Source: Alphaproteobacteria bacterium (lineage in GTDB: Bacteria > Myxococcota_A > UBA796 > GCA-2862545). From it: a stretch of DNA of 64,000 nucleotides. The notes beneath the pieces were generated by a model that saw only the letters and a list, made by a program, of their open reading frames with translations, did not search any database and was not told where the DNA came from. Below, piece by piece: positions 1 through 64,000 of this stretch. The stretch is taken from NCBI GenBank assembly GCA_020632925.1, contig JACKER010000007.1, positions 52,910 through 116,909 of the forward strand, read 5' to 3'. The position numbers and the translations under genes are program-made. Position 1 is the first letter of the stretch, and every line of letters begins with the position of its first letter.

Positions 1-1
1 G

Positions 2-3000
2 TCGCCGACGGGCCGCTGCCGGTCGTTCTCCGCCGACGCCGACGGGTACGTGCGCGGCGAGGGCGCCGTCGTGCTGGTGCTCGAGCCGATGTCCCGCGCG
101 CGGCGGCTGGGGCACCGCGTGTGGGCGGTGGTGGCGGGCACGGCGGTGGGCCACGACGGACGCTCTGGCGGGCTCACGGTGCCGAGCGCGCGGGCACAGG
201 AGGAGGTGCAGCGGGCCGCGCTGGCGGACGCGGGCCTCGATCCCGGCGACGTCGACGTCCTCGAGGCCCACGGGACGGGCACGCCGCTCGGTGACCCGAT
301 CGAGCTCGGCGCGGTGTCGCGCGTGCACGCGGGCCGCTCGCGTCCGCTCCTCGTGAGCGCGCTGAAGACGCGCATCGGGCACGTCGAGGCCGCCGCCGGC
401 CTGGCGGGGACGTTGGCCCAGGTCCTGGCGATGGCGCGCGGCACCGTGCCGCCGCTGCTGCACTGCGACGCCCCGAACCCGGCGCTGCCGGAGGGGCCTT
501 GGGAGCTCGTGCGGGCGGCGGTGCCCTGGCCGGAGCGCGAAGGGCCCCGCGTGGCGGCGGTGAGCTCCTTCGGTCTGTCCGGGACCGGCGCTCACGTCGT
601 GCTGCTCTCGGGCGACCCCGAGCCCGAGGTGCCAGCGGACGGTGCCGCGGCGCTGCTCGTGGCCTCGTCGCACGACGAGGAGGCGCTGGCAGTCGACCTC
701 GCGGCCCTGGCCGACGCTGGGCCGGCGGTGGCCTCCGCGCTCGCCAGGGCCCGCTCGAGCCGCGCGATCCGCGTCGCGGCCGTGGGCGGCCTGGCGCAGC
801 TGCGGGCTGCGGTCCCACGACGGGCCACGCCGGGGCTCCGGGTGGGGTTCGTGTGCGCCGGACAGGGGCTGGCGCTTCCACCCCTCGCGTCGTCGCTGGA
901 CGAGCCCACCTTCCGCGCGGCGTTCGAGGAGGTGGTGGGGGCTCACCCAGACCTGCGCCAGGTCCTGCTCGCGGGTGGAGAGCTGGACGACGCCGAGGTG
1001 GCGCAGCCGGCCCTGGTGGCGCTGGCGCTCGTGTTCGCCCGCTGGTGGCGGTCGGTCGGGGTCGAGCCCGTCGTGGTGGCGGGTCACTCGCTGGGCGAGC
1101 TCGCGGCGGCCGCGGTCGCGGGGTCGCTGTCCGCCGAGGACGCCCTTCGCTTCGCGACGGAGCGGGGGTCGGCGTGCGCACGCCTCGCGGGCGAGGGCGC
1201 GATGGTTGCGCTGCGGGCCACGCCGGACGAGGTGTCGGCGGCGCTGGCCGGTCGGTCCGACGTGGCGCTGGCGGCGGTCAACGGTCCGGGCCGGGTGGTC
1301 CTCGCGGGGCCACGCGCAGCGCTCGAGGCGCTGGTGGCCTCCCTCGGAGACCGCGGCCCCGCCTGGCTGCGCACCACGCACGCCTTCCACTCGGCCTCGA
1401 TGGATCCGGTCGTTCCCGAGGTCCGGCAGCTGGCCTCCGCCCTGGCGCACGCGTCGCCGGCGATCCCGCTGCTCACGGGGCTGACCGGGCTCACGGTGAC
1501 CCCCGACGCCGAGCACTGGGCGCGCCACCTGCGCGAGCCCGTGCGGTTCGATCGCGTGCTGCACGGGCTGGCGGAGCGCTGCGACCTCGTGATCGAGCTC
1601 GGTCCGGGCATCGGCTTCGCCGCGCTCCTGGCGGCGCCCGGGCTCGAGGTGGTGGCGGCGGACCTCCGGGAGGGCAGGACGGGCCTCCTGGCGGCGGCGG
1701 GGCAGGCGTGGACCCACGGCGCTTCCGTCGTGCCCGCGCGGCTCGTCCCCCGGGTCGCTGGCCCGCCGTTGCCTGCGCCGCACCGCCGCCGTCGTCGCGC
1801 GTGGCTGCCGCTGCCCGGCGAGCGCGCTGCGGCCCCCACCTGGGACGTGCGGTGGGAGGCGGCGAGCGCCGGTGCCGCTCCGGTGGACGCGGAGGTCGTG
1901 GTCGCGACCACGCTGGCGGACGCGCTGGATCGCGTGCGCGCCGCGGTGCCGGGGAGGGCGCTCGTGTTTCGCACGTCCGGTGCGTTCACGGGCACCGACC
2001 CGGTGGCCGCGGGTCTCGATGGCTTGCTGGCCTCGGCCCGCATGGAGCACCCCGAGCTCGATCTGCGCGTGCTGGACGACGTGCCGGACGGGGAGCTCGA
2101 CCGCGCGCTGGCCGTCGGCGAGCCCCGGGTGGGGTGGACCGACGGCCCGCGGGTGCCGCGCCTCGTCCCCGCCCCGCCCGGACCGCCGCTGGACCTCCGA
2201 CCCGGCAGCACCTGGTGGGTGACGGGCGGAGCGGGCGCCGTCGGTCGGCGGATCGCGGAGGCGTTGCGCGCGCGCGGTGTCCGCGTGGTGGCGATCGGTC
2301 GGTCCGAATCCAGGCACATCGATGACGAATACGTAGCGATCGACGTTCGTGATCGCGACGCGATGTGCGCGCTGGTGGAGCGGGCGCGGCCCGACGGCGT
2401 GGTCCATGCGGCGGGCGTCGCGCGGGGCCAGCTCGTGCGTCAGGAGAGCGAGGAGGGGCTCGCGGAGCCATGGGGTCCCAAGGTCGACGGCGCGCGGATC
2501 CTGGCGGAGCTGCTCCCTCCAGACGTGCCGCTGGTCGTGATTGGCTCGGCCATCGGGTGGCTGGGCCGCGTGGGGCAGGCGGCCTACGGGGCGGCCAACG
2601 CCGGGGCCGAGGCGGTGGTGCGTGCACGGCGGGCCGCGGGCGGGCGCGCCTGGTCACTGCGCTACGGCCCCTGGTCGGTCGGCATGGCGGAGGACGCGGA
2701 CTGGGCCGCGGACGGCGTGAGCCCGCTGACGGTGGAGCAGGGGGTCGCCGCCCTCGACCGCGCCGCGGACGGCATGCCCATGGCCGTCGACTGGGCCGTC
2801 TTCGCCCGGCGGCACCCCGCGCCCTGGATCCCCGCGGCGCCGACGGCCCCTGCCGCGAGTGAGCTCATGGGCTGGCCCGAGCGCGAGCGTCGGCCCGAGC
2901 TGCTGCGGCGGGTGCTGGCGCTGGCGGCCTCGGTGCTGCCGCGCCCGCCCGGCCCCGACACGGGCTGGTTCGACGCCGGCGCGGACTCGATCGCGGCCGT

Positions 3001-6000
3001 CGAGCTGGCGCGGCGCTTCGGCGAGGTCGTGGGGCGCGCCCTGCCCGCGACGCTGCTCTTCGATCACGGCACGCCGTCGGCCGTCGTCGACGCGCTCCTG
3101 CCACCACCCGCGTCCGTCCCGGTCGCGTCGACCCGCGTCGACCGCGAGCCCATCGCGATCGTGGGCATGGCGCTGCGCTTCCCGGGCGCGGCCTCGCCCG
3201 ACGAGCTCTGGGAGCTGCTGTCCGAACGGCGGATCTCCGTGCGCCGCGTGCCTCCCGAGCGCTGGGACGCGGACGCCTGGTACGCGCCCCACCCGTCCCC
3301 GCCGGGCCGCGCCTACGCCACCGACGGCGGGTTCCTGGACGGGCTCGACGCCTTCGATCCGGACGCCTTCGGCATGTCCGCTCGCGAGGCCGAGCGCCTC
3401 GATCCGCAGCAGCGGCTGCTGCTCGAGCTCTCTCGCGAGGCGCTGGAGCGCGCTGGCCACCTGGTGGCCGATCTGCGGGGCAGCCGCACGGGCGCCTGGT
3501 TCGGCATCGCCGACCGGGGCTGGGCGCACCGCTTCCGGGCCACGGGCGCGCCGCTCTACCCCGACGCCTGGGCGGGGACGGGGACCGAGCCGGCCTTCGC
3601 CGCCGGGCGGGTGGCGCACGCGCTGGGGCTGCGCGGTCCGGCGGTCGCGCTCGACACGACGTGCTCGTCCACGCTGGTGGCGGTGCACCTGGCGGCGCGC
3701 GCGCTCCGGGACGGCGACTGCGACCGGGCGCTCGCGGGCGGCGTCGCGCTGCAGTGGCTCCCCGACGACACCGCCTACCTGTGCTCGCTGGGCGCGCTGT
3801 CCCCGACGGGCCGCTGCCACGTGTTCGACGCGAAGGCCGACGGGTACGTCCGTTCCGAGGGCTGCGGGGTGTTCGTGCTCCGGCGGCTCTCGGACGCGGA
3901 GCGCGACGGCGACGAGATCCTCGGCGTACTCCACGGGTCGGCCGTCGACCACGACGGCGCGTCCGGCGGGCTCACGGTGCCGAGCGGCGAGGCGCAGCGG
4001 CTCGTGTTGCGCCAGGCGCTCGCGGACGCTGGCGCCGAGCCGTCGCGCGTGGCGTACCTCGAGGCGCACGGGACGGGCACGCGGCTGGGGGACCCGATCG
4101 AGGTCTCGGCCGCGCGCGAGGTCTATGGCGACCGCGACGAGCCGCTGCTGATCGGCGCGATCAAGGCCAACCTGGGACACGCGGAGCTGGCGGCGGGGGC
4201 GGCCTCGCTGGCGAAGGCGCTGCTCGCGCTGGGGCGAGGCGTGGTTCCTCCGCAGCCGGTCCCGGTGGAGCCGAGCCCCGAGCTCGACCTGCGCGGGCTG
4301 CGCATCGTCCAACAGGCCACCCCGCTCGGCCCCGACGCGCTCGTGGCGGTCTCGGGCTTCGGCCTGTCGGGCACCAACGCGCACCTCGTGCTCGGACCAC
4401 CCCCGCGGGTGGAGCGCGCCGTACCGACGCCCTCCGCCCGTCCGGTGACGCTGCTGGCGGTCTCGGGCTCGACGCCGGCGGCCGTGGGTGCCCGGGTGGA
4501 CCAGCTGCTGGCGCTCGGTGCCCCGCTGCCCGACGTGGCGGCCGCCGCGCACCGGGTGGCGCCGGGTCCGTGGCGCGCGGCGGTGGTCGTCGCCGACGCG
4601 GGCGAGCGCCCCGCCGTGGTGCCGCACCGGCCGGTGGGTGCCCCGCGCGTGGGCTTCCTGTACTCGGGGCAAGGGACGCAGCACGCCGGCATGGGGCTCG
4701 CGCTGGACGCCGCGTCTCCCACCTTCCGCAGCGCGCTCGACGCCTGCGCCGCGGTCCTCGACCCGCTCCTCGGACGGCCGCTCCGCGAGCTGCTCGCGGA
4801 CGACGAGGCGCTCGGTCGCACGGCCGTGACCCAGCCCGCGCTGTTCGCCGTGCTGTGGGCGAAGACGGTGTTGCTGCGCTCGCTGGGCCTGGAGCCGACG
4901 GTCGTGGCGGGGCACTCCCTGGGGGAGCTCGTGGCCGCCACGGTGGCGGGGAGCTGGGCGCTGGAGGACGCGCTGCGGCTGGTGGCGGCCCGCGGCCGGT
5001 GGATGGAGGAGCGCGCGCTCCCGGGGCTGATGGCCGCCGTCCAGCTGGCGAGAGAGGACGTGAGCCCTGCACTCACGTCGGGTTGCGAGGTCGCGGCGGT
5101 CAACGCGACGGACGAGGTCGTGATCGCCGGACCCCAGGACGCCGTGCGCGCCACACTGGCGGCGCTGCCGCCGGGGACGCGGGTGACGGAGCTGCCGGTG
5201 GGGCGCCCGTTCCACTCGTCCTGCGTGGACCCGATGCTCGCGGGATGGGAGGCGGAGGTGGCGGCGCTCCCGTCGCGAGCGCCCGAGCTGCGCTGGGTGA
5301 GCCTGCTCGACGGGGAGGAGGTCGCCGAGGCGCCGCCGGCCTCCTTCTGGCGTCGGCACGCCCGGGAGCCCGTGCGCGTCGATCTCGCCGCCAGGCACCT
5401 CGCGGGGCTCGGGGTGGATCTGTGGCTCGATCTCGGCCCGCACCCGGCGCTGCTGGGACTGCTCCGACGGGCGGAGGTCGAGGGTCGCTTCGCGGCGACG
5501 GAGCGTCGTGGTGGCGAGGCCTGGCGCGAGCTCGCCAGCGCCGTGGGCGCCGCCTGGGAGGTCGGGCTGCCGGTGGATCTGCAGGCCTGGGAGGAGGGGC
5601 GGACGACGACGCGGATCCCGCTGCCACCGACCCCGCTCGATCGGCGCCGCTGCTGGCCGGAGGAGCCCCTCCCGCGCGCGCCGTCGTACCGCGTGGCGCT
5701 GGTGCCCGCGCCCAACGCGGAGCCGGTGGCGGTCGAGCGCGTCGCGCCCGAGGGCGCCTCGCTGACGGACCGTGTGCTGTCGCTGGCGCGCGTCACGGGG
5801 GGCGCCGTGGTCGTGGACGGCGCGGACGAGGAGGCCTGGGCGCTGGTGGCGGCAGCTCGTTGCCTGCGCTTCGAGCGGCCCGCGGCACCGCCGCGCGTGT
5901 GGTGGGGTGCCCCCGTCGAGGGCGCCGTCCCGAGCGAGCCCGAGGTCTGGTGGCGAGATGGGCGGCCGCACGTCCCCCGCTTGCAGGCGTTCCACCCGGT

Positions 6001-7150
6001 GGCCGCCGAGCCGTCGTTCTCGGGGACCTGGTGGGTCACGGGCGGGCTCGGTGGGGTCGGGCTGCACGTCGCCGGCTGGCTGTGTGAGCGCGGTGCAGGG
6101 CGCCTGGTGCTGGTCTCGCGCCACCCGCGCGACCCCGAGGACCCGCGGCTGGCCCGGTGGCGGGCGCGGGGCGTGGAGGTCGTGGTGGTCGCTGCCGACG
6201 TCGCCGACGGGGCGGCCCTGCGACCCTGGCTCGAGCGCTTCCCGCCGGACGGCGTGGTGCACGCGGCCGGCGCCACGCGGCCTGCGGACCTCGACGAGCT
6301 CGATCGGAGCACGGTGGACGAGGTCCTGCGCGCGAAGGTGGAGGGGGCGCGCGTGCTCGACGCGTGGCTCGGGGACCGCCCGCTCCAGGCGTTCGTGCTG
6401 GTCTCCTCGGTGGCGTCGGTGTGGGGGAGCCGTCGCCTGGTGCCCTACGCGGCGGCGAACGGCTGGCTCGACGGGCTCGCCGAGCGCCGGCACGCGCGCG
6501 GGCGGACGGCGGTGTCCGTGTCCTTCGGGCCGTGGGGCGGCGGCGGCATGGTGGACGCCGGTCGCGCCGAGGAGCTAGCGCGCGCGGGCCTCGCGCTGCT
6601 CGAGCCGGGGGACGCCCTCCGCGCGCTGGGGGACGTGATCGCGTCCGGGGTGCCGCGCGCCGTGATCGCTCGGGTGGACCTGCCGCGCCTGGTGGGGGCG
6701 TTGTCGACGGCGGGCCCGCAGCCGCTGTTCGACGACCTGCTGCCGCCGCCCCCGACGGTGGCCTCCGCTCCGACGCCTGCCAGACCCGCCGACCCGCTGG
6801 TGGTCATCACGGCCCTGGCCCGCCAGGTCCTGCGTCTCGCGCCGGACCGTCCGCTGCCCCCGGACCTCCCGTTGGCCGATCTCGGGTTCGACTCGCTGAT
6901 GGCGACGGAGCTCAAGGCGGGCCTGCTCGCCGAGGGGGTCGATGTGCCGCTCGGCAGGCTGCTCGCCGGGCCCTCGGTCGAGGAGCTCGCGCGGATGGCC
7001 GGCGCGCGTACGAGCGTTCCCGAGCCCCCGGCCGCGGCGGAGGCGGTGGAGGCCGGGGAGCCCGCGCCGGACCGGCTCCTCTGGTGGACGCACCTCGCCG
7101 CCGTGGTCGTCGGCATCGCCCTGGCGAGCGGCGTCTGGGCGCTGCTGTAG
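2..7150 (+). CDS. Modular type I polyketide synthase, 3' portion; 5' end lies outside the window. Domain order: partial KS, AT, KR, ACP, KS, AT, KR, ACP, then a C-terminal hydrophobic segment.
   Basis: The reading frame is open from nt 2 and starts inside the KS motif SPTGRCRSFSADADGYVRGEG. KS1 has EAHGTGTPLGDPIE. AT1 has GHSLGE at about nt 1085 and a HAFH motif at about nt 1381. KR1 Rossmann motif TWWVTGGAGAVG is at about nt 2209. ACP1 GADSIAAVEL is at about nt 2985. KS2 has DTTCSST (active-site Cys, about nt 3660), HGTGT and NLGH. AT2 has GHSLGE at about nt 4915 and an unusual GRPFHSS motif. KR2 TWWVTGGLGGVG is at about nt 6030. ACP2 LGFDSLMATEL is at about nt 6885. The protein ends LWWTHLAAVVVGIALASGVWALL followed by a stop, with no TE domain. 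Confidence 0.93.
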   Translation, partial: SPTGRCRSFSADADGYVRGEGAVVLVLEPMSRARRLGHRVWAVVAGTAVGHDGRSGGLTVPSARAQEEVQRAALADAGLDPGDVDVLEAHGTGTPLGDPIELGAVSRVHAGRSRPLLVSALKTRIGHVEAAAGLAGTLAQVLAMARGTVPPLLHCDAPNPALPEGPWELVRAAVPWPEREGPRVAAVSSFGLSGTGAHVVLLSGDPEPEVPADGAAALLVASSHDEEALAVDLAALADAGPAVASALARARSSRAIRVAAVGGLAQLRAAVPRRATPGLRVGFVCAGQGLALPPLASSLDEPTFRAAFEEVVGAHPDLRQVLLAGGELDDAEVAQPALVALALVFARWWRSVGVEPVVVAGHSLGELAAAAVAGSLSAEDALRFATERGSACARLAGEGAMVALRATPDEVSAALAGRSDVALAAVNGPGRVVLAGPRAALEALVASLGDRGPAWLRTTHAFHSASMDPVVPEVRQLASALAHASPAIPLLTGLTGLTVTPDAEHWARHLREPVRFDRVLHGLAERCDLVIELGPGIGFAALLAAPGLEVVAADLREGRTGLLAAAGQAWTHGASVVPARLVPRVAGPPLPAPHRRRRRAWLPLPGERAAAPTWDVRWEAASAGAAPVDAEVVVATTLADALDRVRAAVPGRALVFRTSGAFTGTDPVAAGLDGLLASARMEHPELDLRVLDDVPDGELDRALAVGEPRVGWTDGPRVPRLVPAPPGPPLDLRPGSTWWVTGGAGAVGRRIAEALRARGVRVVAIGRSESRHIDDEYVAIDVRDRDAMCALVERARPDGVVHAAGVARGQLVRQESEEGLAEPWGPKVDGARILAELLPPDVPLVVIGSAIGWLGRVGQAAYGAANAGAEAVVRARRAAGGRAWSLRYGPWSVGMAEDADWAADGVSPLTVEQGVAALDRAADGMPMAVDWAVFARRHPAPWIPAAPTAPAASELMGWPERERRPELLRRVLALAASVLPRPPGPDTGWFDAGADSIAAVELARRFGEVVGRALPATLLFDHGTPSAVVDALLPPPASVPVASTRVDREPIAIVGMALRFPGAASPDELWELLSERRISVRRVPPERWDADAWYAPHPSPPGRAYATDGGFLDGLDAFDPDAFGMSAREAERLDPQQRLLLELSREALERAGHLVADLRGSRTGAWFGIADRGWAHRFRATGAPLYPDAWAGTGTEPAFAAGRVAHALGLRGPAVALDTTCSSTLVAVHLAARALRDGDCDRALAGGVALQWLPDDTAYLCSLGALSPTGRCHVFDAKADGYVRSEGCGVFVLRRLSDAERDGDEILGVLHGSAVDHDGASGGLTVPSGEAQRLVLRQALADAGAEPSRVAYLEAHGTGTRLGDPIEVSAAREVYGDRDEPLLIGAIKANLGHAELAAGAASLAKALLALGRGVVPPQPVPVEPSPELDLRGLRIVQQATPLGPDALVAVSGFGLSGTNAHLVLGPPPRVERAVPTPSARPVTLLAVSGSTPAAVGARVDQLLALGAPLPDVAAAAHRVAPGPWRAAVVVADAGERPAVVPHRPVGAPRVGFLYSGQGTQHAGMGLALDAASPTFRSALDACAAVLDPLLGRPLRELLADDEALGRTAVTQPALFAVLWAKTVLLRSLGLEPTVVAGHSLGELVAATVAGSWALEDALRLVAARGRWMEERALPGLMAAVQLAREDVSPALTSGCEVAAVNATDEVVIAGPQDAVRATLAALPPGTRVTELPVGRPFHSSCVDPMLAGWEAEVAALPSRAPELRWVSLLDGEEVAEAPPASFWRRHAREPVRVDLAARHLAGLGVDLWLDLGPHPALLGLLRRAEVEGRFAATERRGGEAWRELASAVGAAWEVGLPVDLQAWEEGRTTTRIPLPPTPLDRRRCWPEEPLPRAPSYRVALVPAPNAEPVAVERVAPEGASLTDRVLSLARVTGGAVVVDGADEEAWALVAAARCLRFERPAAPPRVWWGAPVEGAVPSEPEVWWRDGRPHVPRLQAFHPVAAEPSFSGTWWVTGGLGGVGLHVAGWLCERGAGRLVLVSRHPRDPEDPRLARWRARGVEVVVVAADVADGAALRPWLERFPPDGVVHAAGATRPADLDELDRSTVDEVLRAKVEGARVLDAWLGDRPLQAFVLVSSVASVWGSRRLVPYAAANGWLDGLAERRHARGRTAVSVSFGPWGGGGMVDAGRAEELARAGLALLEPGDALRALGDVIASGVPRAVIARVDLPRLVGALSTAGPQPLFDDLLPPPPTVASAPTPARPADPLVVITALARQVLRLAPDRPLPPDLPLADLGFDSLMATELKAGLLAEGVDVPLGRLLAGPSVEELARMAGARTSVPEPPAAAEAVEAGEPAPDRLLWWTHLAAVVVGIALASGVWALL

Positions 7151-7166
7151 CGGCCGCTCTCGCGAG

Positions 7167-8702
7167 CTACTGCATCACGAACGGGTACGTGATCGCGGTG
7201 CCCTTGCTGGCCGCCGGGAAGCGGATGCTCGCGATCGCACGGCCGAGGCAGGCCTCGAGCTCGGTCCCCCGGTACTGCTGCTGCAGCAGCGTCACGCCGG
7301 TCGCCTGGCCGCCGGGGGAGATCGTGAACTTCGCGTCCACGCGCGGCGGGAGCGCTCCGGCCTTGAACAACGGCACGAAGCACTTCTTGACCTCGATGTT
7401 GTTCGACACCATCACGTGCACCGCCTCGATCGGCACTGTCTCCATCTGGGCCGGAGCGGGCGCGGGCGGAGGGGCCATCGGGGCCGGAGCCACCGGCATC
7501 GGCGCGGGCGCGATGGGCTGTGGCGTGGGCTGCGGGCGGGAGGGCTGGGGCTTGGGGCGCGTCGGCTGCGGGCGCGGGCGCGACGGCTCGGGGACCGCCG
7601 GCTCCGGCTCGACGGGGGGCGGCTCGACGACGGGCTGGGTGTCCGGGGTCGGGGTGTTCGACACCGACGCCAGCGTGTTGGTCCCGCCGGTCGGGACGGC
7701 CATGCCCGCCAGCGCGCCCTGATCGGAGAAGTTGATCGCCTCGACCGCGCGCTCCACGCCCCACTTCGTGCCCACGAGCAGCGAGGCCATGACGACCGCC
7801 ACCATGAACCCGAGGACCACGGAGAGCAGCGTCTGGGCGGGCTTGCGGCCGCGTCCGCCGGTGATGAGCACCAGGAACGAGAGCACCCCGCCGCCGAAGG
7901 TCATGGCGAGGCCGAACCACATCACGAGCGCGTGGTTCCAGATCGAGAGCACCGACAGCAGCACGCTGCCCATCAGCGCCATCGACGTGCCAAGCAGGGC
8001 CCAGTTCAGGTCCCCCGCGGGATCGTGCGCCATCGGCGCGTACGCCGCGACGGGCGGCGGCATCGGGGTCGCCGTGCGCGGGTACGCCGAGCCGGGGGTC
8101 TGACGCTGCGGCGGGGGGGCCGGCGTGCGCCGCTGGGGCGGAGGCGCGGGCGTCCGCCGGACCGGCGGGTTCGAGGGGGGCGCGTGGTAGGACGCGGGCG
8201 CTGGCGTCTGCGACCGGCGCGGCGGCGGCAGCGAGGCCGGTCCGCCTTGCGGCGGGCGCGCGGGCGGGCGCTCCTTGTGCGTCACCTGCTCGGACGGCGG
8301 CACGGACGAGCGGATGTGCGTCACCACGTCGGGCTCGTACTCCGGCTGCCCGTAGGGGGTCGCGTACGGATCGTGCGCCTGCAGCGTGTCGCCCGACCGC
8401 GGCGCCATCATCGGCGTCTCCATGTGGACGTCGTCGGAGACCACCGGTCCGCTCGGCGCGCGGCCGGGCAACGTCGACTCGTGCTCGTCGTCGCGGTGCG
8501 AGGCCATGCGCGGGGGCGCGCCGACCGGCGTGGGCGGCACGGCCGTGACCAGCGTGCGCTCCTCCGGATCGGCGTTCGGCTTGGGACGGGGGATGAGCAT
8601 GCGATGGCCGCAGTTGCGGCACGTCGCCTTGTTCACCGCCTTGGTGAGCTTGTCGTCGGGGACCTTGTACACCGCACGACAGTTGTCGCAGACGACCTTC
8701 AT
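7167..8702 (-). CDS. Zinc-ribbon (MJ0042-type) protein with a Pro-rich linker, transmembrane segments and a C-terminal AgmX/PglI or TonB-C-like domain.
   Basis: The N-terminus MKVVCDNCRAVYKVPDDKL...CRNCGH has a double CxxC motif. It is followed by a long P/Q/R-rich low-complexity region, then hydrophobic helices (ALLGTSMALMGSVLLSVL...), then a C-terminal domain ending ...ASIRFPAASKGTAITYPFVMQ. GC3 is high in this frame. The gene is convergent with the PKS. Confidence 0.6.
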   Translation of the reverse strand: MKVVCDNCRAVYKVPDDKLTKAVNKATCRNCGHRMLIPRPKPNADPEERTLVTAVPPTPVGAPPRMASHRDDEHESTLPGRAPSGPVVSDDVHMETPMMAPRSGDTLQAHDPYATPYGQPEYEPDVVTHIRSSVPPSEQVTHKERPPARPPQGGPASLPPPRRSQTPAPASYHAPPSNPPVRRTPAPPPQRRTPAPPPQRQTPGSAYPRTATPMPPPVAAYAPMAHDPAGDLNWALLGTSMALMGSVLLSVLSIWNHALVMWFGLAMTFGGGVLSFLVLITGGRGRKPAQTLLSVVLGFMVAVVMASLLVGTKWGVERAVEAINFSDQGALAGMAVPTGGTNTLASVSNTPTPDTQPVVEPPPVEPEPAVPEPSRPRPQPTRPKPQPSRPQPTPQPIAPAPMPVAPAPMAPPPAPAPAQMETVPIEAVHVMVSNNIEVKKCFVPLFKAGALPPRVDAKFTISPGGQATGVTLLQQQYRGTELEACLGRAIASIRFPAASKGTAITYPFVMQ

Positions 8703-8799
8703 CCGCTGCTCCCCAGAAGGTCCCCCATCTACCGGTGCCGGCCCCGTCTCGCAACGGCCCTTCGCGGGCTCTTGACGGGTGCGGTCGCTGGCGAGGCCG

Positions 8800-9436
8800 T
8801 CAGAGGAAGCGCTCGATCGCCCGGTGCAGGTCGAGTCGATCGACGAGGTCCGACAGATAATCGGCGTTCTCGCTGTCCCAGATCACGAGCGGCGAGTGGT
8901 TCCAGCCGCCGATCCACTCCTCGTACAGGCCGTTGAGGCGCCGGAGGTACGTGACCGGGATGTCCTGCTCGCTCGGACGCCCGCGCTGGCGGATGCGGGA
9001 GCGGATGGCCCGCACCGAGCACCGCAGGTGGATCATGAGATCCGGCGGACGGAGGCTCTGCTTCATCGCCTCGTAGAGCTCGAGGTACGTCGAGAAGTCG
9101 CGCTTCGAGATCTTCCGGCTGCGCGCGAGGTAGGTCGCGAAGATCTCGGCGTCCTCGTAGATCGTGCGATCCATGACGAACGTGCCGGGCGCAGCCTCGA
9201 GATCCTGGTGCAACCGGAACTTCCGCGCCAGGAAGAACACCTGGCTGTGGAAGGCCCAGCGGTCCATGTCGGCGTAGAAGTCGTCGAGGTAGGGGTTGTC
9301 GCCGAACGGCTCGTAGACCGGGACGATGCCGTACCGCTCGGTCAGGTACCGGACCAGGGTCGTCTTGCCGACGCCGATGTTCCCCGACACCGCGACGAAC
9401 CTGTCGGCCACCGGACCTCCCCGCGCCCCGTTCACA
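8800..9436 (-). CDS. Deoxynucleoside kinase (dAK/dGK/dCK family).
   Basis: P-loop FVAVSGNIGVGKTT, then a typical dNK core (YEPFGDNPYLDDFY...DRTIYEDAEIFA...) to the stop at 8800. The listed 481-aa ORF is an over-extension. GTG at 9436 is the likely start, so start confidence is moderate. Confidence 0.75.
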
Positions 9437-9514
9437 CGCGACCGCCGCGACAGCCACCCCGATCCGATCGAAGATGCGGGCCGCGGACACGTCGATGGCG
9501 GACCGGAGGGCGGG

Positions 9515-10285
9515 ATGTGGTGGTGGACGGCGGCTCTGGCGGCGGAAGGGGATCCCGAGACCCCCGCGCCGGAGCCGGAGGAGCCCGAGGTGATCGAGAT
9601 CAGCGCCCCCGAAGAGGAGCTCGGGAGCGCGATCGAGGGCATCGACGACGTCCACGCCGAGGTGAAGCTCGGGCCGCAGCTCGAGGACTGGGTGCCGCTG
9701 CCAGGGAACCTGGTCCGCGGCCGCTTCGTCGTCCGTCCGTTGCTGGGGGCCGAGGGCGCGCAGGGGCGGTTCGCGGTCACCGCCGGGGCGGCGCTGGGCC
9801 ACCAGTGGTGGACGCTCGGTGACGGGCCGGTGGGCGCCGGGGGCGAGGAGCTGGTACGGGTGAGCGCTCCGATCGGCGGGTTGAAGGGACGCCGGGTGGA
9901 CGCGGAGATCGTCGGTGGTCCGTGGGTGGGTCCGATCGGGCTGCGCGTCGGGCCGACGCTGACCTGGGATCGGCTGGACCCCGGCGGCGACCTGCCGGTG
10001 CTCGAGGACGCCGTCCTCGTCGGTGGCCTCGTGGACCTGTCCGCCATGCTCGGGCCCGTCGTGCTGACCGCGGGGCTGCAGCCGGCGTGGGTGGTGGGCG
10101 GGGAGCGCGTCGGCGCGGATCCGGAGGCCGTGCCGCTGCCCGTGCTCGGGGACGAGACGACCTGGCGCGCGGGGGTCGGCCTGATCGGCGACCACCTGGA
10201 GCTGTTGCTGGGGGCGGCGCTCCGCGAGACCGCGATCGGACCCATCGGCGAGGGGACGCTCGGCCTGCGGGTGAGGCTGCTGTGA
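9515..10285 (+). CDS. Hypothetical protein, Gly/Val-rich and possibly secreted.
   Basis: ATG at 9515 (MWWWTAALAAEG...). GC3 is strongly biased in this frame downstream of the dNK gene. No recognisable domain. Convergent with the ParA-like gene. Confidence 0.45.
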   Translation: MWWWTAALAAEGDPETPAPEPEEPEVIEISAPEEELGSAIEGIDDVHAEVKLGPQLEDWVPLPGNLVRGRFVVRPLLGAEGAQGRFAVTAGAALGHQWWTLGDGPVGAGGEELVRVSAPIGGLKGRRVDAEIVGGPWVGPIGLRVGPTLTWDRLDPGGDLPVLEDAVLVGGLVDLSAMLGPVVLTAGLQPAWVVGGERVGADPEAVPLPVLGDETTWRAGVGLIGDHLELLLGAALRETAIGPIGEGTLGLRVRLL

Positions 10286-10287
10286 GG

Positions 10288-10905
10288 TCAGGCCTCCTGC
10301 ACGAAGTCCAGCAGCGGACGCCACTCCTCGCGCCAGGACACGAGCTTGTGCGAGGGGTCGTCGAACAGGGAGCTGCCGACCTCCGCGAGGTTCGCGTACG
10401 TCTGGGTGTCGCGCAGGCGGGCGAGCGTCTGGACGGGCAGGGTCTCGAGGAAGTCCTCCAGCCGCTTCGACGCGCGGGTGCGCGCCCGGTACCGGTTGGC
10501 GACGACGCCGATCGGGCGCTTGTTCTTGCGGATCACCTTGAACTCGCTCACGAGGTCGACGAACCGCTGGGTGCCCGCCTCGTCGAAGACGGAGGCCTGG
10601 ACCGGGACCACGATCGCGTCGGCGGCCTTCACGAGCTCCTCGAGGTCCTTCTTCCGCAGGGCAGCGGGCACGTCGACCACGATCCGGTCGTACCCCTTGG
10701 GCTTCTCCCACCCCTTCGACAGGTCCAGCCCGTGGATCGTCGGGAGAGACGCCGGGCGCCGCTCCAGCCACGCGAGCGCGGACTGCTGCTTGTCGAGATC
10801 GGCGAGCGCGGTCCGGTCCCCGAGGTGAGCGAACCACGCGGCCAGGTGCGTGGACACCGTCGTCTTGCCCACGCCTCCCTTCACGTTGGCCACCATCACC
10901 ACCAT
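10288..10905 (-). CDS. ParA/MinD-family P-loop ATPase; an orphan small ParA.
   Basis: Deviant Walker A motif VANVKGGVGKTT. The 205-aa length and overall architecture are typical of small ParA-like ATPases. Confidence 0.8.
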   Translation of the reverse strand: MVVMVANVKGGVGKTTVSTHLAAWFAHLGDRTALADLDKQQSALAWLERRPASLPTIHGLDLSKGWEKPKGYDRIVVDVPAALRKKDLEELVKAADAIVVPVQASVFDEAGTQRFVDLVSEFKVIRKNKRPIGVVANRYRARTRASKRLEDFLETLPVQTLARLRDTQTYANLAEVGSSLFDDPSHKLVSWREEWRPLLDFVQEA

Positions 10906-10979
10906 CGGCGCCTCCCAGGTCGGACCACGGTCCTACCGCGCGGGTCGCGCGCGCGCTCCCGTACGAGCGAGGAGAGATC

Positions 10980-11846
10980 ATGATCGTCGCCTGGATCGCC
11001 AGCGCCCTGGCCGCTCCGCCCGAGGGGGTCGACCCCGACGACGTCTTCCACTGGGAGGCCGGGAGCCGCGCCCTGCTCGACGGACCTCCCGGGTGCTGGG
11101 AGCTGTCGGGCCAGCTCGATCTCACGCTCTCGGGCTACGTCCCCGCCTCCCGCTGGACGCGTCCCGAGCGGCGGGACCACAAGATGCACGGCACGTTCTC
11201 CGGTCGGATCGACGGCGGCACGTGGACCTCGTTCACCTACGAGCTGGACGACGGCGAGGACGACATGACCGTCCCGCTGTTCCCCATGACCGGCCGCATC
11301 TCGCCCGACGTCGTGAAGCGCCTCGACGAGCCGTCCGAGAGCACGCTGCAGATCTCGAGCGACGGAAATGGGGAGGAGGAGGCGGTGAACACGCTCCGCC
11401 GGACGCTGGACGCGATCGATCCGGAGACCGAGACCGCCTACGCCGAGTGGTCCGACGGCAAGGGCGCCGTGCGCCTGCTGCAGGACATCCCGTTCGAGGG
11501 GAGCGGCCGGGACACCGTCGTCGTCGAGACGCTCTTCCCCAACGGGGGGCCGGCCACGAGCCTGGACGTGACGTTCCCCCGACGCGTGAAGGTGGGCGAC
11601 GCGCTGCTCAAGGTCACCGTGTTCGACGGCCAGATGCACCTGCGCGGTCAGCAGGTCGGGGACCTGGTGATGCCGGCGCTCGAGAGCCTGTCCGTGGGCA
11701 TGGGGGCGCTGGGGCTCACGGGCGCCTGGGAGCAGAAGCTGACCTACCAGAAGGCCCAGCGCTGCGCGGCGTCCGCGGCGCCGGCACCCGCTTCCGCGCC
11801 GGAGACGCCTCCGCCGCCGGCACCCGAGCACACGGATCCAGGGTAG
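10980..11846 (+). CDS. Secreted hypothetical protein with a Pro-rich C-terminus; paralog of the 46164..47060 gene.
   Basis: Signal-like N-terminus MIVAWIASALAAPP. Conserved blocks (PPGCWELSGQ..., AYAEWSDGKGAVRLL..., LDVTFPRRVK..., QKLTYQKAQRC) are shared with the 46164..47060 protein, and both end in a PAPAPE-type Pro-rich tail. Confidence 0.65.
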   Translation: MIVAWIASALAAPPEGVDPDDVFHWEAGSRALLDGPPGCWELSGQLDLTLSGYVPASRWTRPERRDHKMHGTFSGRIDGGTWTSFTYELDDGEDDMTVPLFPMTGRISPDVVKRLDEPSESTLQISSDGNGEEEAVNTLRRTLDAIDPETETAYAEWSDGKGAVRLLQDIPFEGSGRDTVVVETLFPNGGPATSLDVTFPRRVKVGDALLKVTVFDGQMHLRGQQVGDLVMPALESLSVGMGALGLTGAWEQKLTYQKAQRCAASAAPAPASAPETPPPPAPEHTDPG

Positions 11847-11855
11847 GGAGCCCGT

Positions 11856-12821
11856 ATGCTCCTGTTCTCCCTCATCGGTTGTGGTGCGGGTGCGTCGCCC
11901 GCGGTGATGCCTCGCGCGGAGGCGCCCCGGGACTTCTGGTCCCACTGGGGTGACGGCAAGGCCGAGCTCGACGGATACGCGTACACCGCCCGACGCTACG
12001 GCGAGCTGCGGACCGGCGAGGAGATCCAGGTCTGGGTGACGGAGGACTTCACCGCCGGCCAGCTGGTGAAGTCGAACGGCGGGCACGGCGACGAGTTCCC
12101 CGTGCTCAAGCTCAACGACATCCGGCGCTTCCAGACCGGCATCTACGACTACCACCTGCTGCAGAGCGTGTTCGTCCGGGCGGACGGCAAGCAGGCGCTC
12201 GGGCTGCCGGTCAAGGAGGTGCTGTCGGTGGACGAGTGGTGCGGGGCGGCGTTCGAGGAGCTCGTCGTCCGTGACGGTGTGGTCCACGGCGTCGGCCACA
12301 GCTACTTCGACGGCGAGGGGGACCGCTCCTGGGAGGACGAGCGGGTGCCCGCGATGGGCGTGATGGCGGACGCCCTGCCCTACCTCGCGCGCGGCCTGCT
12401 GGGCGATCCGGTCGCGCCGGGCGCGTCGGTGGCCGTGCAGCTCCGGCACTCGCAGATCGATCAGCGCCTGGCACACCGCGAGCCCGCCTGGGTCCCGGCG
12501 ACGCTGTCCCGGGCCGCCGAGGTGGAGTCCGTCGAGGTGCCCGCGGGCACCTTCGAGGTCCGGCGCTTCGAGGTGACCACGGACGACCCGGCGTGCGGCA
12601 CGGCCAGCGGCATCGCAGCGGACGGCACGACCTGCAAGGCGACCTGGTGGGTGGAGGAGGCGGCGCCCCACCGGATCGTGCGTTGGTCGCGCGACAACGG
12701 GGAGGACGCCGTGCTCACGGGCTCGTTCCGCGGCGCCTACTGGTCGATGCACGGTGAGGGGCAGGAGGAGGCGCGGCGCCAGCTCGGCCTCGGCCTCCAC
12801 CCCTACGCGCCGGCTCCCTGA
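11856..12821 (+). CDS. Lipoprotein, hypothetical.
   Basis: Signal peptide plus lipobox LFSLIGCGAG. GC3 is high. No known domain. Lies 10 nt downstream of the preceding gene. Confidence 0.6.
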   Translation: MLLFSLIGCGAGASPAVMPRAEAPRDFWSHWGDGKAELDGYAYTARRYGELRTGEEIQVWVTEDFTAGQLVKSNGGHGDEFPVLKLNDIRRFQTGIYDYHLLQSVFVRADGKQALGLPVKEVLSVDEWCGAAFEELVVRDGVVHGVGHSYFDGEGDRSWEDERVPAMGVMADALPYLARGLLGDPVAPGASVAVQLRHSQIDQRLAHREPAWVPATLSRAAEVESVEVPAGTFEVRRFEVTTDDPACGTASGIAADGTTCKATWWVEEAAPHRIVRWSRDNGEDAVLTGSFRGAYWSMHGEGQEEARRQLGLGLHPYAPAP

Positions 12822-15800
12822 GCCTGGCGAACGGCGGCCAGCCGCGCGCGGATGGGGTGACCGGGGGGTAGCCCGGCACCACGGACCAGCTCCTCGGCGT
12901 GATCGAGCGCCCGACGCGCCTCCGGGCCCCCGCTCGCCAGCGCCACCACGCGCCACCCTTCCGCCGCTCGGACCAGGCACCCGGCGTCCTCCGCGCGGGC
13001 CGCGATCTCGCCCGCCAACGCGCGCGCCTGCTCGACCGCGCCCGACCCCGCGAAGAGCTCGGCCGCCTGCAGGCCGGCGTCGTCCCGGCCCATCCCCGGG
13101 ATCCGGGCCAGGCTCCTCCACGCGGACCCCAGGTCGGCGACATCGACCGCGACGCCGGCCCGGGAGCGCACCCAGGCCGCGAGGATGCGTGCCGAACACT
13201 CGCGGACGGGGTCGCCTTCGGACGCGAGCGCCACAACCTCCGTCCACTGGATCGCCGCGGCCGGATCGCCGTGTTCGACGAGCAGCTCCGCCATCAGGTG
13301 CGCCGAGGTACGGCGGTCCTCGTCGTCTCGCCGCTCGTCGTGGACCCCGCGCGTGAGCCTCATGGCCTCCGTCGTCGCCCCGCGCGCGCGGGCGATCCGC
13401 GCCTGGACCAGGCGTGCCTGGTGGAGGACGGCCACCCCGTTCGGCGCCAGGCGCAAGGCCTCTCCCGCGACGTGCTCGGCCTGCTCGAAGCGTGCGAGCT
13501 CCACCAGCGCGATGCCGAGGTTCGTCAGCGTCAGCGCGCGGGACTCGTCCAGCCCGAAATCCGCCTTCCACTGGGCCGCCTGCTCGAGCGGGGCGATCGC
13601 CTCCCGGGGACGGCCGAGGTCGACGAGCGTGATGGCCTCGTTCATCCAGAGCGCCGTGACGTGGATGGTGGGCTCGTTCCCGAACAGCCGCCGGGCCCGC
13701 GCGAACCCTTCGAGCGCCCGTTCGCTCTCGTGGAGGTACAGGTCGATCAGCGCGATGTTGGAGATGTCGGAAGCCACGCCGTAGTGGTCTCCCATCCGCC
13801 GGTTCGCGGCGGCGCTCTCCTCGAACCGCTCTCGGGCGAGGGCGTGCGCCCCCGTGAGCCACGCGACGGTCCCCGCGAGGGTCGCGACGCGTCCTGCCAG
13901 GAGCGGGTCGTCGATCCCGCGCGCCATCTCGACCGCTCGGAGGGCTTCCTTCTCCGCTTCCTCGCCGTGCCCCTGCTGAGCCAGCGTCACCGCCCGCTGC
14001 CCGGCCAGGCGGCAGACCCTGGAGCGGTCGCCGAGCCGCTCGCCCAGCGGGATGGCCTCGTCCAGCAACGTCCGGCGCCGCGCCCGTTCGCGCGCCAGCC
14101 CACACGCGATCACCGCGCCCTCGAGGGCGAGGAGGCGCTGCTCGTCCGTCAGCTCTCCGGCGAGCACCCGGTCCCAGAGCTCGACCAGGACGCGCGCAGG
14201 TCCGCGGCGGGTCAGGACGGCGGCGGCGGCGGTGGCACAGCTCACCGCGATCTCGCTCCGGCCCTGATCGACGGCCGCGCGGGTGGCGGCCATCAGGTTC
14301 GCGACCTCGAGGTGGTACCGGTCGTGGTGGCGGGGAGCGTCGATCGTCCGCAACAGCCGGAGCCGATCGGGGCTCCCCAGGGCGGCGAAGACCTCGCCGT
14401 GACGCCGGACGGCCGCGTCGAGCGCTCCGGGCGTGGCCTGGCGTCGGACCCACTCCTGGACCACGACGGACATCCGGAAGCGCTGGTGGGTCGGGTCGAG
14501 GCGGAGGACCGAGGCGTCCACCAGCGTCGCGAGGACGTCGATCGCCCAGGGCGCCTCCTCGTGATCGGCGAGGTCCAGCACCTGCTCGGCCATCTCGAGG
14601 GCCGCCCCACCCTCGAACACGGAGAGCTGCACCATCGCCGCGCGGCCCCAGGCGGGCAGCAGTCCCCAGGACACCGCGAGGGAGGCCGCGAGGCTCCGCT
14701 GGCGCTCGGGACGGTCGCGCTCACCGCCCGCCAGCAGGTCCAGGCGGTCGCGCAGGCGCTCGAGCAGGACGGGAGGCGGCAGCAGGCGGGTTCGCGCGGC
14801 GGCGAGCTCCAGGGCCAGGGGCATCCGCTCGAGCGCGTCCACCAGCGCACCGAGAACGCCGTCGTCCACGGGGACGCCGTGGGCCCGCGCCGCGAACAGC
14901 GCGAGGGCGTCCGCGTGGTCCAGCGGCTCCACCTCGAGCTGCTGCTCGCCACGCAGGCGCAGGGAGACCCGCGTGGTGCACAGGAAGGTGGCGGAGGGTG
15001 CGGTCGCGAGCCAGCGCCCGAGCGTCTCGGGGAGCGCGTGGACCACCTGCTCGAGGTTGTCGAGCACGACGAGGACGGCGCCCCGCGCCCGGAGCGCCTG
15101 ACCCACCTGCTCGGTCGGATCGGTGCCCACCATCGGGATCGAGAGCGCGGCCGCGGTGCGCGCGGTGACCGCGTCGGCATCGCGGGCGTCCGACAGGTCC
15201 ACGAACCAGCGCTCCGCGAAGCGTCCCGCGAGCTGTGCCGCGCGCAGCGCCAGTCGCGTCTTCCCGCTCCCTCCGGGCCCCTTGAGCACCACGAGCCGCT
15301 GGTCGCGCAACAGCGCCGCCAGCGCGTCGAGCTCCCGCACCCGACCGACGAAGGAGCTCCGATCGGGCTCGAGGTTGCCGCCGAACGGGTCGAGCGTCCG
15401 GTCGAGCGAGCCGACGGAGGGCGCGCTCGGCGTGATCGGGCCGTCGAACGTGTCGGAGGAGGAGCCCTCCAGCAGGTCGAGCAGGCTCCGGCTCTCCGCG
15501 TGGCGCGGGCGCAGCTCGGCCAGGGCCTGACGCAGGGCGGCGGCGGAGGACCAGCGCTCCGACGGCGCCTGGCGGAGGCAGCGGGCGACCAGCTCGCCGA
15601 GCCCCGGCACCGCCTGCTCGACGGGATCCAACAGCCCCTCCGCCACGTGACGGTCGGCCTCCAGCACCCGGAAGAGCGCGGGCGCCCCGGTCCCGAACGG
15701 CGGGACACCGGTCGCGAGGTGGGCGAGGGTGGCACCGAGCGCGAACAGGTCGGCCTTGGCGTTCTCCCGGCCGTCGACCTGCTCCTCGGGCATGTACCCG

Positions 15801-16441
15801 GCCGTGCCCGCGGGCGCGTCACGCGTGGCCTGGAGACGCGCCACGCCGAGGTCCGCGATCTTGACCAGCCCGCTGCGGTCCAGGAGCAGGTTGCTGGGCT
15901 TGATGTCGCGGTGGACCATCCCTCCGGCGTCGCCCGCCCGCTGGCCGTGGAGGTGGGCGAGCCCGGCGCAGACCTGCAGCCCGACCTCGACGATCGCCAG
16001 GGGGGGCAGGGGACCGCGCTCTCGTAGCAGGCGAGCGAGCGAGACCCCGTCGCAGAGCTCCATGGCCACGTACCAGCGGCCGTCCACCTCCCCGAGGTCG
16101 TGGATCCCCACGATGTTCGGGTGCTGGAGCATCCCGCCGAGGCGGGCCTCGCGGATCAGGCTGCCGCGGTCGAGCTCGGGATCGCCGCGCAGGACCTTGA
16201 GGGCGACGGGCTTGCGGAACCCCTCGGGCCCCACGAGCCAGGCCTGCCACACCTCGCCGGTGCCGCCCACGCCGAGCCGTCGGAGGATCTCGTAGCGGCC
16301 GAAACGGTCGTTGGGCTGGAGCGGCGCCTGCGGCACGCGCCATCCTACCGCTGGTGGGGCGGGCGTGCGCCGGTCGTGGTACACCGGCGGGATGCGTGCG
16401 TTCCTCGCTCGATCCGCCGGCCTGACCGCGGTCGTCACCAC
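12803..16441 (-). CDS. Ser/Thr protein kinase fused to a STAND-type P-loop NTPase and TPR repeats.
   Basis: Kinase subdomains: G-loop LGVGGTGEVWQA, VALKVL, HRDIKPSNLL, DLGVA and GTAGYMPEE. P-loop LVVLKGPGGSGKTRLA is at about nt 15270. The remainder is long, helical and TPR-like. The start may be GTG at 16441 or GTG at 16336. Confidence 0.9.
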   Translation of the reverse strand: MVTTAVRPADRARNARIPPVYHDRRTPAPPAVGWRVPQAPLQPNDRFGRYEILRRLGVGGTGEVWQAWLVGPEGFRKPVALKVLRGDPELDRGSLIREARLGGMLQHPNIVGIHDLGEVDGRWYVAMELCDGVSLARLLRERGPLPPLAIVEVGLQVCAGLAHLHGQRAGDAGGMVHRDIKPSNLLLDRSGLVKIADLGVARLQATRDAPAGTAGYMPEEQVDGRENAKADLFALGATLAHLATGVPPFGTGAPALFRVLEADRHVAEGLLDPVEQAVPGLGELVARCLRQAPSERWSSAAALRQALAELRPRHAESRSLLDLLEGSSSDTFDGPITPSAPSVGSLDRTLDPFGGNLEPDRSSFVGRVRELDALAALLRDQRLVVLKGPGGSGKTRLALRAAQLAGRFAERWFVDLSDARDADAVTARTAAALSIPMVGTDPTEQVGQALRARGAVLVVLDNLEQVVHALPETLGRWLATAPSATFLCTTRVSLRLRGEQQLEVEPLDHADALALFAARAHGVPVDDGVLGALVDALERMPLALELAAARTRLLPPPVLLERLRDRLDLLAGGERDRPERQRSLAASLAVSWGLLPAWGRAAMVQLSVFEGGAALEMAEQVLDLADHEEAPWAIDVLATLVDASVLRLDPTHQRFRMSVVVQEWVRRQATPGALDAAVRRHGEVFAALGSPDRLRLLRTIDAPRHHDRYHLEVANLMAATRAAVDQGRSEIAVSCATAAAAVLTRRGPARVLVELWDRVLAGELTDEQRLLALEGAVIACGLARERARRRTLLDEAIPLGERLGDRSRVCRLAGQRAVTLAQQGHGEEAEKEALRAVEMARGIDDPLLAGRVATLAGTVAWLTGAHALARERFEESAAANRRMGDHYGVASDISNIALIDLYLHESERALEGFARARRLFGNEPTIHVTALWMNEAITLVDLGRPREAIAPLEQAAQWKADFGLDESRALTLTNLGIALVELARFEQAEHVAGEALRLAPNGVAVLHQARLVQARIARARGATTEAMRLTRGVHDERRDDEDRRTSAHLMAELLVEHGDPAAAIQWTEVVALASEGDPVRECSARILAAWVRSRAGVAVDVADLGSAWRSLARIPGMGRDDAGLQAAELFAGSGAVEQARALAGEIAARAEDAGCLVRAAEGWRVVALASGGPEARRALDHAEELVRGAGLPPGHPIRARLAAVRQAQGAGA

Positions 16442-18374
16442 GCTGCTCGTGGAGACGGGCTGCGGTCGGCTGTCCCAGGAGCCCTGGTGGTTCTCGGAGC
16501 TGGTGCCGGACTCGCCCTGCTACCGGGTCGACCTGATGGACGGCGTCGACGAGGCCTCGACGACCGAGCTGCACGACCTCTACGACTGCCTCGATCAGGG
16601 CGGGATGCTGGCGTCGCTGCAGCCGCTCGACACCGACCTCGACTTCGACACGCGCAGCGGTGACCCCATCGGCATCGAGCTCGCCCGGGTCCTCAACCAC
16701 CTCCCCGAGGTGGACATCGACCCCTTCGCCATCGGCGGCGTGCTGCTCGACGCGCTGAACGCTCCCGACCGCCCCGTGGACGAGCTGCTCGACACCGCGA
16801 CCGAGGCGATCTACGGCTGGCGGACCGCCGAGGTCCGCGACCAGTCCCTCCAGCGCGACGACCCCGTGGCGCTGCAGGCGGGGCTGCTGGCGCCGCTGCG
16901 ACCGGTCCTCCCCGTGGCCGCCACCGCGCTGCTCGCGGACGGTACGGGGGCGCTCGACCTCGCAGGCGACACGCTCGCGGACCCGGAGGCCGGCGAGTGG
17001 CTGCTCACGGTCTCGTCCGTGCTCTCCTCCGAGGAGCCCGCGATCCGTCAGCCGCTCGATCCGCTGCTGGCCGACCTCGGCGTGATGGTGCGGGAGACGC
17101 GGACCCCCGGCAACGACCGGTGGGAGGCGGCGTCCGGGGACAGCCTCCGCGACGTGGCGGACTTCTTCGTGGTCCGCGACAACCCCGTGGTGGACGAGAT
17201 CTCGCCCGCGGTCGCCGACATGCTCGGGGACGACGTGGTCCTCGACGCGCTGGTCCCGATGATCGACGAGCTGGCGGCGGGGGACCACCTCGTGCCGCTG
17301 CCGCCCGAGATCGGCTGGCTCGCGTCGGTCGACACCGACGGCTCCCCACTGACGCCCGCGGAGCTGTCCGCGCTCACGCGCTTCGTCCGCCTGCTCGCCG
17401 ACAACAACCACGAGGTGGACTGCCAGATCCTGTTCTTCCGCTGGCAGCTGCCGAACCTCGCGGTGAGCACGTTGGAGCTCATCGCGGACATGGAGCCCGG
17501 CGAGGTGGTCGACCTGGCGTCGGTGATCGAGTCGTTGACCGGAAACTTCGTCGGAGAGCTGGCGTTCGAGGCTGCCATCGCGACCTGCCCCACCATCTCG
17601 CCCACGGCGTACGACGACCTGCAGGTGCTCGAGACGATCCAGATGCCCGAGTCCGAGGACGTGCTGGTGGCCTTCGTCGCGCTGCTGCAGGTCCTCAAGC
17701 ACGGCCAGCAGGACCACATCCCGGCGTTCGCCGACATGGCGGAGGCGCTGTACGACGCGGGCGGGCTGGAGCCGGGCGAGGAGCTGATCCGCGACATCGC
17801 GCGCGAGAAGGCGTTGACGGACGTGCTGACCGTGCTGCCGGTGCTGGTCCACCCCGAGGAGCACGGCATCACGGCGGGGGGCGCGCCGGCCAACGATCTG
17901 GCGGACCTGCTCGGCATCGTGCGCTGGGCCTTCGTGGTCGATCCCGAGACGGGCCTGACCGGCTTCCAGCGGACGCGGCCCTGGATGGCGCCGGTGCTCG
18001 GTGAGGACGGCACCTGGGTCACCATCGGGAACCTCGCGCGGACGCTGGACACGCCGGGGACGCAGCTGTCGCGCTCGCTGGACCTGATCCCCGTGCTGGT
18101 GGACCTCGACCCGGACCTCGTGCTGCTCGACCAGATCGCCACGGTGCTGCACGACGAGGAGCTGTCGCTGCCCCTCCTCCGGCTGCTCGAGCGCGACGAG
18201 CTCATCGACGACGCGCTCGCCGACCAACCGCCGCCCGACGCGATCGACGAGGTGCCGCTGGCCTTCGGTGGGCGGCTGCTGCTGACCGGCGCCCTCGAGG
18301 ACGTGCTGCGCCTCGTGGACCTGGTGATCGGCTCCATCCCCGGCTCCACGACCTCGAGCACGGGCGGACCGTGA
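16392..18374 (+). CDS. Acidic (D/E/L-rich) hypothetical protein, probably secreted.
   Basis: ATG at 16392 gives MRAFLARSAGLTAVVTTLLVETGCG, which is signal-like. GC3 is strong over 2 kb. The stop overlaps the next gene start in a GTGA arrangement. The 5' end overlaps the divergent kinase 5' end, so start assignment is uncertain. Confidence 0.6.
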   Translation: MRAFLARSAGLTAVVTTLLVETGCGRLSQEPWWFSELVPDSPCYRVDLMDGVDEASTTELHDLYDCLDQGGMLASLQPLDTDLDFDTRSGDPIGIELARVLNHLPEVDIDPFAIGGVLLDALNAPDRPVDELLDTATEAIYGWRTAEVRDQSLQRDDPVALQAGLLAPLRPVLPVAATALLADGTGALDLAGDTLADPEAGEWLLTVSSVLSSEEPAIRQPLDPLLADLGVMVRETRTPGNDRWEAASGDSLRDVADFFVVRDNPVVDEISPAVADMLGDDVVLDALVPMIDELAAGDHLVPLPPEIGWLASVDTDGSPLTPAELSALTRFVRLLADNNHEVDCQILFFRWQLPNLAVSTLELIADMEPGEVVDLASVIESLTGNFVGELAFEAAIATCPTISPTAYDDLQVLETIQMPESEDVLVAFVALLQVLKHGQQDHIPAFADMAEALYDAGGLEPGEELIRDIAREKALTDVLTVLPVLVHPEEHGITAGGAPANDLADLLGIVRWAFVVDPETGLTGFQRTRPWMAPVLGEDGTWVTIGNLARTLDTPGTQLSRSLDLIPVLVDLDPDLVLLDQIATVLHDEELSLPLLRLLERDELIDDALADQPPPDAIDEVPLAFGGRLLLTGALEDVLRLVDLVIGSIPGSTTSSTGGP

Positions 18375-19156
18375 ACGCGCTGGAGGGCTGGGAGCGGCGC
18401 GACTTCGCGCACGAGGGGGCGTCCCGCGAGGTCTACGTGCGCGGGGAGGGCCCCGCGGTGGTCGTGATGCACGAGGTCCCCAACCTCCACCCGGGCGTGA
18501 TCCGCTTCGGGCAGCGGCTGGTGGACGAGGGCTTCCGCGTGTGGATGCCGTCGCTGATGGGCGTACCGGGGCGCCCGGTCTCGGTGCGCACGTCCCTGCG
18601 CTCGATCGGGCGGGCCTGCGTCTCGCGCGAGTTCGCCACCTGGGCGCTCGGGCGGACGAGCCCGATCACCGTCTGGCTGCGGGCGCTCGCGCGGCACGCG
18701 GGGGAAGGGCGGCCGGTGGGCGCCATCGGGATGTGCCTGACCGGTGGGTTCGCGCTGGCGATGGCGGTCGACGACGTGCTGGCCGCCCCCGTGCTCTCGC
18801 AACCGTCCGTCCCGTTCGCGCTCAGCCCGTGGCACGCACGTGACCTGGGCGTCAGTGACGAGGACCTGGGGACGTTGCGGCGCCGCTGCGCGGACGAAGG
18901 GCTGTGCGTGCTCGGGCTGCGGTTCTCCATGGACGCGATGGCGCCCGGCGCTCGGTTCCGTCGCTTGCGAGAGGAGCTGGGGGACGCGTTCCTCGCGGTC
19001 GAGATCGATTCGTCGCTCGGCAACCCGCACGGCATCCCGCCCTGGCACCACTCGGTGCTCGCCCACCACTACGTCGATCGGCCGGACCACCCGACGCGCC
19101 AGGCCGAGGACCGCGTCGTGGCCTTCTTCCGCGAGCGCCTCACGGCAGATCGCTGA
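18371..19156 (+). CDS. Dienelactone hydrolase family protein (Cys nucleophile).
   Basis: VVVMHEVPNLHPGVIRFGQRLVDEGFRVWMPSL and nucleophile motif GMCLTGGFAL. GTG start overlaps the upstream stop (GTGA). Confidence 0.8.
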   Translation: MNALEGWERRDFAHEGASREVYVRGEGPAVVVMHEVPNLHPGVIRFGQRLVDEGFRVWMPSLMGVPGRPVSVRTSLRSIGRACVSREFATWALGRTSPITVWLRALARHAGEGRPVGAIGMCLTGGFALAMAVDDVLAAPVLSQPSVPFALSPWHARDLGVSDEDLGTLRRRCADEGLCVLGLRFSMDAMAPGARFRRLREELGDAFLAVEIDSSLGNPHGIPPWHHSVLAHHYVDRPDHPTRQAEDRVVAFFRERLTADR

Positions 19157-20705
19157 CCGCTCCGGCCTCCCAGCCGACGGGCAGGCGCTGCGAGCGGTAG
19201 CTGTTCCAGCCGTCGGGCACCTCGTCCATGTCCGACGACAGCTCCACGTCCCACAGCAGCTCGCCGGTCTCGGGCACGAACTCGACGAGGCGGATCAGGT
19301 GCCGCCCCAGGCCGTAGTCCGCCAGGTAGCGTCCGTTCATCGCGATGACGCCGGCGAAGTTCCCGAGCACGTCGCCGTTGGGCAGGTGGTCGGCGTCCCC
19401 CATGTAGTCCCCGAACAGCCGGACCCCGGGGATCTCGAACTCCCACGCCTGTTCCACGGTCATCGCCTGCTCGTCGATGCGGTACTCGACCACCCGCGAC
19501 CAGGTCTCCAGCGCGCCCAAATCGTCCTCGCCGGTCCACGGGCTCGCCTGCCGGTTGCCGTTGTCGAACATCATGATCCGGTCGCCCCCGAACCACTCCG
19601 GCGCGTGCTGCTTGTACGGCCAGCGGAAGGGCTGCCCGACCGGCTGCAGGCGCAGGCTCTCAGACGCGGTCGGCCAGTTCGCGGGGTTCGCGAGGATCCA
19701 CCGGACGGTCCCGTCGAGGTCGAGCCCCGCGAGCGCGTCCTGCGCGCGCGAGGAGATCACGATGGCGTCGTTCTCCGGCGACCAGGCCACGCCGTTGCCG
19801 TGCACCCAGTCCTTGGGGTTGCCGACGAGCGAGGTGTACCCGATGCGTTCGTACGGGATGGCGGTCGAGTACGGGATCTCGCGGATCACCGTGCCGTCCT
19901 GGGCCAGGAGCACGATCTCGTCGTCGCGCACGGTCGCGTCCGCGCGCACCAGCGGGTCGTCGTAGCTGGCGGGGAAGTCCTGCACCGTGACGTTCTGCTT
20001 CGACATCGCGAGCATCGTCCCGTCCGGGAGGCGCTGCACGTCGTGGTGGAAGGTCGGGAGCGCGACGGGGATGGTCGTCCCCGAACCGCCGCCGGGCACC
20101 CACTGGCGCTGGATCCGCCCGAGCCAGTCGAGCTCGATGAGCGCCCCCTCCTGCGCGTTGCCGAGGAGCATCCCGTCGCTGCGCAGCTGCAGCTCGAGCA
20201 TCCGCGGGTCGCGGGCCCACCACCACACGATCTCGCCCTCGGGGCTCAGGACGATCTGCCAGGCCCCGACGCCGCCCGCGACCACGCCGACCAGGGTGTC
20301 GCCCGGCTCCATCGCGTCGGCGTCGAGCTGGTGAACCGTCACGTCGGGGAACTTCGGCGGCAGGCTCGCGGTGTGGAAGGTCAGCGTCCGTTCGGCGGTC
20401 GCTCCCTCGGCGCGCAACGTCAGGTGGACCTCGACGTCCCGGTCCGCGCGCATCCGCAGCAGCGGCAGCTCGTGCTCGGTGGCGGCGGGCAGCTCCACCG
20501 TCGTCGCGAGGTCGCCGTCGGACCAGGTGACCGTCGCCTCGCTCGGCACCTCGGTGGCGAAGGACAGCAGGCGGGCCAGCGGGACGGCGGGGTTCACGAG
20601 GGTGGCTGTCGGCTCGGCCGTCAACACCAGCTCCTCCGGCGGCGGAGGGGGATCGGTTCCCGCCGGCGGTCGCTCGCACCCGAGCACGGCCAGCGCCGCG
20701 ATCAC
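19140..20705 (-). CDS. Arylsulfotransferase (ASST)-family beta-propeller protein, lipoprotein/secreted.
   Basis: ASST-like blocks are present (FHHD..., WVHGNGVAWSP..., FDNGNRQ...). GTG start at 20705 gives VIAALAVLGC, a signal peptide plus lipobox. The listed 636-aa ORF has a spurious N-terminal extension that overlaps the amidotransferase gene. Confidence 0.65.
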   Translation of the reverse strand: MIAALAVLGCERPPAGTDPPPPPEELVLTAEPTATLVNPAVPLARLLSFATEVPSEATVTWSDGDLATTVELPAATEHELPLLRMRADRDVEVHLTLRAEGATAERTLTFHTASLPPKFPDVTVHQLDADAMEPGDTLVGVVAGGVGAWQIVLSPEGEIVWWWARDPRMLELQLRSDGMLLGNAQEGALIELDWLGRIQRQWVPGGGSGTTIPVALPTFHHDVQRLPDGTMLAMSKQNVTVQDFPASYDDPLVRADATVRDDEIVLLAQDGTVIREIPYSTAIPYERIGYTSLVGNPKDWVHGNGVAWSPENDAIVISSRAQDALAGLDLDGTVRWILANPANWPTASESLRLQPVGQPFRWPYKQHAPEWFGGDRIMMFDNGNRQASPWTGEDDLGALETWSRVVEYRIDEQAMTVEQAWEFEIPGVRLFGDYMGDADHLPNGDVLGNFAGVIAMNGRYLADYGLGRHLIRLVEFVPETGELLWDVELSSDMDEVPDGWNSYRSQRLPVGWEAGAVSDLP

Positions 20706-21538
20706 GCCGGCACCGCGGGGAACCGGTGGAAGCGCATGAAGGGGTCCACCGCCACGACCTCTCCCTCGGCCAGCCGCTCCCACGCGTTCTCCCCGAGGAG
20801 GGGTTCGCTCGAGACCAGCAGGTGGTTCACGTGTTGGCGGTGCGTCACCGGCGCCTCGCAGGTGGGTCCGAGGAAGGTGCAGGTCTCCCGCTCGGGGCAG
20901 CGCTGCTTCCACGTGGAGTAGCAGAGGTCCTTCCCGCCGTGGTGGGCGACCAGCAGCTCCCCGTCCGTCACCATCAACGTCAGCAGGCTGCGTCGCTCCG
21001 GGCTGTCCGCCAGCTCGCGCACGATCGCGACCGTCTCGCGCAGCGCGCACACCACGTCGTCGAGCGGCGTGCCGCGACGGTGCAGGTCGACGCGCTCAGC
21101 GAGACGCCCCAGGAACAGGTGGAACACGACCTCGCTGTCCGTGTCGCCCATGAGGAAGCGGCGGAACTTGGGGGCGACCTGCTCGACGAGCGCGTCCCGC
21201 ACCTCGGGGAAGGCGGGGATGTCGCCGTTGTGGGCCATCACCCACCGACCGTGCTGGAAGGGGTGGCAGTTGAGCGTGGACAACGCACCCTGCGTCGCCC
21301 GGCGGACGTGCGCGACGACGGTGTCGCTCGTGAGCAGGCCGCTGACGCGCTCGAAGAGGTGGTCGCTGCCCGCCGTGCCCGTCGACTTCAGGATGTGCGG
21401 CGATCCGGCGACGTAGTAGGCGACCCCCCAGCCGTCGGGGTGCTCGCGGGACTGGACGGCGAGCGCGTTGTCGGCGCTGCGGAGCGAGCGGTGGACCTGG
21501 CTCTGCAGGACGGAGCGGAAACCGAACAGGCGACACAT
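20702..21538 (-). CDS. Class II (Ntn-type) glutamine amidotransferase, YafJ-like.
   Basis: Starts MCRLFGF, giving the Cys2 nucleophile. Other motifs: DGWGVAYY, HVRRAT and NCHPF. ATG at 21538. Confidence 0.8.
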   Translation of the reverse strand: MCRLFGFRSVLQSQVHRSLRSADNALAVQSREHPDGWGVAYYVAGSPHILKSTGTAGSDHLFERVSGLLTSDTVVAHVRRATQGALSTLNCHPFQHGRWVMAHNGDIPAFPEVRDALVEQVAPKFRRFLMGDTDSEVVFHLFLGRLAERVDLHRRGTPLDDVVCALRETVAIVRELADSPERRSLLTLMVTDGELLVAHHGGKDLCYSTWKQRCPERETCTFLGPTCEAPVTHRQHVNHLLVSSEPLLGENAWERLAEGEVVAVDPFMRFHRFPAVPA

Positions 21539-21662
21539 GCCTGCCAGCCTAACAGGCCGCTCGTGACGTGTTCGGACCCGAACGTGTCGGATGACACGCG
21601 TAACAGTGTGTTGCGGTGCGGCGGACCAGGGGGCGGAGTAGGCCGACGGCCAGAGGTGATCC

Positions 21663-22046
21663 ATGGTGTTGCTGATGTGGCTCGCCGCGTGCGACGACAC
21701 GGAGTTCCCGGCGATCGGCGGGGAAGGCGTGGTCGGCGACACGTACGAGGACGTGCAGAAGGTGTTCGAGGCGGACTGCTACGCGTGCCACGGCGCCGCG
21801 TCCGCGCTCGGTGGGCTGGACCTCGAGACCGACGCCTGCGCCGCCATCGTGGGCGTGACGGCCGCGGGGTACGACGGGGAGCTCGTGGTGCCCGGCGACT
21901 CGGCCGCCAGCGTGCTGTGGACCAAGATGGCCGACACGAAGGAGTTCGGCGGGATCATGCCCCCCACGGGCGCGAGCGCGCAGGAGTCCATCGACACGGT
22001 CGCCGCCTGGATCGACCTCGGTGCCGACTGTGGGGGTGCGCGATGA
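21663..22046 (+). CDS. Small lipoprotein with one c-type haem-binding motif.
   Basis: Lipobox LMWLAACDD and CYACH (CxxCH). ATGA overlap with the next gene. Confidence 0.65.
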   Translation: MVLLMWLAACDDTEFPAIGGEGVVGDTYEDVQKVFEADCYACHGAASALGGLDLETDACAAIVGVTAAGYDGELVVPGDSAASVLWTKMADTKEFGGIMPPTGASAQESIDTVAAWIDLGADCGGAR

Positions 22047-22876
22047 TCGCGCTGCTGTCGGCCTCCGCGGCCTTCGCCCAGATCGCTCCCGAGTGCGCGG
22101 ACGTCGCCGCCGGCGACGCGCCCGGCTGGTACGTCGACGACCAGCACCAGCAGGACTTCCTGCTGAACTTCTTCGCGCTCGCGACGACCTTCTCCCCGAT
22201 CCACGCGCCCATCCCCGACGAGCCCGGCCACGGCGACGTGAGCCTCGAGCTCTCGCTGATCCCGCCGCTGTCCTGCGACCGCCGGCTGGTGCTGTCCCGG
22301 ACGAAGACGGAGGAGACGAACAAGGCGCCCATCCTCCCGCGTCCGCAGGGGCACTTCACGTTCCCCGAGATCGGCCGCTTCCGGCTCTACGGCGGTGCCG
22401 GCTACATCCCGCCGATCACCGTGTTCGGCACGCGCAACGTCATCGCGTCGGGAGAGGTCGGCTTCGGCTGGGAGTCGGAAGGGGGCTTGCAGCTGGCGGG
22501 TCGGTACCACTGGACGCTGATGAAGACCATCGCCGAGATCGCCGGACCCTTCGACCCCGAGAACGACCCCGTCGTGCTCGACTTCTTCTCGGGCTCGACC
22601 TTCGGGCTCGACCTGATGGCGGGCCTGCGGATCAAGAGCGTCATCCCGTACGTCTCGCTGGGCGTGACCGACGCGTCGACGTTCTTCTACATCGGTGACG
22701 ACGCCGTCGTGTCGAACAACCTGACGCCGTACATCGGCCCCGTCGCCTCGCTCGGCGCGCAGGGCTCGATCCAGCGCCTGGTCTTCGCCGGCGAGCTGTA
22801 CGCCGCGCCGAACACCTTCGACGCCTCCCTGGGCCACCTCTACACCGCCCGCGTCAGGGCTGGAGTGACGTTTTGA
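22043..22876 (+). CDS. Outer-membrane beta-barrel protein.
   Basis: Signal peptide MIALLSASAAFAQI, alternating amphipathic strands and a C-terminal ...RVRAGVTF ending in aromatic F. ATGA overlap upstream and TTGA overlap downstream. Confidence 0.65.
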   Translation: MIALLSASAAFAQIAPECADVAAGDAPGWYVDDQHQQDFLLNFFALATTFSPIHAPIPDEPGHGDVSLELSLIPPLSCDRRLVLSRTKTEETNKAPILPRPQGHFTFPEIGRFRLYGGAGYIPPITVFGTRNVIASGEVGFGWESEGGLQLAGRYHWTLMKTIAEIAGPFDPENDPVVLDFFSGSTFGLDLMAGLRIKSVIPYVSLGVTDASTFFYIGDDAVVSNNLTPYIGPVASLGAQGSIQRLVFAGELYAAPNTFDASLGHLYTARVRAGVTF

Positions 22877-23544
22877 CGACCCTGATCGCCCTGATGTCGG
22901 GTTTCGCCCTCGCGGAGGAGCCCACCGAGACCCCGGCCGAGGCCGCTCCCGCCGAGGCGCCCGCCGCTCCCGAGCCGCGCACCTGGAAGCTCGATCCGTC
23001 CGCGTCGACGCTGTTCGTCCTCGTGAAGCACGATCCGAACACGGCGCTGTCGGGCCTCGCCCACGACCACACCGTGGCGGCGACGGGCTGGTCGGGGACG
23101 GTGACCTGGACCGAGGGTGATCCGTCGGCCTGCAAGGTCGAGATCACGGTGCCGGTGTCCGGTCTCGTGATCGACCCGCCGGGGCTGCGTCAGCGCGCTG
23201 GCCTGGAAGGGGACACCCCGGACAGCGACAAGGCCAAGATCTCGGACAACATGTGGGGCAGCCGGCAGCTCGAGAAGGACGTCTTCCCCTCGATCTCGTT
23301 CGCGTCGACCTCGTGCAACGGGTCGGGCTCGGTCATCACCGTCGCCGGGAACATGACGATCCACGGCGTGACGAAGGCGGTCAGCCTGCCGATGACGATC
23401 AACGTCTCGGGCGACACGTTCTCCGCCAAGGGGACGATGCCGTCGACGGCGTCGGCGTGGGGCTTCCAGCCGTTCACGGCGGCCTTCGGGGCCATCAAGA
23501 ACCTCGACGAGCTCCAGTTCACGATCGACGTCCGCGGTCGCTGA
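22873..23544 (+). CDS. YceI-family protein (polyisoprenoid-binding fold), secreted.
   Basis: TWKLDPSASTLFVLVKH...GTVTWTEGDP...MTIHGVTKAV are typical of YceI. The TTG start is translationally coupled and gives the signal peptide MTTLIALMSGFALA. Confidence 0.75.
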   Translation: MTTLIALMSGFALAEEPTETPAEAAPAEAPAAPEPRTWKLDPSASTLFVLVKHDPNTALSGLAHDHTVAATGWSGTVTWTEGDPSACKVEITVPVSGLVIDPPGLRQRAGLEGDTPDSDKAKISDNMWGSRQLEKDVFPSISFASTSCNGSGSVITVAGNMTIHGVTKAVSLPMTINVSGDTFSAKGTMPSTASAWGFQPFTAAFGAIKNLDELQFTIDVRGR

Positions 23545-23607
23545 TCTGGTCGCCGCGATCCGCACCACGACGAGCTGATCGCGGTCCTGCTTGACGGCGT
23601 CCAGCGG

Positions 23608-24945
23608 ATGGATACGGCCTCAGCGCCGGCGGCTGGAGTCCCGCTCGAGTCCGGTCGACGGGGACGGCCGACGTGCGTCTCACGGAGGCCGACCATGAAT
23701 GCACAGGACTGTGACCGCGCCGATGACGACCCGGAGGGCGACCCATCCCGCGCCTTCCTCGACACGCCGCTCGCTCCTCCCCGTCCCGTTCCCTCCCCGA
23801 CATCCGCACCGGACGCGCGCCAGCGCATCGAGGTGTTCCGACACACCCACTTCCCCGATGTCGGCGACGACCAGTGGGGAGACTGGCAGTGGCAGCTCCA
23901 GCATCGCTACCGCGACCTGAAGGGGCTCTCTCGGATCCTGACGCTCAGCGACGACGAGCTCACGACCATCCAGCGCATCGGTGGTCGGCTCCCCGTCGGC
24001 ATCACCCCGTACTACGCGTCGCTGATGGACCCGGACGATCCGTCCGATCCGCTGCGGATGACGATGGTGCCGGTCGAGGCCGAGCTCGTCCAGGGGCCCG
24101 GTGAGGCCGACGATCCGCTCGGCGAGGACGGCCACATGGTCGTGCCGGGGCTGGTCCATCGGTACCCGGACCGCGTTCTGTTCCTGGTGACGAACTTCTG
24201 CGCGACCTACTGCCGCTACTGCACGCGCGCCCGGCTCGTCGGCCACACCGGCGAGTACCACTTCAACAAGGCGCAGTACGAGAAGGCGATCGAGTACATC
24301 GCGGCGCATCCGGAGGTCCGCGACGTGCTGCTCAGCGGCGGCGACCCCCTCACCATGGGGGACGACCGCCTCGAGTGGCTGCTGGAGCGGCTCCGCGCCA
24401 TCCCGCACGTCGAGTTCCTGCGGATCGGCACGAAGGTCCCCCTGGTGCTCCCGCAGCGCGTCACCGAGAAGCTGACGTCGATGCTGAAGCGCTTCCACCC
24501 GCTGTGGATGAGCGTCCACGTCATGCACCCGAACGAGCTCACGCCCGAGGTCGCGCAGGCGTGCGACCGTCTCTCCAGCGCGGGCATCCCGCTCGGGAGC
24601 CAGACGGTGCTGGTCCGCGGCGTGAACGACGACGTGGAGACGATGCGCCGCATGGTGCACGGGCTGCTCAAGATCCGGGTTCGTCCGTACTACCTGTACC
24701 AGTGCGACCCCATCTCGGGCTCCGCCCACCTGCGCACGCCGATCGAGAAGGGCCTCGAGCTGGTGGCCGGGCTGCGGGGCTTCACGACCGGCTACGGCGT
24801 GCCGCAGTTCGTCGTGGACGCGCCGGGCGGCGGCGGGAAGATCGCGCTGCAGCCCACGTCCGTGGTGGGTCGGGACGGCGACGACGTGCTCCTCCGCAAC
24901 TACGAGGGCAACGTCTTCCGGTACCGCGACCCGGTGGGGGCCTGA
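23608..24945 (+). CDS. kamA: Lysine 2,3-aminomutase (KamA/AblA family) radical SAM enzyme.
   Basis: CATYCRYCTR (CxxxCxxC radical SAM motif), PLP-Lys motif APGGGGK, and YYLYQCDP. The length fits KamA rather than EpmB. An alternative start is ATG at 23695. Confidence 0.9.
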   Translation: MDTASAPAAGVPLESGRRGRPTCVSRRPTMNAQDCDRADDDPEGDPSRAFLDTPLAPPRPVPSPTSAPDARQRIEVFRHTHFPDVGDDQWGDWQWQLQHRYRDLKGLSRILTLSDDELTTIQRIGGRLPVGITPYYASLMDPDDPSDPLRMTMVPVEAELVQGPGEADDPLGEDGHMVVPGLVHRYPDRVLFLVTNFCATYCRYCTRARLVGHTGEYHFNKAQYEKAIEYIAAHPEVRDVLLSGGDPLTMGDDRLEWLLERLRAIPHVEFLRIGTKVPLVLPQRVTEKLTSMLKRFHPLWMSVHVMHPNELTPEVAQACDRLSSAGIPLGSQTVLVRGVNDDVETMRRMVHGLLKIRVRPYYLYQCDPISGSAHLRTPIEKGLELVAGLRGFTTGYGVPQFVVDAPGGGGKIALQPTSVVGRDGDDVLLRNYEGNVFRYRDPVGA

Positions 24946-24950
24946 CGGTC

Positions 24951-25469
24951 ATGGGAATCCATGGCTGCGCGACCCGGCTCTGGGGTTGTGCCGGACACGC
25001 GCTCATCGGGCAGACCTGCTGCCAGGGGACGGAGATCCTGGTCACGTCGCGAGACCGGGAGCGGATCGCCGCCTTCACGGCGAGGACCGACTTCTTCGAG
25101 CGGGCTCTCCCGATCGACCCGGTCTACCTCGACCAGGACGACGATCCGAACTGGCTCGTCTGGGCGTTCGACACCGACGGGACACGCCACGTCCTGAAGC
25201 GGGAGCCGAACGGCGACTGCGGGTTCCTGGGTCACCTCGGGTGCACGCTACCCCTCGACGTCCGGCCGCTGATCTGCCGCCTCCACCCCTACGAGTACAC
25301 CGAGGACGGCGTCACGGGCGTGAGCAGCCAGTGCCCGGACGAGGTCGTGCCGCCGGGGAGCACCATCGTCGAGGTGCTGGGGATGGTGCCGGACGAGGCC
25401 GAGCGCTGGCGCGACCAGATCTACGCCGAGCTCCGCGCGGATCACCTCGAGCGGGGAGGGAAGCCGTGA
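24951..25469 (+). CDS. YkgJ-family (CxxCxxCC-type) zinc/iron-chelating Cys-cluster protein.
   Basis: HGCATRLWGCAGHALIGQTCCQG, plus the hallmark block NGDCGFLGHLGCTLPLDVRPLICRLHPY. Starts 5 nt after the kamA stop. Confidence 0.7.
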   Translation: MGIHGCATRLWGCAGHALIGQTCCQGTEILVTSRDRERIAAFTARTDFFERALPIDPVYLDQDDDPNWLVWAFDTDGTRHVLKREPNGDCGFLGHLGCTLPLDVRPLICRLHPYEYTEDGVTGVSSQCPDEVVPPGSTIVEVLGMVPDEAERWRDQIYAELRADHLERGGKP

Positions 25470-26446
25470 GGATCGGATTCACCTACGATCTGCGCGACGA
25501 CTACCTCGCGATGGGCTTCGGCGAGGAGGAGACCGCGGAGTTCGACCGCGTGAGCACGATCGACGCCATCGAGGGTGCGCTGCGCGAGCTCGGCCACGAG
25601 GTCGAGCGCGTCGGGCACGTCAAGGCGCTCGTCGGGCGGCTGGCGCAGGGCGCGCGCTGGGATCTCGTGTTCAACATCGCCGAGGGGGTGCGCGGGGTCG
25701 GCCGGGAGGCGCAGGTCCCCGCGCTGCTCGAGGCCTACGACCTCCCGTACACCTTCGCGGACCCGCTCGTGGCCTCGCTCACGCTGCACAAGGCGATGAC
25801 CAAGCGGGTGCTGCGCGATCTCGGCGTGGCGACCACGGACTTCCGGGTGGTCGAGCGGGAGGCCGATCTCGACGCCGTGGACCTGCCGTTCCCGCTGTTC
25901 GTCAAGCCGCTCGCGGAGGGCACGGCCAAGGGCATCACCAGCACGTCGCGCGTGACCACCCGGGACGAGCTGGCCCGCGAGGCGATGCGCCAGGTCCGGG
26001 AGTTCCGTCAGCCCGTGCTCGTCGAGCCGTACCTGTCGGGGCGGGAGTTCACCGTCGGCATCACGGGCACCGGGGACGCCGCGCGCGCGCTCGGCACGAT
26101 GGAGATCGTGATGAAGGCGAACGCGGAGCCCCACGCGTACACCTACGTGAACAAGGAGAACTCCGAGGAGCTGGGCGAGTTCCCGCTGGCACCTCCGGAG
26201 TGGGCGGCGCTGGCGGAGGAGCTGGCGCTGCGGGCCTGGCGCGGGCTCGGCTGCCGGGACGCGGGTCGCGTCGACGTGCGCGCCGACGACCACGGCGTGC
26301 TGCACGTCATGGAGCTCAACCCGCTCGCCGGGCTGCACCCGACGCACAGCGACCTGCCGATGATCGCGACCGCGAAGGGCGTGTCCTTCGTGGAGCTGAT
26401 CGGGCGGATCGTCGCCTCGGCCGCCGAGCGCTGCGCGGAGGCCTGA
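25466..26446 (+). CDS. ATP-grasp ligase, D-Ala-D-Ala ligase-like.
   Basis: Ddl-like N-domain (DLVFNIAEGVRG...), ATP-grasp core (FPLFVKPLAEGTAKGI...EPYLSGREFTVG) and C-terminal MELNPLAG. GTG start overlaps the upstream stop (GTGA). Confidence 0.8.
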   Translation: MRIGFTYDLRDDYLAMGFGEEETAEFDRVSTIDAIEGALRELGHEVERVGHVKALVGRLAQGARWDLVFNIAEGVRGVGREAQVPALLEAYDLPYTFADPLVASLTLHKAMTKRVLRDLGVATTDFRVVEREADLDAVDLPFPLFVKPLAEGTAKGITSTSRVTTRDELAREAMRQVREFRQPVLVEPYLSGREFTVGITGTGDAARALGTMEIVMKANAEPHAYTYVNKENSEELGEFPLAPPEWAALAEELALRAWRGLGCRDAGRVDVRADDHGVLHVMELNPLAGLHPTHSDLPMIATAKGVSFVELIGRIVASAAERCAEA

Positions 26447-27411
26447 TGAGGGTCGCCCTGCTCCACGAGCGGCTCTCCGGGGACGCTCGCACCGACGAGA
26501 AGGACGCCCTCGTCCAGCGCGACGAGCTCGCGGCGGCGCTGCGTCGCCTCGGCCACGAGACGGTCTTCGCAGACCTCGATCTCGACCTGGCGACCGCGAC
26601 GCGACGTCTCCGCGAGCTCGCGCCCGACGTGGTCTTCAACCTCGTGGAGGCCGTCGGGGGGCAGGCGCGGCTGGTCGACGTGGTGCCCGGCCTGCTCGAC
26701 GGTCTCGGCCTGCCCTTCACCGGCAACGGGCAGGTGGCGATGTTCCTCACGAGCCACAAGCGGGTGGCGAAGGAGCGCCTGGGCGCCCTCGGGCTGCCGA
26801 CGCCAGCGCTGCTCGGCGATGGTCCGCGCGTGGGCCGGTGGATCGTGAAGCCCGTGTGGGAGGACGCCTCCGTCGGCATCGACGACGGCGCCGTGGTGGA
26901 CGCCGACCAGGTGGACCGTGCGTTGCGGGAGCGCGGCGCGGTTTACGGCGAGGTGTTCGCCGAGGCGTACGTCGAGGGGCGGGAGCTCAACCTCTCGCTG
27001 CTCGCGGACGGCGACAGTGTGGTGTGCCTGCCGCCCGCCGAGATCGCGTTCGAGGGGTTCCCCGAGGGGAAGCCGCGGATCGTCGGGTACGCGGCGAAGT
27101 GGGACGAGGGCTCGTTCGAGTACGCGCGGACCCCTCGCACGCTGGACTTCCCCGACGACGACGCCCCGCTCCTGCGGCGGGTGGCCGACCTCGCCGTCCG
27201 CTGCTGGTACGGCTTCGGGCTCACGGGCTACGCCCGCGTGGACTTCCGCGTCGATCGGGACGGGCAGCCCTTCGTCCTCGAGGTCAACGCCAACCCCTGC
27301 CTCGCGTCGGACGCGGGCTTCATGGCGGCCTCGGCGCGGGCGGGGCTCGGGGTGGACGCCGTCGTCGCGCGGCTGCTGGACGACGCGCTCACCCGCGCGA
27401 GGAAGGTCTGA
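26446..27411 (+). CDS. Second ATP-grasp ligase, D-Ala-D-Ala ligase-like paralog.
   Basis: Same architecture as the first (DVVFNLVEAVGG..., WIVKPVWEDASVGI..., EVNANP). ATG overlaps the upstream TGA (TGATG). Confidence 0.8.
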   Translation: MRVALLHERLSGDARTDEKDALVQRDELAAALRRLGHETVFADLDLDLATATRRLRELAPDVVFNLVEAVGGQARLVDVVPGLLDGLGLPFTGNGQVAMFLTSHKRVAKERLGALGLPTPALLGDGPRVGRWIVKPVWEDASVGIDDGAVVDADQVDRALRERGAVYGEVFAEAYVEGRELNLSLLADGDSVVCLPPAEIAFEGFPEGKPRIVGYAAKWDEGSFEYARTPRTLDFPDDDAPLLRRVADLAVRCWYGFGLTGYARVDFRVDRDGQPFVLEVNANPCLASDAGFMAASARAGLGVDAVVARLLDDALTRARKV

Positions 27412-27413
27412 CC

Positions 27414-29159
27414 ATGTTCCGCATCCGTCGGCTGTTCGACGACACGCTGCCGCTGGACGCCCGCGAGATCGCGCAGGTCCAGGACATCCTCCGCGCGCGG
27501 TTCTCGGCCGTCCGGGACGACGAGATCACGAACCTCCCGGCGCGGCTGCGCGACCCGGTGAAGTACGGCTGGCGCTACCTGCTGTTCGTCGCGGACGACC
27601 TGCGCGGCCAGGTGCGCGGGTTCGCGCTGATCGCGCACGATCCGAAGCTCGAGTTCGTCTACCTGGACTGGATCGCCAGCGGCAACGGCGCGGCGGGCGG
27701 CGGCGTCGGCGGTGCCCTGTACGAGCGGGTCCGCGACGAGGCGAAGGCGCTGCGCGCACGGGGCGTGCTGTTCGAGTGCCTGCCGGACACGAAGGGGGAC
27801 GTGAGCGACGCCGAGCTCAAGGAGAACGCCGCGCGGATGCGGTTCTACGAGCGGTACGGCGCGCGTCCGATCGTGAACAACGACTACCGGGAGCCCGTGG
27901 GCGACACGCCCGACCCCGGGTTGCCCTACCTCATGCTCGACCCGCTGGACGGCGAGCCGTTGGGCAGCGCCCGGGCCCAGCGCGTGGTCGCCGCCATCCT
28001 CGAGCGCAAGTACGCGTACCTGTGCCCGCCGGACTACGTCGCGAGGGTGGCGGCGTCGTTCCGTGACGACCCGGTGCAGCTCCGGCCCTTCCGCTACGTG
28101 AAGCCGGGCGCGGCGTCCCCGTCGTCCGAGACCCCCCGCGCCGACATGCTCGTCGATCTCGTGGTCAACGAGCAGCACGACGTCCACCACGTCCGCGACC
28201 GCGGCTACGTGGAGGCGCCCGTCCGCGTCCGCGCCATCCTGCGGGAGCTCGAGCCGAGCGGGCTGTTCCGCCGCGTGGAGGCGCGCAGCTTCCCCGATCG
28301 CCACATCCGGGCGGTCCACGACGGCGCCTTCGTCGACTACCTCAAGCGCGTCTGTGCCGGGATCCCGCCCGAGCGCAGCGTCTACCCCTACGTGTTCCCC
28401 GTCCGGAACGCCGCGCGGCCCCCCAAGGAGCTGTCGGTCCGCGCGGGCTACTACTGCATCGACACGTTCACCCCGCTCAACGCGAACGCGTACCTGGCGG
28501 CGCGTCACGCCGTCGACTGCACGCTGACCGCGGCGGACGCGGTGCTCTCGGGCCGCCGGCTCGCCTACGCCCTCGTCCGGCCGCCGGGTCACCACGCCGA
28601 GCGCGCGACCTTCGGCGGCTTCTGCTACTTCAACAACGGCGCGGTGGCGGCGCACTACCTCTCGCAGCACGGCCGCGTGGCCATGCTCGACGTGGACTAC
28701 CACCACGGCAACGGGCAGCAGGACATCTTCTACGAGCGCGCGGACGTGCTGACCGTCTCCCTGCACGGCCACCCCTCGTTCGCCTACCCGTACTTCAGCG
28801 GCTTCGCCGACGAGAAGGGGAGGGGTGCGGGCGAGGGGATGAACGTCAACTTCCCACTGCCCGAGACGCTGGACGGCGCGGGGTACCGGACGGCGCTGCG
28901 GAAGGCGGTCGGCGAGGTGCGTCGCTTCTCCCCGAACTTCCTGGTGGTCGCGCTGGGGCTCGACCCCGCGAAGGGCGACCCCACGGGGACCTGGACGCTG
29001 GCCCCGGTGGACTTCCGGCGGAACGGCGAGATCATCGGCGCGCTGCGCCTACCGACGCTGGTGGTCCAGGAGGGCGGCTACCGGACGCGCTCGCTCGGGA
29101 ACAACGCGCGGAGCTTCTTCGAGGGGCTGGTGGCCGGGATGTACGGGAGCGATCGATGA
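27414..29159 (+). CDS. Fusion protein: N-terminal GNAT-like acetyltransferase fold plus C-terminal HDAC/acetylpolyamine amidohydrolase (AcuC/AphA-type) deacetylase.
   Basis: N-terminal block LDWIASGNGAAGGGVGGALYERV resembles GNAT motif A. The C-terminal half has PPGHHAERATFGGFCYFNNGAVAA, DVDYHHGNGQQDIF and LVVQEGGY, which are HDAC zinc- and substrate-binding motifs. Confidence 0.8.
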   Translation: MFRIRRLFDDTLPLDAREIAQVQDILRARFSAVRDDEITNLPARLRDPVKYGWRYLLFVADDLRGQVRGFALIAHDPKLEFVYLDWIASGNGAAGGGVGGALYERVRDEAKALRARGVLFECLPDTKGDVSDAELKENAARMRFYERYGARPIVNNDYREPVGDTPDPGLPYLMLDPLDGEPLGSARAQRVVAAILERKYAYLCPPDYVARVAASFRDDPVQLRPFRYVKPGAASPSSETPRADMLVDLVVNEQHDVHHVRDRGYVEAPVRVRAILRELEPSGLFRRVEARSFPDRHIRAVHDGAFVDYLKRVCAGIPPERSVYPYVFPVRNAARPPKELSVRAGYYCIDTFTPLNANAYLAARHAVDCTLTAADAVLSGRRLAYALVRPPGHHAERATFGGFCYFNNGAVAAHYLSQHGRVAMLDVDYHHGNGQQDIFYERADVLTVSLHGHPSFAYPYFSGFADEKGRGAGEGMNVNFPLPETLDGAGYRTALRKAVGEVRRFSPNFLVVALGLDPAKGDPTGTWTLAPVDFRRNGEIIGALRLPTLVVQEGGYRTRSLGNNARSFFEGLVAGMYGSDR

Positions 29160-29632
29160 AGATGCGGGACGAGGTGGTGGCGGCGGACGAGGCGGCCGTG
29201 CGCGCGCTGGTGGCGGCGACGCGGATGTTCCACGACGACGAGGTCGATGTCGCGGCGGAGCTGGTCCGCGAGCGGCTGACCAAGGGGGACGAGAGCGGGT
29301 ACCACTTCCTGATGGCGGACGCCGAGGACGGCTCGCTCTCCGGGTACGCCTGCTTCGGGCCCATCCCGTGCACGCGGTCGAGCTGGGACCTGTACTGGAT
29401 CGCGGTGGACCCGGGGCTGCAGGGGCAGGGGCTCGGGCGCGCGCTGCTCGAGGCCTCCGAGGGGCGGGTGGCGGCCCTCGGGGGAACGCGCGTCTACGTC
29501 GACACGTCCGGGCGCCCCGACTACGAGCCCACCCGAGCGTTCTACGAGCGCTGCGGTTACGCCGTCGGCGCCCACCTCCGCGACTTCTACGACGTGGGCG
29601 ACGGCAAGGTGATCTTCGAGAAGGTCCTCTGA
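29156..29632 (+). CDS. GNAT-family N-acetyltransferase.
   Basis: 158 aa; GNAT motif A QGQGLGRALLEASE. ATGA overlap with the upstream gene. Confidence 0.8.
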   Translation: MKMRDEVVAADEAAVRALVAATRMFHDDEVDVAAELVRERLTKGDESGYHFLMADAEDGSLSGYACFGPIPCTRSSWDLYWIAVDPGLQGQGLGRALLEASEGRVAALGGTRVYVDTSGRPDYEPTRAFYERCGYAVGAHLRDFYDVGDGKVIFEKVL

Positions 29633-29740
29633 TCGGCGGCCGCCGAGGGGTGGCGCGAGGTGTCCCTCCATCTGGCGCGCGCGGTCGGTCGGCCGGGTGG
29701 GGTCGCCGGGTACGACACGAGCGTCCCCCTGGAGGTCTCC

Positions 29741-32059
29741 ATGCGCTCGGTCGTCCTCGTCGCTCTCGCCACCCCCCTGACCGCGTGGGCGGTCCCCTCC
29801 TACAGCGGAGACGCGCCAGGGACGCGCATCACCACCTCGGACCCGAACTACGACATCGCCACCGAGAGCCTGGTGGTCGGTGGCACCGTGCACGGGGTGT
29901 CGGCCGGTGCCCTGAGCACGAACTTCCGCGTGTTCTTCAACGGGATCGACGGCAGCATCTCCGGAACCCCGACCCAGGCGGTCGTGTCGGCCACCATCCC
30001 GATCGGCCCGGAGTTCGGCGGCAACCCCGGCCCGTGGCCGTCCTGGCTGCCGTTCGGGGACATGATGACCGAAGAGACCCTGGTGCCCAAGCCGCTGTTC
30101 TTCGAGGTCATGTCCAAGGCGACCAGGCAGGTGGTGTTCCGCGACCGGACCACCCTGTACGACCTGCGCCAGGACGGGCTGGTGCAGAACGCGTTCGCGG
30201 TCGTCGACGTGGAGGACGGGATGGTCGCGCAGCTCACCCCGATGGGCCTGGACGCGCTGATTCCGGTCCACGAGGCCGATCTCCCGTTCCCGGACGCGGC
30301 AGCGCTCGACACCGAGCTCCACGCGCGGCTGACCACCCTACCGGTCCTGGTCAGCGTCCCGACCGACGTGTGCCGCAACCTGGAGACGCTGGCCGCGAGC
30401 GAGCCCGGCTGGCTGCTCCTGCCCGAGTACGTGGAGGCCCAGGCCTCGGCCGCAGCGGCCTACCTGCTGTTCGCCGACGGCACGGTCACCTCCTGCGTCC
30501 AGACCCCGCCGCTGCCGTTCGACTTCGAGGTGTGCGTGAACCTCATCGAGGCCGAGGCCCTCGACCTGAACGTCGCCGGACAGAGCGTGGCCGCGCTCGA
30601 GTTCGGGGTCCCCACGCGCACGCTACAGTCCACGGTGGACCTCGACGGGCCGTCGGCCGTCTTCGAGCTCCGCTTGCGCGACCTCGAGGTCCGCTACCGG
30701 CACGGAGCGCCGGGGTGCCTCCCCACCATCGACCCGGTCCACCTGGACAACGGCATCGACGTCGGCCAGAACACCATCGACTCGACCGCATGGCTGGACG
30801 ACTGGGCGCGCTGCCCCGGCTCGATGGCCGACGCCGTCGCCGTGGCCTCGGGACCCCTCCTCCACGATCTGTCGGTGGGCCTCGACCCGGAGACGATCGA
30901 CGTGAGCGCCGGCGACCACGCGGCGTTCGATCTGCCGTCGCCGAGCTGGACCGCGTCCGGCACCTGCGTGGAGTCCTGGCTCAACCCGTCCGCGGCGGCC
31001 CTCCTCCCCGGGTTCGAGGTCCCGCTCGAAGCCGCGCTGGGGAGCGCGGTCGACGACGCCTGGCCCCGCACCGCCGAGGCCAGCGCCCTCGACGCGCTGC
31101 TGCAGCCCTGGGAGATCGGCACGCGCCCCCTCCCCGGCGCGGTGCTGACCGCCGACCTGACCGAGCTCGCCACCGACCCGCTGCCGGGGATGGTGACGCG
31201 CTGGCGTACCTCGTCCGAGCCCACGGACCCGCTCAGAGCCAGCCGCATGCTGGCGCCCTGGCTGTTCAAGGCTCCGCGGGCCTACGGGTTCGACGTCTCC
31301 GACGACGCGCTCGATCCCGACGGTCACCCGTTCGACAGCTCGTTCTCGGTCTCCACCACCCACCTCAACGCCCAGCTGCGCACCCGCAACGCGACGCATG
31401 GCGCGTGGCTCGATCTGCGTCCGAGCTACGCCGACCTGGGCCTTCCCTCCTCCGGCGGGAACCCCTCGAACGCCCCCGCGCCGCTCACGGGCGCCAACCT
31501 CGGCCAGTGGTTCTCCCCGTTCTCCAGCTACGGCGCGACGACCTTCACGATCACCGTGACCCCGACCCTCCCGCCGCAGGTGTTCATGGACCCGGACACG
31601 AGCTTCCCCGCCGGCGAGACCCCGCTCGCCTTCGCCTACCCGGCGCTGCGCGTGGACTTCGCCACGGTGGGGATCCCGTCGAGCGTGGTGGCGACGGTGT
31701 GGATCGACCTGTGGGACACCGACCTGGTGCTCGACCTGGACGGCTCCGGGGTCGTCCGCGCCGCGGTGGACACCCCGAGCTGGAGCTCGGTGGCGACGAT
31801 GACGCCCCAGGGGTGCCCGATGGCGCCGCTGCTGGACGTGCCGGCCTTCCAGAACTCGTGCGACGACGACTTCGCGGCCCACGTGCTGGCGCTCGTGCAG
31901 CCCTCCATCCTGGCCTCGACCGCGGCGGTGCTCGACGAGATCGCCGCGCTGGACGGCGTGGACACCCCGACCGGGGGCACCACCAGCCGGCGGCTCGACC
32001 CCATGCTGCAGTACCAGCACGGGATGTACGTCCGCTGGTTCGGGCAGCTGGTCCCCTGA
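29741..32059 (+). CDS. Large secreted hypothetical protein.
   Basis: Signal peptide MRSVVLVALATPLTAWAVPS. RBS GGAGG lies upstream. GC3 is strong over 2.3 kb. No known domain. Confidence 0.6.
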   Translation: MRSVVLVALATPLTAWAVPSYSGDAPGTRITTSDPNYDIATESLVVGGTVHGVSAGALSTNFRVFFNGIDGSISGTPTQAVVSATIPIGPEFGGNPGPWPSWLPFGDMMTEETLVPKPLFFEVMSKATRQVVFRDRTTLYDLRQDGLVQNAFAVVDVEDGMVAQLTPMGLDALIPVHEADLPFPDAAALDTELHARLTTLPVLVSVPTDVCRNLETLAASEPGWLLLPEYVEAQASAAAAYLLFADGTVTSCVQTPPLPFDFEVCVNLIEAEALDLNVAGQSVAALEFGVPTRTLQSTVDLDGPSAVFELRLRDLEVRYRHGAPGCLPTIDPVHLDNGIDVGQNTIDSTAWLDDWARCPGSMADAVAVASGPLLHDLSVGLDPETIDVSAGDHAAFDLPSPSWTASGTCVESWLNPSAAALLPGFEVPLEAALGSAVDDAWPRTAEASALDALLQPWEIGTRPLPGAVLTADLTELATDPLPGMVTRWRTSSEPTDPLRASRMLAPWLFKAPRAYGFDVSDDALDPDGHPFDSSFSVSTTHLNAQLRTRNATHGAWLDLRPSYADLGLPSSGGNPSNAPAPLTGANLGQWFSPFSSYGATTFTITVTPTLPPQVFMDPDTSFPAGETPLAFAYPALRVDFATVGIPSSVVATVWIDLWDTDLVLDLDGSGVVRAAVDTPSWSSVATMTPQGCPMAPLLDVPAFQNSCDDDFAAHVLALVQPSILASTAAVLDEIAALDGVDTPTGGTTSRRLDPMLQYQHGMYVRWFGQLVP

Positions 32060-32076
32060 GCGAGAGTCCCGCAGGA

Positions 32077-33102
32077 TCAGCCGCTGGGCTTTCTCGGGGG
32101 CTGGGCACGCCAGGCGTCGGGCGTCGTCCCGGTCCAGCGCTTGAACGCCCGGTGCAGCACCGAGGGCTCGGCATATCCGAGGCGCCAGGAGATCTCGGCG
32201 ATGTCGGCGCCCGCCGTCAGCAGCTGCTCGGCGGCGACCCGGCGCACGGTGTCCAGCTCGTCGGCGAAGCTCGTGCCCTCGGCCTTCAGGCCGCGCTGCA
32301 GCGTGCGTGGGCTGGTTCGCAGCGTGCTGGCGACGGTGACCAGGCTGGCCCCGCCGAGGAGGTGGTCGGCGAGCGCCTCCTCCAGCACCCCGCGGACCCG
32401 CTGGCCGACGCCGTCGCCCTCGCGCAGCGCCTCCAGGTCCCGGGTGGCCTGGGCCTCGAAGTGCTCGGCGAACATCGGGTTGCCCGTGACCACCGGGCTC
32501 GCCATCGTCTCGCGGCTCATGGCCAGGTACGTCTGCCCGGCGCCGAAGCGGACCGGGCAGTCGAACCACGCCTCGTACTCGGACAGATCTCCCTCGCGGG
32601 GATGCTCGAACACCGCCTCCACCAGCGGCACGCGGCGGCCCAGGGCCCGGTTCGCCGCCAGCAGACCCGACGCCAGGTTCTCCTCGCGCAGGTGCACCGA
32701 GGCGCGGCGCTCGGGCCGGCGGAGCTCGTAGCGGTACCGCGGGGGTTCGGCGGCGCGGTCGAGCGCGCAGCGGTAGGCGCTGGTCCACAGCCGCGAGAAC
32801 CGGGCGAGCCGGTCGATGGCCTGCCCGAAGTCGCGGCTGGCGAAGAACAGCAGGCCCGGCAGGGCGATGGTCTCGAGATCGTGGAGGCGGGCGACGTACA
32901 GGCCCAGGCGGTCGTCCCCCAGCAGATCCTCCGCGGCCTCGAGCAGGGCCTCGACGTGTGCCCACGGCTGGCGCACGCGCAGCAGTGACGTGGACGCGGG
33001 GACGCCCGCCAGCTCGAGCAGCTGGGCGCGGGGGGCTCCGAGCTCGACCAGGTTGTCGATCAGCCCGCGCACCAGGACGGAGGCGACCATCGGTTCGGAC
33101 AT
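32077..33102 (-). CDS. AraC-family transcriptional regulator.
   Basis: C-terminal AraC helix-turn-helix: ADIAEISWRLGYAEPSVLHRAFKRWTGTTP. Confidence 0.85.
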   Translation of the reverse strand: MSEPMVASVLVRGLIDNLVELGAPRAQLLELAGVPASTSLLRVRQPWAHVEALLEAAEDLLGDDRLGLYVARLHDLETIALPGLLFFASRDFGQAIDRLARFSRLWTSAYRCALDRAAEPPRYRYELRRPERRASVHLREENLASGLLAANRALGRRVPLVEAVFEHPREGDLSEYEAWFDCPVRFGAGQTYLAMSRETMASPVVTGNPMFAEHFEAQATRDLEALREGDGVGQRVRGVLEEALADHLLGGASLVTVASTLRTSPRTLQRGLKAEGTSFADELDTVRRVAAEQLLTAGADIAEISWRLGYAEPSVLHRAFKRWTGTTPDAWRAQPPRKPSG

Positions 33103-33164
33103 CGCGGGAGCCTACACCGACTCTCCGTCGGCGCGACACGCAGGGCCGCGCCACCTTCCATCGA

Positions 33165-33458
33165 CTACCGGGAGCAGCCTGCCCAGACGCAAGTGGGTGG
33201 GCTCGTCCGTCCGACGCACGAGTAGCACCCGAAGCCACAGAAACCGGTTGTGTCGCAGGGAATCAGGCACGTGCCCGAGGTGGTCGTCGCCACCCCGGAG
33301 TCGTCGAGCTCGTGGGCGCAGACCAGGCCCTCTCTGCAATTGTGGTCGAACAAGCACGGTTGGCCAGCCCCTTCCACGGTCTTCGTCCCTGGATGGTCGG
33401 CGCAGCCGAGCGCCGCGAGCGTCCAGAACGTTGGCGAGGGGAGCCGGAGCCGGTCCAT
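33165..33458 (-). CDS. Small Cys-rich lipoprotein, paralog 1.
   Basis: MDRLRL...TLAALGC lipobox, followed by GxGQPC and about 10 Cys. ATG overlaps the upstream stop (TGATG). Confidence 0.55.
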   Translation of the reverse strand: MDRLRLPSPTFWTLAALGCADHPGTKTVEGAGQPCLFDHNCREGLVCAHELDDSGVATTTSGTCLIPCDTTGFCGFGCYSCVGRTSPPTCVWAGCSR

Positions 33459-33745
33459 CACCTGGAACAGCCAGCGGGGACGCACACAGGTGTAATCGTG
33501 GTCGTCCGGCAAAACGCGCACCCTCTGCACTGGTCCGCTTCGTTGCAGGGGATCTGGCAGGTGTTCGAAAGGATGGACTCATACTCGGGAGCTTCGTCCA
33601 GGGCACAGACCGTCCCCTCTGCACACTCATCGTTGGACGCACAGGGCTGGCCGACGCCAGGCACGGTCGGGGTCGCTGGATCGTCGCTGCAGCCGGATGC
33701 CAACGCCAGGCACATCGACAGCAGCCGCTCTGGTCTCACTGCCAT
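33458..33745 (-). CDS. Small Cys-rich lipoprotein, paralog 2.
   Basis: MAVRPERLLSMCLALASGC lipobox, VPGVGQPC and about 10 Cys. Cys spacing matches the downstream paralog (C..IPC....C.GC..C......P.CV.AGCSR). Confidence 0.55.
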   Translation of the reverse strand: MAVRPERLLSMCLALASGCSDDPATPTVPGVGQPCASNDECAEGTVCALDEAPEYESILSNTCQIPCNEADQCRGCAFCRTTTITPVCVPAGCSR

Positions 33746-33757
33746 GAGGTGCTCCAG

Positions 33758-34444
33758 TCAGACGACCTGCGCCGATCCCAGCCAGTCCGCGTAGTTCGTG
33801 CGCGCCGCCGCGTTCGCCGCCACCGCCGTCAGTGCGGGGTTGCGGAGCACGGCGACCGGCTCGAGCACCTGCTGATCGAGGAGCAGCGGGACCCGGTGGT
33901 GGGTGGCCTCGAGGCGGGGGGCGGCGTCCCCGAGGGCCGCGCGGAGGAACTCGTCCACCAGCTCGGTGCAGTACAGCTCGTCGTTGTCCGGCTGGAAGCC
34001 GTAGTCGTAGGGCCGGCCGATGAGCGAGATCACGCGCTCGAGGCCGACGGAGAGCCGGTCGTCGGGCAGGTCGGGGTGCCGCACGACCACCCAGGTGTCC
34101 CGCTCGTAGCGGTCGAGGAAGCGGGCGAGGGGCTCGCGGATCACGCCGACGTCGCGGTCCAGGGCGCCGAACGTCCGCTTGACCGCGTCCCACATGGCGC
34201 CGAACCAGCCGCGCATGGTCTTCTCGGTGGCCATCGCGTGCACCAGCGCGCCCTCGCCCACGTGGACGCCGACGTGCGTGAGCCGGCCGTTGTTCCCGAG
34301 GAGCACGAAGTCGCCGGCCCGCAGCACGCGGAGCATGTCGTCGGTCGACGCCGCCGTGAGGCGCGGCAGCCCGTCGACGTCGTCCTTGTGGCCGCCCACC
34401 GTCCACGCGATCTTGAGCAGCACGCGCAGCAGCCAGGTCCTCAC
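33758..34444 (-). CDS. YiiX/YaeF-like permuted papain-fold (NlpC/P60 superfamily) protein.
   Basis: GDFVLLGNNGRLTHVGVHVGEGALVHA...ELYCTELVDEF. ATGA overlap with the patatin gene stop. Confidence 0.55.
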   Translation of the reverse strand: MRTWLLRVLLKIAWTVGGHKDDVDGLPRLTAASTDDMLRVLRAGDFVLLGNNGRLTHVGVHVGEGALVHAMATEKTMRGWFGAMWDAVKRTFGALDRDVGVIREPLARFLDRYERDTWVVVRHPDLPDDRLSVGLERVISLIGRPYDYGFQPDNDELYCTELVDEFLRAALGDAAPRLEATHHRVPLLLDQQVLEPVAVLRNPALTAVAANAAARTNYADWLGSAQVV

Positions 34445-35946
34445 GTCTCCTCCCGTCGGCCGGCGAAGAAGGCCCGCGTCGAGCGACGGCCGGTCTCCAG
34501 CAGGAACTCCCGGTCCCGCGCGTCGAGCTCGAAGTCGGTGGTGCTCACGTAGTCGGTGTCGATGGGCACGGTCCGCGTCCGGTCGTCCGGGACCAGCGAG
34601 ACCCGCCGCAGGTGCATGAGCAGCGTGTTGAACACGGTCGACACGAACGTCGACATCGAGCGCGGCTCGCTCCGCGCCAGCCCGAGGTGGGCGGTCAGGT
34701 CCACGTGGCGGCTGTCGATCGTGCGCACGATCTCGTCGTAGCTCACCTTTCCGTCGCCGTTGTGATCCATCGCCGAGAAGATCGCGTCGATGTCCTGGGT
34801 CTCGAAGAGGAGCTGAGCGTCCTGGTACGTGAGCCGCCCACCCGCGAACAGCCCCTGGACCTCCTTCCGATCGACGCGACCGTCCCCGTCCTCCTCGAGC
34901 TCGGCGAGCGCGTCGACCAGCCGCTGGGCCGCGCCGTCCAGCGCCTCGCGGAGGCGGGTGTGGGCCTCGAGGCGCTTCTCGGACTGCGCCCGGCTGCGCG
35001 AGAGCTCGGTGTCAGGTCGCTCGGGGGGCCGCATGTCGGCCGTCATCCACCACTCGCTCGCGTCGCCCAGCTCGGCCTTGTCGAACACGGTGAACCCGAG
35101 GGTGGCCGGGTTCCGGGGGCTGAAGCGCACGGCGTCGTGCGTGAGCTCCGTCACGCGGTCCAGCGGCCGCAGCTTGCGCAGGAACGTGTCCTGCCGGTCC
35201 ATGGACAGCCACCAGCCGTCGAAGGCGTGGACCGGGAAGTTGCAGAGCAGCCCGCCGTCCGTGTACAGGTCGGCCTGCCCGCCGGTCTGCTCCCCGCCGC
35301 GGACCACGCGGTAGGGCACCATCAGCACGGGCAGCGACATGGACATGCCGACCGCCAGCCGCACGGGCATGTCGGGCGTGGTCTTGGGGTGGCAGTACTC
35401 GGTGCACATGCGCGTGAGGTTGGTCACGGGCACGCACAGCTCGCGGCCGCACCGCTCGAGCACCTGGGCGAAGGTCACGTCCTCGCTGCCCGTCCGCTCC
35501 TTCAGCCGCTCCCCGAGGAACTCCAGCAGCCGCGAGCCGGGGTTCAGGCCGTAGATGGTGACCATGTTCCACAGACCGCTCACCATGCCGAAGCGGGCGT
35601 CGCGCATGACGGCCTCGAGGTCCGTCTCGGCGAGCATCTGCGTGAGCTCCTGCGAGGACATGCCGATGGCGAGCATGGCGGCGAGGAAGGAGCCCGAGGA
35701 GGCGCCCGCGACCCGCAGGACGTGCTTCGGGTAGATGCCCTCCTGCTCGAGGACCTCGATGGCGCCCATGTAGGCGATGCCCTTCGCCCCTCCGCCCTCG
35801 AACACGATGTTGGTGTACGGCCAGCGGGGGTGCGGCTCGCGCGTGGGCTTGACCGGCGGGCGCTGCAGCGCGCTCAGCGGCGGGAGCGTGGGCGGCCCGA
35901 TGCGCGACAGGTCGATGTTCCAGGGCTGCAGGACGACGCCGGCCAC
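34441..35946 (-). CDS. Patatin-like phospholipase with two C-terminal EF-hand calcium-binding loops.
   Basis: FEGGGAKGIAYMG (oxyanion loop), GASSGS (GxSxG) and DGG. EF-hand loops: DEDGDGRVDRKE and DHNGDGKVSYDE. GTG start at 35946 overlaps the upstream TAG (TAGTG). Confidence 0.8.
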   Translation of the reverse strand: MAGVVLQPWNIDLSRIGPPTLPPLSALQRPPVKPTREPHPRWPYTNIVFEGGGAKGIAYMGAIEVLEQEGIYPKHVLRVAGASSGSFLAAMLAIGMSSQELTQMLAETDLEAVMRDARFGMVSGLWNMVTIYGLNPGSRLLEFLGERLKERTGSEDVTFAQVLERCGRELCVPVTNLTRMCTEYCHPKTTPDMPVRLAVGMSMSLPVLMVPYRVVRGGEQTGGQADLYTDGGLLCNFPVHAFDGWWLSMDRQDTFLRKLRPLDRVTELTHDAVRFSPRNPATLGFTVFDKAELGDASEWWMTADMRPPERPDTELSRSRAQSEKRLEAHTRLREALDGAAQRLVDALAELEEDGDGRVDRKEVQGLFAGGRLTYQDAQLLFETQDIDAIFSAMDHNGDGKVSYDEIVRTIDSRHVDLTAHLGLARSEPRSMSTFVSTVFNTLLMHLRRVSLVPDDRTRTVPIDTDYVSTTDFELDARDREFLLETGRRSTRAFFAGRREET

Positions 35947-36425
35947 TACTCCTCCAGGCGGAGCTCGTACGTGATCACGGTACCCCCGAGCGGACGGGGC
36001 TCGACCGCGACGACGCCAGCGACCGGCCGGTCGGGCCCGGAGAGGGCGCGGATCGCGGCGCGCACGTCGTCCTCGGTGAAGGTCCCGCGCAGCGGCGCGC
36101 GGTGCAGGCAGCGTCGCCCGCCGTCGGCGCACATCGTCGCCACCAGCTCCGGGTCGGCGTCGTCCTCGAGTGCCAGCGCCACGCGCACGGCGGCGTCGAA
36201 CTGCCGGCGTTGGAGCTCCGGGTCCACCGGTTCTTCCGCGGGCTCGGGCTCGGGTGCCGGAGCGGGCGAGGGGAGCGCGGGCGGCGGGAGCGCACGCACC
36301 GCGGGTGGCGCTGGCACCGAGCGCTCGGGTGCTCGGGGCTGCCGCGTCCCCCACAGGAGCGCCAGCGCGCCGAGGAGCACCCCGACCAGCAGGGCCAGGG
36401 GCCACCAGCGGCGCGCTGGAGACAT
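35946..36425 (-). CDS. Membrane-anchored hypothetical protein with a Pro-rich linker.
   Basis: N-terminal TM helix WWPLALLVGVLLGALALLW and a PAPAPEPEP linker. GC3 is high. Confidence 0.5.
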   Translation of the reverse strand: MSPARRWWPLALLVGVLLGALALLWGTRQPRAPERSVPAPPAVRALPPPALPSPAPAPEPEPAEEPVDPELQRRQFDAAVRVALALEDDADPELVATMCADGGRRCLHRAPLRGTFTEDDVRAAIRALSGPDRPVAGVVAVEPRPLGGTVITYELRLEE

Positions 36426-36432
36426 CGCGACC

Positions 36433-36822
36433 TCAGATGCTCGTGATGGTGCAGGCCTCCCACTCGAAGGTCTTGCCCGGGTTGTTGGACTGCAGGATGG
36501 GGAGGGCCCAGGCGACGAACTGCGCGGCGTTGGTGATCGTGGGCGCGCCCGACGGGTAGGTCATCGTCCGGTTCACGCTGCCGGGCGAGGAGGGACCGAG
36601 GCGGTACCCGGTGACCATGCCCCACCACTCCTTGGAGCCGTCGCGGTAGCCGACCATCTGCACCTGGCTGCTGCCGTAGTTGGAGACCCAGATCGGTCCA
36701 TCGAAGATCTGCATGGGCTGACCGCTGTGCTCGGTCTCCACCTTCTTGCGGGGTGGTGCCTTCTTCTCTTCCTTCTTCCCGTGCTTCTTGGTCCCCTTGC
36801 CATCGCCTTTCTCAGCCGCCAT
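36433..36822 (-). CDS. Small hypothetical protein with a Lys-rich N-terminus.
   Basis: MAAEKGDGKGTKKHGKKEEKKAPPRKK...; GC3 is very high throughout. Lies 22 nt downstream of the kinase gene. Confidence 0.5.
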   Translation of the reverse strand: MAAEKGDGKGTKKHGKKEEKKAPPRKKVETEHSGQPMQIFDGPIWVSNYGSSQVQMVGYRDGSKEWWGMVTGYRLGPSSPGSVNRTMTYPSGAPTITNAAQFVAWALPILQSNNPGKTFEWEACTITSI

Positions 36823-36844
36823 CGGGCCACCTCCCGTGAGCAGA

Positions 36845-39064
36845 TTACTCGCGGGCCTCGGCCGTCAGGGGGAGTGGGAGGTCGCACTCGCCGCGAACTT
36901 CGCTTGGAGCGAGGATCTCCCGAGGCACATTCGCTCCGGTGGTCCACCAGGCCCGCTCTCGAGCTGCGGCGCGACAACGCTGTCGGAAGGGCTCGGGCGC
37001 GCCGGGCGCCTGTCCCAGGAGGGCGAGGATCTGTGCGCCCACGCCCGGTGGATCCAGGGCCTCTGCTTCTCGGCGTGTTCCTTCCAACTGGTCGGGCGGC
37101 CCTCCGTCCAACGACAGCAGCAACGCCGTCCCCAGCAAGGCCAGGGCGTGGCCTCGCCCTCGTCGCCCACTGGCCACGACGACCGACGCGAGCGCGCGGC
37201 AATCGTCCAGGGCGCCCGATCGCCACGCCAGACCGGCTTCGGCCAGCGCCGCATACGCGGTGGCGGCAGGGAGCTCGAGCGCCTCGAGATCCGCGACCAG
37301 GTCGAGATCCGGAGCAGCGCCGGACATCGATCGGTAGGCGCCATGTCGAAGCAGTCCGAGGGCGGACACCTCGTGCAGCAGTCTGCCGGCGCCAACGGCG
37401 TCCTGGAGTGCCCGCTGCGCCAGCTCGGAAGCGCCCTCGGGATCGGGTATCTCCAGCAGCGCTGCCCCGGCCCACATCAATGCCGCCGCTCGGCTACCCG
37501 CGTCTTTCAGATCCTCGGCCGCCATGAGCAGTTGCTGCGCGGCCGCCCGGAAGTCCAGCCGTCGATAGGACAGGGTCCCCCGCGCCATCAGGGCCTGTGG
37601 CCGGAGACCCGAATCGCTCTCGGCGAGGCGCTCGAGGTCGGTGACGACGCTCTCCAGCGCACTCTCGGCCCCGCGGCGGAAGGCCGACAGACGGACCATG
37701 GCGGCTCGATGTCCGCCGGTCGCGCCGAGCAAGGCCTCCACCCGGTCACGTTCCCCGCGCGCCGCGAGCATCCCGGCCTCTGCGATCTGCTCCAGCTCTG
37801 CGAGTGCCGGATCGTCGAGCTGACGGAGCACGACCAGCAGGGACTCGAACGCAGCGGCGGTGCCCAGCTGGAACGTTGCATCTGCCCAGATGTCGAGCAG
37901 TCGACGAACCGACTCCGCTCGATGGCGGAGCGGGAAGAGCGCCAGCTTGATCAGGGGAATGCTGGTGGCACCACCTTGCCTCTCCACCTCCGCCAGGACG
38001 GCCTCCTCCAGCGCCTCCTCGGACTGCGCGAGGGCGGCCTGGACGAGCGGTGACACCCGGTCGGCGCCACGCAGCGCCCGCAGGCGGTAGGCGTCGACCA
38101 CACCGTGCTGGTCGATCACCCCCGCGCGCTCCCAGCGACCGAGCTCCTCCAGCAGCAGCTCGGGGTCGCCGCCGGTCGCGTCCATCAGCGTCTCGGCGGC
38201 GAGCGTGCGGCTCCGCGACACCCGCTCCGGCCCGCGGAGCCAGGCGCGCAGTACGTCCACGTCGTACGGCCCCGGGGGAGGGCGGACCTTCGCCGTGGCG
38301 CCGAGCGCGCGGGCGGCGGCGCGCGCGTCCGGGAAGCGGTCGGCGGGGAGGCGCGCCACCAGCCGGTCGACGACCTCCGTGAACCGCGACGGGGGAACGC
38401 CGCGCTCCGCCAACGGCACCGGGTCCGACCCGAGCCGCGCGCCCACCAGGTCCGCGCCGTCGTGCGGGAGCTGGCCCGAGACCGCCTCGTACAGGACGAC
38501 GCCGAGCGAGTACAGGTCGCTGCGCGGGTCCACCGCGTCGTCCAGGAGCTGCTCGGGCGCGATGTACCGCAGGGTGCCCTGGTTCGCCTGATCCTGGCTC
38601 TCCGACCAGGCGACCCCTTCGCCGCTGGCGAGCCCGAGGTCGAGCACCGTGGGTCGCCCGTCGTCGCCCACGAGCACGTTGCTCGGCTTCAGGTCGCGGT
38701 GGACGATGCCGAGGGTGTGCAGCCGGTCGAGCACGTCGAGGACCTGCTGGGCGAGGATCGTGAGCCGCGCCGGGTCCGTGGTGTCGCCGGGGAAGCAGAC
38801 GCCCTCGACGTACTCCATCACCAGCAGCGCGGCACCGCCCCACTCGCCCTGGTCGAGCAGCTCCACCATGCCCGGGAAGCGCGCCGCCATCAGCGCGGTC
38901 GTCTCGTACCGGACCTCGCCCCGCTTGACCTGCTTGACCGCGACCCGGCGCCCCGTGATCGCGTCCGTGCCGTCCCACACGACGCCCTGACCGCCCTTCC
39001 CCGCGACCTCGCGCAGCACGTAGCGGCCGAGGACGCGGGCTCCGCTGTGCCAGCCGTCGCTCAT
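36845..39064 (-). CDS. Ser/Thr protein kinase with a helical, TPR-like C-terminal region.
   Basis: Kinase motifs: VAGKGGQGVVWDG, VAVKQV, HRDLKPSNVL, DLGLA and GTLRYIAPEQ. ATG at 39064. The listed ORF carries a spurious 136-aa N-terminal extension. Confidence 0.85.
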   Translation of the reverse strand: MSDGWHSGARVLGRYVLREVAGKGGQGVVWDGTDAITGRRVAVKQVKRGEVRYETTALMAARFPGMVELLDQGEWGGAALLVMEYVEGVCFPGDTTDPARLTILAQQVLDVLDRLHTLGIVHRDLKPSNVLVGDDGRPTVLDLGLASGEGVAWSESQDQANQGTLRYIAPEQLLDDAVDPRSDLYSLGVVLYEAVSGQLPHDGADLVGARLGSDPVPLAERGVPPSRFTEVVDRLVARLPADRFPDARAAARALGATAKVRPPPGPYDVDVLRAWLRGPERVSRSRTLAAETLMDATGGDPELLLEELGRWERAGVIDQHGVVDAYRLRALRGADRVSPLVQAALAQSEEALEEAVLAEVERQGGATSIPLIKLALFPLRHRAESVRRLLDIWADATFQLGTAAAFESLLVVLRQLDDPALAELEQIAEAGMLAARGERDRVEALLGATGGHRAAMVRLSAFRRGAESALESVVTDLERLAESDSGLRPQALMARGTLSYRRLDFRAAAQQLLMAAEDLKDAGSRAAALMWAGAALLEIPDPEGASELAQRALQDAVGAGRLLHEVSALGLLRHGAYRSMSGAAPDLDLVADLEALELPAATAYAALAEAGLAWRSGALDDCRALASVVVASGRRGRGHALALLGTALLLSLDGGPPDQLEGTRREAEALDPPGVGAQILALLGQAPGAPEPFRQRCRAAARERAWWTTGANVPREILAPSEVRGECDLPLPLTAEARE

Positions 39065-39643
39065 CGCGGGCACGATGACACGGGCAGCGCTCGGCTCCAA
39101 GGACGGCGCACGACCCGTGGAGGCGGTCCCGGTACGTCGCCGTCCGACCCGAGACGATCCCGGATGCCCCCCGTTCCGGTCCCCACCTCCGTCCCGCACG
39201 CCCCTTGAGCCCGGGGCGTGGGCTCGACAGCGGGCGCGGCGCCCCCCGGGCAACGCGTGACCTGGTCGATCGAGCGTCGGCGACGATCGCGCCGAGCCCG
39301 GCTCCGGTGTTGCCGTGCCGCTGATGGTGCCGCTCCGCAGTCCTCGCCTCCAGGGAAGAGAGCATTGGCCCCGCAGTTGCAGGCGGCGTCGGGTAGGGTT
39401 CTGGTGAGCGGGCGAGATCGCCGCTTCGGCCGTGAGGTGCTTCGTGAACATCGTGCGGGTGCTGCCCGACATCCAGAATTCTACTTGGCGTCCTCCGCTC
39501 CGGGCGGACAGCCGTTCGCGTTACGCCCTTGCTTCCTGCTCCTTGACCGATGCGCGCTGGGGGGCGGCCCGCGAACGCTGTCCCTCAGCTGCGGCCGACT
39601 CAGCGCCCGGTTCACCGATGAACGGCGTACCGGTCCCGTTCTG

Positions 39644-40405
39644 ATGTGGTGCTGGCTGCTCGCCGCGTCCGCGATGGCCGAGCCGTATGACGTGCTCTGG
39701 TGGGGGAGCTCGAAGGACGGGTGTTTCACAGAGCGTCGCCTCGCGGGCGCCATCCCCCACCGGCCCTCCCGGACGGGCTGGACCATCGAGGAAGCCGCCG
39801 CCAGCGTCAGCGGTACCTGGTCAGGGCGGCTGCTGTTCGATGGTGACAGCATGAATCCCAGCACGTGGTCGAGCGAGCAGACGGCTACGTTGGTCGCGGA
39901 GTTCGATCCGGAGGCGGAGGGTCAGGACGTACGGAACCAGCGTCTGCCACGCCTCATCGGCGACGACGATTGCGACTGTGGGTCCTGGCTGGAGGTTCGG
40001 GGAGCCTGGCGCTTCGAGGTCGAGGACGAGCTGGGACGTCGGATCACGGCGACCTTCCCGGCAGCCGAGCTCCATGCGCACGGACCGGACATTCGGTTCT
40101 TGCGGCTCGTCGACGACCCCATCTTGGTTCCGAACTTCGCCAGTGACGGTTGGTCTCTGGTAGAGCTCCTCGATCTGGCGGAGGAGCAGCTCACCTTGGA
40201 GGTCGGTGAGGTCCGAGGACGCCGTGGGCGGAGCTACCGGACCTGCTCCTTCGCCACGCCCGGGGAGTCGCCCTGGCGCCCTCCCGTCCTCTCCTTCTGC
40301 CGTACCGGTGGGTGCGACGTTTGGGTGCCGGACGGCGTACCGATGCCGACTCCCCCGTTGCAGCGGACGCTGCTGCTCGAGCGGATGGAAGCACGTGCCC
40401 CGTAG
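39644..40405 (+). CDS. Secreted hypothetical protein.
   Basis: Signal peptide MWCWLLAASAMA. GC3 is moderately biased and the local GC is lower than the surroundings. Confidence 0.45.
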   Translation: MWCWLLAASAMAEPYDVLWWGSSKDGCFTERRLAGAIPHRPSRTGWTIEEAAASVSGTWSGRLLFDGDSMNPSTWSSEQTATLVAEFDPEAEGQDVRNQRLPRLIGDDDCDCGSWLEVRGAWRFEVEDELGRRITATFPAAELHAHGPDIRFLRLVDDPILVPNFASDGWSLVELLDLAEEQLTLEVGEVRGRRGRSYRTCSFATPGESPWRPPVLSFCRTGGCDVWVPDGVPMPTPPLQRTLLLERMEARAP

Positions 40406-40428
40406 TGTGATCGGATAGGATGGACCCT

Positions 40429-40719
40429 ATGAAGGAGCGCGCCGTCCTCTTGGCGATCTGCGTTGCGGGTTGGTGGATCTCGTCCAACCACTCTGCCCAT
40501 GCGACCGACTGCGCCAGGACATCGATTGCGGAGCGTTTCGACCAGCCGCCGGCAGTGAGCGCGGATTCGACGGAGGCGGAGGAAGTGGCCCAACTGGAGA
40601 GCGTCGAAGGTGTGGTGTTGCTCCAGGTGTTCGTCCAAGCGTCGGTCTGCCTCGATGCGCCTACGACGTGGCCCCTGACGAGCCCGTGGGCGTTGGGACC
40701 ATGCGCGGAGGTCCCATGA
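40429..40719 (+). CDS. Small secreted hypothetical protein.
   Basis: MKERAVLLAICVAGWWISSNHSAHA is signal-like. AGGA lies upstream. ATGA overlap with the next gene. Confidence 0.4.
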   Translation: MKERAVLLAICVAGWWISSNHSAHATDCARTSIAERFDQPPAVSADSTEAEEVAQLESVEGVVLLQVFVQASVCLDAPTTWPLTSPWALGPCAEVP

Positions 40720-41015
40720 TCCTGCCGAACGGGGATCGATGGGTGCGGCGGGCGGGGGCCCTCGTCCTCGGCATGTTCCTGGGTGCCTCGAGCAGCGACT
40801 GCGTTCCGTGTCAGACACGGTTCGACGCAGTGCCCACGGGGGCGTTCGAGCTCTCGGACAGCTTCCTCGAGGAGCGTGGGTGGGAGCGGGGAACGATCAT
40901 CGTGACCGACGACGAGGTGCGTGTCGAGGTTCGGACCCTTGCCGGCGGCACCGCGACGTTGACGGGTCGCCGACCACCGCGGGAGGACGCGGTTCATGAT
41001 GGCTCGGCGCCATGA
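40716..41015 (+). CDS. Small hypothetical protein, N-terminal TM or signal segment.
   Basis: MILPNGDRWVRRAGALVLGMFLGASSSDC. GC3 improves sharply from this ATG onward. ATGA overlaps on both sides. Confidence 0.4.
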   Translation: MILPNGDRWVRRAGALVLGMFLGASSSDCVPCQTRFDAVPTGAFELSDSFLEERGWERGTIIVTDDEVRVEVRTLAGGTATLTGRRPPREDAVHDGSAP

Positions 41016-41905
41016 GAGCCACCTTGCTGGCGTCGGTGTGGGTTCTGCCATTGCTCTCCTGTGGCGAGCGGACCGTGGACTACGATCCGTGGATCGAGGT
41101 CGAGAGCTACGGACAGGACTACTCCGAGCTGAAGCAGGTCGTCTGGGTGCTCCCTGCACAATCCGCGATGGATGCTGGGGTCGACACGGACGTTCTGCTC
41201 GCCTCGTTCGAGTCCTTCGCACAGGTGTTCCAGTCGGAGCTCGTCGGCCAGGCCCGGTTCGCGCTGATTCGCCCGAACGGCCACTCGCTGCGCTTTGTCG
41301 GCGACCCTGCCTGGGTGGACGTCGTCGACGGATGGAGCAGCACGATCTCGGACCGTCTCGCGGACGCCGCGATGGCGTCGGGTGGCGGACGGTCGAATGA
41401 GCAGCTGTCGGCGGCCGGACACGCGTTCCTTCCTTCCAATGGCGCGGAGTGGCCCGCGAGCAACGCGGCCGTGGTGGTCGCGTCGCGGGCAGCGGAGCGT
41501 TTCCGCAGCACCGATGACTTCGTGGATGCTATCGGTGGCGTGCGGGGTACGGTGTCGGTCCTCCATCAGGAGGCGTGTGGTGGAGTGGGAGGGGCGGCGT
41601 ACGAGCAGGCCCTCGAGTTCAGTGGTGGCATCGCGGTGGATGGTTGTTCCGACGCCGATGGCCTGACCGAGCTCGGTATGCTCGCGGCTGGGCGAAAGTC
41701 GACGTTCTTCACCCTCGAGAAGATCGCGGGGGAGCTGGCCGTGGAGGTGGATGGCGTGCCCCTCGACGCCGGGTGGTCGGAGGGACCGTGCCGGGTGGTG
41801 TTCGACTTCGATCACGTTCCGGCGTCGGGCAGCTCGGTGACCATCAAGTACCACGCGCCCAACCACGACAAGTGGTGTACCAACATGTTCTCGCGACCAC
41901 CGTAG
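41012..41905 (+). CDS. Lipoprotein, hypothetical.
   Basis: Lipobox VLPLLSCG. ATGA coupling to the upstream gene. 297 aa. Confidence 0.55.
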   Translation: MRATLLASVWVLPLLSCGERTVDYDPWIEVESYGQDYSELKQVVWVLPAQSAMDAGVDTDVLLASFESFAQVFQSELVGQARFALIRPNGHSLRFVGDPAWVDVVDGWSSTISDRLADAAMASGGGRSNEQLSAAGHAFLPSNGAEWPASNAAVVVASRAAERFRSTDDFVDAIGGVRGTVSVLHQEACGGVGGAAYEQALEFSGGIAVDGCSDADGLTELGMLAAGRKSTFFTLEKIAGELAVEVDGVPLDAGWSEGPCRVVFDFDHVPASGSSVTIKYHAPNHDKWCTNMFSRPP

Positions 41906-42329
41906 GAACATCCCCGAGGTGATGGAGGTCCGCGACGGGCTCGGGATCTCCGGCCGCCCGGGTCAGGCGGATCTGTACGCGACCTGGCTGGGACGTCGGT
42001 CCGCGCCGGTCCACGTCGAGGTGCTCCCGGGAGGCTCGCCGGGTGTACGGTGGACGTGCCGACGCGGATCCTGGTGGGCGCGGAGTTGCAGCTCGGGGCG
42101 GGCGCGGTCACCGAGGACGGCCAGGTCCTGCGGCACCTCGCTCGCTCTGCGCCCCGGTCCCCAGGTGGTGCTCGCGCCGTGCGAGGCGCTGCCGCTCGAG
42201 GTCCGCGGCACGCTCGACGACGGCTCGGTGATCGACCTGTGTCCCGAGCGCCCAGGGCACCGTCCGCGCCAGCTGGGGCGACGTGACCTCGCCGCCCACC
42301 AGCGTCACCGCTGGCAGCTGATGTTGGGG

Positions 42330-42581
42330 CCGACAGCGAGAGCACCCCTGCTACAGGGAGAGCACATTCGCTACCCTCTCTCCCAACAAGCCCATGCCGA
42401 CAGCGAGAGCACCCTCGCTACCCCCTCTCCCCCACAGGGGGAGAGGGCTGGGGTGAGGGGGGGGCGGGAGCGCAGCGACCGGGTCGTGGCGCGGGTCCGT
42501 GGAGCTTCGTCCGCGCCAAGCCCTCACCCCGACCCTCTCCCAGAGGGAGAGGGGGAAGGAGGTAGCCTGTAGCCTGTAGCT
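42330..42581. repeat. Cluster of short direct repeats and GC-rich palindromes (REP-like).
   Basis: Three copies of GAGAGCAC-N4-GCTAC at about 42338, 42358 and 42406. Two of them sit within 24-nt direct repeats CGACAGCGAGAGCACCC(C/T)(T/C)GCTAC. Perfect palindromes CCCTCTCCCCCACAGGGGGAGAGGG and CCCTCTCCCAGAGGGAGAGGG. Long-range complement GGGGTGAGGGG...CCCTCACCCC. Tandem TAGCCTG x2.5. Confidence 0.7.
42533..42553. terminator. GC-rich hairpin (9-bp stem) 30 nt downstream of the minus-strand YyaL-Trx-NHL gene stop; probable bidirectional terminator.
   Basis: CCCTCTCCC-AGA-GGGAGAGGG. A second 11-bp-stem hairpin lies at 42424..42448. Confidence 0.5.
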
Positions 42582-42582
42582 C

Positions 42583-46155
<3,573 letters not shown>

Positions 46156-46163
46156 GGGTGCTC

Positions 46164-47060
46164 CTAGGGGGAGGCCTCCGGCGCGGGGGTGGGCGCCGGC
46201 TCGGGTGCGGTCGGGGTCTCCGACTCGGTCGGGGCCGGGGTTTCCGGCTGGTCGGGCGTCACCGGCTCTCCGTTGGAGCAGCGGGCGGCGTGGCGGTACT
46301 CCACCGTCTGGGCGCCGTGGAACCGCCACCCGAACACCGCGAAGCCGAAGGAGAAGGCCTCGGACGACGGGAACACCTTGCCCCCGTGGATCGTGCCGCG
46401 GATGTGCACCTCGGCGTCCCTGATCGTCCAGCGGGGGATGGAGCCCGCCTTGAAGCTCTCGGGGAACGTGAGGTCGAGCGCGGTCGGCAGCGTGCCCCCG
46501 CCCGGGAAGAAGATGGCGGCGTCCGCCTCGCCGTGCCCGCCCTCGAGCGGCAGCGCGCGGTGCAGGACCACGCCCTGACGGAGGTCGTCCCACTCGGCCC
46601 ACGAGGTGTACGCCTCGCCGGTGAGCTCGTCGAGCACGCTGCGCAGCGTGTTCGAGGCCTCCGCGTTCTCCTCGAGGCCCGCGTCGCCCATGGGCTTTCC
46701 GTCGGGCCCGGCGACCGTGACCTTGCTGCCCACGAGCTTGCCGACCAGCGGCGCGAACCGTGCCTCGCGCACGTCGTACACCCGCATGGGGAGGTCCTTG
46801 CCCTCCCACTGTTCCTCGCCGAGCGGGCGCAGCAGGATCGAGCCCCAGATGCCGTCCGTGGTCCGTCCGGCGAACACGGCGTCCCCACGGCTGCCCCCGA
46901 AGCGCCCCACGTCCCAGTCCCAGGAGCCCTGGCCGACCCACTCCCAGCACCCGCGGGGCATGTCGACGATGAGGTCGGCGGTGTCCTCCCATCGGCCGAC
47001 GTCCTGGAGGTCGACGTTGGGGGGCATGGCGGCGTGTGCGGCGACGGCTGGGAGGAACAT
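46164..47060 (-). CDS. Secreted hypothetical protein; paralog of 10980..11846.
   Basis: [14 protein letters not shown] signal-like start. Blocks shared with 10980..11846. Pro/Thr-rich tail [24 protein letters not shown]. Lies 6 nt upstream of the YyaL-fusion gene. Confidence 0.6.
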
Positions 47061-47245
47061 GGCCGGAGCACGTAACCCTCGTGCGTGGCGTCGGTCAGGG
47101 AAGAAGCGTGGTGTGGCGGAGCCGGGGTCGGTCGGATTCGTGGCCGGTGCTCCCTCGACGTTCAGCTCGCTTCGATTCTGTGACTTTCGACCGGAGAAGA
47201 CCATTCCGGTCGAGCGCGGGGCCACGCGTCCCGCAAGGTGTACAC

Positions 47246-47563
47246 ATGGCGAAGAAGCTGTTTGTCGGTGGTTTGAGCTGGAACACGTCGGACGAGAGCC
47301 TGCGCTCGTCGTTCGAGTCGTTCGGCCGCGTCTCCGACGCCCACGTGATCACGGACCGTGAGACCGGCCGCTCCCGCGGGTTCGGTTTCGTGACGTTCGA
47401 CGTGGACGAGGAGGGCGCCGCCGCGGTGTCCGCGCTGGACGGGACCGTCCTCGACGGGCGGACCATCCGCGTCAACGAGGCCGAGGATCGCAGGGGCGGC
47501 GGTGGCGGCGGTGATCGCCGTGGCCCGCCCCGTGGTGGGTTCGACCGCACGCCGCGCTGGTAG
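47246..47563 (+). CDS. RRM-type glycine-rich RNA-binding protein.
   Basis: RNP-2 KLFVGGLSW and RNP-1 RGFGFVTF, with a Gly/Arg tail. Confidence 0.9.
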   Translation: MAKKLFVGGLSWNTSDESLRSSFESFGRVSDAHVITDRETGRSRGFGFVTFDVDEEGAAAVSALDGTVLDGRTIRVNEAEDRRGGGGGGDRRGPPRGGFDRTPRW

Positions 47564-47601
47564 TCGCCGGTCGGACGGTGGGTCCGTGGTTAGGGGGCCA
47601 C

Positions 47602-48024
47602 ATGTCCGCCGTCCTCCCTCAGACCGCCCGGTACGCGCTCCGTGCCATGACCTGCCTGGCGTCGCAGCCGCCGGGACACAAGGTCCGAGCCGATACCATC
47701 GCGCGGGCCACGAACGTGCCCGCGGCCTTCCTGTCGAAGGTCCTCCGTCGCCTGGTGGCCGCTGGTCTGCTCCGCTCCGAGAAGGGGCACCACGGCGGGT
47801 TCGAGTTGGCTCGGCCGCGACAGGCCATCCGCTTCCTCGACGTGTTGGAGGCGGTCGACGTCGACCTCACGTCCGATGATTGCGCCTTCGGGTTCGGGCG
47901 ATGCAATGCCGCCAATCCGTGTCCGCTCCACGACTCCTGGATCGAGCTGAGGCAGTCGATGCTCGTCTGGGCGGCTCGCAAGACCCTGGACGACGTCCAG
48001 TGCGACGTGATGGGAGTGGAGTGA
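47602..48024 (+). CDS. nsrR: Rrf2-family transcriptional regulator with three Cys ligands (NsrR/IscR-like).
   Basis: N-terminal HTH with YALRAM. Cys triad CAFGFGRCNAANPC. Located beside the nor operon. Confidence 0.75.
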   Translation: MSAVLPQTARYALRAMTCLASQPPGHKVRADTIARATNVPAAFLSKVLRRLVAAGLLRSEKGHHGGFELARPRQAIRFLDVLEAVDVDLTSDDCAFGFGRCNAANPCPLHDSWIELRQSMLVWAARKTLDDVQCDVMGVE

Positions 48025-48072
48025 GCAGGGTGATCGTGTCATGATGGAGGTCGATATCCGCTGAGGTGGGCC

Positions 48073-48570
48073 ATGTTGGCGATCCTGCGGGTGGACGAGC
48101 GCGGGCGGGTCACGGCCGCCAACGATGCCGCCAAGACGCTGTTCGGGCGCGTCGTGGGTCAGCGATGCTGTGACGTGGTGGTGGCCCGGGACGGACGGGA
48201 CACGCTCTGCACCCCAGACTGCTCGCAGTCGCTGGCGGCGGGGGACCAGGCCGACAGCGAGCGTCCGGCGTCCATCCGGGGACGGCGCTGCGAGCTGGTC
48301 TGCACGCGGGTGGGCGCCGATCTCGTCGTGGTCGTGCGACCTGGACCGGCGCTCGAACCGGGGACCGAGGTGCTGACGCTTCGCGAGCGGGAGGTGCTCG
48401 GGCTGGTGGCGGCTGGCGTGGAGCCCGCGGACATCGCGCGGCGGTTGCGGATCGGGGGATCGACGGTGCGGACCCACGTCGAGCGTGCGCGCAGCAAGCT
48501 CGGTGCGCGGACGAGGGCCGAGGCCGTCGCGCGGGCCCTCGCCCGGGGCGAGATCCCACCGCCGGAGTGA
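48073..48570 (+). CDS. LuxR-family regulator with an N-terminal Cys-containing sensory region.
   Basis: C-terminal LuxR HTH LTLREREVLGLVAAG...IGGSTVRTHVERARSKLG. N-terminal CC...C..C cysteines. Confidence 0.75.
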   Translation: MLAILRVDERGRVTAANDAAKTLFGRVVGQRCCDVVVARDGRDTLCTPDCSQSLAAGDQADSERPASIRGRRCELVCTRVGADLVVVVRPGPALEPGTEVLTLREREVLGLVAAGVEPADIARRLRIGGSTVRTHVERARSKLGARTRAEAVARALARGEIPPPE

Positions 48571-50457
48571 TCAGCGCCCGGTCCACCGTCCGTAGACCTC
48601 GCTGAGCGCCGGGAGCAGCGCGTCGGGCGTGTGGGTCACGTGCCAACGACCGGCACCCAGCATCCGCGGCAGCCAGGAGACCGCGCCCGGATCGATCGCC
48701 AGCGCGTGGGTGGCGACGCCCATGCCGTTCGCCTCCCGCAGCGCCATCCGGACGTCGGCGATGCCGTAGGGACCTTCGTAGCGGTCGTGGTCGTTGGGCT
48801 TGCCGTCGCTGATCAGGAGCAGCAGGCGCGCATCGGCCGCCTGGCGGGCGAGATCGGCCGTCGCGTGGCGCAGCGCCGGGCCGATCCGGGTGTAGCCCAT
48901 GGGTTCGATCGCTCCGAGGCGGGCGGCACCCACCGCCCACGGCTCGTTCCATCGCTTGATCTCGAGCACGCGGCAGCGGTTGCGGGTGGCGCTCGCGAAG
49001 GCCAGGACCTGCATCCGGTCGCCGAGCCGGTGGGCGACGTCCCCCAGCACCAGGACGGCCTCCCGCGCCACATCGAGCACGCGGCGGTCGGCGACCCAGC
49101 CGTCGGTGGACAGCGATACGTCGAGCAGCACGGTGGTGGCCACGTCGCGGAGATGACGCTGCTGCCGGACGTAGAGCCGCCCGTCTCCAGAGCGTCCGGC
49201 ACGCACGTCGGCGAGGTGGTCCACGATCGCGTCCAGGTCGGGGTGCTCGCCATCGAGCTGGCGCGGACGCGGCGCGAGCCGAGCCCGGTGGTCGGCGAGG
49301 CGACGATGCAGGCGGCTGATGAGACGCTGGTGTCGTGAGCGTGCTTCCGCCGCCCACGAGGGGCGCGTGGCACGGACGGGCGTCGGGTAGACGGTGCACC
49401 AGTCCAGCCGATAGCGGGCGGCACGGTGGTCCCACTCGTCGTAGGCCAGGCCGTGCTCCCCGGGCGCGATGCTCTCCACGTCGGGGATGTCGGCCTTCAG
49501 GTCGAGGTCGGCGCGTAGGACCGAGCCTGCCTCCTGGCCTCCGCGGATCAGGGAGCGGAGGTCGACCTCCTGGAGCGCTTCGAGGTGCTCGTCGAGCTCG
49601 TCGCGGCCGTCCTCGCGCTGGACGGTGCCTTCCCAGGCGTCCAGCGTCTCCACCTTCTCGAAGGTGTGCGTGAGGACCTTCTGCTCCTCCTCCTCGGGGT
49701 CGAGGAGGACGCGGCGCAGGTCCTCGACCGCGGGAGCCTCGTGCTCGGTGCCCGCCGAGGGGGCGCGGTGCTGGTCCGGCGTGCGTCCACTGGTCGCGTC
49801 CTCGGTGTCGGCGGCGAGCAGGGCCCCCCACAGCAACACGGGTGGTCCGTCCGGGCCGCGCTCGTCCGCGAGCCGCGTGAACAGGGAGGGATCGGCCCAC
49901 GGGCGCTCGCCGCGCAGGGTCGCGACGCGGAGGCCCTCCGTCCGTCGGGGGCGTCCGCGCGCCACCTCGGCAGGCCGGGCCAGGAGCTCGGCGGCGACGG
50001 CCTCGTCCCACGCAGGCCCGAACAGCAGGAGCTCCTCGCGGAGGACATCCGCCGCCAGGTCCACCGCGCGCAGCGAGGCTCGGAGCCGCTCGCCCTCGTC
50101 GTCGGGGAAGGGCTGGTCGCGGGACACCCGCCGCATGGCTGCCGCGTGGACCACTCGCAGCAACAGCAGGCCGCGGTTCCCCTCTGGTGTGGAGGCGCGG
50201 TCGACCCAGGCCGGCACGAGCAGATCGCGTCCGCGAACGCCGCCGTGGACGCGCGCGGGCTTGAGGCTCACGGCCTCACCGGCGACGAGCTGCGCGAGGA
50301 GCTCCAGCGGGCGGAGGTGGTCCGCGAGGACCGCGGCGCGTCCGGCGTCGTAGGGCGGGGGCGCGGGGAAGAGGCGCACCCAGAGCGCGCGGACGGCCTT
50401 GAAGACGCCGACCTCCCAGTCGATCTCCAGCAGGTCGCCCGGCCGAAGTCCTCCCAT
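48571..50457 (-). CDS. norD: Nitric oxide reductase activation protein NorD (VWA domain).
   Basis: C-terminal von Willebrand A domain with LLLISDGKPND and metal-site motifs. Position after norQ. 1-nt gap to the norQ stop. Confidence 0.8.
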   Translation of the reverse strand: MGGLRPGDLLEIDWEVGVFKAVRALWVRLFPAPPPYDAGRAAVLADHLRPLELLAQLVAGEAVSLKPARVHGGVRGRDLLVPAWVDRASTPEGNRGLLLLRVVHAAAMRRVSRDQPFPDDEGERLRASLRAVDLAADVLREELLLFGPAWDEAVAAELLARPAEVARGRPRRTEGLRVATLRGERPWADPSLFTRLADERGPDGPPVLLWGALLAADTEDATSGRTPDQHRAPSAGTEHEAPAVEDLRRVLLDPEEEEQKVLTHTFEKVETLDAWEGTVQREDGRDELDEHLEALQEVDLRSLIRGGQEAGSVLRADLDLKADIPDVESIAPGEHGLAYDEWDHRAARYRLDWCTVYPTPVRATRPSWAAEARSRHQRLISRLHRRLADHRARLAPRPRQLDGEHPDLDAIVDHLADVRAGRSGDGRLYVRQQRHLRDVATTVLLDVSLSTDGWVADRRVLDVAREAVLVLGDVAHRLGDRMQVLAFASATRNRCRVLEIKRWNEPWAVGAARLGAIEPMGYTRIGPALRHATADLARQAADARLLLLISDGKPNDHDRYEGPYGIADVRMALREANGMGVATHALAIDPGAVSWLPRMLGAGRWHVTHTPDALLPALSEVYGRWTGR

Positions 50458-50458
50458 C

Positions 50459-51241
50459 TCAGAAGACCAGGGCGACCAGGTCGCGGAGCGCGGTCACCAG
50501 GTCGTCGTCGTCGGTGAGTGCCTGCACGATGGCGACGTCGCAGGCGAGTCTCGGCGGCAGCCCGCTGGCGATGAGGCGAGCGGCTGCCACGAGCAGCCGG
50601 GTGGACGGGATCTCGGCGAGCCCCAGCGAGTCGACGTGGCGGATCTTGTTCGCCAGCGCCACCAGCCGCTTCGCGACGGCGGCGTCGACGGAGGACTCAC
50701 CCACCAGGATGGCCGCCTCGAGCTCGGGTGCCGGCGTCTTCAGCGTCATCGAGACGAAGCGCTGGCGGGTCGAGGGCTTGAGCTCTTTCAGCCCGCGCTG
50801 GTAGCCGGGGTTGAAGCTGACCACCAGCATGAACTCGGGAGAGGCGTCGAGCACCTCGTCGTGCCGCTCGACCACGAGCTGGCGCCGGTGGTCCGCGAGC
50901 GGGTGGAGCACGACGATGACGTCGGGTCGGGCCTCCGCGATCTCGTCCAGGTAGAGGATGGCGCCGGTCCTCACCGCGCGCGTCAGCGGCCCGTCCTGCC
51001 ACACGGTCTCGCCACCCTGCACGAGGTACCGCCCCACCAGGTCCACGGCGTTGGTGTCGTCGTGGCAGGGCACCGTCACGAGCGGGCGCCCGAGCCGCGC
51101 CGCCATGTGCTCCACGAGGCGCGACTTGCCGCAGCCCGTCGGGCCCTTGAGCAGCAGCGGGAGCCGGTCGCGGTACGCGTGCTCGAACACGGCGCACTCC
51201 TGGCCGACCGGCTGGTACCACGGCAGCGGGTCGCCGCTCAT
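50459..51241 (-). CDS. norQ: NorQ/CbbQ MoxR-type AAA+ ATPase.
   Basis: Walker A LLKGPTGCGKSRL and Walker B ILYLDEI. ATG overlaps the norB stop (TGATG). Confidence 0.85.
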   Translation of the reverse strand: MSGDPLPWYQPVGQECAVFEHAYRDRLPLLLKGPTGCGKSRLVEHMAARLGRPLVTVPCHDDTNAVDLVGRYLVQGGETVWQDGPLTRAVRTGAILYLDEIAEARPDVIVVLHPLADHRRQLVVERHDEVLDASPEFMLVVSFNPGYQRGLKELKPSTRQRFVSMTLKTPAPELEAAILVGESSVDAAVAKRLVALANKIRHVDSLGLAEIPSTRLLVAAARLIASGLPPRLACDVAIVQALTDDDDLVTALRDLVALVF

Positions 51242-52599
51242 CACTTCGCCGGGACCGCGGCGTCGCCGTCGGGCTGGACCGCCTCGGGGCTGGGCATGCC
51301 GTAGCGGATGAAGTTCCACACGAACAGCGTGATGCCGACGGTGAACAGGCAGGCAGCCAGGATCAACGCCCAGAAATGAACCTCCACGGCCTTCTGGACC
51401 TCCAGGAAGTCCATGCCGAGGCGCCGCTCGAGGTAGACCTGGGTCACGCCGGCCACCGCGAACGCGCCCGTCATGCAGATCATCCCGATGTTCGAGGCCC
51501 AGAAGGCCCACTCTGCCATCCAGCCCTCGTAGAGCTTGCGCCCGGTGAGCTGCGGCATCGCGTAGCTGATGACCGCGAGGACCAGCATCGCGTAGGCCCC
51601 CCAGAACGCCATGTGACCGTGCATCGCGGTCACGAGCGTGCCGTGGGTGTACAGGTTCACCGAGGGCAGGGTGTGCGCGAACCCGAGGGCCCCGGCGCCG
51701 ACGAAGCTCATGATGCCGCAGCCCACGGTCCAATAGAGCGCGACCCGGTTCGGGTGCTGCCGCCCGCCTCGACGCGCCATCGTGATGCCGTACAGTGCCA
51801 TCCCGAAGAACGCGAGCGGCTCGAGGGCCGAGAACAGGCCGCCGATGGCGAGCCAGTACCTCGGGGTGCCGATGAAGTAGTAGTGGTGGCCGGTCCCGAG
51901 GATGCCGCTGACGAACGTGAAGCCCACGATGACGTACAGCCACTTCTCGATGACCTCGCGGTCGATGCCGGTGAGCTTGATCAGCAGGTACGACAGGATC
52001 GCCCCCATGATCAGCTCCCAGACGCCCTCCACCCACAGGTGGACGACCCACCAGCGGAAGTACGAGTCGAGCACGTGGTTGTCGAACCAGATCATGCCCG
52101 GGAGATAGAGCAGGGCCGCCGACACCAGGCCGACGAGGAGGACGATGCCGGTGGTCGTGTACCGGCGGCCCTGGAAGGTGGTCATCCCGATGTTCCCGAT
52201 GAACATCAGGACGTTGATGACGACGAGGAAGTCGAGCGGACGCGGGATCTCGAGGAACTTGCGACCCTCCCACCAGTCCATGTGGAAGCCCGCGATCGCG
52301 ATCACGCCGACCACCACCAGTGAGGCCCACTGGACCATGGCCAGCTTCGGGCTCCACAGCTCGCGGTTCGACTCCTCGGGGATGATGTAGTAGGCCGACC
52401 CCATGAACCCGGCGAGCAGCCACACCACGAGCAGGTTCGTGTGGGTCGCGCGCATGGCATTGAACGGGATCAGCGGGTGCAGCACGTCGTAGCCGGCGTG
52501 GGCGAAGGCCATCAGGAAGCCGTAGACGATCTGCAACGAGAACAGCAGCATGCAGGTCGCGAAGAAGAACCACGCGATCCGCTGGGATTGGAACTTCAC
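51241..52599 (-). CDS. norB: Nitric oxide reductase large subunit NorB (cNOR, haem-copper oxidase family).
   Basis: 452 aa with 12 TM helices and conserved His ligands (HHYYFIGTP, HGHMAFWGAY). Confidence 0.9.
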   Translation of the reverse strand: MKFQSQRIAWFFFATCMLLFSLQIVYGFLMAFAHAGYDVLHPLIPFNAMRATHTNLLVVWLLAGFMGSAYYIIPEESNRELWSPKLAMVQWASLVVVGVIAIAGFHMDWWEGRKFLEIPRPLDFLVVINVLMFIGNIGMTTFQGRRYTTTGIVLLVGLVSAALLYLPGMIWFDNHVLDSYFRWWVVHLWVEGVWELIMGAILSYLLIKLTGIDREVIEKWLYVIVGFTFVSGILGTGHHYYFIGTPRYWLAIGGLFSALEPLAFFGMALYGITMARRGGRQHPNRVALYWTVGCGIMSFVGAGALGFAHTLPSVNLYTHGTLVTAMHGHMAFWGAYAMLVLAVISYAMPQLTGRKLYEGWMAEWAFWASNIGMICMTGAFAVAGVTQVYLERRLGMDFLEVQKAVEVHFWALILAACLFTVGITLFVWNFIRYGMPSPEAVQPDGDAAVPAK

Positions 52600-52612
52600 G
52601 ATCTCCTCCGGT

Positions 52613-53302
52613 TCAGTGCAGGGTCATCAGCCAGCGGACGAGCTCTTCACGCTCGTTGCCGGCCAGCTTCAGGTCCGGCATGGCGGTGCCGGGCTTGATG
52701 GCCTGGGGGTTGGCGAGCCAGGCGTCGAGCTTCTCCGCGGTGTAGCGGGTGGCGACGTGGTCCAGCGCTGGACCGACGTTGCCCCCCTGCCCGCCGAGCG
52801 AGTGACAGGCCACGCAGACCTGGCCGAACTTCTCGGGCCGTCCCGCCGTCGCGACCGCGCTCACGGCCGTGGCGGGAGGGGGCGCGCGGAGGTCGGGCTC
52901 GGCGGGGAACCCGTTGGTGTCGATCCCACCGATCCAGCCGAGGAAGGCGACGACCGCATCGATCTCCTCGTCCGTGAAGTGGTAGTTCACCATCTTCCGC
53001 TGGCCGGGGAACATCGCCTCCGGGTCGCGGAGGAAGGTCTTCAGCCAGGCCTCGCCTCGGCGCTCGACGACCTTCGTGAGCTCGGGAGCGTAGTAGGCCC
53101 CCTCGCCGAGGATCGTGTGGCAGCCCATGCAGTTGTGGTCGTCCCAGAGCTCGCGGCCGTGGAGCACCTCCGGGGTCATCGCGTCCGCATGGCTGCGGGC
53201 GGGGACCTGGCGGATGGAGTCCACGGTGAGCCCCAGGAAGACCAGCGAGAACCCCGCTGTGGCCGTCAGGAAGAACAGCCTGGCCTGGGACTTGGAGAGC
53301 AT
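52613..53302 (-). CDS. norC: NorC-like membrane-anchored cytochrome c subunit with an extra C-terminal haem c domain (dihaem).
   Basis: TM anchor plus CMGCH, and a second CVACH about 100 aa later. Strong RBS GAGGAGG 7 nt upstream of the ATG at 53302. Confidence 0.8.
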   Translation of the reverse strand: MLSKSQARLFFLTATAGFSLVFLGLTVDSIRQVPARSHADAMTPEVLHGRELWDDHNCMGCHTILGEGAYYAPELTKVVERRGEAWLKTFLRDPEAMFPGQRKMVNYHFTDEEIDAVVAFLGWIGGIDTNGFPAEPDLRAPPPATAVSAVATAGRPEKFGQVCVACHSLGGQGGNVGPALDHVATRYTAEKLDAWLANPQAIKPGTAMPDLKLAGNEREELVRWLMTLH

Positions 53303-53320
53303 GTCGCGCGTCCTCCTCAA

Positions 53321-53334
53321 TGGATGAATGCATC
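53321..53334. promoter_or_regulatory. Near-palindrome GGATGAATGCATCC directly upstream of the norC RBS; candidate NsrR (Rrf2) operator.
   Basis: Contains the ATGCAT core that resembles NsrR half-sites. Lies in the norC/mobB divergent intergenic region. A complementary CAGCGGATG / CATCCGCTG pair flanks it about 95 nt apart. Confidence 0.35.
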
Positions 53335-53514
53335 CGCTGAGCAAGACGCGTGCCGACGGACGAAGACGCTGCGAACGTCGTTGTTGTGGGGGCGTGGAGT
53401 GGGATGGCCCACCGCTGCGTGTGGGATGACACAGCGGATGAATTGGTCGATTGAGTTGGGCTTGGCTCTGGGCCCGGTACGACCGTTGCAGGGTCTCGGG
53501 CGCGGAGGAAGGTG

Positions 53515-54015
53515 ATGCGGCTGCTGGGCGTGGTGGGGGAGAGCGACAGCGGGAAGACCACGCTGATCGAGGGGTTGGTGGGCCGGCTGGTCGCGCGGGG
53601 GAGGGTGGTGCACGCGGTGAAGCGCACCCACCACGACGTCGACGTCGATCGGCCGGGCAAGGACTCGTGGCGGCATCGGAAGGCCGGCGCCTCCGTCGTC
53701 GCGCTGGTCACGCCCACTCGGGTGTGCGTGGTGCACGAGCTCGGCGAGCAGCCGCAGCCCGCGCTGATCGAGGTGTGTCGCTCGCTCGGTCCGTGCGATG
53801 TCGTCCTGGTCGAGGGCTGGCGGGACGGCGACCACCCGCGCCTCGAGGTGGCCGAGGGCCAGGTCACTCCGCGGGTCGGGATCGCCGGGGGGCCGTGGTC
53901 GCGCGACGACCTCGACGCCATCGCGGCCTTCGTCGAGGAATGGCTGGATGGGGCTAGAAGATCGGCCAGAGCCCGTTCGGCGCCAGGATCTCGAGGATCA
54001 GATCGGGGCAGGTGA
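53515..54015 (+). CDS. mobB: Molybdopterin-guanine dinucleotide biosynthesis protein MobB.
   Basis: P-loop VVGESDSGKTTLIE. RBS GGAGG 7 nt upstream. Confidence 0.8.
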   Translation: MRLLGVVGESDSGKTTLIEGLVGRLVARGRVVHAVKRTHHDVDVDRPGKDSWRHRKAGASVVALVTPTRVCVVHELGEQPQPALIEVCRSLGPCDVVLVEGWRDGDHPRLEVAEGQVTPRVGIAGGPWSRDDLDAIAAFVEEWLDGARRSARARSAPGSRGSDRGR

Positions 54016-54346
54016 GCGCCCAGAGCAGGTTGCAGAGCGGTGCCACGCACAGCAGGAGCGCGAGGACGCGCATCGAGGAGCGCCAGGGCTTCGCCGCGAG
54101 GAGTGCCGCCCACGACAACGACGTGAGGCACAGCGTCAGCACGACCGTCCAGGCGATCACGCGCGCACCCCGGGTCGGCTGCAGCCCGGTGAGCATCATG
54201 GCCAACAGCTCGACCGGACCGAGCAGGAGCACGAGCGGGCCACCGAGCACGAGCTGGGTCAGCGGGAACACCAGGAGCGGGACCTGTAGCGCCGTCGCTC
54301 CTCCCAGCACCAACATCGCGCGTCCCCGCTCGGTCTTCGGCACCAT
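53954..54346 (-). CDS. Small integral membrane protein (4 TM), hypothetical.
   Basis: GC3 is very high. RBS GGGAGGA lies before the ATG at 54346. The 3' end overlaps mobB by 62 nt in convergent orientation. Confidence 0.5.
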   Translation of the reverse strand: MVPKTERGRAMLVLGGATALQVPLLVFPLTQLVLGGPLVLLLGPVELLAMMLTGLQPTRGARVIAWTVVLTLCLTSLSWAALLAAKPWRSSMRVLALLLCVAPLCNLLWALTCPDLILEILAPNGLWPIF

Positions 54347-54692
54347 CGGGTCCTCCCGTGGCCCTCTTTGCGCGGGTCGTGCCATCGATGATCCGCGTTC
54401 TTCCGATGGAGGACAGCCGACAACCGACATCGGATGTCGTCGTCGACGACTCGGGATGGTGGTTGCCCCTACGGTGTGCGGGGGCTTGCTCGTGATCGGG
54501 CGGAACAGGAGGCACGCGAGCTGCTGGCGGAGGTGCTGGACGCGCTCCCGTGATTCAGGTTACTCCGGCCGATTCTCGGCCTCCGCGGCCCGCAGTCGCG
54601 GGCCTTGACGAAGAATCTCCTCGTGATTGCCGCGCGAGAGAGCGGGGCGCAAGCGCCTTTTCCGCCCTCACGTACGACAACCACCACTCGAT

Positions 54693-55268
54693 TCAGCTCC
54701 CCAGCTCGACCAACGCCGAGCGGAGGCTCTCCGTGGAGCCGTCCGCGCCCTCCGAGCGGGCGATCGGGTGCCCGTCGGCGTCGAGGAGCACCAACGTGCT
54801 CGTGTGGTGGATCTCGCCGTCGGCGCCCGGACGGTACTGGATGCCCATGACGGCGGCCAGCTCGCGCACGCGGTCCTCGGGCGGGACGGCCAGCACCCAG
54901 CGAGCCGGGTCCGCGCCGTAGCGCTGCGCGGCCTCCTGCAGCGCGGCGGGGTCGTCGCGGGCAGGGTCCAGGCTGACGAGCAGCACGCGCAGATCGGCGC
55001 GGGTCGGGTCGTCCAGGGTCTCCTCGAAGGCTCGGACCTTCTGGACCAGCATCGGGCACGCCGAGTGACAGGACGCATAGAACATCGACACCAGCACCGG
55101 GTGCCCGCGGTGCACGTCGAGCGTGGTGGCGGCGCCGTCCGACGCGGTGAGCGGCACCTCGAGCTCGTACATCGACGGCGCGGCTGCCTCTTCCCCCACC
55201 GGTGGGGTGACGGGGGCGGTCACGGTGGGCGGCTGCTCGGCGCAGGCCAGCCACAACAGTGGGATCAC
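54693..55268 (-). CDS. SCO1/SenC-family copper chaperone (thioredoxin fold), lipoprotein.
   Basis: CHSACP (CxxxCP) and signal/lipobox [12 protein letters not shown] start overlaps the nirV stop (GTGA). Confidence 0.75.
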   Translation of the reverse strand: MIPLLWLACAEQPPTVTAPVTPPVGEEAAAPSMYELEVPLTASDGAATTLDVHRGHPVLVSMFYASCHSACPMLVQKVRAFEETLDDPTRADLRVLLVSLDPARDDPAALQEAAQRYGADPARWVLAVPPEDRVRELAAVMGIQYRPGADGEIHHTSTLVLLDADGHPIARSEGADGSTESLRSALVELGS

Positions 55269-55993
55269 GGGACCTCCGAGGCGCAACGGAACCCGAGGTT
55301 CCGCGTGGTGGTGGTCGCGCGCAGCGAGCTGCGGAAGGCGACCCTCATGAACGCTGCGTAGTCGTCGCGGTCGGCCGCACCGAGCGCCCCCGCGCCACAG
55401 AAGGCGACGCGGTCGGCGCCGGACTGCTCGCGGTTGTCCACCGAGACCAGCGACGCGTTGAAGTCCTCGACCCACTCCCACACGAGATCGTGCAGGTCGC
55501 GCGCACCCCAGCCGTTGGGCGGGCCTCCCACGGAGGGGTGGCGAGGGGGCGTCGGCCGGCCGTACCAGGCGAGCACCTGGGCGAGCTCGGCCTCGCTCAT
55601 CGTCCCGTCCGCTCGTCCCGCGGCGGCCAGCTCCCACTCGGACTCCGTCGGCAGCCGGGCGCCGCGCTCGCGGCAGTAGGCGCGGGCCGCGAACCAGGAC
55701 ACCCGCGTGACGGGCGCGTCGGCCAGCAGGCCCTCGCCCGGGGCTTCGGCGGTGGCCCAGTCCGTGAGGTAGCCCTCGTCGGCGAAGAGCCGGGAGACCC
55801 GATCGCGGCGCCACTCGGGGTGTCCGGCGACGAACACGGCGTACTCGGCGACGGTCACCGGGGTCTCGTCGAGCCCGAAGGCGGCGACGGGGACGGTGGG
55901 ATCGACGCCCTCCACAGGGTAGAGCGGCCGATACGTCCCCGGACCGACCGTGGTGACCCCGGCGAGGGCCAGCGCTGGCCAGGCCGCGATCAA
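55265..55993 (-). CDS. nirV: NirV: formylglycine-generating-enzyme (SUMF1)-family protein.
   Basis: [42 protein letters not shown] and NLGFRCA. TTG start overlaps the nirK stop (TTGA). Confidence 0.7.
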
Positions 55994-57468
55994 TGGGCGG
56001 CACCCGGGGGGCGCGGGGTCGAGGCGCGGACCGCGGCGACCTCCTCCGGCGTGACGGGATCGCCCGGATTGCCCCAGGCGCCGCGGACGTAGGTGAGGAT
56101 GTTGGCCACCTCGTCGTCGTTGAGCTGGCTCATCGGCGGCATGACGGAGTCGTAGCTCTTCCCGTTCACCGTGACCTTCCCGGACAGGCCGTTCACCACG
56201 ATGCCGATGGCGCGCTTCTTGTCGGCCATGAGGAAGTCGCTGCCGGCGAGCGGCGGGAACACGCCCTCGAGGCCCTTGCCGTCGGCCTGGTGGCAGGTCG
56301 AGCAGGTGCCCTGGAACAGCGCCTCGCCCGCCTTCGCCCGCTGAGCCGGCGTGGCGGCGTCCCCGGAGGCTGCCGCGACCGCCTGGCCCGACGCCGGGAC
56401 CGCCTTGTCCGCGAGGTAGACCGAGTCGACCTCCTTCCCGGAGTAGACCGGCTTGAGGTCCGGGCCCTCGACCTTGAGCATCCCGATGGCGCCCTTGTTG
56501 AACGCGCGGAACAGGGAGTGGTCGACCAGGATGTAGGTGCCCGGGACCTCGACCGTGAACTCCACCATCGTGGCGCCGCCCGCCGGAACCATCGTGGTCT
56601 GGACGTTCTCCTGCACGTGGCTGCCGGCCTCGGGCCACACGCGGTCGAAGATCTCGCCGATGACGTGGAAGGAGGAGGTGACGTTGGGGCCACCGACGCC
56701 GAAGTAGATGCGCACGGTCTCGCCCGTCTTCGCCTGCAGGGCCTTGTCGCCGACGAGCGCACCCTCGGAGCCGTTGAAGAGGACGTAGGTCGGCTCCTCG
56801 TCGATGGCCTTCTGCATGTCGAAGGGCTGCAGCCCCTTCTCGCGGTACTTGCCGACGGTGTAGAAGTCGCCCTGCATCACGTAGAACTCGCGGTCCACCT
56901 CCGGCAGCCCCTCGGGCGGCTCCACGAGGATGAGGCCGTACATGCCGTTCGCGACGTGCATCCCGACCGGTGCCGTGGCGCAGTGGTAGACGAACAGGCC
57001 CGGGTTGAGCGCCTTGAACGAGAACTGCGACTCGTGGCCGGGCGCGGTGAACGAGCTGGCCGCGCCGCCGCCGGGTCCGGTGACCGCGTGCAGGTCGATG
57101 TTGTGCGGCATCTTGTTGTCGGGGTGGTTCTTGAGGTGGAACTCGACCGTATCGCCCTGGCGGATGCGGATGAACGAGCCGGGCACGTCACCGCCGAAGG
57201 TCCAGAACACGTAGTCGACGCCGTCGCTGATGGGCTCGGTGTGCTCGACGACCTCGAGGTCGACGCGCACCCTGGCGGCGTGGTCGCGGTTCACCGGGGG
57301 CGGGACCTCGGGCGCCTGGGTGAGGACGGCGTGGATGACGTCGCCCGTGGGCTCGATCTTCGCGGCCTCCACCGAGGACAGCGGCCTGGGTGCCGGCGGC
57401 GGGGCGGTCGGCGCCGCTTGGGGGCCGGAGCAGGCGAACAGGGCCAGAAGCGGGAGCAGGGTGCGCAT
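55990..57468 (-). CDS. nirK: Copper-containing nitrite reductase NirK fused to a C-terminal cytochrome c domain; lipoprotein.
   Basis: Cupredoxin motifs HNIDLHAV...[18 protein letters not shown]-terminal CSTCH...M haem c domain. Signal LLALFACSG. Confidence 0.9.
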
Positions 57469-57484
57469 GGGAGTCCTCTGGAAA

Positions 57485-57781
57485 TCAGGGGTCGAAGTCG
57501 ATCTTCATTCGTACGAGCCGCACGCCACCCGGCGCGGGCATCAGGGTGTCGCGCCACTCCGCGCCATCGAAGGCGTAGCGGACCTGCACACCGCGAGCGC
57601 CGCCGCGCAGGATCTCGGGGACCCGGGTGGGGTCGTTCTCCGCGAGGGTGGCGAGCTCGCTCGGTCCACCCTTGACGAGCACGTCGAGCACGGTGGCGTG
57701 GTCGCGCAGGTCGGCGAGCAGCGTGCGCAGGGTGGCGTCGTCCAGCAGACCCTCCTGCAGCTCGGGCAGCTCCGCGCTCAC
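57485..57781 (-). CDS. Small hypothetical protein in the nap operon.
   Basis: GTG start overlaps the ferredoxin stop (GTGA). GC3 is high. 98 aa. Confidence 0.45.
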
Positions 57782-58140
57782 CGCGTCACCGGGCGCAGCG
57801 CGAGGGCGGGGATGGGGGCCGGGCAGCTCGCCACACACTCGCCGCAGCCGGTGCAACGAGGCGCGCGGACGACGATCTCCCGCCCCTGCTGGGTGATGGC
57901 GCCGGGCTCGGGGCAGCGCTCGAGACAGGTGCCGCACTCGGTCCCGAGGGTGAGCAGGCAGAGGCGCGGTGCGATCACAGCCCTGTTGGGGACGTCCCCG
58001 TCGGCGGCGCCCCGAGCGTCCATCGCTTCACGAAAGGCCCGGGCGCGAGCTGCGACATCGGGCGGCACCTCGGCGGGCCGGGATGGTGCGTGCGGCTCGG
58101 CGGCGCGGAACAACGTCAGCAGGGCCCGACGGGTGATCAC
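57778..58140 (-). CDS. 4Fe-4S dicluster ferredoxin (NapF/NapG-like) with a possible twin-arginine N-terminus.
   Basis: CLLTLGTECGTCLERCP and CTGCGECVASCP. N-terminal ITRRALLTLF. GTG start overlaps the upstream stop (GTGA). Confidence 0.65.
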   Translation of the reverse strand: MITRRALLTLFRAAEPHAPSRPAEVPPDVAARARAFREAMDARGAADGDVPNRAVIAPRLCLLTLGTECGTCLERCPEPGAITQQGREIVVRAPRCTGCGECVASCPAPIPALALRPVTR

Positions 58141-58901
58141 CGCGCCACCCCCGGTCGCAGGTCGACCTGCGCGGACGCGGCGTGGCACTGCTCGCAGCTC
58201 TGCCGATCGGGGTGCGGGGTCCGCATGGCGGCGCGACCGTTCACGCCGTGGCAGCTGTCGCAGCGCTCGCGCATGGCGGTGCGGTGCGGGACCTGCGGCG
58301 GCGCGATGGACCATGCCCGCGGCCCCGCCACCGGGGAGGCCAGCCCCACGAAGGCGTTGGGCACGTCGCGCGGATCGGGTTCGAGCTGGGCGAGCCCCGG
58401 CATGGGCGCGGCGTCGACGACGTGGCACTGCGTGCAGCTCGCCAGCTCCCGGTGGCTCATGGGGGTCGCGAGCCGTCCGCGGAACCGCAGCCCCACGTCG
58501 TGGCACGTGAGGCACTCGGCGGCGGAGTCCTGTCGCACGGGGTGCGGGATGCGCGGCGGCGCGCCGTCGAAGGAGCGGAGGCGGGTCCGGTCGGTCACCG
58601 CGAGCGAGGCGGGTCCCGCGTCGGGGACCGGGTCGGTGGGGGACGGGCCCCGCATGGACGCGAGCTCGGCGTCGAAGCCCGCGCTGTCGGCGCCGCGGGG
58701 TGCGTTGCGGAGCTCGGCGTAGGACAGCGCCTTCGGGACCTCGTGCAGCACCGGCGCGCGGTCGGAGACGGGAGGGGCGAAGTCGTAGTCGGAGCGCGCG
58801 GTCCCGGCGAGGAACGCGATGAGCGCGATGCCGGCGATCACTGCCCCCACCATCGGCACCGCCGCGAGCGGGTCGGCGCGGGAGGGGTCGGCGGTGGTCA
58901 C
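58137..58901 (-). CDS. Membrane-anchored tetrahaem c-type cytochrome (NapC/NapM-like electron donor).
   Basis: TM helix MVGAVIAGIALIAFLAG and four CxxCH motifs (CLTCH, CTQCH, CDSCH, CEQCH) that look like an internal duplication. GTG start overlaps the napA stop (GTGA). Confidence 0.7.
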   Translation of the reverse strand: MTTADPSRADPLAAVPMVGAVIAGIALIAFLAGTARSDYDFAPPVSDRAPVLHEVPKALSYAELRNAPRGADSAGFDAELASMRGPSPTDPVPDAGPASLAVTDRTRLRSFDGAPPRIPHPVRQDSAAECLTCHDVGLRFRGRLATPMSHRELASCTQCHVVDAAPMPGLAQLEPDPRDVPNAFVGLASPVAGPRAWSIAPPQVPHRTAMRERCDSCHGVNGRAAMRTPHPDRQSCEQCHAASAQVDLRPGVAR

Positions 58902-61303
58902 GGCGCACCTGCCACGGCGAGGCGGGTGACGCGGACCGCGCACTTCTTGTAGTCGGGCTGCTTGCTGAACGGGTCGTGGGCCTCGAGGGTGACCCGGTTG
59001 ATCAGCATCCGCTCGTCGAAGAACGGGACGAAGACGTAGCCCTGGGGCGGGCGGCCGCGCCCGTCGATCCACACCGGGAGGTCGCAGTGGCCACGGCGCG
59101 ACTCGACGCGCACGAGCTCGCCGTTGGAGATGCCCATGCGCTGGGCGTCCTCGCGGTTCAGCTCGACGTAGGAGGCGGGCATGGCGCGACGCAGCGGCGG
59201 GATGCGGCCGGTCATCGTCCCCGTGTGCCAGTGCTCGAGCACGCGCCCGGTGCACAGCCACATGGGGTAGTCCTGGTCGGGGCGCTCGGGCGGGTACTCG
59301 TGCGGGTGGATCCAGACCTGCGCGCGGCCGTCCTCCGTGTTCGAGTGATAGAACTGGATACCCTTGCCCTTCTCGACGTAGGGATCGTCGAACTCCGAGA
59401 AGCGGAAGCGGGTCTCGCGCCAGCTCCCGTCGGGCTGCTGGACGACGGGCCAGCGCATGCCGTACGCCTTCACGTACTCCTGGTACGGCGCCAGATCCTT
59501 GTGCTTCATCCGGGTGAACTTGCGGTACTCTTCGAACAGGACCTCGTCGACGTTGATGTCGTAGTAGCGGTTCCAGTCCCAGACGGGGACGTCGCCTGGC
59601 ATCGCGAACAAGAAGCGTCCGTCCTTGTCCTTCATCCCCGGCATTCCCCGGCGGAACAGCTCGTGGGCGACGGCGATGGTCTGCCAGCAGTCGTCGCGGG
59701 CCTGGCCCGGAGGCTTCACCTGCCGGAACCACTGCTGGGTGCGGCGCTCGGAGTTCCCGAAGACCCCGTTCTTCTCGACCCACATGGCGGACGGCAACAC
59801 CAGGTCGGCCTCGACGGTGGTGGCGGTCGGGTAGACGTCGCTGACGATCAGGAACTTGTCGGGGTCCTTCCGACTGGGGTCGAACAGGGCGTTGCGGTTG
59901 GGCAGCGTCTGACCGGGATTGGTGACCTGGACCCAGATCGTGTGGATGTCGCCGCCGTCGGCCTTCGGCTTGCTGAACTGCTCCCACATCTTCACGGTGT
60001 GGTAGCCGGGCTTGGCGTTCACGCGGCCGGCGGGGACGTTCCAGAACTCTTCGGACTGTTGGCGGTGCTTGTCGTTCGCGACGACGCGCCCGCCGGGCAG
60101 AGCGTGGGCGAGCGTGCCGACCTCGCGGACCGTACCGCAGGCCGACGGCTGACCGGTGAGGCTGGTCGGGGCGTCGCCGGGCTTGCCGAAGTGCCCCGAG
60201 AGCAGGTGCACGGCGTGGACCAGGCTGTTGATGGCCGTGCCCCGCGTGTGCTGGTTCATCCCCATGCACCACAGGCTCGTGATCTTGAGGTCCCGCCGGC
60301 CGAACAGGTCGCCGAGCATGCGGATGTCGCGGGCCGACACACCGGAGAGCTCCTCGACCTTCTCGGGGGTGTACGCCGCGATGTGGGCCTGGAACTCCTC
60401 CCAGGTCGCCGCCTGGCCCTTCAGCTCGGGCGGGTCCGAGGCCTTGCGGAACGCGAGGTGCTGGTCGAGGAAGGTCTGGTCGTAGGTCCCGTTCGCGACC
60501 AACAGGTGGAGGATGCCGTTGGCGATGGCGAGGTCGCCGTGTGGTTGGAACTCGAGGTAGTGGTCGGCGTGCGCGGTCGACCGGGTCCGGCGGGTCTGGA
60601 TGTCGATGAGCGTGACGTTCTCACCGCGCGTCCGGCGGTCGATGATCCGCGAGAACAGCACGGGGTGCATCTCGGCGGGGTTGTTGCCCCACAGGATGAC
60701 GACGTCGGCCTCGTCGAGGTCGGTGTAGCAGCCCGCGGGCTCGTCCACGCCGTAGACCGCGAGGAAGCCGGTCACCGCCGACGCCATGCAGAGCCGCGCG
60801 TTCGGGTCGATGTGGTTGTTCGACAGGCCGCCCTTCATGAACTTCTGGGCCGCGTAGCCTTCGGGGATGGTCCACTGACCCGAGCCGTAGAACGCGAAGC
60901 CCGCGGGGTCCATCTCCACCCGGTCCGCGATGACCCCGATGGCCTGCTCCCACGAGATGGGCACCAGCTTGCCGTCCTTGCGCAGCAGCGGCGTCGTCAA
61001 TCGGTCCTGGCCGTAGAGCGCGAGCCCCACGTGGTATCCCTTGACGCAGAGCAGGCCCTTGTTGACCTCGGCCTCGAGCGCGCCGGCGATGGCGACGACC
61101 TTTCCGTCGCGCGTGCCCACCTGGACGTGGCACCCGGTCCCGCAGAAGCGGCAGGGCGCCTTGTCCCAGTGGACGCCGGGGCCCATGCGGTCGCGGATGT
61201 CCTCGACCGGCGGCGGAGGCGTGGCGGCGCTGCCCGTGGCGGCGGCGGCGGTGGCGGCGGCCATGGCGGCCCCCTTCAGGAACGTGCGGCGATCGGGGTT
61301 CAC
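58898..61303 (-). CDS. napA: Periplasmic nitrate reductase catalytic subunit NapA (Mo-bisMGD, 4Fe-4S).
   Basis: Tat signal RRTFLKGAAMAAATAAAA and CRFCGTGCHV cluster motif. About 800 aa molybdopterin oxidoreductase domains. Confidence 0.9.
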   Translation of the reverse strand: MNPDRRTFLKGAAMAAATAAAATGSAATPPPPVEDIRDRMGPGVHWDKAPCRFCGTGCHVQVGTRDGKVVAIAGALEAEVNKGLLCVKGYHVGLALYGQDRLTTPLLRKDGKLVPISWEQAIGVIADRVEMDPAGFAFYGSGQWTIPEGYAAQKFMKGGLSNNHIDPNARLCMASAVTGFLAVYGVDEPAGCYTDLDEADVVILWGNNPAEMHPVLFSRIIDRRTRGENVTLIDIQTRRTRSTAHADHYLEFQPHGDLAIANGILHLLVANGTYDQTFLDQHLAFRKASDPPELKGQAATWEEFQAHIAAYTPEKVEELSGVSARDIRMLGDLFGRRDLKITSLWCMGMNQHTRGTAINSLVHAVHLLSGHFGKPGDAPTSLTGQPSACGTVREVGTLAHALPGGRVVANDKHRQQSEEFWNVPAGRVNAKPGYHTVKMWEQFSKPKADGGDIHTIWVQVTNPGQTLPNRNALFDPSRKDPDKFLIVSDVYPTATTVEADLVLPSAMWVEKNGVFGNSERRTQQWFRQVKPPGQARDDCWQTIAVAHELFRRGMPGMKDKDGRFLFAMPGDVPVWDWNRYYDINVDEVLFEEYRKFTRMKHKDLAPYQEYVKAYGMRWPVVQQPDGSWRETRFRFSEFDDPYVEKGKGIQFYHSNTEDGRAQVWIHPHEYPPERPDQDYPMWLCTGRVLEHWHTGTMTGRIPPLRRAMPASYVELNREDAQRMGISNGELVRVESRRGHCDLPVWIDGRGRPPQGYVFVPFFDERMLINRVTLEAHDPFSKQPDYKKCAVRVTRLAVAGAP

Positions 61304-61536
61304 GGTGACACCTCGACGAGGTCGGAGTGGTCGACGAAGGCGACGAAGACGGCGTGGACGTGGGGCGAGGCCTCGAGCTGCTCGAGCAGCTGACGATCCT
61401 CGCGACGGTGGTCGGTGACCACGACGATGGGGAGCTTGTCGCCGTTGCGCTCCCCCACGGTGATGCGCGGGTCGTCGAGCTCGGTGGGCGGCTCGAGACC
61501 GGGACGGAGGTGGAGCACGGCGCCGACGACGGGCAT
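61300..61536 (-). CDS. napD: NapD chaperone.
   Basis: 78 aa. Alignable to E. coli NapD from memory (AVLHL/SLVVQ; LPIVVVTDHRREDRQLLEQLE / LIVVVEAEDSETLIQTIE; FVDHSD / LVYHQQE). ATG overlaps the upstream stop (TGATG). Confidence 0.6.
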   Translation of the reverse strand: MPVVGAVLHLRPGLEPPTELDDPRITVGERNGDKLPIVVVTDHRREDRQLLEQLEASPHVHAVFVAFVDHSDLVEVSP

Positions 61537-62813
61537 CAGGACCTCCGCTCGTGGTGCATGCGGCCGGTGAACACCGCGATCGCGACCTTGAGGCCGAGGG
61601 TGTAGATCATGATGCCGAGCGCCCAGATCCCGAGCGACACCTTCCACTCGAGCTGATTGGGGACGTACTCGACGATCTCGTGCAGCGTGCTCGGGACGAA
61701 GCCGGGGACGATCAGCCCCAGCCCCTTCTCGATCCAGATGCCGAACAAGGTCAGGAGGCAGGCGACGTCGATGCGCGCGAGGTTCTTCACCGGGTCCGAG
61801 AACAGCAGCAGCAGCGCGGCGGTCACGTCCATCGCGAGCGCGGACCAGATCCACGGGACCAGGGCGTGCTTGCCGTGCAGCCCGAACCACAGGTAGGTCG
61901 CCGCCGCCGTGTGGGAGCCGCCAGTGTACAGCTCGGTGAAGACCTCGGCGAAGAGCATGAACAGGTTGAGGACGGCGGTGACCCGGAGCACGCCGATCAG
62001 CGTACGGATGGGCGCGTCTCCGACGTGGAAGTCGGTCAGTCGGCGGATGGCCTGCAGCGCGAGCACGATGAACGCGGGGCCGGTGACGAAGGCCGACGCG
62101 ATGAAGCGCGGTGCGAGGATGGCGCTGTTCCAGAAGGGACGGCTCCCGAGCCCGCTGTAGAGGAACGCCGTCACCGTGTGGATGGAGACCGCCCACACGA
62201 TGGAGAGGAACACGAACGGGAGGTACCAGCGCGGATTCGGTCGCAGGCCGAGGAAGCGGGTGTACAGCAGGTACCCGACGACGTGCAGGTTGATCAGGAA
62301 GTACCCGCTCAACACGATGACGTCCCAGGTGAGCATGGACACGGGCCAGTTGAAGCGGCCGATGTAGGGCAGGAAGTGCCAGAGCCGGTCTGGGCGTCCG
62401 ATGTCGACGTTGACGAAGGAGAGGGCGACGGCGACGGCCGCGACCGCCAGGATCTCGCCGACGATCACGACGTCGTGCATGTCGCGGTCTTTGTACAGGT
62501 AGGCCGGGATCACCATCATCACCGCGCCGGCGGCGATGCCGACCGCGTAGGTGAAGTTGCCGATGTACATGCCCCACGAGACATGATCGGTCATCGCGGT
62601 CGCGCCCTGGCCCTGGACGAGCTGGTGCGCGAAGGCGTTGACGCCGACCAGCCAGACGGCCGTGAGCACGGTCATCCAGACGTAGAACAGGGGACCGCCG
62701 TCGGTGGCGACCTTCAGCGCGCGCCAGAGGAACTCCGGGTACGAGGTGACGTACTCGGTGGGCTCGACCGCGGGCGTGTCGCGGCGGCTCTCGGTGTCGG
62801 GGAGGGTGGACAT
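61536..62813 (-). CDS. NrfD/PsrC-family integral membrane quinol-interacting subunit.
   Basis: 425 aa polytopic membrane protein with NrfD-like helices. Directly follows the FeS subunit. Confidence 0.75.
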   Translation of the reverse strand: MSTLPDTESRRDTPAVEPTEYVTSYPEFLWRALKVATDGGPLFYVWMTVLTAVWLVGVNAFAHQLVQGQGATAMTDHVSWGMYIGNFTYAVGIAAGAVMMVIPAYLYKDRDMHDVVIVGEILAVAAVAVALSFVNVDIGRPDRLWHFLPYIGRFNWPVSMLTWDVIVLSGYFLINLHVVGYLLYTRFLGLRPNPRWYLPFVFLSIVWAVSIHTVTAFLYSGLGSRPFWNSAILAPRFIASAFVTGPAFIVLALQAIRRLTDFHVGDAPIRTLIGVLRVTAVLNLFMLFAEVFTELYTGGSHTAAATYLWFGLHGKHALVPWIWSALAMDVTAALLLLFSDPVKNLARIDVACLLTLFGIWIEKGLGLIVPGFVPSTLHEIVEYVPNQLEWKVSLGIWALGIMIYTLGLKVAIAVFTGRMHHERRS

Positions 62814-62816
62814 GGA

Positions 62817-63728
62817 TCACACGTCGAAGAAGTAGAAGAAGCGAGGTTGCGTGCCGGCGTCCTCCTTGAGGACGAACACGCGCTTGTTCTCGAGCACCCA
62901 GCGGATCTCGGAGTCCGGGTCGGCGAGGTTCCCGAACACCCGCGCGCCGGTGGGGCAGGCCTCGAGACAGGCGGGCAGGCGCCCCTTGCGCGTTCGGTGG
63001 AGGCAGAAGGTACACTTCTCCATGACGCCCTGGGGCCGGATCCGATTGGAGAGGTACGCCTGGTCCGGGTTGATCTCGTCCGCCGGGATCTCGGGCTTCG
63101 TCCAGTTGAAGCGCCGCGCGTGGTAGGGACAGGCGGCTTCGCAGTAGCGGCAGCCGATGCACCAGTCGTAGTCGACGACGACGATGCCGTCGGGCTCCTT
63201 CCACGTCGCCTCGATCGGGCAGACCTTCACGCAGGGCGCGTTGTCGCACTGGTGGCACTGGACCGGCATGTAGTACTTGCCGGGCTGCGGCACGGGGTGG
63301 TCGTAGTTCGGGTTGCCATGCGCCAGATCGAGGCTTCCCTGGGTCATCTCCAGGACGCGGATGTAGCTGTTGTTGGTCCGCCGGTCGTGGTTGTTCTCCT
63401 GGTGGCAGGCCTCGGCGCACTTTCGGCAGCCGATGCAGATGGAGAGGTTCAGCGCGTAGGCGAACTGCACGCCCGGGATGGGGCGTACGTCCTGGATCTG
63501 GACCTCGCGGCCGTACTCGTCGGCGGTCTTCTGCTCGTGGCGGCGGAGGATGTCGTTCATCTCCTCCTTCGAGAGCTCCTTGTAGTGTTTCTGGAGGAAG
63601 CCATCGACCGACAGGCCGTCCACCCACTCGGTGACGGGCGCCACGGCACGGGCGAAGGCAGCGGCGCCGAGCGTGACCGCTCCTGCCTTCAGGACGTTCC
63701 TGCGGTCCGGATCGTCAGAGGTGGTCAT
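62817..63728 (-). CDS. NrfC/PsrB/DmsB-like four-cluster 4Fe-4S subunit with Tat signal.
   Basis: RRNVLKAGAVTLGAAAFA. Cys clusters CIGCRKCAEAC, CHQCDNAPCVKVCP, CIGCRYCEAACP and CTFCLHR...C. Confidence 0.8.
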   Translation of the reverse strand: MTTSDDPDRRNVLKAGAVTLGAAAFARAVAPVTEWVDGLSVDGFLQKHYKELSKEEMNDILRRHEQKTADEYGREVQIQDVRPIPGVQFAYALNLSICIGCRKCAEACHQENNHDRRTNNSYIRVLEMTQGSLDLAHGNPNYDHPVPQPGKYYMPVQCHQCDNAPCVKVCPIEATWKEPDGIVVVDYDWCIGCRYCEAACPYHARRFNWTKPEIPADEINPDQAYLSNRIRPQGVMEKCTFCLHRTRKGRLPACLEACPTGARVFGNLADPDSEIRWVLENKRVFVLKEDAGTQPRFFYFFDV

Positions 63729-64000
63729 GGGGAGGCTCCAGGTAGCGGTCGTGCGGCGGGAGCACCGGGCTCACCACTGGGATCGCCGGATCGTGGGGGG
63801 CGTGGCACACCACACAGTGGTTGCGGGTCCGTGGGCCCTGGCGCAGGTCCCAGTACCCGTTCATCCCGCCGTGGGCGCCGTGCTGGTAGTTGGTGTACTG
63901 CTTGCCGTGGCACTGCGCGCACAGCTGGATGGCGGCGCCCATCTCGATGGAGGTCCCGTCCGCGAGGTGGAGGCGCGTCCGGTCCGCGGGGTCGTGACAG
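63715..64000 (-). CDS. Multihaem c-type cytochrome, 3' portion only; the gene continues beyond the window.
   Basis: CAQCH and CVVCH lie within the window. The frame is open to nt 64000, where it ends in ...CH of a further CxxCH. Confidence 0.7.
   Translation of the reverse strand, partial: CHDPADRTRLHLADGTSIEMGAAIQLCAQCHGKQYTNYQHGAHGGMNGYWDLRQGPRTRNHCVVCHAPHDPAIPVVSPVLPPHDRYLEPPHDHL

What the first reader, a model, noticed from the sequence alone, without database searches (positions are those of the whole stretch)
2..7150. PKS terminal gene with reductive loops limited to KR, no thioesterase, an atypical AT2 motif and a C-terminal hydrophobic tail.
Both modules are KS-AT-KR-ACP, which predicts beta-hydroxy units. 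AT1 carries HAFH, the motif typically correlated with malonyl-CoA. AT2 carries RPFH in the same position, which is neither HAFH nor YASH, so its extender unit may be non-standard. The protein ends after ACP2 with LWWTHLAAVVVGIALASGVWALL. This is a possible membrane anchor or docking element rather than a TE, which implies either release by a separate enzyme or a membrane-tethered assembly line.
Basis: partly seen in the sequence, partly recalled or inferred. Interest (0 to 1): 0.5.

Follow-up and report, generated by a model that had tools for sequence, protein, structure and literature searches.

The report
Membrane-anchored three-module polyketide synthase
The gene encodes the last two-thirds of a single giant three-module polyketide synthase that ends in a conserved membrane-spanning helix instead of a release domain, and it belongs to an undescribed family from uncultivated bacteria that probably makes a polyhydroxy lipid at the inner face of the cell membrane.

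Summary
Window 2-7150 (+) is a 5'-open ORF reading [KS C-terminal part]-AT-KR-ACP-KS-AT-KR-ACP, with no DH, ER or TE. It ends in LLWWTHLAAVVVGIALASGVWALL*. A near-identical MAG contig shows the whole gene is 3,837 aa, (KS-AT-KR-ACP)x3. It is therefore a single-gene trimodular PKS, not the last gene of a multi-gene line.

The tail is not a chance product of high GC. About 45 cluster representatives, nearly all 3-4.7 kaa trimodular PKSs from MAGs and metagenomes, end the same way. The motif is L-x-W-[TS]-H-[LVA]-A-A-x-[IV]-V-G-x-A-x-A, about 66 residues after the ACP3 serine. The tail is conserved like a catalytic domain (58% identity against 28-35% for linkers). AlphaFold gives an ACP, a disordered linker and one helix. 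A tail-anchor transmembrane helix fits best; a docking domain does not.

RPFH in the last AT is a clade variant of HAFH. F200, H201, R117 and GHSLG are kept, orthologues carry HAFH or CPFH, and whole-domain profiles favour the malonyl type by 115 bits. A non-standard extender is not supported.

Four relatives have a discrete thioesterase gene directly downstream; this clade has none nearby. No literature describing such PKSs was found.

The parts
2..604 (+). C-terminal part of KS of module 2 (HGTGT at nt 269-283). The gene starts about 4.4 kb upstream of the window.
   Evidence: The full gene is 3,837 aa in L081, so the window starts near residue 1456.
833..1738 (+). AT of module 2. GHSLG at 1082-1096 and HAFH at 1379-1390. 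R117 is kept. The GQG and Q63 motifs are slightly degenerate (AGQGLA, VAQPAL).
   Evidence: It scores +78 bits for the malonyl-type over the methylmalonyl-type profile.
2204..2704 (+). KR of module 2. TGGAGAVG at 2222-2245; catalytic Tyr in YGAAN at 2585-2599.
2909..3097 (+). ACP of module 2 (GADSI at 2978-2992).
3137..4411 (+). KS of module 3. Active-site Cys in TTCSS at 3656-3670; HGTGT at 4067-4081.
4637..5551 (+). AT of module 3. GHSLG at 4910-4924; RPFH at 5204-5215 (FabD positions 198-201).
   Evidence: It scores +115 bits for the malonyl-type profile. RPFH is shared with L001, P0015, P0125, P0136 and P0160. L004 has CPFH, P0133 has SAFH, and the remaining orthologues have HAFH.
5972..6601 (+). 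KR of module 3. TGGLGGVG at 6038-6061 and YAAAN at 6446-6460. There is a Trp eight residues before the Tyr and no LDD motif, so it is A-type by sequence rule.
   Evidence: The A-type rule is from my own knowledge (Keatinge-Clay fingerprints).
6767..7006 (+). ACP of module 3 (GFDSL at 6884-6898).
   Evidence: AlphaFold gives a four-helix bundle with pLDDT above 90.
7007..7072 (+). Pro/Ala/Glu-rich flexible linker between ACP3 and the tail.
   Evidence: pLDDT is below 50 with no secondary structure. Identity across the family is 35%.
7073..7147 (+). C-terminal tail-anchor helix DRLLWWTHLAAVVVGIALASGVWALL. It carries the conserved W-[TS]-H and the A-x-x-x-G-x-x-x-A small-residue face. The stop codon is at 7148-7150.
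7167..8702 (-). Convergent Zn_ribbon_4 (MJ0042-type) gene. It is not part of the PKS and marks its 3' boundary. It is syntenic with the orthologous locus L166.

Best explanation
Window 2-7150 holds residues ~1456-3837 of one self-contained, cis-AT, type I modular PKS of three KS-AT-KR-ACP modules. It starts directly with an active KS (no loading module) and ends in a single C-terminal transmembrane helix (no thioesterase). The helix acts as a tail anchor: the ~3,800 cytoplasmic residues are followed by a ~20-residue flexible linker and a ~24-residue helix that inserts into the cytoplasmic membrane, so the last carrier domain is held within a few nanometres of the inner leaflet.

Predicted chemistry (inferred): an acyl primer, probably a fatty acyl thioester loaded straight onto KS1, is extended three times with malonyl-CoA. 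Each beta-keto group is reduced, giving a 3,5,7-trihydroxyacyl chain on ACP3 at the membrane. Off-loading occurs in trans. In four relatives a discrete alpha/beta-hydrolase thioesterase encoded right after the PKS is the obvious candidate. In this clade the releasing partner is not encoded nearby and is unknown.

The invariant W-[TS]-H at the cytoplasmic end of the helix and the A-x-x-x-G-x-x-x-A face suggest the helix also packs specifically, either with its twin in the homodimeric PKS or with a membrane partner.

Shown: domain order, catalytic motifs, family membership, conservation of the tail, malonyl-type AT. Inferred: membrane insertion, primer identity, collinear use of the three modules, product, release route.
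For: Architecture and motifs.

Whole gene: 3,837 aa beginning with KS in the source MAG contig, which is 99.4% identical to the window over 18.7 kb.

Family size and shape: a profile search with ACP3+tail against 1.84 billion representatives gave 16 hits at E<1e-30. About 45 of the best 150 end in the hydrophobic tail. The full-length ones are 3.1-4.7 kaa and trimodular.

Tail motif in 34 family sequences: W 33/35, T/S 35/35, H 34/35 and G(+7) 31/35 (counts are out of the 35 pattern matches, one of which, P0224, is a false match). There are 18 uncharged residues after the His, then 0-6 more to the end. Ser(ACP)-to-His spacing is 55-76. H, A(+3) and G(+7) are invariant in a 9-sequence full-length alignment.

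Conservation: source-vs-family identity of the tail is 58%, against KS ~60%, ACP3 56% and linkers 28-35%.

Structure: AlphaFold gives ACP, a disordered linker and a single helix at 106-129.

Specificity of the feature: of 163 PKS loci fetched, only family members have an ACP followed by a hydrophobic C-terminus.

Single-gene status: no second PKS gene in 17 loci.

Release and loading partners in relatives: a discrete TE immediately downstream in L003, L084, L169 and L173. A FAAL-like AMP-binding+PP-binding gene overlaps the PKS start in the P0156 locus.

AT class: AT3 is malonyl-type, and F and H of the xxFH motif are invariant in AT3.
Against: No experiment or dedicated TM predictor was available, so membrane insertion rests on hydropathy, position and conservation. 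By the Hessa scale (values from memory) the segment is only marginally favourable: about -0.9 kcal/mol for the 18-mer and +1.2 with the His.

The window clade has no TE, loader, transporter or acyltransferase nearby. Neighbours are not conserved across the family, so primer and release are guesses.

Several relatives have lost or inactivated the AT of module 1 or 2 (L001, L004, P0148, P0143, P0146, P0160, P0171). Simple one-module-one-extension collinearity is therefore not guaranteed.

A sister group has a Lys/Arg-rich extension after the hydrophobic segment (P0149, P0161, P0164, P0181). That sits awkwardly with a simple N-in/C-out tail anchor.

The first ~509 residues of the source protein and the DNA upstream of it were not readable.
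Confidence: 0.7

Rival explanations
1. The C-terminal helix is a soluble docking or dimerisation element (a PKS docking-domain analogue), not a membrane anchor.
For: PKS subunits often end in short helical docking domains after the ACP. PKS modules are homodimers, and the tail has a small-xxx-small face that could mediate helix-helix contact.
Against: There is no partner PKS gene in any of 17 loci. The tail has 18-23 consecutive uncharged residues and a Kyte-Doolittle mean of 1.8-2.6 across the family. The non-family PKS C-termini in the same search show the usual acidic docking tails (such as DDELFxLLDxELG) with means below 1. Nothing follows the helix, which is typical of tail anchors.
Confidence: 0.07
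2. AT of the last module (RPFH) selects a non-malonyl, unusual extender unit.
For: RPFH is rare: 3 of 418 AT domains collected here, all in this family. No paper mentioning the motif was found. Positions 198-199 line the active site.
Against: F200, H201, R117, Q11, Q63 and GHSLG are retained. Orthologous ATs at the same position have HAFH (L002, L003, P0130, P0131 and others), CPFH (L004) or SAFH (P0133). F and H are invariant in AT3 of 9 full-length members. Whole-domain profile scores favour the malonyl type by 115 bits, like the HAFH orthologues (+127 to +130), and hold-outs classified 30/30 correctly. E. coli FabD has Pro at 199 (VPSH).
Confidence: 0.1
3. The synthase is not used collinearly. 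One AT serves several carrier domains, or modules act iteratively or are skipped, so the chain does not receive exactly three hydroxy-C2 units.
For: Relatives lack a detectable AT in module 1 or 2, or have a dead one: L004 module 2 has GHGVA with R117 replaced by W, and L001, P0148, P0143, P0146, P0160 and P0171 lack at least one. Yet they keep all three KS and ACP domains. Module 3 is the best conserved (AT3 47% vs 37-40%; KR3 48% vs 39-41%). The window's module-2 AT has degenerate GQG and TQ motifs.
Against: In the window's own protein all three ATs keep Ser, His and Arg, and all KS, KR and ACP motifs are intact.
Confidence: 0.2
4. The hydrophobic C-terminus is a by-product of translating very GC-rich DNA, or a secretion/sorting signal (PEP-CTERM, MYXO-CTERM, GlyGly-CTERM), without a role in the PKS.
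For: The gene is 78% GC, which favours Ala/Gly/Val/Leu codons. The second-longest uncharged run in the protein is 17 aa, so length alone is not remarkable.
Against: The residue-level motif is conserved in 34 sequences whose PKS bodies are only 40-53% identical. NCBIfam sorting-signal models do not match. There is no Cys, PEP or GG motif next to the helix, and mostly no basic cluster after it. Relatives start directly with a KS and have no signal peptide.
Confidence: 0.03

Closest known systems
Canonical cis-AT modular type I PKS modules (DEBS/EryA, CurL, PikA)
   Same: Same domain families, order and catalytic motifs. The best solved-structure matches are CurL KS-AT (E 5e-174) and DEBS modules (E ~1e-172). 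KS-AT-KR-ACP is the classic beta-hydroxy-forming module.
   Different: The whole line is one polypeptide with no loading module, no docking domains and no TE. It ends in a transmembrane helix and sits alone, without tailoring genes. The region between AT and KR is short (141-185 aa).
Mycobacterial lipid PKSs (Mas, Pks2, PpsA-E, Pks13)
   Same: Type I PKSs that begin with a KS primed by long-chain acyl thioesters. They make envelope lipids and work at the membrane. NCBIfam lists Pks13 and Pks2 among the top whole-protein matches, below their cut-offs, and MAS is among the PDB hits. Coupling of PpsE to the MmpL7 transporter is known (my own knowledge).
   Different: Those enzymes are soluble or peripherally associated and reach the membrane through partner proteins. 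None is known to me to carry its own C-terminal TM helix. The scores here are far below the family cut-offs, so this is not a member of those equivalogs.
Tail-anchored membrane proteins (bacterial and eukaryotic)
   Same: A large cytoplasmic N-terminal body, a single hydrophobic helix within the last ~30 residues, and 0-6 residues beyond it.
   Different: The cargo is a ~3,800-aa multienzyme. The helix has a family-specific conserved motif (W-[TS]-H, AxxxGxxxA) rather than generic hydrophobicity.
Carrier-protein hand-off to membrane acyltransferases (DltC-DltB MBOAT system)
   Same: A phosphopantetheinyl carrier domain delivers its thioester cargo at the cytoplasmic face of the membrane. MBOAT genes lie 5-7.5 kb from two distant family members.
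   Different: No MBOAT lies near the window gene or its close relatives. This is an analogy only, from my own knowledge.

Membership tests
cis-AT modular type I PKS | KS with Cys-His-His triad | tested here: met
   TTCSS, HGTGT and NLGH are present in KS3, and HGTGT and IGH in the visible part of KS2. Cys and both His are invariant in all three KS of 9 family members.
cis-AT modular type I PKS | An integrated AT in each module, with GHSxG Ser, His201 and Arg117 | tested here: met
   Both window ATs and the upstream AT1 (L081) have them. Some relatives fail this in module 1 or 2.
cis-AT modular type I PKS | KR with a Rossmann GxGxxG motif and Lys/Ser/Tyr/Asn; ACP with a DSL serine | tested here: met
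TE-terminated PKS | A C-terminal alpha/beta-hydrolase thioesterase domain after the last ACP | tested here: not met
   No Pfam domain follows PP-binding and only 47 residues remain. No TE lies in other + frames downstream. tblastn with relatives' TE finds nothing in the 64-kb window.
Tail-anchored membrane protein | A single hydrophobic helix of about 18-25 residues within ~30 residues of the C-terminus, and no other TM segment | tested here: met
   The top-scoring 19-mer by Kyte-Doolittle (mean 2.09) spans aa 2364-2382. It is the only segment above 1.8 and has no charges. A helix is predicted at 106-129 of the last 130 aa. The same holds in 34 relatives.
Tail-anchored membrane protein | No N-terminal signal peptide; the N-terminal body is cytoplasmic | tested here: inconclusive
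   The N-terminus of this protein is outside the window and outside L081. Orthologues start 2-35 residues before KS1, and the source gene's first Pfam hit is KS.
Tail-anchored membrane protein | Demonstrated membrane insertion | not testable with these tools
   This needs fractionation, a reporter fusion or a dedicated predictor.
PKS C-terminal docking domain | An amphipathic, charged helical tail plus a cognate N-terminal docking partner on a downstream PKS subunit | tested here: not met
   The tail has no charged residue. The next gene is a convergent Zn-ribbon protein. No second PKS gene is present in 17 loci.
C-terminal sorting signals (PEP-CTERM, MYXO-CTERM, GlyGly-CTERM, LPXTG) | A signature motif immediately before the TM helix, a basic cluster after it, and an N-terminal signal peptide | tested here: not met
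   No NCBIfam model matches the last 60 or 130 aa at E<=1, apart from PKS ACP models and an irrelevant HrpD5 hit at E 0.067. The sequence ends at the helix.
Non-malonyl (methylmalonyl or other substituted) AT | YASH or an equivalent motif with Ser/Gly at position 200, GHSQG, and the class-specific whole-domain signature | tested here: not met
   RPFH has Phe200, and the Ser motif is GHSLG. The malonyl-type profile wins by 115 bits. Classes were defined by motif, not by assay.

The most novel reading that the evidence does not exclude
The conserved W-[TS]-H / A-x-x-x-G-x-x-x-A helix is more than an anchor. It would be a dedicated hand-off element that docks the last carrier domain onto a membrane partner, or forms a TM dimer, so that a polyhydroxyacyl chain passes directly into the membrane or onto an envelope lipid. 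This would define a new class of membrane-integrated, TE-less assembly lines that build envelope polyol lipids in uncultivated Myxococcota-like bacteria.
Probability: 0.25. Interest if true: 0.8.

Novelty: new variant of a known kind. Interest (0 to 1): 0.6.

Why it matters
Modular PKSs are treated as soluble cytoplasmic machines. Where they act at membranes (mycobacterial lipids, the bacillaene megacomplex) the contact is made through other proteins. Here a whole three-module synthase carries its own conserved transmembrane tail in place of a release domain. The same design recurs in dozens of sequence clusters from uncultivated bacteria that public databases annotate only generically ('SDR family oxidoreductase', 'acyl transferase domain-containing protein').

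If the anchor is real, it gives a directly testable case of spatially coupled polyketide-lipid synthesis. It also gives a compact 25-residue tag that could be used to tether engineered PKSs, and a lead to an unknown class of polyhydroxy lipids. For genome mining, it means that 'no TE' at the end of a PKS gene should prompt a check for a hydrophobic C-terminus before assuming a missing gene.

Tried and rejected
1. Looking for a TE or further PKS in alternative + frames past the stop (ORFs 6157-7722 and 6942-8936): no Pfam hit.
2. Looking for a TE, loader or transporter elsewhere in the 64-kb window: none. The only candidate is a patatin/EF-hand protein 27 kb away.
3. The search for homologous proteins with the AT3-to-end segment returned only hits of 1,474 aa or shorter at 37-55% identity and no orthologue. 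It was useful only for P0015, which shares RPFH.
4. The genome-contig scan did not contain the source genome. The metagenome scan used generic KS patterns, and only 2 of its 80 loci were family members.
5. The upstream end of the source gene could not be reached. L081 stops 509 residues short, and the full protein cannot be looked up by exact sequence.
6. Conserved-neighbour analysis found no universal partner.
7. MBL-fold hydrolases near three loci were considered as release enzymes and dropped: L002 and L004 share one by synteny, and L138's is unrelated.
8. The sulfatase/arylsulfotransferase association (7 of 17 loci) was judged not distinguishable from chance.
9. Literature searches for tail-anchored, transmembrane or membrane-bound PKSs and for 'RPFH' found nothing relevant.
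10. A PDB search with the tail found nothing.
Full report
**What is in the window.** The window is ~72% GC, and the first 7 kb are 78% GC. Frame 2 is open from base 2 to a TAG at 7148-7150. Pfam reads the 2,382 residues as [KS, C-terminal part]-AT-KR-ACP-KS-AT-KR-ACP. There is no dehydratase, enoylreductase, methyltransferase or thioesterase.

All catalytic signatures are present:
- KS3: TTCSS, HGTGT and NLGH.
- Both ATs: GHSLG plus Arg117.
- Both KRs: TGGxGxxG plus Lys/Ser/Tyr/Asn.
- Both ACPs: DS(I/L).

The protein ends ...EPAPDRLLWWTHLAAVVVGIALASGVWALL*. The next gene, 7167-8702 (-), is a convergent MJ0042-type zinc-ribbon protein 16 bp away. The long + strand ORFs overlapping it have no domain hit. 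The observation therefore stands.

**The gene is a whole synthase, not a terminal subunit.** An exact look-up of the zinc-ribbon protein led to contig JACKEU010000024.1 of assembly GCA_020632835.1 (L081). It is 99.4% identical to the window over 18.7 kb. NCBI labels this MAG 'Alphaproteobacteria bacterium'.
- The PKS there is called as 3,837 aa, beginning with a KS. The extra 946 residues I could read add AT1-KR1-ACP1 and the start of KS2.
- The window therefore shows modules 2 and 3 of a (KS-AT-KR-ACP)x3 protein.
- In every relative whose flanks are visible, the PKS is the only PKS gene and starts 2-35 residues before KS1, with no loading module.

**The tail defines a family.** A genome scan found four MAG loci whose PKSs are 47-53% identical to the source PKS over the aligned residues (L001-L004, labelled Myxococcota, Deltaproteobacteria, an uncultured bacterium, and one 'Rhodobacterales'). 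All end in the same kind of tail:
- ...TLWWWTHLAALVVGLALASGVWALFR*
- ...HLVWTHLAAVIAGIALAAAVFGLL*
- ...VLVWTHLAALIVGIALASALWGIWSAQLRP*

Word-based and profile searches added metagenomic fragments and full-length proteins.
- A four-sequence ACP3+tail profile was searched against 1.84 billion cluster representatives. It gave 16 hits below 1e-30, and about 45 of the best 150 end in a hydrophobic C-terminus.
- The full-length members are 3.1-4.7 kaa and trimodular.
- Public names are generic, and all sources are MAGs or metagenomes.

**Anatomy of the tail.** In 34 family sequences the consensus is L-x-W-[TS]-H-[LVA]-A-A-x-[IV]-V-G-x-A-[LI]-A-[SA]-[AG]-V-W-x-L-L.
- Conservation counts are W 33/35, T/S 35/35, H 34/35 and G(+7) 31/35; they are out of the 35 pattern matches, one of which (P0224) is a false match.
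- After the His come 18 (15-23) uncharged residues, then 0-6 more.
- The His lies 55-76 (median 66) residues after the ACP serine.
- A(+3), G(+7) and A(+11) form a small-xxx-small face. H, A(+3) and G(+7) are invariant in a nine-protein full-length alignment.
- Identity of the source to ten relatives is 58% in the tail. That compares with ~60% in KS, 56% in ACP3, 37-48% in AT and KR, and 28-35% in linkers. The tail is under selection comparable to a catalytic domain.
- It contains the most hydrophobic 19-mer of the protein (Kyte-Doolittle 2.09, no charges), and its codons keep coding-frame GC3.
- AlphaFold on the last 130 residues gives a confident ACP bundle, a disordered 20-residue linker and one helix covering residues 106-129.
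- No Pfam, NCBIfam or PDB entry matches the tail.

**Interpretation of the tail.** A tail-anchor transmembrane helix fits all of this.
- A docking domain does not fit: there is no partner, the segment has no charges, and non-family PKS ends in the same search show the usual acidic docking tails.
- A secretion or sorting signal does not fit: there is no signature motif, no basic cluster and no signal peptide in relatives.
- A GC-driven accident is excluded by the conservation.
- The specific W-[TS]-H and glycine-zipper-like face argue for specific helix packing. The partner could be the twin helix of the PKS homodimer or a membrane protein. This last step is inference.

**The RPFH motif.** Among 418 AT domains collected here, RPFH occurs only in this family. 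No paper mentioning it was found. It is nevertheless a variant at positions 198-199 only.
- Phe200, His201, Arg117, Gln11, Gln63 and GHSLG are kept.
- Orthologous last-module ATs read RPFH (window, L001, P0015, P0125, P0136, P0160), CPFH (L004), SAFH (P0133) or plain HAFH (L002, L003, P0130, P0131, P0148, P0149, P0161 and others).
- Phe and His are invariant in AT3.
- E. coli FabD has Pro at 199 (VPSH).
- I built profiles from motif-defined malonyl-type (HAFH, non-Q) and methylmalonyl-type (YASH, GHSQG) ATs from the unrelated loci. These classified 30 of 30 hold-outs correctly. The window's AT3 scores +115 bits for the malonyl type, like its HAFH orthologues (+127 and +130). The module-2 AT scores +78.

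Malonyl-CoA is therefore the parsimonious prediction. The classes were defined by motif rather than by assay, and exotic extenders are not formally excluded.

**Surroundings and release.** Nothing in the remaining 57 kb is polyketide-related. It encodes a dNK-like kinase, ParA, Ser/Thr kinases, an arylsulfotransferase, a radical-SAM aminomutase, an AraC regulator, a patatin/EF-hand protein, thioredoxin-like proteins and respiratory genes.

Across 17 family loci there is no universal neighbour. Some informative cases exist:
- A discrete PF00975 thioesterase gene sits immediately downstream on the same strand in L003, L084, L169 and L173. These TEs are 44-52% identical to each other.
- An AMP-binding+PP-binding (FAAL-like) gene overlaps the start of the P0156 PKS, whose first module also carries DH and ER.
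- MBOAT genes lie 5-7.5 kb from two distant members.
- The window's closest full-length relative (P0125/P0274, locus L166) shares the PKS / zinc-ribbon / dNK synteny. It has only a divergent methyltransferase upstream.

For this clade, release in trans by an enzyme encoded elsewhere is the working assumption. Spontaneous delta-lactonisation of a 5-hydroxy thioester is a chemical alternative (my own reasoning).

**Mechanistic model and its limits.**
- Shown: architecture, intact motifs, malonyl-type ATs, family-wide tail.
- Inferred: the helix inserts in the cytoplasmic membrane. KS1 is primed by a (fatty) acyl thioester. Three malonyl extensions with ketoreduction give a 3,5,7-trihydroxyacyl-ACP3 at the membrane. 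Off-loading is in trans.
- KR3 looks A-type (Trp eight residues before Tyr, no LDD; rule from my own knowledge).
- Caveat: several relatives have lost or inactivated the AT of module 1 or 2 while keeping KS, KR and ACP, and module 3 is the best conserved. One AT may therefore serve several ACPs, and strict collinearity is uncertain.
- Caveat: a sister group has a basic extension after the hydrophobic segment.

**Comparison and novelty.** By sequence this is an ordinary cis-AT type I PKS; the best solved matches are CurL, DEBS and MAS. The unusual features are the single-gene, loader-less and TE-less design ending in a conserved transmembrane helix, and the existence of a sizeable unannotated family with that design. 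Five literature searches found no description of such PKSs. The library is incomplete, so prior description cannot be excluded. I rate it a new variant of a known kind, with interest 0.6.

Noticed in passing
L003:6721-7530, L084:22252-22986, L169:14894-15631, L173:19360-20097: A discrete type II thioesterase gene (PF00975) lies immediately after the tail-anchored PKS gene, on the same strand, in four relatives. The TEs are 44-52% identical to each other. It is absent from the window and from L001, L002, L004, L138, L164 and L166.
   Followed up: yes
L169:151-3272, L172:455-4703, L173:4574-9578 (all - strand, divergent from the PKS): Three family loci share a divergent upstream operon. It holds an unknown 660-910 aa protein (37-62% identical between loci), a Flp/Fap-like small protein with a Gly-rich tail, and, in L172 and L173, a sulfatase with a formylglycine-generating enzyme. 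L168 also has a Flp_Fap gene upstream.
   Followed up: partly
Locus of P0156 (no DNA held; gene table): A family member carries DH and ER in module 1. An AMP-binding+PP-binding (FAAL-like loader) gene overlaps its start codon, and an MBOAT gene lies 5 kb downstream. Another MBOAT lies 7.5 kb from P0161 (L168:29647-31065).
   Followed up: no
Family proteins L001, L004, P0143, P0146, P0148, P0160, P0171: The AT of module 1 or 2 is lost or inactive while KS, KR and ACP persist (L004 module 2: GHGVA, with Arg117 replaced by Trp). The last-module AT is kept in all but P0143. This suggests one AT can serve several carrier domains.
   Followed up: partly
P0149, P0161, P0164, P0181, P0207, P0256, P0271: A sister group of PKS C-termini has T-H, then ~22 hydrophobic residues, then a 15-25 residue polar extension ending in Arg/Lys. 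P0199 and P0251 have unrelated hydrophobic C-termini after other architectures (for example KS-AT-KR-ACPx3). Membrane-tethered PKS ends may be broader than this one family.
   Followed up: no
window 8803-9411 (-); L164:9294-9905; L166:26004-26615: A deoxynucleoside-kinase-like gene is syntenic with the PKS in three genomes. It is 83% identical between the window and L164, while the PKSs are only ~50% identical, and the PKS orientation relative to it differs. The PKS evolves much faster than its housekeeping neighbour.
   Followed up: partly
window 19140-21095 (-); L001:2098-3744 (-); sulfatases in L164, L168, L171, L172, L173: An arylsulfotransferase (ASST) or sulfatase gene lies within ~12 kb of the PKS in 7 of 17 loci. 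The window and L001 ASSTs are 29% identical. I could not distinguish this from chance; sulfation of a polyol product is conceivable.
   Followed up: no
window 1-8000 vs the rest: The PKS gene is 76-78% GC against 67-75% for the rest of the window.
   Followed up: no
window 7167-8702 (-), 10288-10905 (-): NCBI labels the source MAG proteins 'Alphaproteobacteria bacterium' (MCB9683460.1, MCB9698931.1). Gene content (MJ0042 zinc ribbons, many Ser/Thr kinases with STAND/TPR) and all close PKS relatives point to Myxococcota-like organisms, so the label may be wrong.
   Followed up: no
window 51241-52623 (-), 55990-57504 (-), 58898-63770 (-): A respiratory cluster: COX1, a multicopper-oxidase/cytochrome c fusion, and a TAT-signal molybdopterin oxidoreductase with NrfD and 4Fe-4S subunits. 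It resembles alternative complex III or polysulfide reductase.
   Followed up: no
window 34441-36432 (-); 42583-47094 (-): A patatin-like phospholipase fused to EF-hands. Separately, a 1,503-codon open frame combines DUF255/thioredoxin-like, AhpC/TSA-like and NHL-repeat regions and may be more than one gene.
   Followed up: no
L167:6504-7241; L170:22263-23486: Rhomboid intramembrane protease genes lie within 10 kb of two family PKSs. The tail, a single helix rich in small residues, would be a plausible rhomboid substrate. This is pure speculation.
   Followed up: no

Follow-up and report, generated by a model that had tools for sequence, protein, structure and literature searches.

Among the closest described systems to the locus considered here is the AblA/AblB pathway of methanogens and some bacteria, whose operon, like the present one, pairs a KamA-family lysine 2,3-aminomutase with a GNAT acetyltransferase. 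A KamA-family aminomutase making beta-lysine is also part of the EpmA/EpmB system, which modifies EF-P. In NAGGN synthesis (Ngg), a GNAT together with an ATP-grasp enzyme produces a dipeptide osmolyte that bears an N-acetyl group, and in glutathionylspermidine synthetase/amidase (Gsp) a synthetase fused to its opposing amidase controls how much of an amine conjugate is present. Amino acids are attached to proteins by RimK and TTL enzymes, and streptothricin resistance consists in acetylation of the beta-amine of beta-lysine. Beta-lysine solutes are known from anaerobes (PMC1224877, PMC9337991). Here, we describe an operon whose core enzymes are likely to produce a small beta-lysine compound not described before. 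No operon of this composition was found described in the searchable literature, as had been surmised in a preliminary description made from the sequence alone.

The operon occupies positions 23608-29632 of the window, the whole 64,000-nucleotide stretch of DNA that was analysed, and consists of six consecutive + strand coding segments. It is real and tightly packed: a GC3 frame plot places the frame switches at the junctions, and the junction sequences reveal a 5-nt gap between kamA (g1) and g2, a GTGA overlap between g2 and g3, a 1-nt overlap within TGATG between g3 and g4, a 2-nt gap between g4 and g5, and an ATGA overlap between g5 and g6. For g3, the conserved N-terminus MxIGLTYDLR is included only from the GTG codon, which supports this start. 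The layout is that of the preliminary description, and its family assignments (KamA, YkgJ-like, two ATP-grasp enzymes, GNAT plus Hist_deacetyl, and GNAT) also agree with the Pfam and NCBIfam matches.

The first gene (g1; 23608..24945, +) encodes a KamA-family radical SAM/PLP enzyme of 445 aa, predicted to be an L-lysine 2,3-aminomutase. Its score with the KamA subfamily model TIGR00238 is 363 bits, above the cut-off of 199, and it matches the C. subterminale enzyme LAM (2A5H) at 434 bits. Residues C198/C202/C205, R207, D367, D404 and K411 align with C125/C129/C132 (the CxxxCxxC motif), R134, D293, D330 and K337 of LAM, and the aligned residues are kept in 26 of 29 operon orthologs. Judged by this alignment, g1 keeps all the lysine-binding residues of lysine 2,3-aminomutase, and the earlier proposal that it makes beta-lysine stands as a prediction from the conserved substrate and cofactor residues. 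The closest equivalog model is AblA, although the score of 461 bits is below its cut-off of 525; g1 is also under the cut-offs of the glutamate- and arginine-equivalog models. Assignment of g1 as EpmB was rejected: the EpmB model gives 265 bits where 369 are needed, and an epmA-like gene (LysRS paralog) is absent from the vicinity of the operon, so that an EpmB-type kamA beside an overlooked epmA, a possibility raised in the preliminary description, is not what the locus holds.

The accessory second gene (g2; 24951..25469, +, 172 aa) encodes a YkgJ/UPF0153-like Cys-rich protein. It scores 20 bits against PF03692 (CxxCxxCC/YkgJ-like), below the gathering score of 23, with the Cys motif conserved; in an alignment with the orthologs of three loci (L005, L012 and L016), which lie at the same position as in the window, C13, C23, C24, C90, C98, C109 and C128 are invariant. 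The next two genes encode paralogous ATP-grasp ligases of Ddl fold, AG1 (g3; 25466..26446, +, 326 aa) and AG2 (g4; 26446..27411, +, 321 aa), which are 32% identical. Both match Dala_Dala_lig_C in Pfam and NCBIfam, AG2 with 68 bits against PF07478; the closest folds are those of small-molecule ligases in the Ddl clade, and the structure of AG1 is much closer to Ddl than to PylC. Both nonetheless fall far below all Ddl and Van cut-offs (for AG2, the best Ddl model gives 98 bits where the cut-off is 243). Each retains the complete set of ATP-grasp catalytic residues, while the D-Ala-binding triad E15/S150/Y216 is replaced and extra acidic residues appear; AG2 carries the replacements H63->E, S150->A, Y216->W, S281->A and L282->G. 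Wherever both coordinates were checked, AG2 directly follows AG1; the pair is adjacent and ordered in all kamA loci of the set but one (contig-truncated), and all loci of the set with detected ligases have them beside kamA. The possibility that these are genuine cell-wall ddl genes, conserved elsewhere without kamA, was therefore rejected: the Ddl cut-offs are failed, the D-Ala triad is lost, and the pair is tied to kamA rather than to mur/fts genes.

The fifth gene (g5; 27414..29159, +, 581 aa) encodes a bifunctional protein with a weak GNAT match and a Hist_deacetyl match. Its N-terminal GNAT domain (about residues 1-240; 27414-28133) belongs to a narrow, dedicated family and is not of the SpeG/PaiA type. 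The C-terminal Zn deacetylase domain (about residues 260-575) is nearest to solved ApaH enzymes, with which it aligns end to end at about 33-40% identity, and its catalytic residues are all present and invariant. The fusion noted earlier is thus confirmed, while its "HDAC" label needs refinement, since by this likeness the domain is of the acetylpolyamine-amidohydrolase type, a small-molecule deacetylase. The GNAT-deacetylase architecture goes unmentioned in a survey of bacterial deacylases from 2024 (PMC11532494). The last gene (g6; 29156..29632, +, 158 aa) encodes a stand-alone GNAT acetyltransferase that scores 55 bits against PF00583 and has weak RimI/MshD-like matches; neither it nor the N-terminal GNAT of g5 matches AblB (TIGR03827). 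In about 37 of the best 120 g5 homologs, a g6-like GNAT is fused to the g5 C-terminus, giving a 750-aa GNAT-deacetylase-GNAT protein.

Five of the six operon genes (KamA, AG1, AG2, the GNAT-deacetylase fusion and the GNAT) form a core module. These families are neighbours in 30 of the 44 informative loci, namely those with adequate flanks, in at least six phyla, and they therefore co-occur more than expected by chance. Carriers, all of those found being metagenome-assembled genomes (MAGs), belong to Planctomycetota, Desulfobacterota, Chloroflexota, Bacteroidota, Alpha/Gammaproteobacteria and Eisenbacteria; gene order is permuted between loci and content is constant. The YkgJ-like gene, by contrast, occurs in 4 of about 33 modules, and so the expected co-occurrence of six families holds for five, the YkgJ-like protein being an occasional accessory rather than a core partner of kamA. 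In the other 14 informative loci the fusion stands alone, with module genes absent within 6-10 kb on either side and heterogeneous neighbours, and it may therefore function without need of beta-lysine. In two loci that lack the module (L062 and L022) the fusion adjoins other ATP-dependent amide-forming enzymes. Sequences are 50-66% identical across phyla, well above what is usual in specialised small-molecule pathways, and this might just as well indicate that the substrate is a conserved macromolecule. Saline or marine sites are the source of some carriers, and others are freshwater, soil or sludge MAGs, the habitat data being anecdotal; at one locus, an HSP20 gene with a sigma-54 promoter-like site upstream directly precedes kamA. 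The saline carriers and this promoter-like site weakly and anecdotally favour a stress-solute role.

In the window, 63 nt separate the operon from the upstream gene. Downstream, a seventh + strand ORF of 799 aa begins 27 nt after g6 if its start is GTG 29660, or after about 108 nt if it is ATG 29741, the more likely start, ahead of a signal-peptide-like segment. Gaps of this size leave no room for a small gene in the flanks. The 799-aa gene is never conserved with the module in the neighbourhoods of the locus set and is not a module member, nor was a precursor peptide gene found linked to the module, or an osmotic riboswitch or other known RNA element upstream of the operon.

What might these enzymes make? 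Starting from the observed gene structure, folds, intact catalytic residues, conserved linkage and fusion, we put at about even chances a cytoplasmic module that converts L-lysine into a small N-acetylated beta-lysine amide or (iso)peptide whose acetylation state is controlled. The step order, ligation partners, acetylation sites, product and role are those that we infer, and oligomerisation of beta-lysine is pure conjecture. KamA would convert L-lysine to beta-lysine. Each Ddl-fold ligase would then turn a carboxylate into its acyl phosphate and couple this to an amine, forming one or two amide bonds, for example with beta-lysine going onto a second (beta-)lysine, at the epsilon- or beta-amine, or onto a different small amine; the radical-SAM lysine mutase PylB and the Ddl-like ligase PylC offer a precedent. 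Free amines would be acetylated from acetyl-CoA by the two distinct GNAT domains, and the amidohydrolase-type domain would strip acetyl from a slender aliphatic amine, either as deprotection or to turn over or tune the pool, with maker and breaker in one protein as in glutathionylspermidine synthetase/amidase. In modules that contain it, the YkgJ-like protein probably helps KamA with a metal cluster. The likeliest role of the compound would be that of a compatible solute inside the cell or of a polyamine-like metabolite.

The deacetylase, nearest to bona fide acetylpolyamine amidohydrolases, also suits a different scheme in which the ligases attach beta-lysine to amines of the putrescine, cadaverine or spermidine type and the GNAT/ApaH protein is a borrowed general polyamine acetylation/deacetylation unit. 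The acidic substitutions in both ligase pockets, the occurrence of the fusion alone in varied contexts, and an arginine decarboxylase gene 5 kb from the module in one locus (L001) agree with such conjugates. However, no polyamine biosynthesis gene is conserved with the module, the N-terminal GNAT is a dedicated type, and in the tree the fusions that stand alone are scattered among those linked to the operon, with no separate general clade; we regard this scheme as unlikely. Modification of a protein or peptide, in which the ATP-grasp pair would put beta-lysine on a conserved protein, at a side chain or terminus, in RimK/TTL-like fashion and the GNAT and deacetylase would edit it, draws on the high identity across phyla and is less probable again: the best structure and sequence neighbours are the small-molecule enzymes Ddl and ApaH, KamA is not EpmB-type, and no candidate substrate gene is conserved beside the module or would fit in the window. 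Moreover, a review reports canonical EpmAB beta-lysyl modification of EF-P in Planctomycetota and Chloroflexota too (PMC12856214).

A gene set that covers beta-lysine synthesis, ligation, acetylation by two enzymes and deacetylation could also yield a cationic beta-lysine oligomer held inert by N-acetylation, much as streptothricin is, and activated by deacetylation; the N-terminal GNAT profile has a weak, non-significant PDB match to a putative streptothricin acetyltransferase (E 0.26). This pro-toxin or self-protection scheme, advanced in the preliminary description, found no support and is very unlikely. No exporter, immunity, regulator, NRPS/PKS, target-protein or further tailoring or biosynthetic gene is conserved with the module in the locus neighbourhoods, the module is absent from PADLOC, and the very high conservation and a fusion tree that broadly tracks taxonomy are unlike typical antibiotic clusters. 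Furthermore, with a cytoplasmic deacetylase that is fused to an acetyltransferase, activation of the toxin would take place inside its producer. Least probable of the four is a plain N-epsilon-acetyl-beta-lysine osmolyte pathway, an AblA/AblB analogue with a degradative deacetylase and with ATP-grasp genes that are unrelated or true ddl. AblA as the closest KamA model, the presence of a GNAT, and the beta-lysine solutes of anaerobes speak for it; the constant ligase pair, its failure at the Ddl cut-offs without the D-Ala triad, and GNATs unmatched by AblB speak against it.

How, then, does the proposed N-acetylated beta-lysine amide module relate to known systems? With AblA/AblB it would share an intracellular beta-lysine derivative as product and carriers that are mostly anaerobes, but its KamA is below the AblA cut-off, its GNATs are not AblB, and its obligatory parts also include two ATP-grasp ligases and an ApaH-type deacetylase. 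Unlike EpmA, which is class II synthetase-like, the ligases here are ATP-grasp enzymes. In the pyrrolysine pathway, PylB is not a KamA-family/PLP aminomutase, and one ligase acts with PylD and without acetyl chemistry, whereas two ligases are present here. Ddl and Van ligases differ in their triad and genomic context. ApaH and the polyamine N-acetyltransferases likewise pair a GNAT and an amidohydrolase acting on aliphatic amines, yet here the two activities are fused and usually embedded in a beta-lysine/ligase operon. Ngg, with its GNAT and ATP-grasp enzyme, and Gsp, with its fused opposing activities, resemble the module; they use other ATP-grasp subfamilies, another hydrolase family and no beta-amino acid, and are related in sequence at the superfamily level only.

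The window is 72% G+C, so that mechanically called ORFs are abundant in it. In the third-position GC frame plot, six successive coding segments stand out on the + strand between 23608 and 29632. The first, kamA (23608-24945), is separated by a 5-nt gap from the gene for a small Cys-rich protein (24951-25469), which shares a GTGA overlap with the first of two ATP-grasp ligase genes, AG1 (25466-26446). A TGATG overlap joins AG1 to the second ligase gene, AG2 (26446-27411), and a 2-nt gap leads to the gene for a fusion of an N-terminal GNAT domain with a C-terminal deacetylase of the acetylpolyamine amidohydrolase (ApaH) type (27414-29159; hereafter the fusion). The last gene, which encodes a stand-alone GNAT (29156-29632), is entered through an ATGA overlap. 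The junction sequences reproduce exactly those of the preliminary description, and Pfam and NCBIfam bear out its assignment of the genes to families.

Non-coding DNA around the operon is scarce: 63 nt on the upstream side and, on the downstream side, between 27 and about 108 nt according to where the next + strand ORF begins. Neither a sigma-70 promoter nor an intrinsic terminator was found in this region of the window, and no riboswitch or RNA of another kind turned up ahead of kamA, either in the window or in the seven loci searched besides it. The downstream ORF (29660/29741-32059) has a strong coding signal and would encode 770-800 aa; to judge from its sequence, the most likely start is the ATG at 29741, which precedes a signal-peptide-like stretch (MRSVVLVALATPLTAWA). 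It has no match in Pfam, NCBIfam or PADLOC and, being secreted-looking and never conserved with the operon genes in other loci, was set aside, as were the YceI gene upstream and the AraC gene at 32077-33102, neither of which accompanies these genes elsewhere. The PADLOC library of anti-phage defence systems gave no matches.

How widely is this arrangement conserved? We fetched 84 loci from other genomes and compared them with the window proteins by tblastn; 44 had enough flanking DNA to be informative. In 30 of these, kamA, both ATP-grasp genes, the fusion gene and the small GNAT gene are immediate neighbours, and in the other 14 the fusion gene stands alone. The Cys-rich gene is found at this position in just three further loci (L005, L012 and L016), so that of the six-family linkage envisaged in the preliminary description, five families stand as a module and the sixth does not belong to its core. 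Carriers of the module are found in Planctomycetota, Desulfobacterota, Dehalococcoidia, Bacteroidales, Alpha- and Gammaproteobacteria and Eisenbacteria. Gene content is constant and gene order differs between lineages: kamA-AG1-AG2-fusion-GNAT, kamA-AG1-AG2-GNAT-fusion, AG1-AG2-GNAT-kamA-fusion and kamA-fusion-AG1-AG2-GNAT all occur, as do divergent arrangements, and AG2 follows AG1 immediately in every locus inspected. Moreover, among the best 120 homologs of the fusion, about 37 combine the fusion and the small GNAT in a single 750-aa GNAT-deacetylase-GNAT protein, which is independent evidence that the two act jointly. No transporter, regulator, further enzyme or other extra gene is consistently linked to the module loci.

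Sigma-54 activator genes adjoin the module in four loci (L001, L004, L009 and L010), and -24/-12 elements were found in L001 and L004 only, both with an adjacent activator, which are too few to generalise. In L001 (4915-7891, from a 7.4-Mb genome), the activator gene and a small HSP20 ORF lie just upstream of kamA, which is preceded by a near-consensus -24/-12 element (TGGCACATGTGTTGCT); genes for GroES/EL, DnaJ, MgtE and arginine decarboxylase are in the vicinity, and the neighbourhood may represent a stress-regulon context.

The fusion protein of the window has an identical counterpart among the MAG proteins of GenBank and belongs to a family with more than 7,600 matches, 60-67% identical across phyla, and at least 595 GTDB species representatives. 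Cluster members checked for named isolates carried MAG labels only, and a plasmid collection yielded only plain ApaH homologs, neither a fusion nor a cultured carrier being among them.

The KamA protein aligns with lysine 2,3-aminomutase of C. subterminale (LAM; structure 2A5H) over 366 residues (434 bits). By this alignment, C198, C202 and C205 correspond to the CxxxCxxC cysteines C125, C129 and C132 of LAM, K411 to the PLP lysine K337, and R207, D367 and D404 to Arg134, Asp293 and Asp330. In LAM, Arg134 holds the lysine carboxylate, and Asp293 and Asp330 hold the epsilon-ammonium group. The cluster cysteines, the PLP lysine and the lysine-holding residues are retained in 26 of 29 operon-linked orthologs. 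Among the family models, only that of the KamA subfamily (TIGR00238) is passed, with 363 bits against a cut-off of 199. The score is highest on the AblA equivalog (TIGR03820), yet it stays under the cut-off there (460.7 versus 525.4 bits), and it is well below the cut-offs of the glutamate and arginine aminomutase models. The sub-cut-off equivalog scores, together with the conserved lysine-holding residues, mark the enzyme as one of a separate KamA clade, with lysine as its predicted substrate. An EpmB enzyme beside an overlooked epmA, which had been raised as a way in which the initial interpretation might fail, is not what we find: the EpmB model gives 265 bits where 369 are required, and no EpmA or tRNA-synthetase-like gene is present among the annotated neighbours (roughly 9.3-36.9 kb of the window).

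AG1 and AG2 are paralogs (32% identity), and both have the ATP-grasp fold. Their residues were compared with those of E. coli DdlB, the numbering of which was checked. The ATP/Mg catalytic set is intact in both proteins (K97, K144, E180, E187, K215, R255, D257, E270 and N272). The D-Ala1-binding triad of DdlB, Glu15/Ser150/Tyr216, is replaced by A/T/E in AG1 and by D/A/W in AG2, although in the AG1 sequence a Glu one column later may substitute for Glu15. Several replacements are acidic: His63 becomes Glu in both proteins, and Tyr216 becomes Glu and Leu282 becomes Asp in AG1 only. All Ddl and Van cut-offs are missed widely, the best scores being 161 (AG1) and 98 (AG2) against 243 bits for NF002378. 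With such scores and a replaced triad, the pair does not represent the cell-wall ddl genes that the preliminary description had left as a possibility. Public names are systematically misleading here: both ligases (window 25466-27411), like homologs of AG1, carry the label 'D-alanine--D-alanine ligase', and the fusion (window 27414-29159) is called 'histone deacetylase family protein' or 'AcuC-like'.

The deacetylase domain of the fusion resembles ApaH over its full length and has the His-His pair, the catalytic Tyr and the zinc ligands Asp/His/Asp; throughout the family, no catalytic or zinc-binding residue varies. Its N-terminal GNAT has 455 representatives at 50% identity among 1.84 billion proteins, carried by full-length proteins of about 580 or 750 aa, and is by this sequence measure a narrow, dedicated family. 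Both the GNAT fold and its acetyl-CoA-binding motif A are present, and a profile of the N-terminal domain run against PDB sequences returned non-significant GNAT matches only. The stand-alone protein is an ordinary small GNAT. Neither it nor the fusion matches the AblB model TIGR03827 at E<=0.01. The Cys-rich protein reaches 20 bits on PF03692 (YkgJ/UPF0153, CxxCxxCC), for which the gathering score is 23, and seven cysteines including a CC pair are invariant in four orthologs.

The stand-alone fusions have heterogeneous neighbours with no common partner found. Since they are interspersed with the operon-linked copies in a neighbour-joining tree (one without support values), we rejected, on that tree, the idea that they form a separate subfamily. 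In one stand-alone locus (L030), kamA is split into two adjacent ORFs (2280-3449), probably by frameshift or decay; ATP-grasp genes are absent, and the fusion gene, which is intact, follows 6.6 kb downstream. This suggests either dispersal or loss of the partners. Elsewhere, at L062 (7305-9248, - strand), a stand-alone fusion lies beside a methyltransferase fused to a Ddl-like ATP-grasp domain, and another stand-alone locus (L022, 8107-18785) combines a GNAT, an M20 peptidase, the fusion, a transglutaminase-DUF2126 protein, a circularly permuted ATP-grasp/alpha-E protein and a transglutaminase. Both fit, anecdotally, a general partnership of the fusion with amide ligases.

Several other genes in the window bear on its host. 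Those for heme-copper oxidase subunit I (51241-52623, - strand), a multicopper oxidase-cytochrome c fusion (55990-57504, -) and a TAT-exported molybdopterin oxidoreductase (58898-61606, -) indicate that the host is not a strict anaerobe, despite its oxygen-sensitive radical-SAM aminomutase. The taxonomic label of the window is uncertain. Proteins P0001, P0130, P0133 and P0134 have identical or 96%-identical counterparts in MAGs labelled 'Alphaproteobacteria bacterium' and also in MAGs labelled 'Myxococcales bacterium'. The stretch 21663-22046 codes for a cytochrome c domain of Planctomycete type, and the operon proteins cluster with copies from Phycisphaerae/Planctomycetales. Three further genes are large: one for a Ser/Thr kinase-STAND NTPase-TPR protein (12803-16519, -), one an ORF of 692 aa that has a strong coding signal but matches no family (16296-18374, +), and one for a 1,500-aa thioredoxin(DsbH)/redoxin/NHL-repeat protein (42583-47094, -). 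A modular type I polyketide synthase runs off the window start (2-7150, +), and the part inside has two KS-AT-KR-ACP sets and an epimerase/dehydratase-like domain; it was rejected as part of the module, being 16 kb away and unlinked in other loci.

What might the module make? KamA would convert lysine to beta-lysine, and AG1 and AG2, as small-molecule ligases, would carry out two ATP-dependent amide-bond formations; their pockets have become more acidic, which would suit cationic diamino substrates. The two GNAT domains would acetylate two different amines, and the ApaH-type domain would take an acetyl group off a slender aliphatic amine. Fused as they are, acetyltransferase and deacetylase could protect and then deprotect an amine during assembly, or could control how large and how charged the pool is. 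The lack of any exporter, immunity, carrier-protein or precursor gene, together with the short flanks, points to a free intracellular product built from primary metabolites. We favour an N-acetylated beta-lysine (iso)peptide; the product, its ligation partners and the order of steps are as we infer them from the enzymes. Beta-lysine derivatives and the N-acetylated dipeptide NAGGN act as solutes in other organisms, soda-lake, salar, Black Sea and marine sediment samples are the source of several carriers, and one module locus (L001) is set among heat-shock genes. These observations make it plausible, and weakly suggest, that the product acts as a compatible solute or polyamine-like metabolite.

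The relationship of the deacetylase to ApaH would agree with metabolism of beta-lysyl-polyamine conjugates, but no polyamine genes are linked to the module, and we consider this unlikely. Perhaps the target is a protein instead: conservation and the RimK/LysX-like structural neighbours speak for protein modification, and the high cross-phylum identity could also reflect a conserved macromolecular target. The closest relatives are small-molecule enzymes, however, and no substrate gene is linked, so that such a function seems quite improbable. The preliminary description had entertained a pro-toxin with acetyl-based self-resistance. Every accessory gene expected of one is missing: families for streptolidine/gulosamine, NRPS-type beta-lysine oligomerisation, resistance and export are absent from the operon and its conserved neighbours, which makes a pro-toxin very improbable. 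The obligatory, non-Ddl ligases contradict both a plain AblAB-type pathway and genuine ddl genes, and we give these readings hardly any likelihood.

Tentatively, then, we propose that the module makes a new class of cytoplasmic metabolite, an acetylated beta-lysyl (iso)peptide that would be assembled by two Ddl-derived ligases, without ribosome or NRPS, with its charge and pool size set by a single bifunctional acetyltransferase/deacetylase. Hundreds of bacterial species in at least six phyla, for the most part uncultured and largely anaerobic, would use it as a compatible solute or in place of polyamines. If so, a new branch of beta-lysine metabolism would take its place beside lysine fermentation, the AblAB osmolyte, EF-P modification and antibiotics, and two large misnamed families, "D-alanine--D-alanine ligase" and "histone deacetylase family protein", would gain a function. 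Many of the GTDB species with the GNAT-ApaH fusion belong to sediment and subsurface lineages, and a maker and a breaker of an acetyl-amine, fused in one protein, are attractive to enzymology as an example of pool control that is built in.

Neither a GNAT fusion nor an aminomutase is mentioned in a survey of bacterial deacylases from 2024 (PMC11532494). The searchable literature yielded only canonical ablAB, EF-P and natural-product papers and no description of the module, in keeping with the earlier statement that no operon of exactly this composition was known to have been characterised; this is a weak negative as regards the aminomutase-name phrase, which never matched. The enzyme families are familiar, and their assembly is new, conserved and widespread. 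Among the nearest known systems, AblAB likewise pairs an aminomutase with a GNAT, PylB/PylC likewise pairs a radical-SAM lysine mutase with a Ddl-like ligase, and ApaH works with polyamine acetyltransferases, but each lacks the full composition of the module. Ngg and glutathionylspermidine synthetase/amidase also lack that composition and are akin to the module by logic only.

Follow-up and report, generated by a model that had tools for sequence, protein, structure and literature searches.

A conserved GNAT-fold/HDAC-type fusion protein encoded in a six-gene operon with a lysine 2,3-aminomutase and two ATP-grasp ligases

In methanogens, and in Bacillus as yodP-kamA, a lysine 2,3-aminomutase and a GNAT acetyltransferase (AblA/AblB) are encoded in one operon; the product of AblA is converted to the osmolyte Nε-acetyl-β-lysine. 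The Ngg/AsnO pathway uses a GNAT fused to an ATP-grasp peptide ligase to produce N-acetylglutaminylglutamine amide, and in glutathionylspermidine synthetase/amidase one polypeptide can both form and hydrolyse an amide of a small amine, an arrangement that permits a regulated steady state. Acetylpolyamine amidohydrolases (APAHs), a branch of the HDAC family, take acetyl groups off small linear amines; the solved APAHs are single-domain proteins of 340-350 aa. Within a 64,000-nucleotide stretch of DNA (the window), we analysed an operon that pairs an aminomutase with a GNAT as in AblA/AblB, but also contains two ATP-grasp ligases, a deacetylase and another GNAT fold, so that it probably yields something beyond acetyl-β-lysine. 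The operon resembles the Ngg/AsnO pathway in combining a GNAT with ATP-grasp chemistry, which in that pathway turns a common amino acid into a small, N-acetylated peptide that serves as a solute; however, the GNAT of that pathway is fused to the ATP-grasp enzyme rather than to a deacetylase, and the pathway has neither an aminomutase nor an HDAC-type hydrolase. Likeness to glutathionylspermidine synthetase/amidase is one of logic only; the domains of that enzyme (ATP-grasp and CHAP amidase) are unrelated.

The fusion gene (27414..29159, + strand) is one unbroken ORF in the translation of the window, with a product of 581 aa. Only 2 nt separate its ATG from the end of the gene before it, and its stop codon shares ATGA with the ATG of the downstream GNAT gene, indicating that 27414, the start proposed in a preliminary description of this DNA, is correct. 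We therefore rejected a longer ORF that begins with GTG at 26838. We also rejected a chance ORF of the 72% GC sequence, since the best 120 database matches are near full length (96-100% coverage) with 59-77% identity. All of the motifs listed in the preliminary description are present in the translation: the glycine-rich block GNGAAGGGVGGALYERV (residues 91-107), and the HDAC-type motifs PPGHHAERATFGGFCYFNN (residues 390-408), DVDYHHGNG (426-434), GLDPAKGD (515-522) and QEGGY (552-556). The claim that GNAT-like and HDAC-type domains occupy a single polypeptide holds, based on profile, predicted-structure and Foldseek evidence, and a stand-alone GNAT gene follows the fusion gene, as described. 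The identical protein in NCBI is MCB9683478.1, named "histone deacetylase family protein".

The six genes form a translationally coupled operon in which the fusion gene is fifth (Table 1); start and stop codons overlap or are 2-5 nt apart throughout. The aminomutase scored 363 bits against the KamA subfamily model TIGR00238 (cut-off 199) and 460.7 bits against its best NCBIfam model, the AblA model TIGR03820 (cut-off 525.4), and matched PDB 2A5H with E=7e-129; an alternative start, ATG 23695, has GGAGG in front of it. Both residues that bind the lysine ε-ammonium group, Asp293 and Asp330, are kept (YQCD and VVDAPGGGGK), and we therefore rejected a glutamate or arginine aminomutase. We likewise rejected an EF-P β-lysylation system, because EpmB was the weakest of the six matching KamA-family NCBIfam models and the operon has no EpmA-like gene. 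The gene for the small Cys-rich protein is masked by longer spurious ORFs, and its product scored 20 bits against PF03692, under the cut-off of 23; homologs with 46% identity lie between the aminomutase and ligase 1 genes at two related loci (L003 and L013), at the first of which the gene is called and has the same faint Pfam match.

The GTG start of ligase 1 overlaps the preceding stop codon (GTGA) and has GGGAGGG ahead of it; homology to relatives starts at residue ~160 of the long ORF. The ATG of ligase 2 overlaps the preceding stop codon (TGATG), and this protein has 40-49% identity to the second ligase of related loci. The R-x-D...E-x-N catalytic motif is kept in both ligases, as R-V-D...E-L-N in ligase 1 and R-V-D...E-V-N in ligase 2. 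By contrast, the motif GGxSxEREVS, which we take to be the N-terminal D-Ala1 site of Ddl, is absent from both, and the best NCBIfam Ddl scores of the two proteins are 159 and 97 bits (cut-off 243). With scores far under the Ddl cut-offs and no D-Ala1 site, we rejected true D-Ala-D-Ala ligases. The second GNAT matched PDB 2R7H with E=2.5e-39 and aligned with the C-terminal domain of ~750-aa homologs of the fusion, in which the HDAC domain carries the downstream GNAT as a C-terminal fusion. Its best NCBIfam match was RimI, at 37 bits and under that model's cut-off, and no model of the β-lysine acetyltransferase AblB was among the six NCBIfam matches listed with E<=0.01.

Table 1. Genes of the operon and domains of the fusion protein, with positions in the window.
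Feature	Position	Strand	Evidence
KamA-family radical-SAM lysine 2,3-aminomutase	23608..24945	+	TIGR00238, TIGR03820, PDB 2A5H
Small Cys-rich CxxCxxCC (YkgJ-like) protein, 172 aa	24951..25469	+	PF03692 E=1.1e-3
ATP-grasp ligase 1 (Ddl-like), AG1, 326 aa	25466..26446	+	PF07478 E=4e-27
ATP-grasp ligase 2 (Ddl-like), AG2, 321 aa	26446..27411	+	PF07478 E=9e-19
Fusion, N-terminal GNAT-fold domain (residues 1-176)	27414..27941	+	Fold and motifs A/B
Fusion, helical linker (residues 177-245)	27942..28148	+	Alignment of homologs; predicted helices
Fusion, HDAC/APAH-type zinc deacetylase domain (residues 246-581)	28149..29159	+	PF00850 E=2.9e-75
Second, canonical GNAT, 158 aa	29156..29632	+	PF00583 E=1e-14

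The GNAT-HDAC fusion is a conserved family that is widespread in uncultured bacteria. Homologous fusions, which the preliminary description had proposed looking for, account for the best 120 matches to the full-length protein, and a search with the N-terminal domain alone returned 453 clusters at 50% identity, with the domain beginning at residue 1 in nearly all of them. About ten phylum-level groups bear the fusion. The protein is not represented by any NCBIfam model, and its N-terminal domain goes undetected at the Pfam thresholds; homologs carry the JGI label "AcuC-like/GNAT".

We compared the C-terminal domain with solved members of the HDAC family. The Pfam Hist_deacetyl match (PF00850) spans residues 266-571, and the catalytic set consists of H393-H394, D426/D428/H430, D517 and Y556. 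Catalytic residues of this domain, including H393, H394, D428, H430, D517 and Y556, were invariant in 38/38 family proteins (18 operon-linked and 20 stand-alone copies), and hence in both genomic contexts. The best solved relatives in a PDB sequence search were APAHs (9gkz with E=2.5e-68, then 6phr, 3men and 3q9b; scores of ~204-234 bits, E values of 1e-59 to 1e-68), and the top Foldseek matches were the same proteins, with 35-38% identity over ~310-350 residues. These cluster-4 ApaH enzymes (PsApaH, 9GKZ; Mycoplana ramosa APAH, 3Q9B; Marinobacter, 6PHR; Burkholderia, 3MEN) have in common with the fusion both the fold and the catalytic machinery, namely the HH pair, the D-x-D-x-H and D zinc ligands, and the Tyr of EGGY. 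In a survey of bacterial deacylases, activity on acetylpolyamines was confined to the cluster-4 ApaH enzymes (PMC11532494). The alignment with ApaH crosses the region of the L2 "polyamine-specificity loop" without large gaps, R331 of the fusion aligns with R95 of PsApaH, the L2-loop Arg (PMC11532494), and the L1 region has an invariant H255..HH..RGY signature. There are also differences: the gatekeeper motif P-I-S, which follows the third zinc ligand in ApaH, is absent from the fusion, where P523-T524-G525 is invariant instead; and the R95-D163 dimer salt bridge lacks its partner Asp, the D163 position being the non-conserved A398. On this evidence, we predict that the C-terminal domain is a zinc hydrolase belonging, within the HDAC family, to the acetylpolyamine-amidohydrolase branch. 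The linker in front of it has invariant residues of its own (K199, Y200, Y208, S215, R224 and Y228), and two of its helices, 185-199 and 206-214, are predicted with pLDDT >90.

The N-terminal domain scored below threshold against GNAT models only (over residues 50-149: PF13508, 19.8 bits with a cut-off of 27; PF00583, 18.8 bits with a cut-off of 20.7), and some homologs have weak precomputed PF00583 or PF13508 matches in the same region. Its predicted fold is mixed α/β, in the order β1-α1-α2-β2-β3-β4-α3-β5-α4-β6-β7, which is the GNAT order. The similarity to GNAT that the preliminary description anticipated was thus found by fold and by profile searches, the Pfam scores being sub-threshold. 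The acetyl-CoA pyrophosphate-binding loop was also located: motif A, of the TGGGVGGALY type (residues 93-107, nt 27690-27734), places A94-G-G-G97-V-G99 at the β4-α3 junction, the position of the GNAT loop Q/R-x-x-G-x-G/A. Motif B (N138..F144-Y145-E146..G149, nt 27825-27869; N138-AARMRF-Y145-ERY-G149) matches the GNAT pattern N-x(6)-Y-x(3)-G and aligns with AFYERCGY of the downstream GNAT.

An alternative is that this domain is not a transferase but an acyl-CoA- or substrate-binding regulatory or scaffold domain that gates the APAH-type deacetylase, the latter being the sole catalytic part. Consistent with that idea are the sub-threshold Pfam scores, the first residue of motif A, which is Thr/Ala in the window protein rather than the canonical Gln/Arg, the placement of the domain and linker directly before the L1 loop, an active-site cap in APAHs, and the separate canonical GNAT already supplied by the next gene. 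However, G97, G99, Y103, D125, R141, F144, Y145 and E146 were invariant in 38/38 proteins, which come from more than ten taxonomic groups, residue 121 was acidic (Glu or Asp) in all 38, and N138 was Asn in 32/38 (18/18 operon-linked and 14/20 stand-alone copies). Tyr145 occupies the usual GNAT general-acid position, and residues of the GxG loop and the catalytic positions are normally lost in degenerate GNAT domains. Moreover, two divergent members, P0166 and P0229, have Arg or Gln as the first residue, in a fully canonical Q/R-G-x-G-x-G motif. We therefore consider a non-transferase role quite improbable, and the inactive GNAT-like binding domain raised in the preliminary description is disfavoured. 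Nor is the domain a known non-catalytic HDAC extension, since solved APAHs and HDACs align with the fusion only from residue ~258-266 onward; relative to the solved APAHs, the fusion adds 245 aa of GNAT and linker in front. The N-terminal domain thus has every sequence feature that acetyl-CoA binding and acetyl transfer to an amine would require.

We next consider the genomic context of the fusion at 44 related loci. A core of aminomutase, two ATP-grasp ligases, fusion and GNAT was present at 21/44, from Planctomycetota, Desulfobacterota, Bacteroidota, Ignavibacteriales, Polyangiaceae and Omnitrophota, with varying flanks. The only extras that recurred in the cassette were the CxxCxxCC gene (the window, L003 and L013), a SulP permease (four loci) and a CitMHS-type permease (three loci); SulP and CitMHS-type proteins are anion-type permeases. 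At about 20/44 loci the fusion gene had no aminomutase or ligase gene within 8 kb. Neighbours of these stand-alone copies are unrelated (glyoxalase, argininosuccinate synthase, RodA/PBP2, histidine kinase), and a search for conserved neighbours returned only antisense shadow ORFs and unrelated genes. Since about half of the related loci lack nearby β-lysine or ATP-grasp genes, the role of the fusion is not strictly tied to the pathway, and the unrelated neighbours of the stand-alone copies suggest that it may act on a general metabolite, or even on lysine residues of a protein, rather than on a β-lysine derivative.

A protein substrate would make the fusion a writer and eraser of lysine acetylation, acting, for example, on an acyl-CoA synthetase or on one of the operon's own enzymes. 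The precedent is AcuA/AcuC of Bacillus, a GNAT and an HDAC-family deacetylase of opposing chemistry that are encoded together; unlike the fusion, they are separate proteins, and their target is a protein lysine of acetyl-CoA synthetase. The JGI label of the homologs and the occurrence of the fusion alone in many genomes are consistent with such a role, as is the ability of PsApaH, the closest solved relative, to deacetylate peptides and acetylated AcsA in vitro (PMC11532494). By contrast, AcuC belongs to HDAC cluster 2c (PMC11532494), whereas the HDAC domain of the fusion is APAH-like and groups with the cluster-4 enzymes rather than with AcuC-type proteins, a comparison in which AcuC has no solved structure. 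In addition, the fusion retains the L1/L2 loop region that limits APAH sites to small linear substrates, and the stand-alone copies adjoin no conserved candidate target gene. We regard a fused AcuA/AcuC analogue as very unlikely.

Our preferred reading, to which we assign a probability of roughly 0.55, is that the fusion is a bifunctional small-molecule N-acetyltransferase/deacetylase that acts on β-lysine-derived amines inside a six-gene β-lysine pathway; the operon product is probably a small β-lysine-containing compound. It builds on the folds, the catalytic residues kept in both domains, the recurrent and tightly coupled operon, the ~750-aa homologs, the lysine-binding residues of the aminomutase and the catalytic motif of the ligases; from these we infer the activity of either domain, the substrate, the product and the order of steps. 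In this scheme, the aminomutase would convert lysine to β-lysine, the two ligases would form amide bonds between β-lysine and either one or two other partners or further β-lysine, and the three acetyl-handling domains would decide which amino groups bear acetyl. If both domains of the fusion were active on the same amine, the net result would be hydrolysis of acetyl-CoA, and the model thus needs either regulation or distinct substrates. Most likely, each domain has its own nitrogen, or its own step in a sequence of protection, ligation and deprotection, rather than both working on one bond in a futile cycle. The preliminary description suggested that substrate might be channelled, or that the product of the pathway might be under an acetyl switch; both ideas are conjecture. 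Counting against the preferred reading are the loci with stand-alone copies, the position of the N-terminal domain under the Pfam gathering thresholds, the Thr/Ala start of motif A, the lack of an AblB match for the second GNAT, and the score of the aminomutase under the AblA equivalog cut-off. We rejected a transacetylase mechanism via the HDAC domain because zinc-dependent hydrolases of the HDAC family are not known to pass through an acyl-enzyme intermediate.

Regulation is the basis of another explanation, in which both domains act reciprocally on the same amino group of one solute, such as free β-lysine or a β-lysyl peptide and its N-acetyl form, in response to a signal such as the acetyl-CoA/CoA ratio or osmotic state. 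Like other bifunctional synthase/hydrolase enzymes, the fusion would thereby control how much of the solute is charged and how much is neutral. Several observations are consistent with this explanation: the two domains are always in one chain, with the active-site residues of both kept in every context; the aminomutase resembles AblA; the cassette has no conserved exporter, fitting an intracellular product; and several source MAGs have "HK-STAS" isolate names, which we take to denote a saline activated-sludge project. However, we identified neither a regulatory element nor a sensor domain, the downstream GNAT does not resemble AblB, many of the loci belong to MAGs from soil or freshwater, and a simple acetyl-β-lysine cycle needs neither two ATP-grasp ligases nor a second GNAT. 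We consider such a homeostatic toggle unlikely. A broader proposal, which we put forward only tentatively and with some doubt, extends the preferred reading: the operon would encode an as yet undescribed, ribosome-independent path to an N-acetylated β-lysine di-/tripeptide or oligo-amide, spread by horizontal gene transfer across at least 10 phylum-level groups, with the fusion as both a new class of bifunctional acetyl-cycling enzyme and an autonomous homeostat. Such a pathway might yield a novel compatible solute or a nitrogen-rich metabolite, on which the fusion would put, and from which it would remove, a protecting or neutralising acetyl group; in genomes that lack the pathway, the fusion would be an autonomous amine-acetylation homeostat.

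A full-text literature search found no paper on the GNAT-HDAC fusion, its biochemistry or its operon; the 2009 Iyer/Aravind survey, reportedly of ATP-grasp and GNAT amidoligase operons, lay outside its scope. GNAT-deacetylase fusions are unmentioned in a survey of bacterial deacylases (PMC11532494) and in a large review (PMC8556138). Thus, although both domain families are well known, an apparently active GNAT and an APAH-type deacetylase in one chain seem not to have been described in the literature covered, and the same is true of the aminomutase/double ATP-grasp/GNAT operon around them. The system lends itself to direct testing. Its genes are small and self-contained, and structural genomics has already yielded a crystal structure, 2R7H, for a homolog of the GNAT that accompanies the fusion. 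Should both domains prove active, the fusion would provide a compact model of how cells employ acetyl groups to protect small amines, or to neutralise their charge, for a limited time, and the operon would point to a new β-lysine-derived metabolite of many uncultured bacteria of sediment, sludge and soil.

The 581 aa of the GNAT-HDAC fusion are encoded without interruption, and translation of the ORF yields every motif named in the preliminary description (see table). The window has a G+C content of 72% with many long spurious ORFs; despite this background, the gene is real. The best 120 database matches are 59–77% identical to the fusion over 96–100% of its length, and an identical, MAG-derived protein is deposited at NCBI as 'histone deacetylase family protein'. 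ATG 27414 lies 2 nt past the upstream stop codon and all homologs compared share the N-terminus MFRIRR, indicating that this is the correct start. The source labels conflict: NCBI lists the identical protein under 'Alphaproteobacteria bacterium', whereas a cluster mate of at least 90% identity is labelled 'Myxococcales bacterium'. Polyangiaceae MAGs carry related cassettes and the window is G+C-rich; its source may be a wrongly binned or named myxobacterium.

Features of the fusion, its operon and related loci (window coordinates unless a locus, residues or lengths are given)
Feature	Position, length or loci	Strand
Lysine 2,3-aminomutase	23608 (or 23695)-24945	+
Small CxxCxxCC protein, previously hidden	24951-25469	+
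ATP-grasp ligase 1	25466-26446	+
ATP-grasp ligase 2	26446-27411	+
GNAT-HDAC fusion	27414-29159	+
Stand-alone GNAT	29156-29632	+
Gly-rich block GNGAAGGGVGGALYERV	fusion residues 91-107	
HDAC motif PPGHHAERATFGGFCYFNN	fusion residues 390-408	
HDAC motif DVDYHHGNG	fusion residues 426-434	
HDAC motif GLDPAKGD	fusion residues 515-522	
HDAC motif QEGGY	fusion residues 552-556	
Candidate ORFs without domain match	29660-32059, 32816-34552, 18744-20921, 20726-22876	
Patatin-like phospholipase with EF-hands	34441-36405	-
YceI-like protein	22873-23544	
Architecture GNAT-HDAC	about 575-600 aa	
Architecture GNAT-HDAC-GNAT	about 740-760 aa	
Architecture N-domain alone (rare)	about 236-240 aa	
GNAT-HDAC-GNAT examples	L003 10001-12253; L006, L007, L009, L044; proteins P0035, P0071, P0074, P0096	
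Divergent aminomutase	L013 4326-5294	
Permease-associated loci	L003 7551-8858 and 18198-20078; L015, L017, L028, L038	
Stand-alone fusion loci	L010, L012, L016, L018, L021, L023, L024, L027, L029-L033, L035-L037, L039-L042	

Pfam assigned residues 266–571 to Hist_deacetyl (E = 2.9e-75), and an NCBIfam search of the fusion returned no matching model. Profile matches of the N-terminus to GNAT were seen at residues 50–149, yet all were below threshold in Pfam (PF13508, 19.8 bits against a cut-off of 27; PF00583, 18.8 bits against 20.7). An AlphaFold2 model of residues 1–235, built from 35 homologs, has a mean pLDDT of 93.5 and the order β1-α1-α2-β2-β3-β4-α3-β5-α4-β6-β7 followed by two additional helices. 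Profile-profile comparison matched the N-domain family to that of the downstream canonical GNAT (E = 4e-6), pairing GGGVGGAL with QGQGLGRAL in motif A and RFYERYGA with AFYERCGY in motif B. These independent tests agree that the N-domain is a GNAT; the proposed joining of GNAT-like and HDAC parts in one polypeptide is confirmed.

We compared 38 family members from two genomic contexts, 18 operon-linked and 20 stand-alone copies. The pyrophosphate-binding loop, singled out in the preliminary description as the feature to look for, is present, with G97 and G99 invariant (38/38). Equally conserved in all 38 are Tyr145, at the usual general-acid position, an acidic residue at 121 (β5), Asp125 and Arg141; motif-B Asn138 occurs in 18/18 operon-linked and 14/20 stand-alone copies. 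Divergent members carry the textbook R/Q-G-x-G-x-G motif. Together with the conserved catalytic features, this gives the N-domain the appearance of a functional acyl-CoA N-acyltransferase poorly modelled by Pfam, and the N-terminal half is a GNAT subfamily for which no curated model exists. A non-catalytic, CoA-sensing N-domain is quite improbable, since the conservation of catalytic-type residues in 38/38 members across both contexts argues against it.

By sequence, the solved proteins nearest to the C-terminal domain are acetylpolyamine amidohydrolases (APAHs), namely 9GKZ (E = 2.5e-68), then 6PHR, 3MEN and 3Q9B, which are also nearest by structure (Foldseek, 35–38% identity). The His-His pair, zinc ligands D428/H430/D517 and Tyr556 are invariant in the family alignment. 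Among the bacterial enzymes of PMC11532494, only cluster-4 ApaH deacetylated acetylpolyamines; two loops, L1 at the N-terminus and an extended L2, narrow the active sites of these enzymes. The fusion aligns across the L2 region, with R331 the counterpart of the PsApaH L2-loop Arg. By contrast, the gatekeeper motif is an invariant P-T-G rather than the P-I-S of ApaH, the dimer salt bridge lacks a conserved Asp partner, and the L1 region has its own invariant signature, H255..H258-H259..R263-G-Y265. L1 and L2 are low-confidence portions of the full-length model, which fits mobile lids. We conclude that the HDAC half belongs, as a divergent member, to the ApaH branch; its most likely substrate class would be a small, linear acetylated amine. 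PsApaH is active on peptides too (PMC11532494), so protein substrates are possible for the fusion, and a protein writer-eraser in the manner of AcuA/AcuC is a very unlikely reading. The initial interpretation is partly supported; one chain holds two active sites, apparently intact, with opposing chemistries.

The fusion is no isolated case but represents a family: a search for homologous fusions, as suggested at the outset, found many. The N-domain alone, searched against 1.84 billion cluster representatives, matched 453 clusters at E <= 1e-3 and 237 at E <= 1e-10, and begins at residue 1 in nearly all of them. In the ~750-aa homologs, which occur in many MAGs of Desulfobacterota and in some others, a second GNAT, the counterpart of the stand-alone window GNAT, is joined to the C-terminus of the HDAC domain. 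A scan of one genome per species gave 40 loci with the fusion, every one MAG-derived, from Pirellulales/Planctomycetota, several Desulfobacterota, Bacteroidota, Ignavibacteriales, Gammaproteobacteria, Polyangiaceae, Hydrogenedentota, Omnitrophota, Nitrospirales, Rhodospirillales and Pontiella.

The six window genes are a translationally coupled operon (junctions in order: 5-nt gap, GTGA overlap, TGATG overlap, 2-nt gap, ATGA overlap), and the stand-alone GNAT does follow the fusion as originally stated. The aminomutase matches the Clostridium enzyme 2A5H (E = 7e-129) and retains Asp293 and Asp330, which hold the lysine ε-ammonium in 2A5H; its product should therefore be β-lysine rather than β-glutamate. 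The aminomutase ORF has a ~75-aa N-terminal extension relative to the Clostridium enzyme (23608-23838), low in complexity and Pro/Ala/Asp-rich, and the internal ATG 23695, with GGAGG upstream, may be the true start. The Cys-rich CxxCxxCC protein (172 aa) has a sub-threshold match to PF03692 (CxxCxxCC/YkgJ-like, E = 1e-3), and homologs (46% identity) in the same position at L003 and L013 only. Longer overlapping ORFs mask it, so that a mechanical ORF list gives ligase 1 an excess of 160 aa. The catalytic motif R-x-D...E-x-N known from D-Ala-D-Ala ligases is retained in both ligases; their scores fall far under the Ddl cut-offs, and the D-Ala site at the N-terminus is missing. They are probably active amide ligases. 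The stand-alone GNAT is closely homologous to 2R7H (E = 2.5e-39), a structural-genomics entry labelled 'putative D-alanine N-acetyltransferase' and presumably from Desulfovibrio G20. This label is probably a guess from adjoining Ddl-like genes, which would hint at a cassette in a cultured, genetically tractable organism. Long flanking ORFs in 29660-34440 and 18744-22876 were matched by neither Pfam nor NCBIfam.

Of the 44 fetched loci, 21 repeat the core of five components (aminomutase, two ligases, fusion and GNAT), with flanking genes that differ and are unrelated between loci. Bacteroidota have the order aminomutase-fusion-ligase1-ligase2-GNAT (L015, L017, L019, L022, L034). A recurring core, unrelated flanks and variable order mark this as a self-contained pathway that is mobile by horizontal transfer. 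No conserved exporter was found among cassette neighbours; anion-type permeases lie near a few cassettes (CitMHS/ArsB-like in three loci, SulP/STAS in four). At L003, ligases and fusion are separated by the permease and an IF-2B-family gene. The fusion and ligases match as several broken pieces in L017, L020 and L034, suggesting frameshifts from sequencing errors or pseudogenes. The aminomutase of the proteobacterial cassette at L013 is only 36% identical to the window's (57–72% at other loci), and may represent another member of the KamA family that acts on a different substrate. About 20 other loci have no aminomutase, ligases or second GNAT within 8 kb of the fusion. Neighbours there are housekeeping genes of no related function (glyoxalase, argininosuccinate synthase, RodA/PBP2, histidine kinase, glycosidase), and both domains have largely the same active-site and loop residues as in operon copies. 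The existence of these stand-alone copies weakens any strict tie of the fusion to β-lysine.

In the pathway we consider most likely, lysine would be isomerised to β-lysine, the ligases would make one or two amide bonds to it, and the acetyl-handling domains would choose which amino group (β, ε or the partner's) is acetylated, and when. In our view the two domains of the fusion more probably use distinct substrates or nitrogens, in protect-ligate-deprotect or regiochemical editing, because unregulated action on one bond would amount to acetyl-CoA hydrolysis. Pathways to amino acids and antibiotics offer precedents for acetyl protection and deprotection: N-acetylglutamate/ArgE, the DAP pathway in its acetylase variant, and bialaphos. 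An alternative in which one solute is switched on and off under regulation, as in an Nε-acetyl-β-lysine-like osmolyte cycle, is unlikely. Only the first step of the operon is like that of the AblA/AblB acetyl-β-lysine system: the aminomutase scores under the AblA equivalog cut-off, and the AblB model is not among the NCBIfam matches listed for the window GNAT. The NAGGN pathway likewise combines GNAT and ATP-grasp chemistry. We found no description of the fusion or operon in the full-text literature covered, which included PMC11532494 and PMC8556138. We conclude that the fusion is a new architectural arrangement of known enzyme kinds, and that the β-lysine/ATP-grasp operon around it is uncharacterised but widespread; both are readily open to experimental test.
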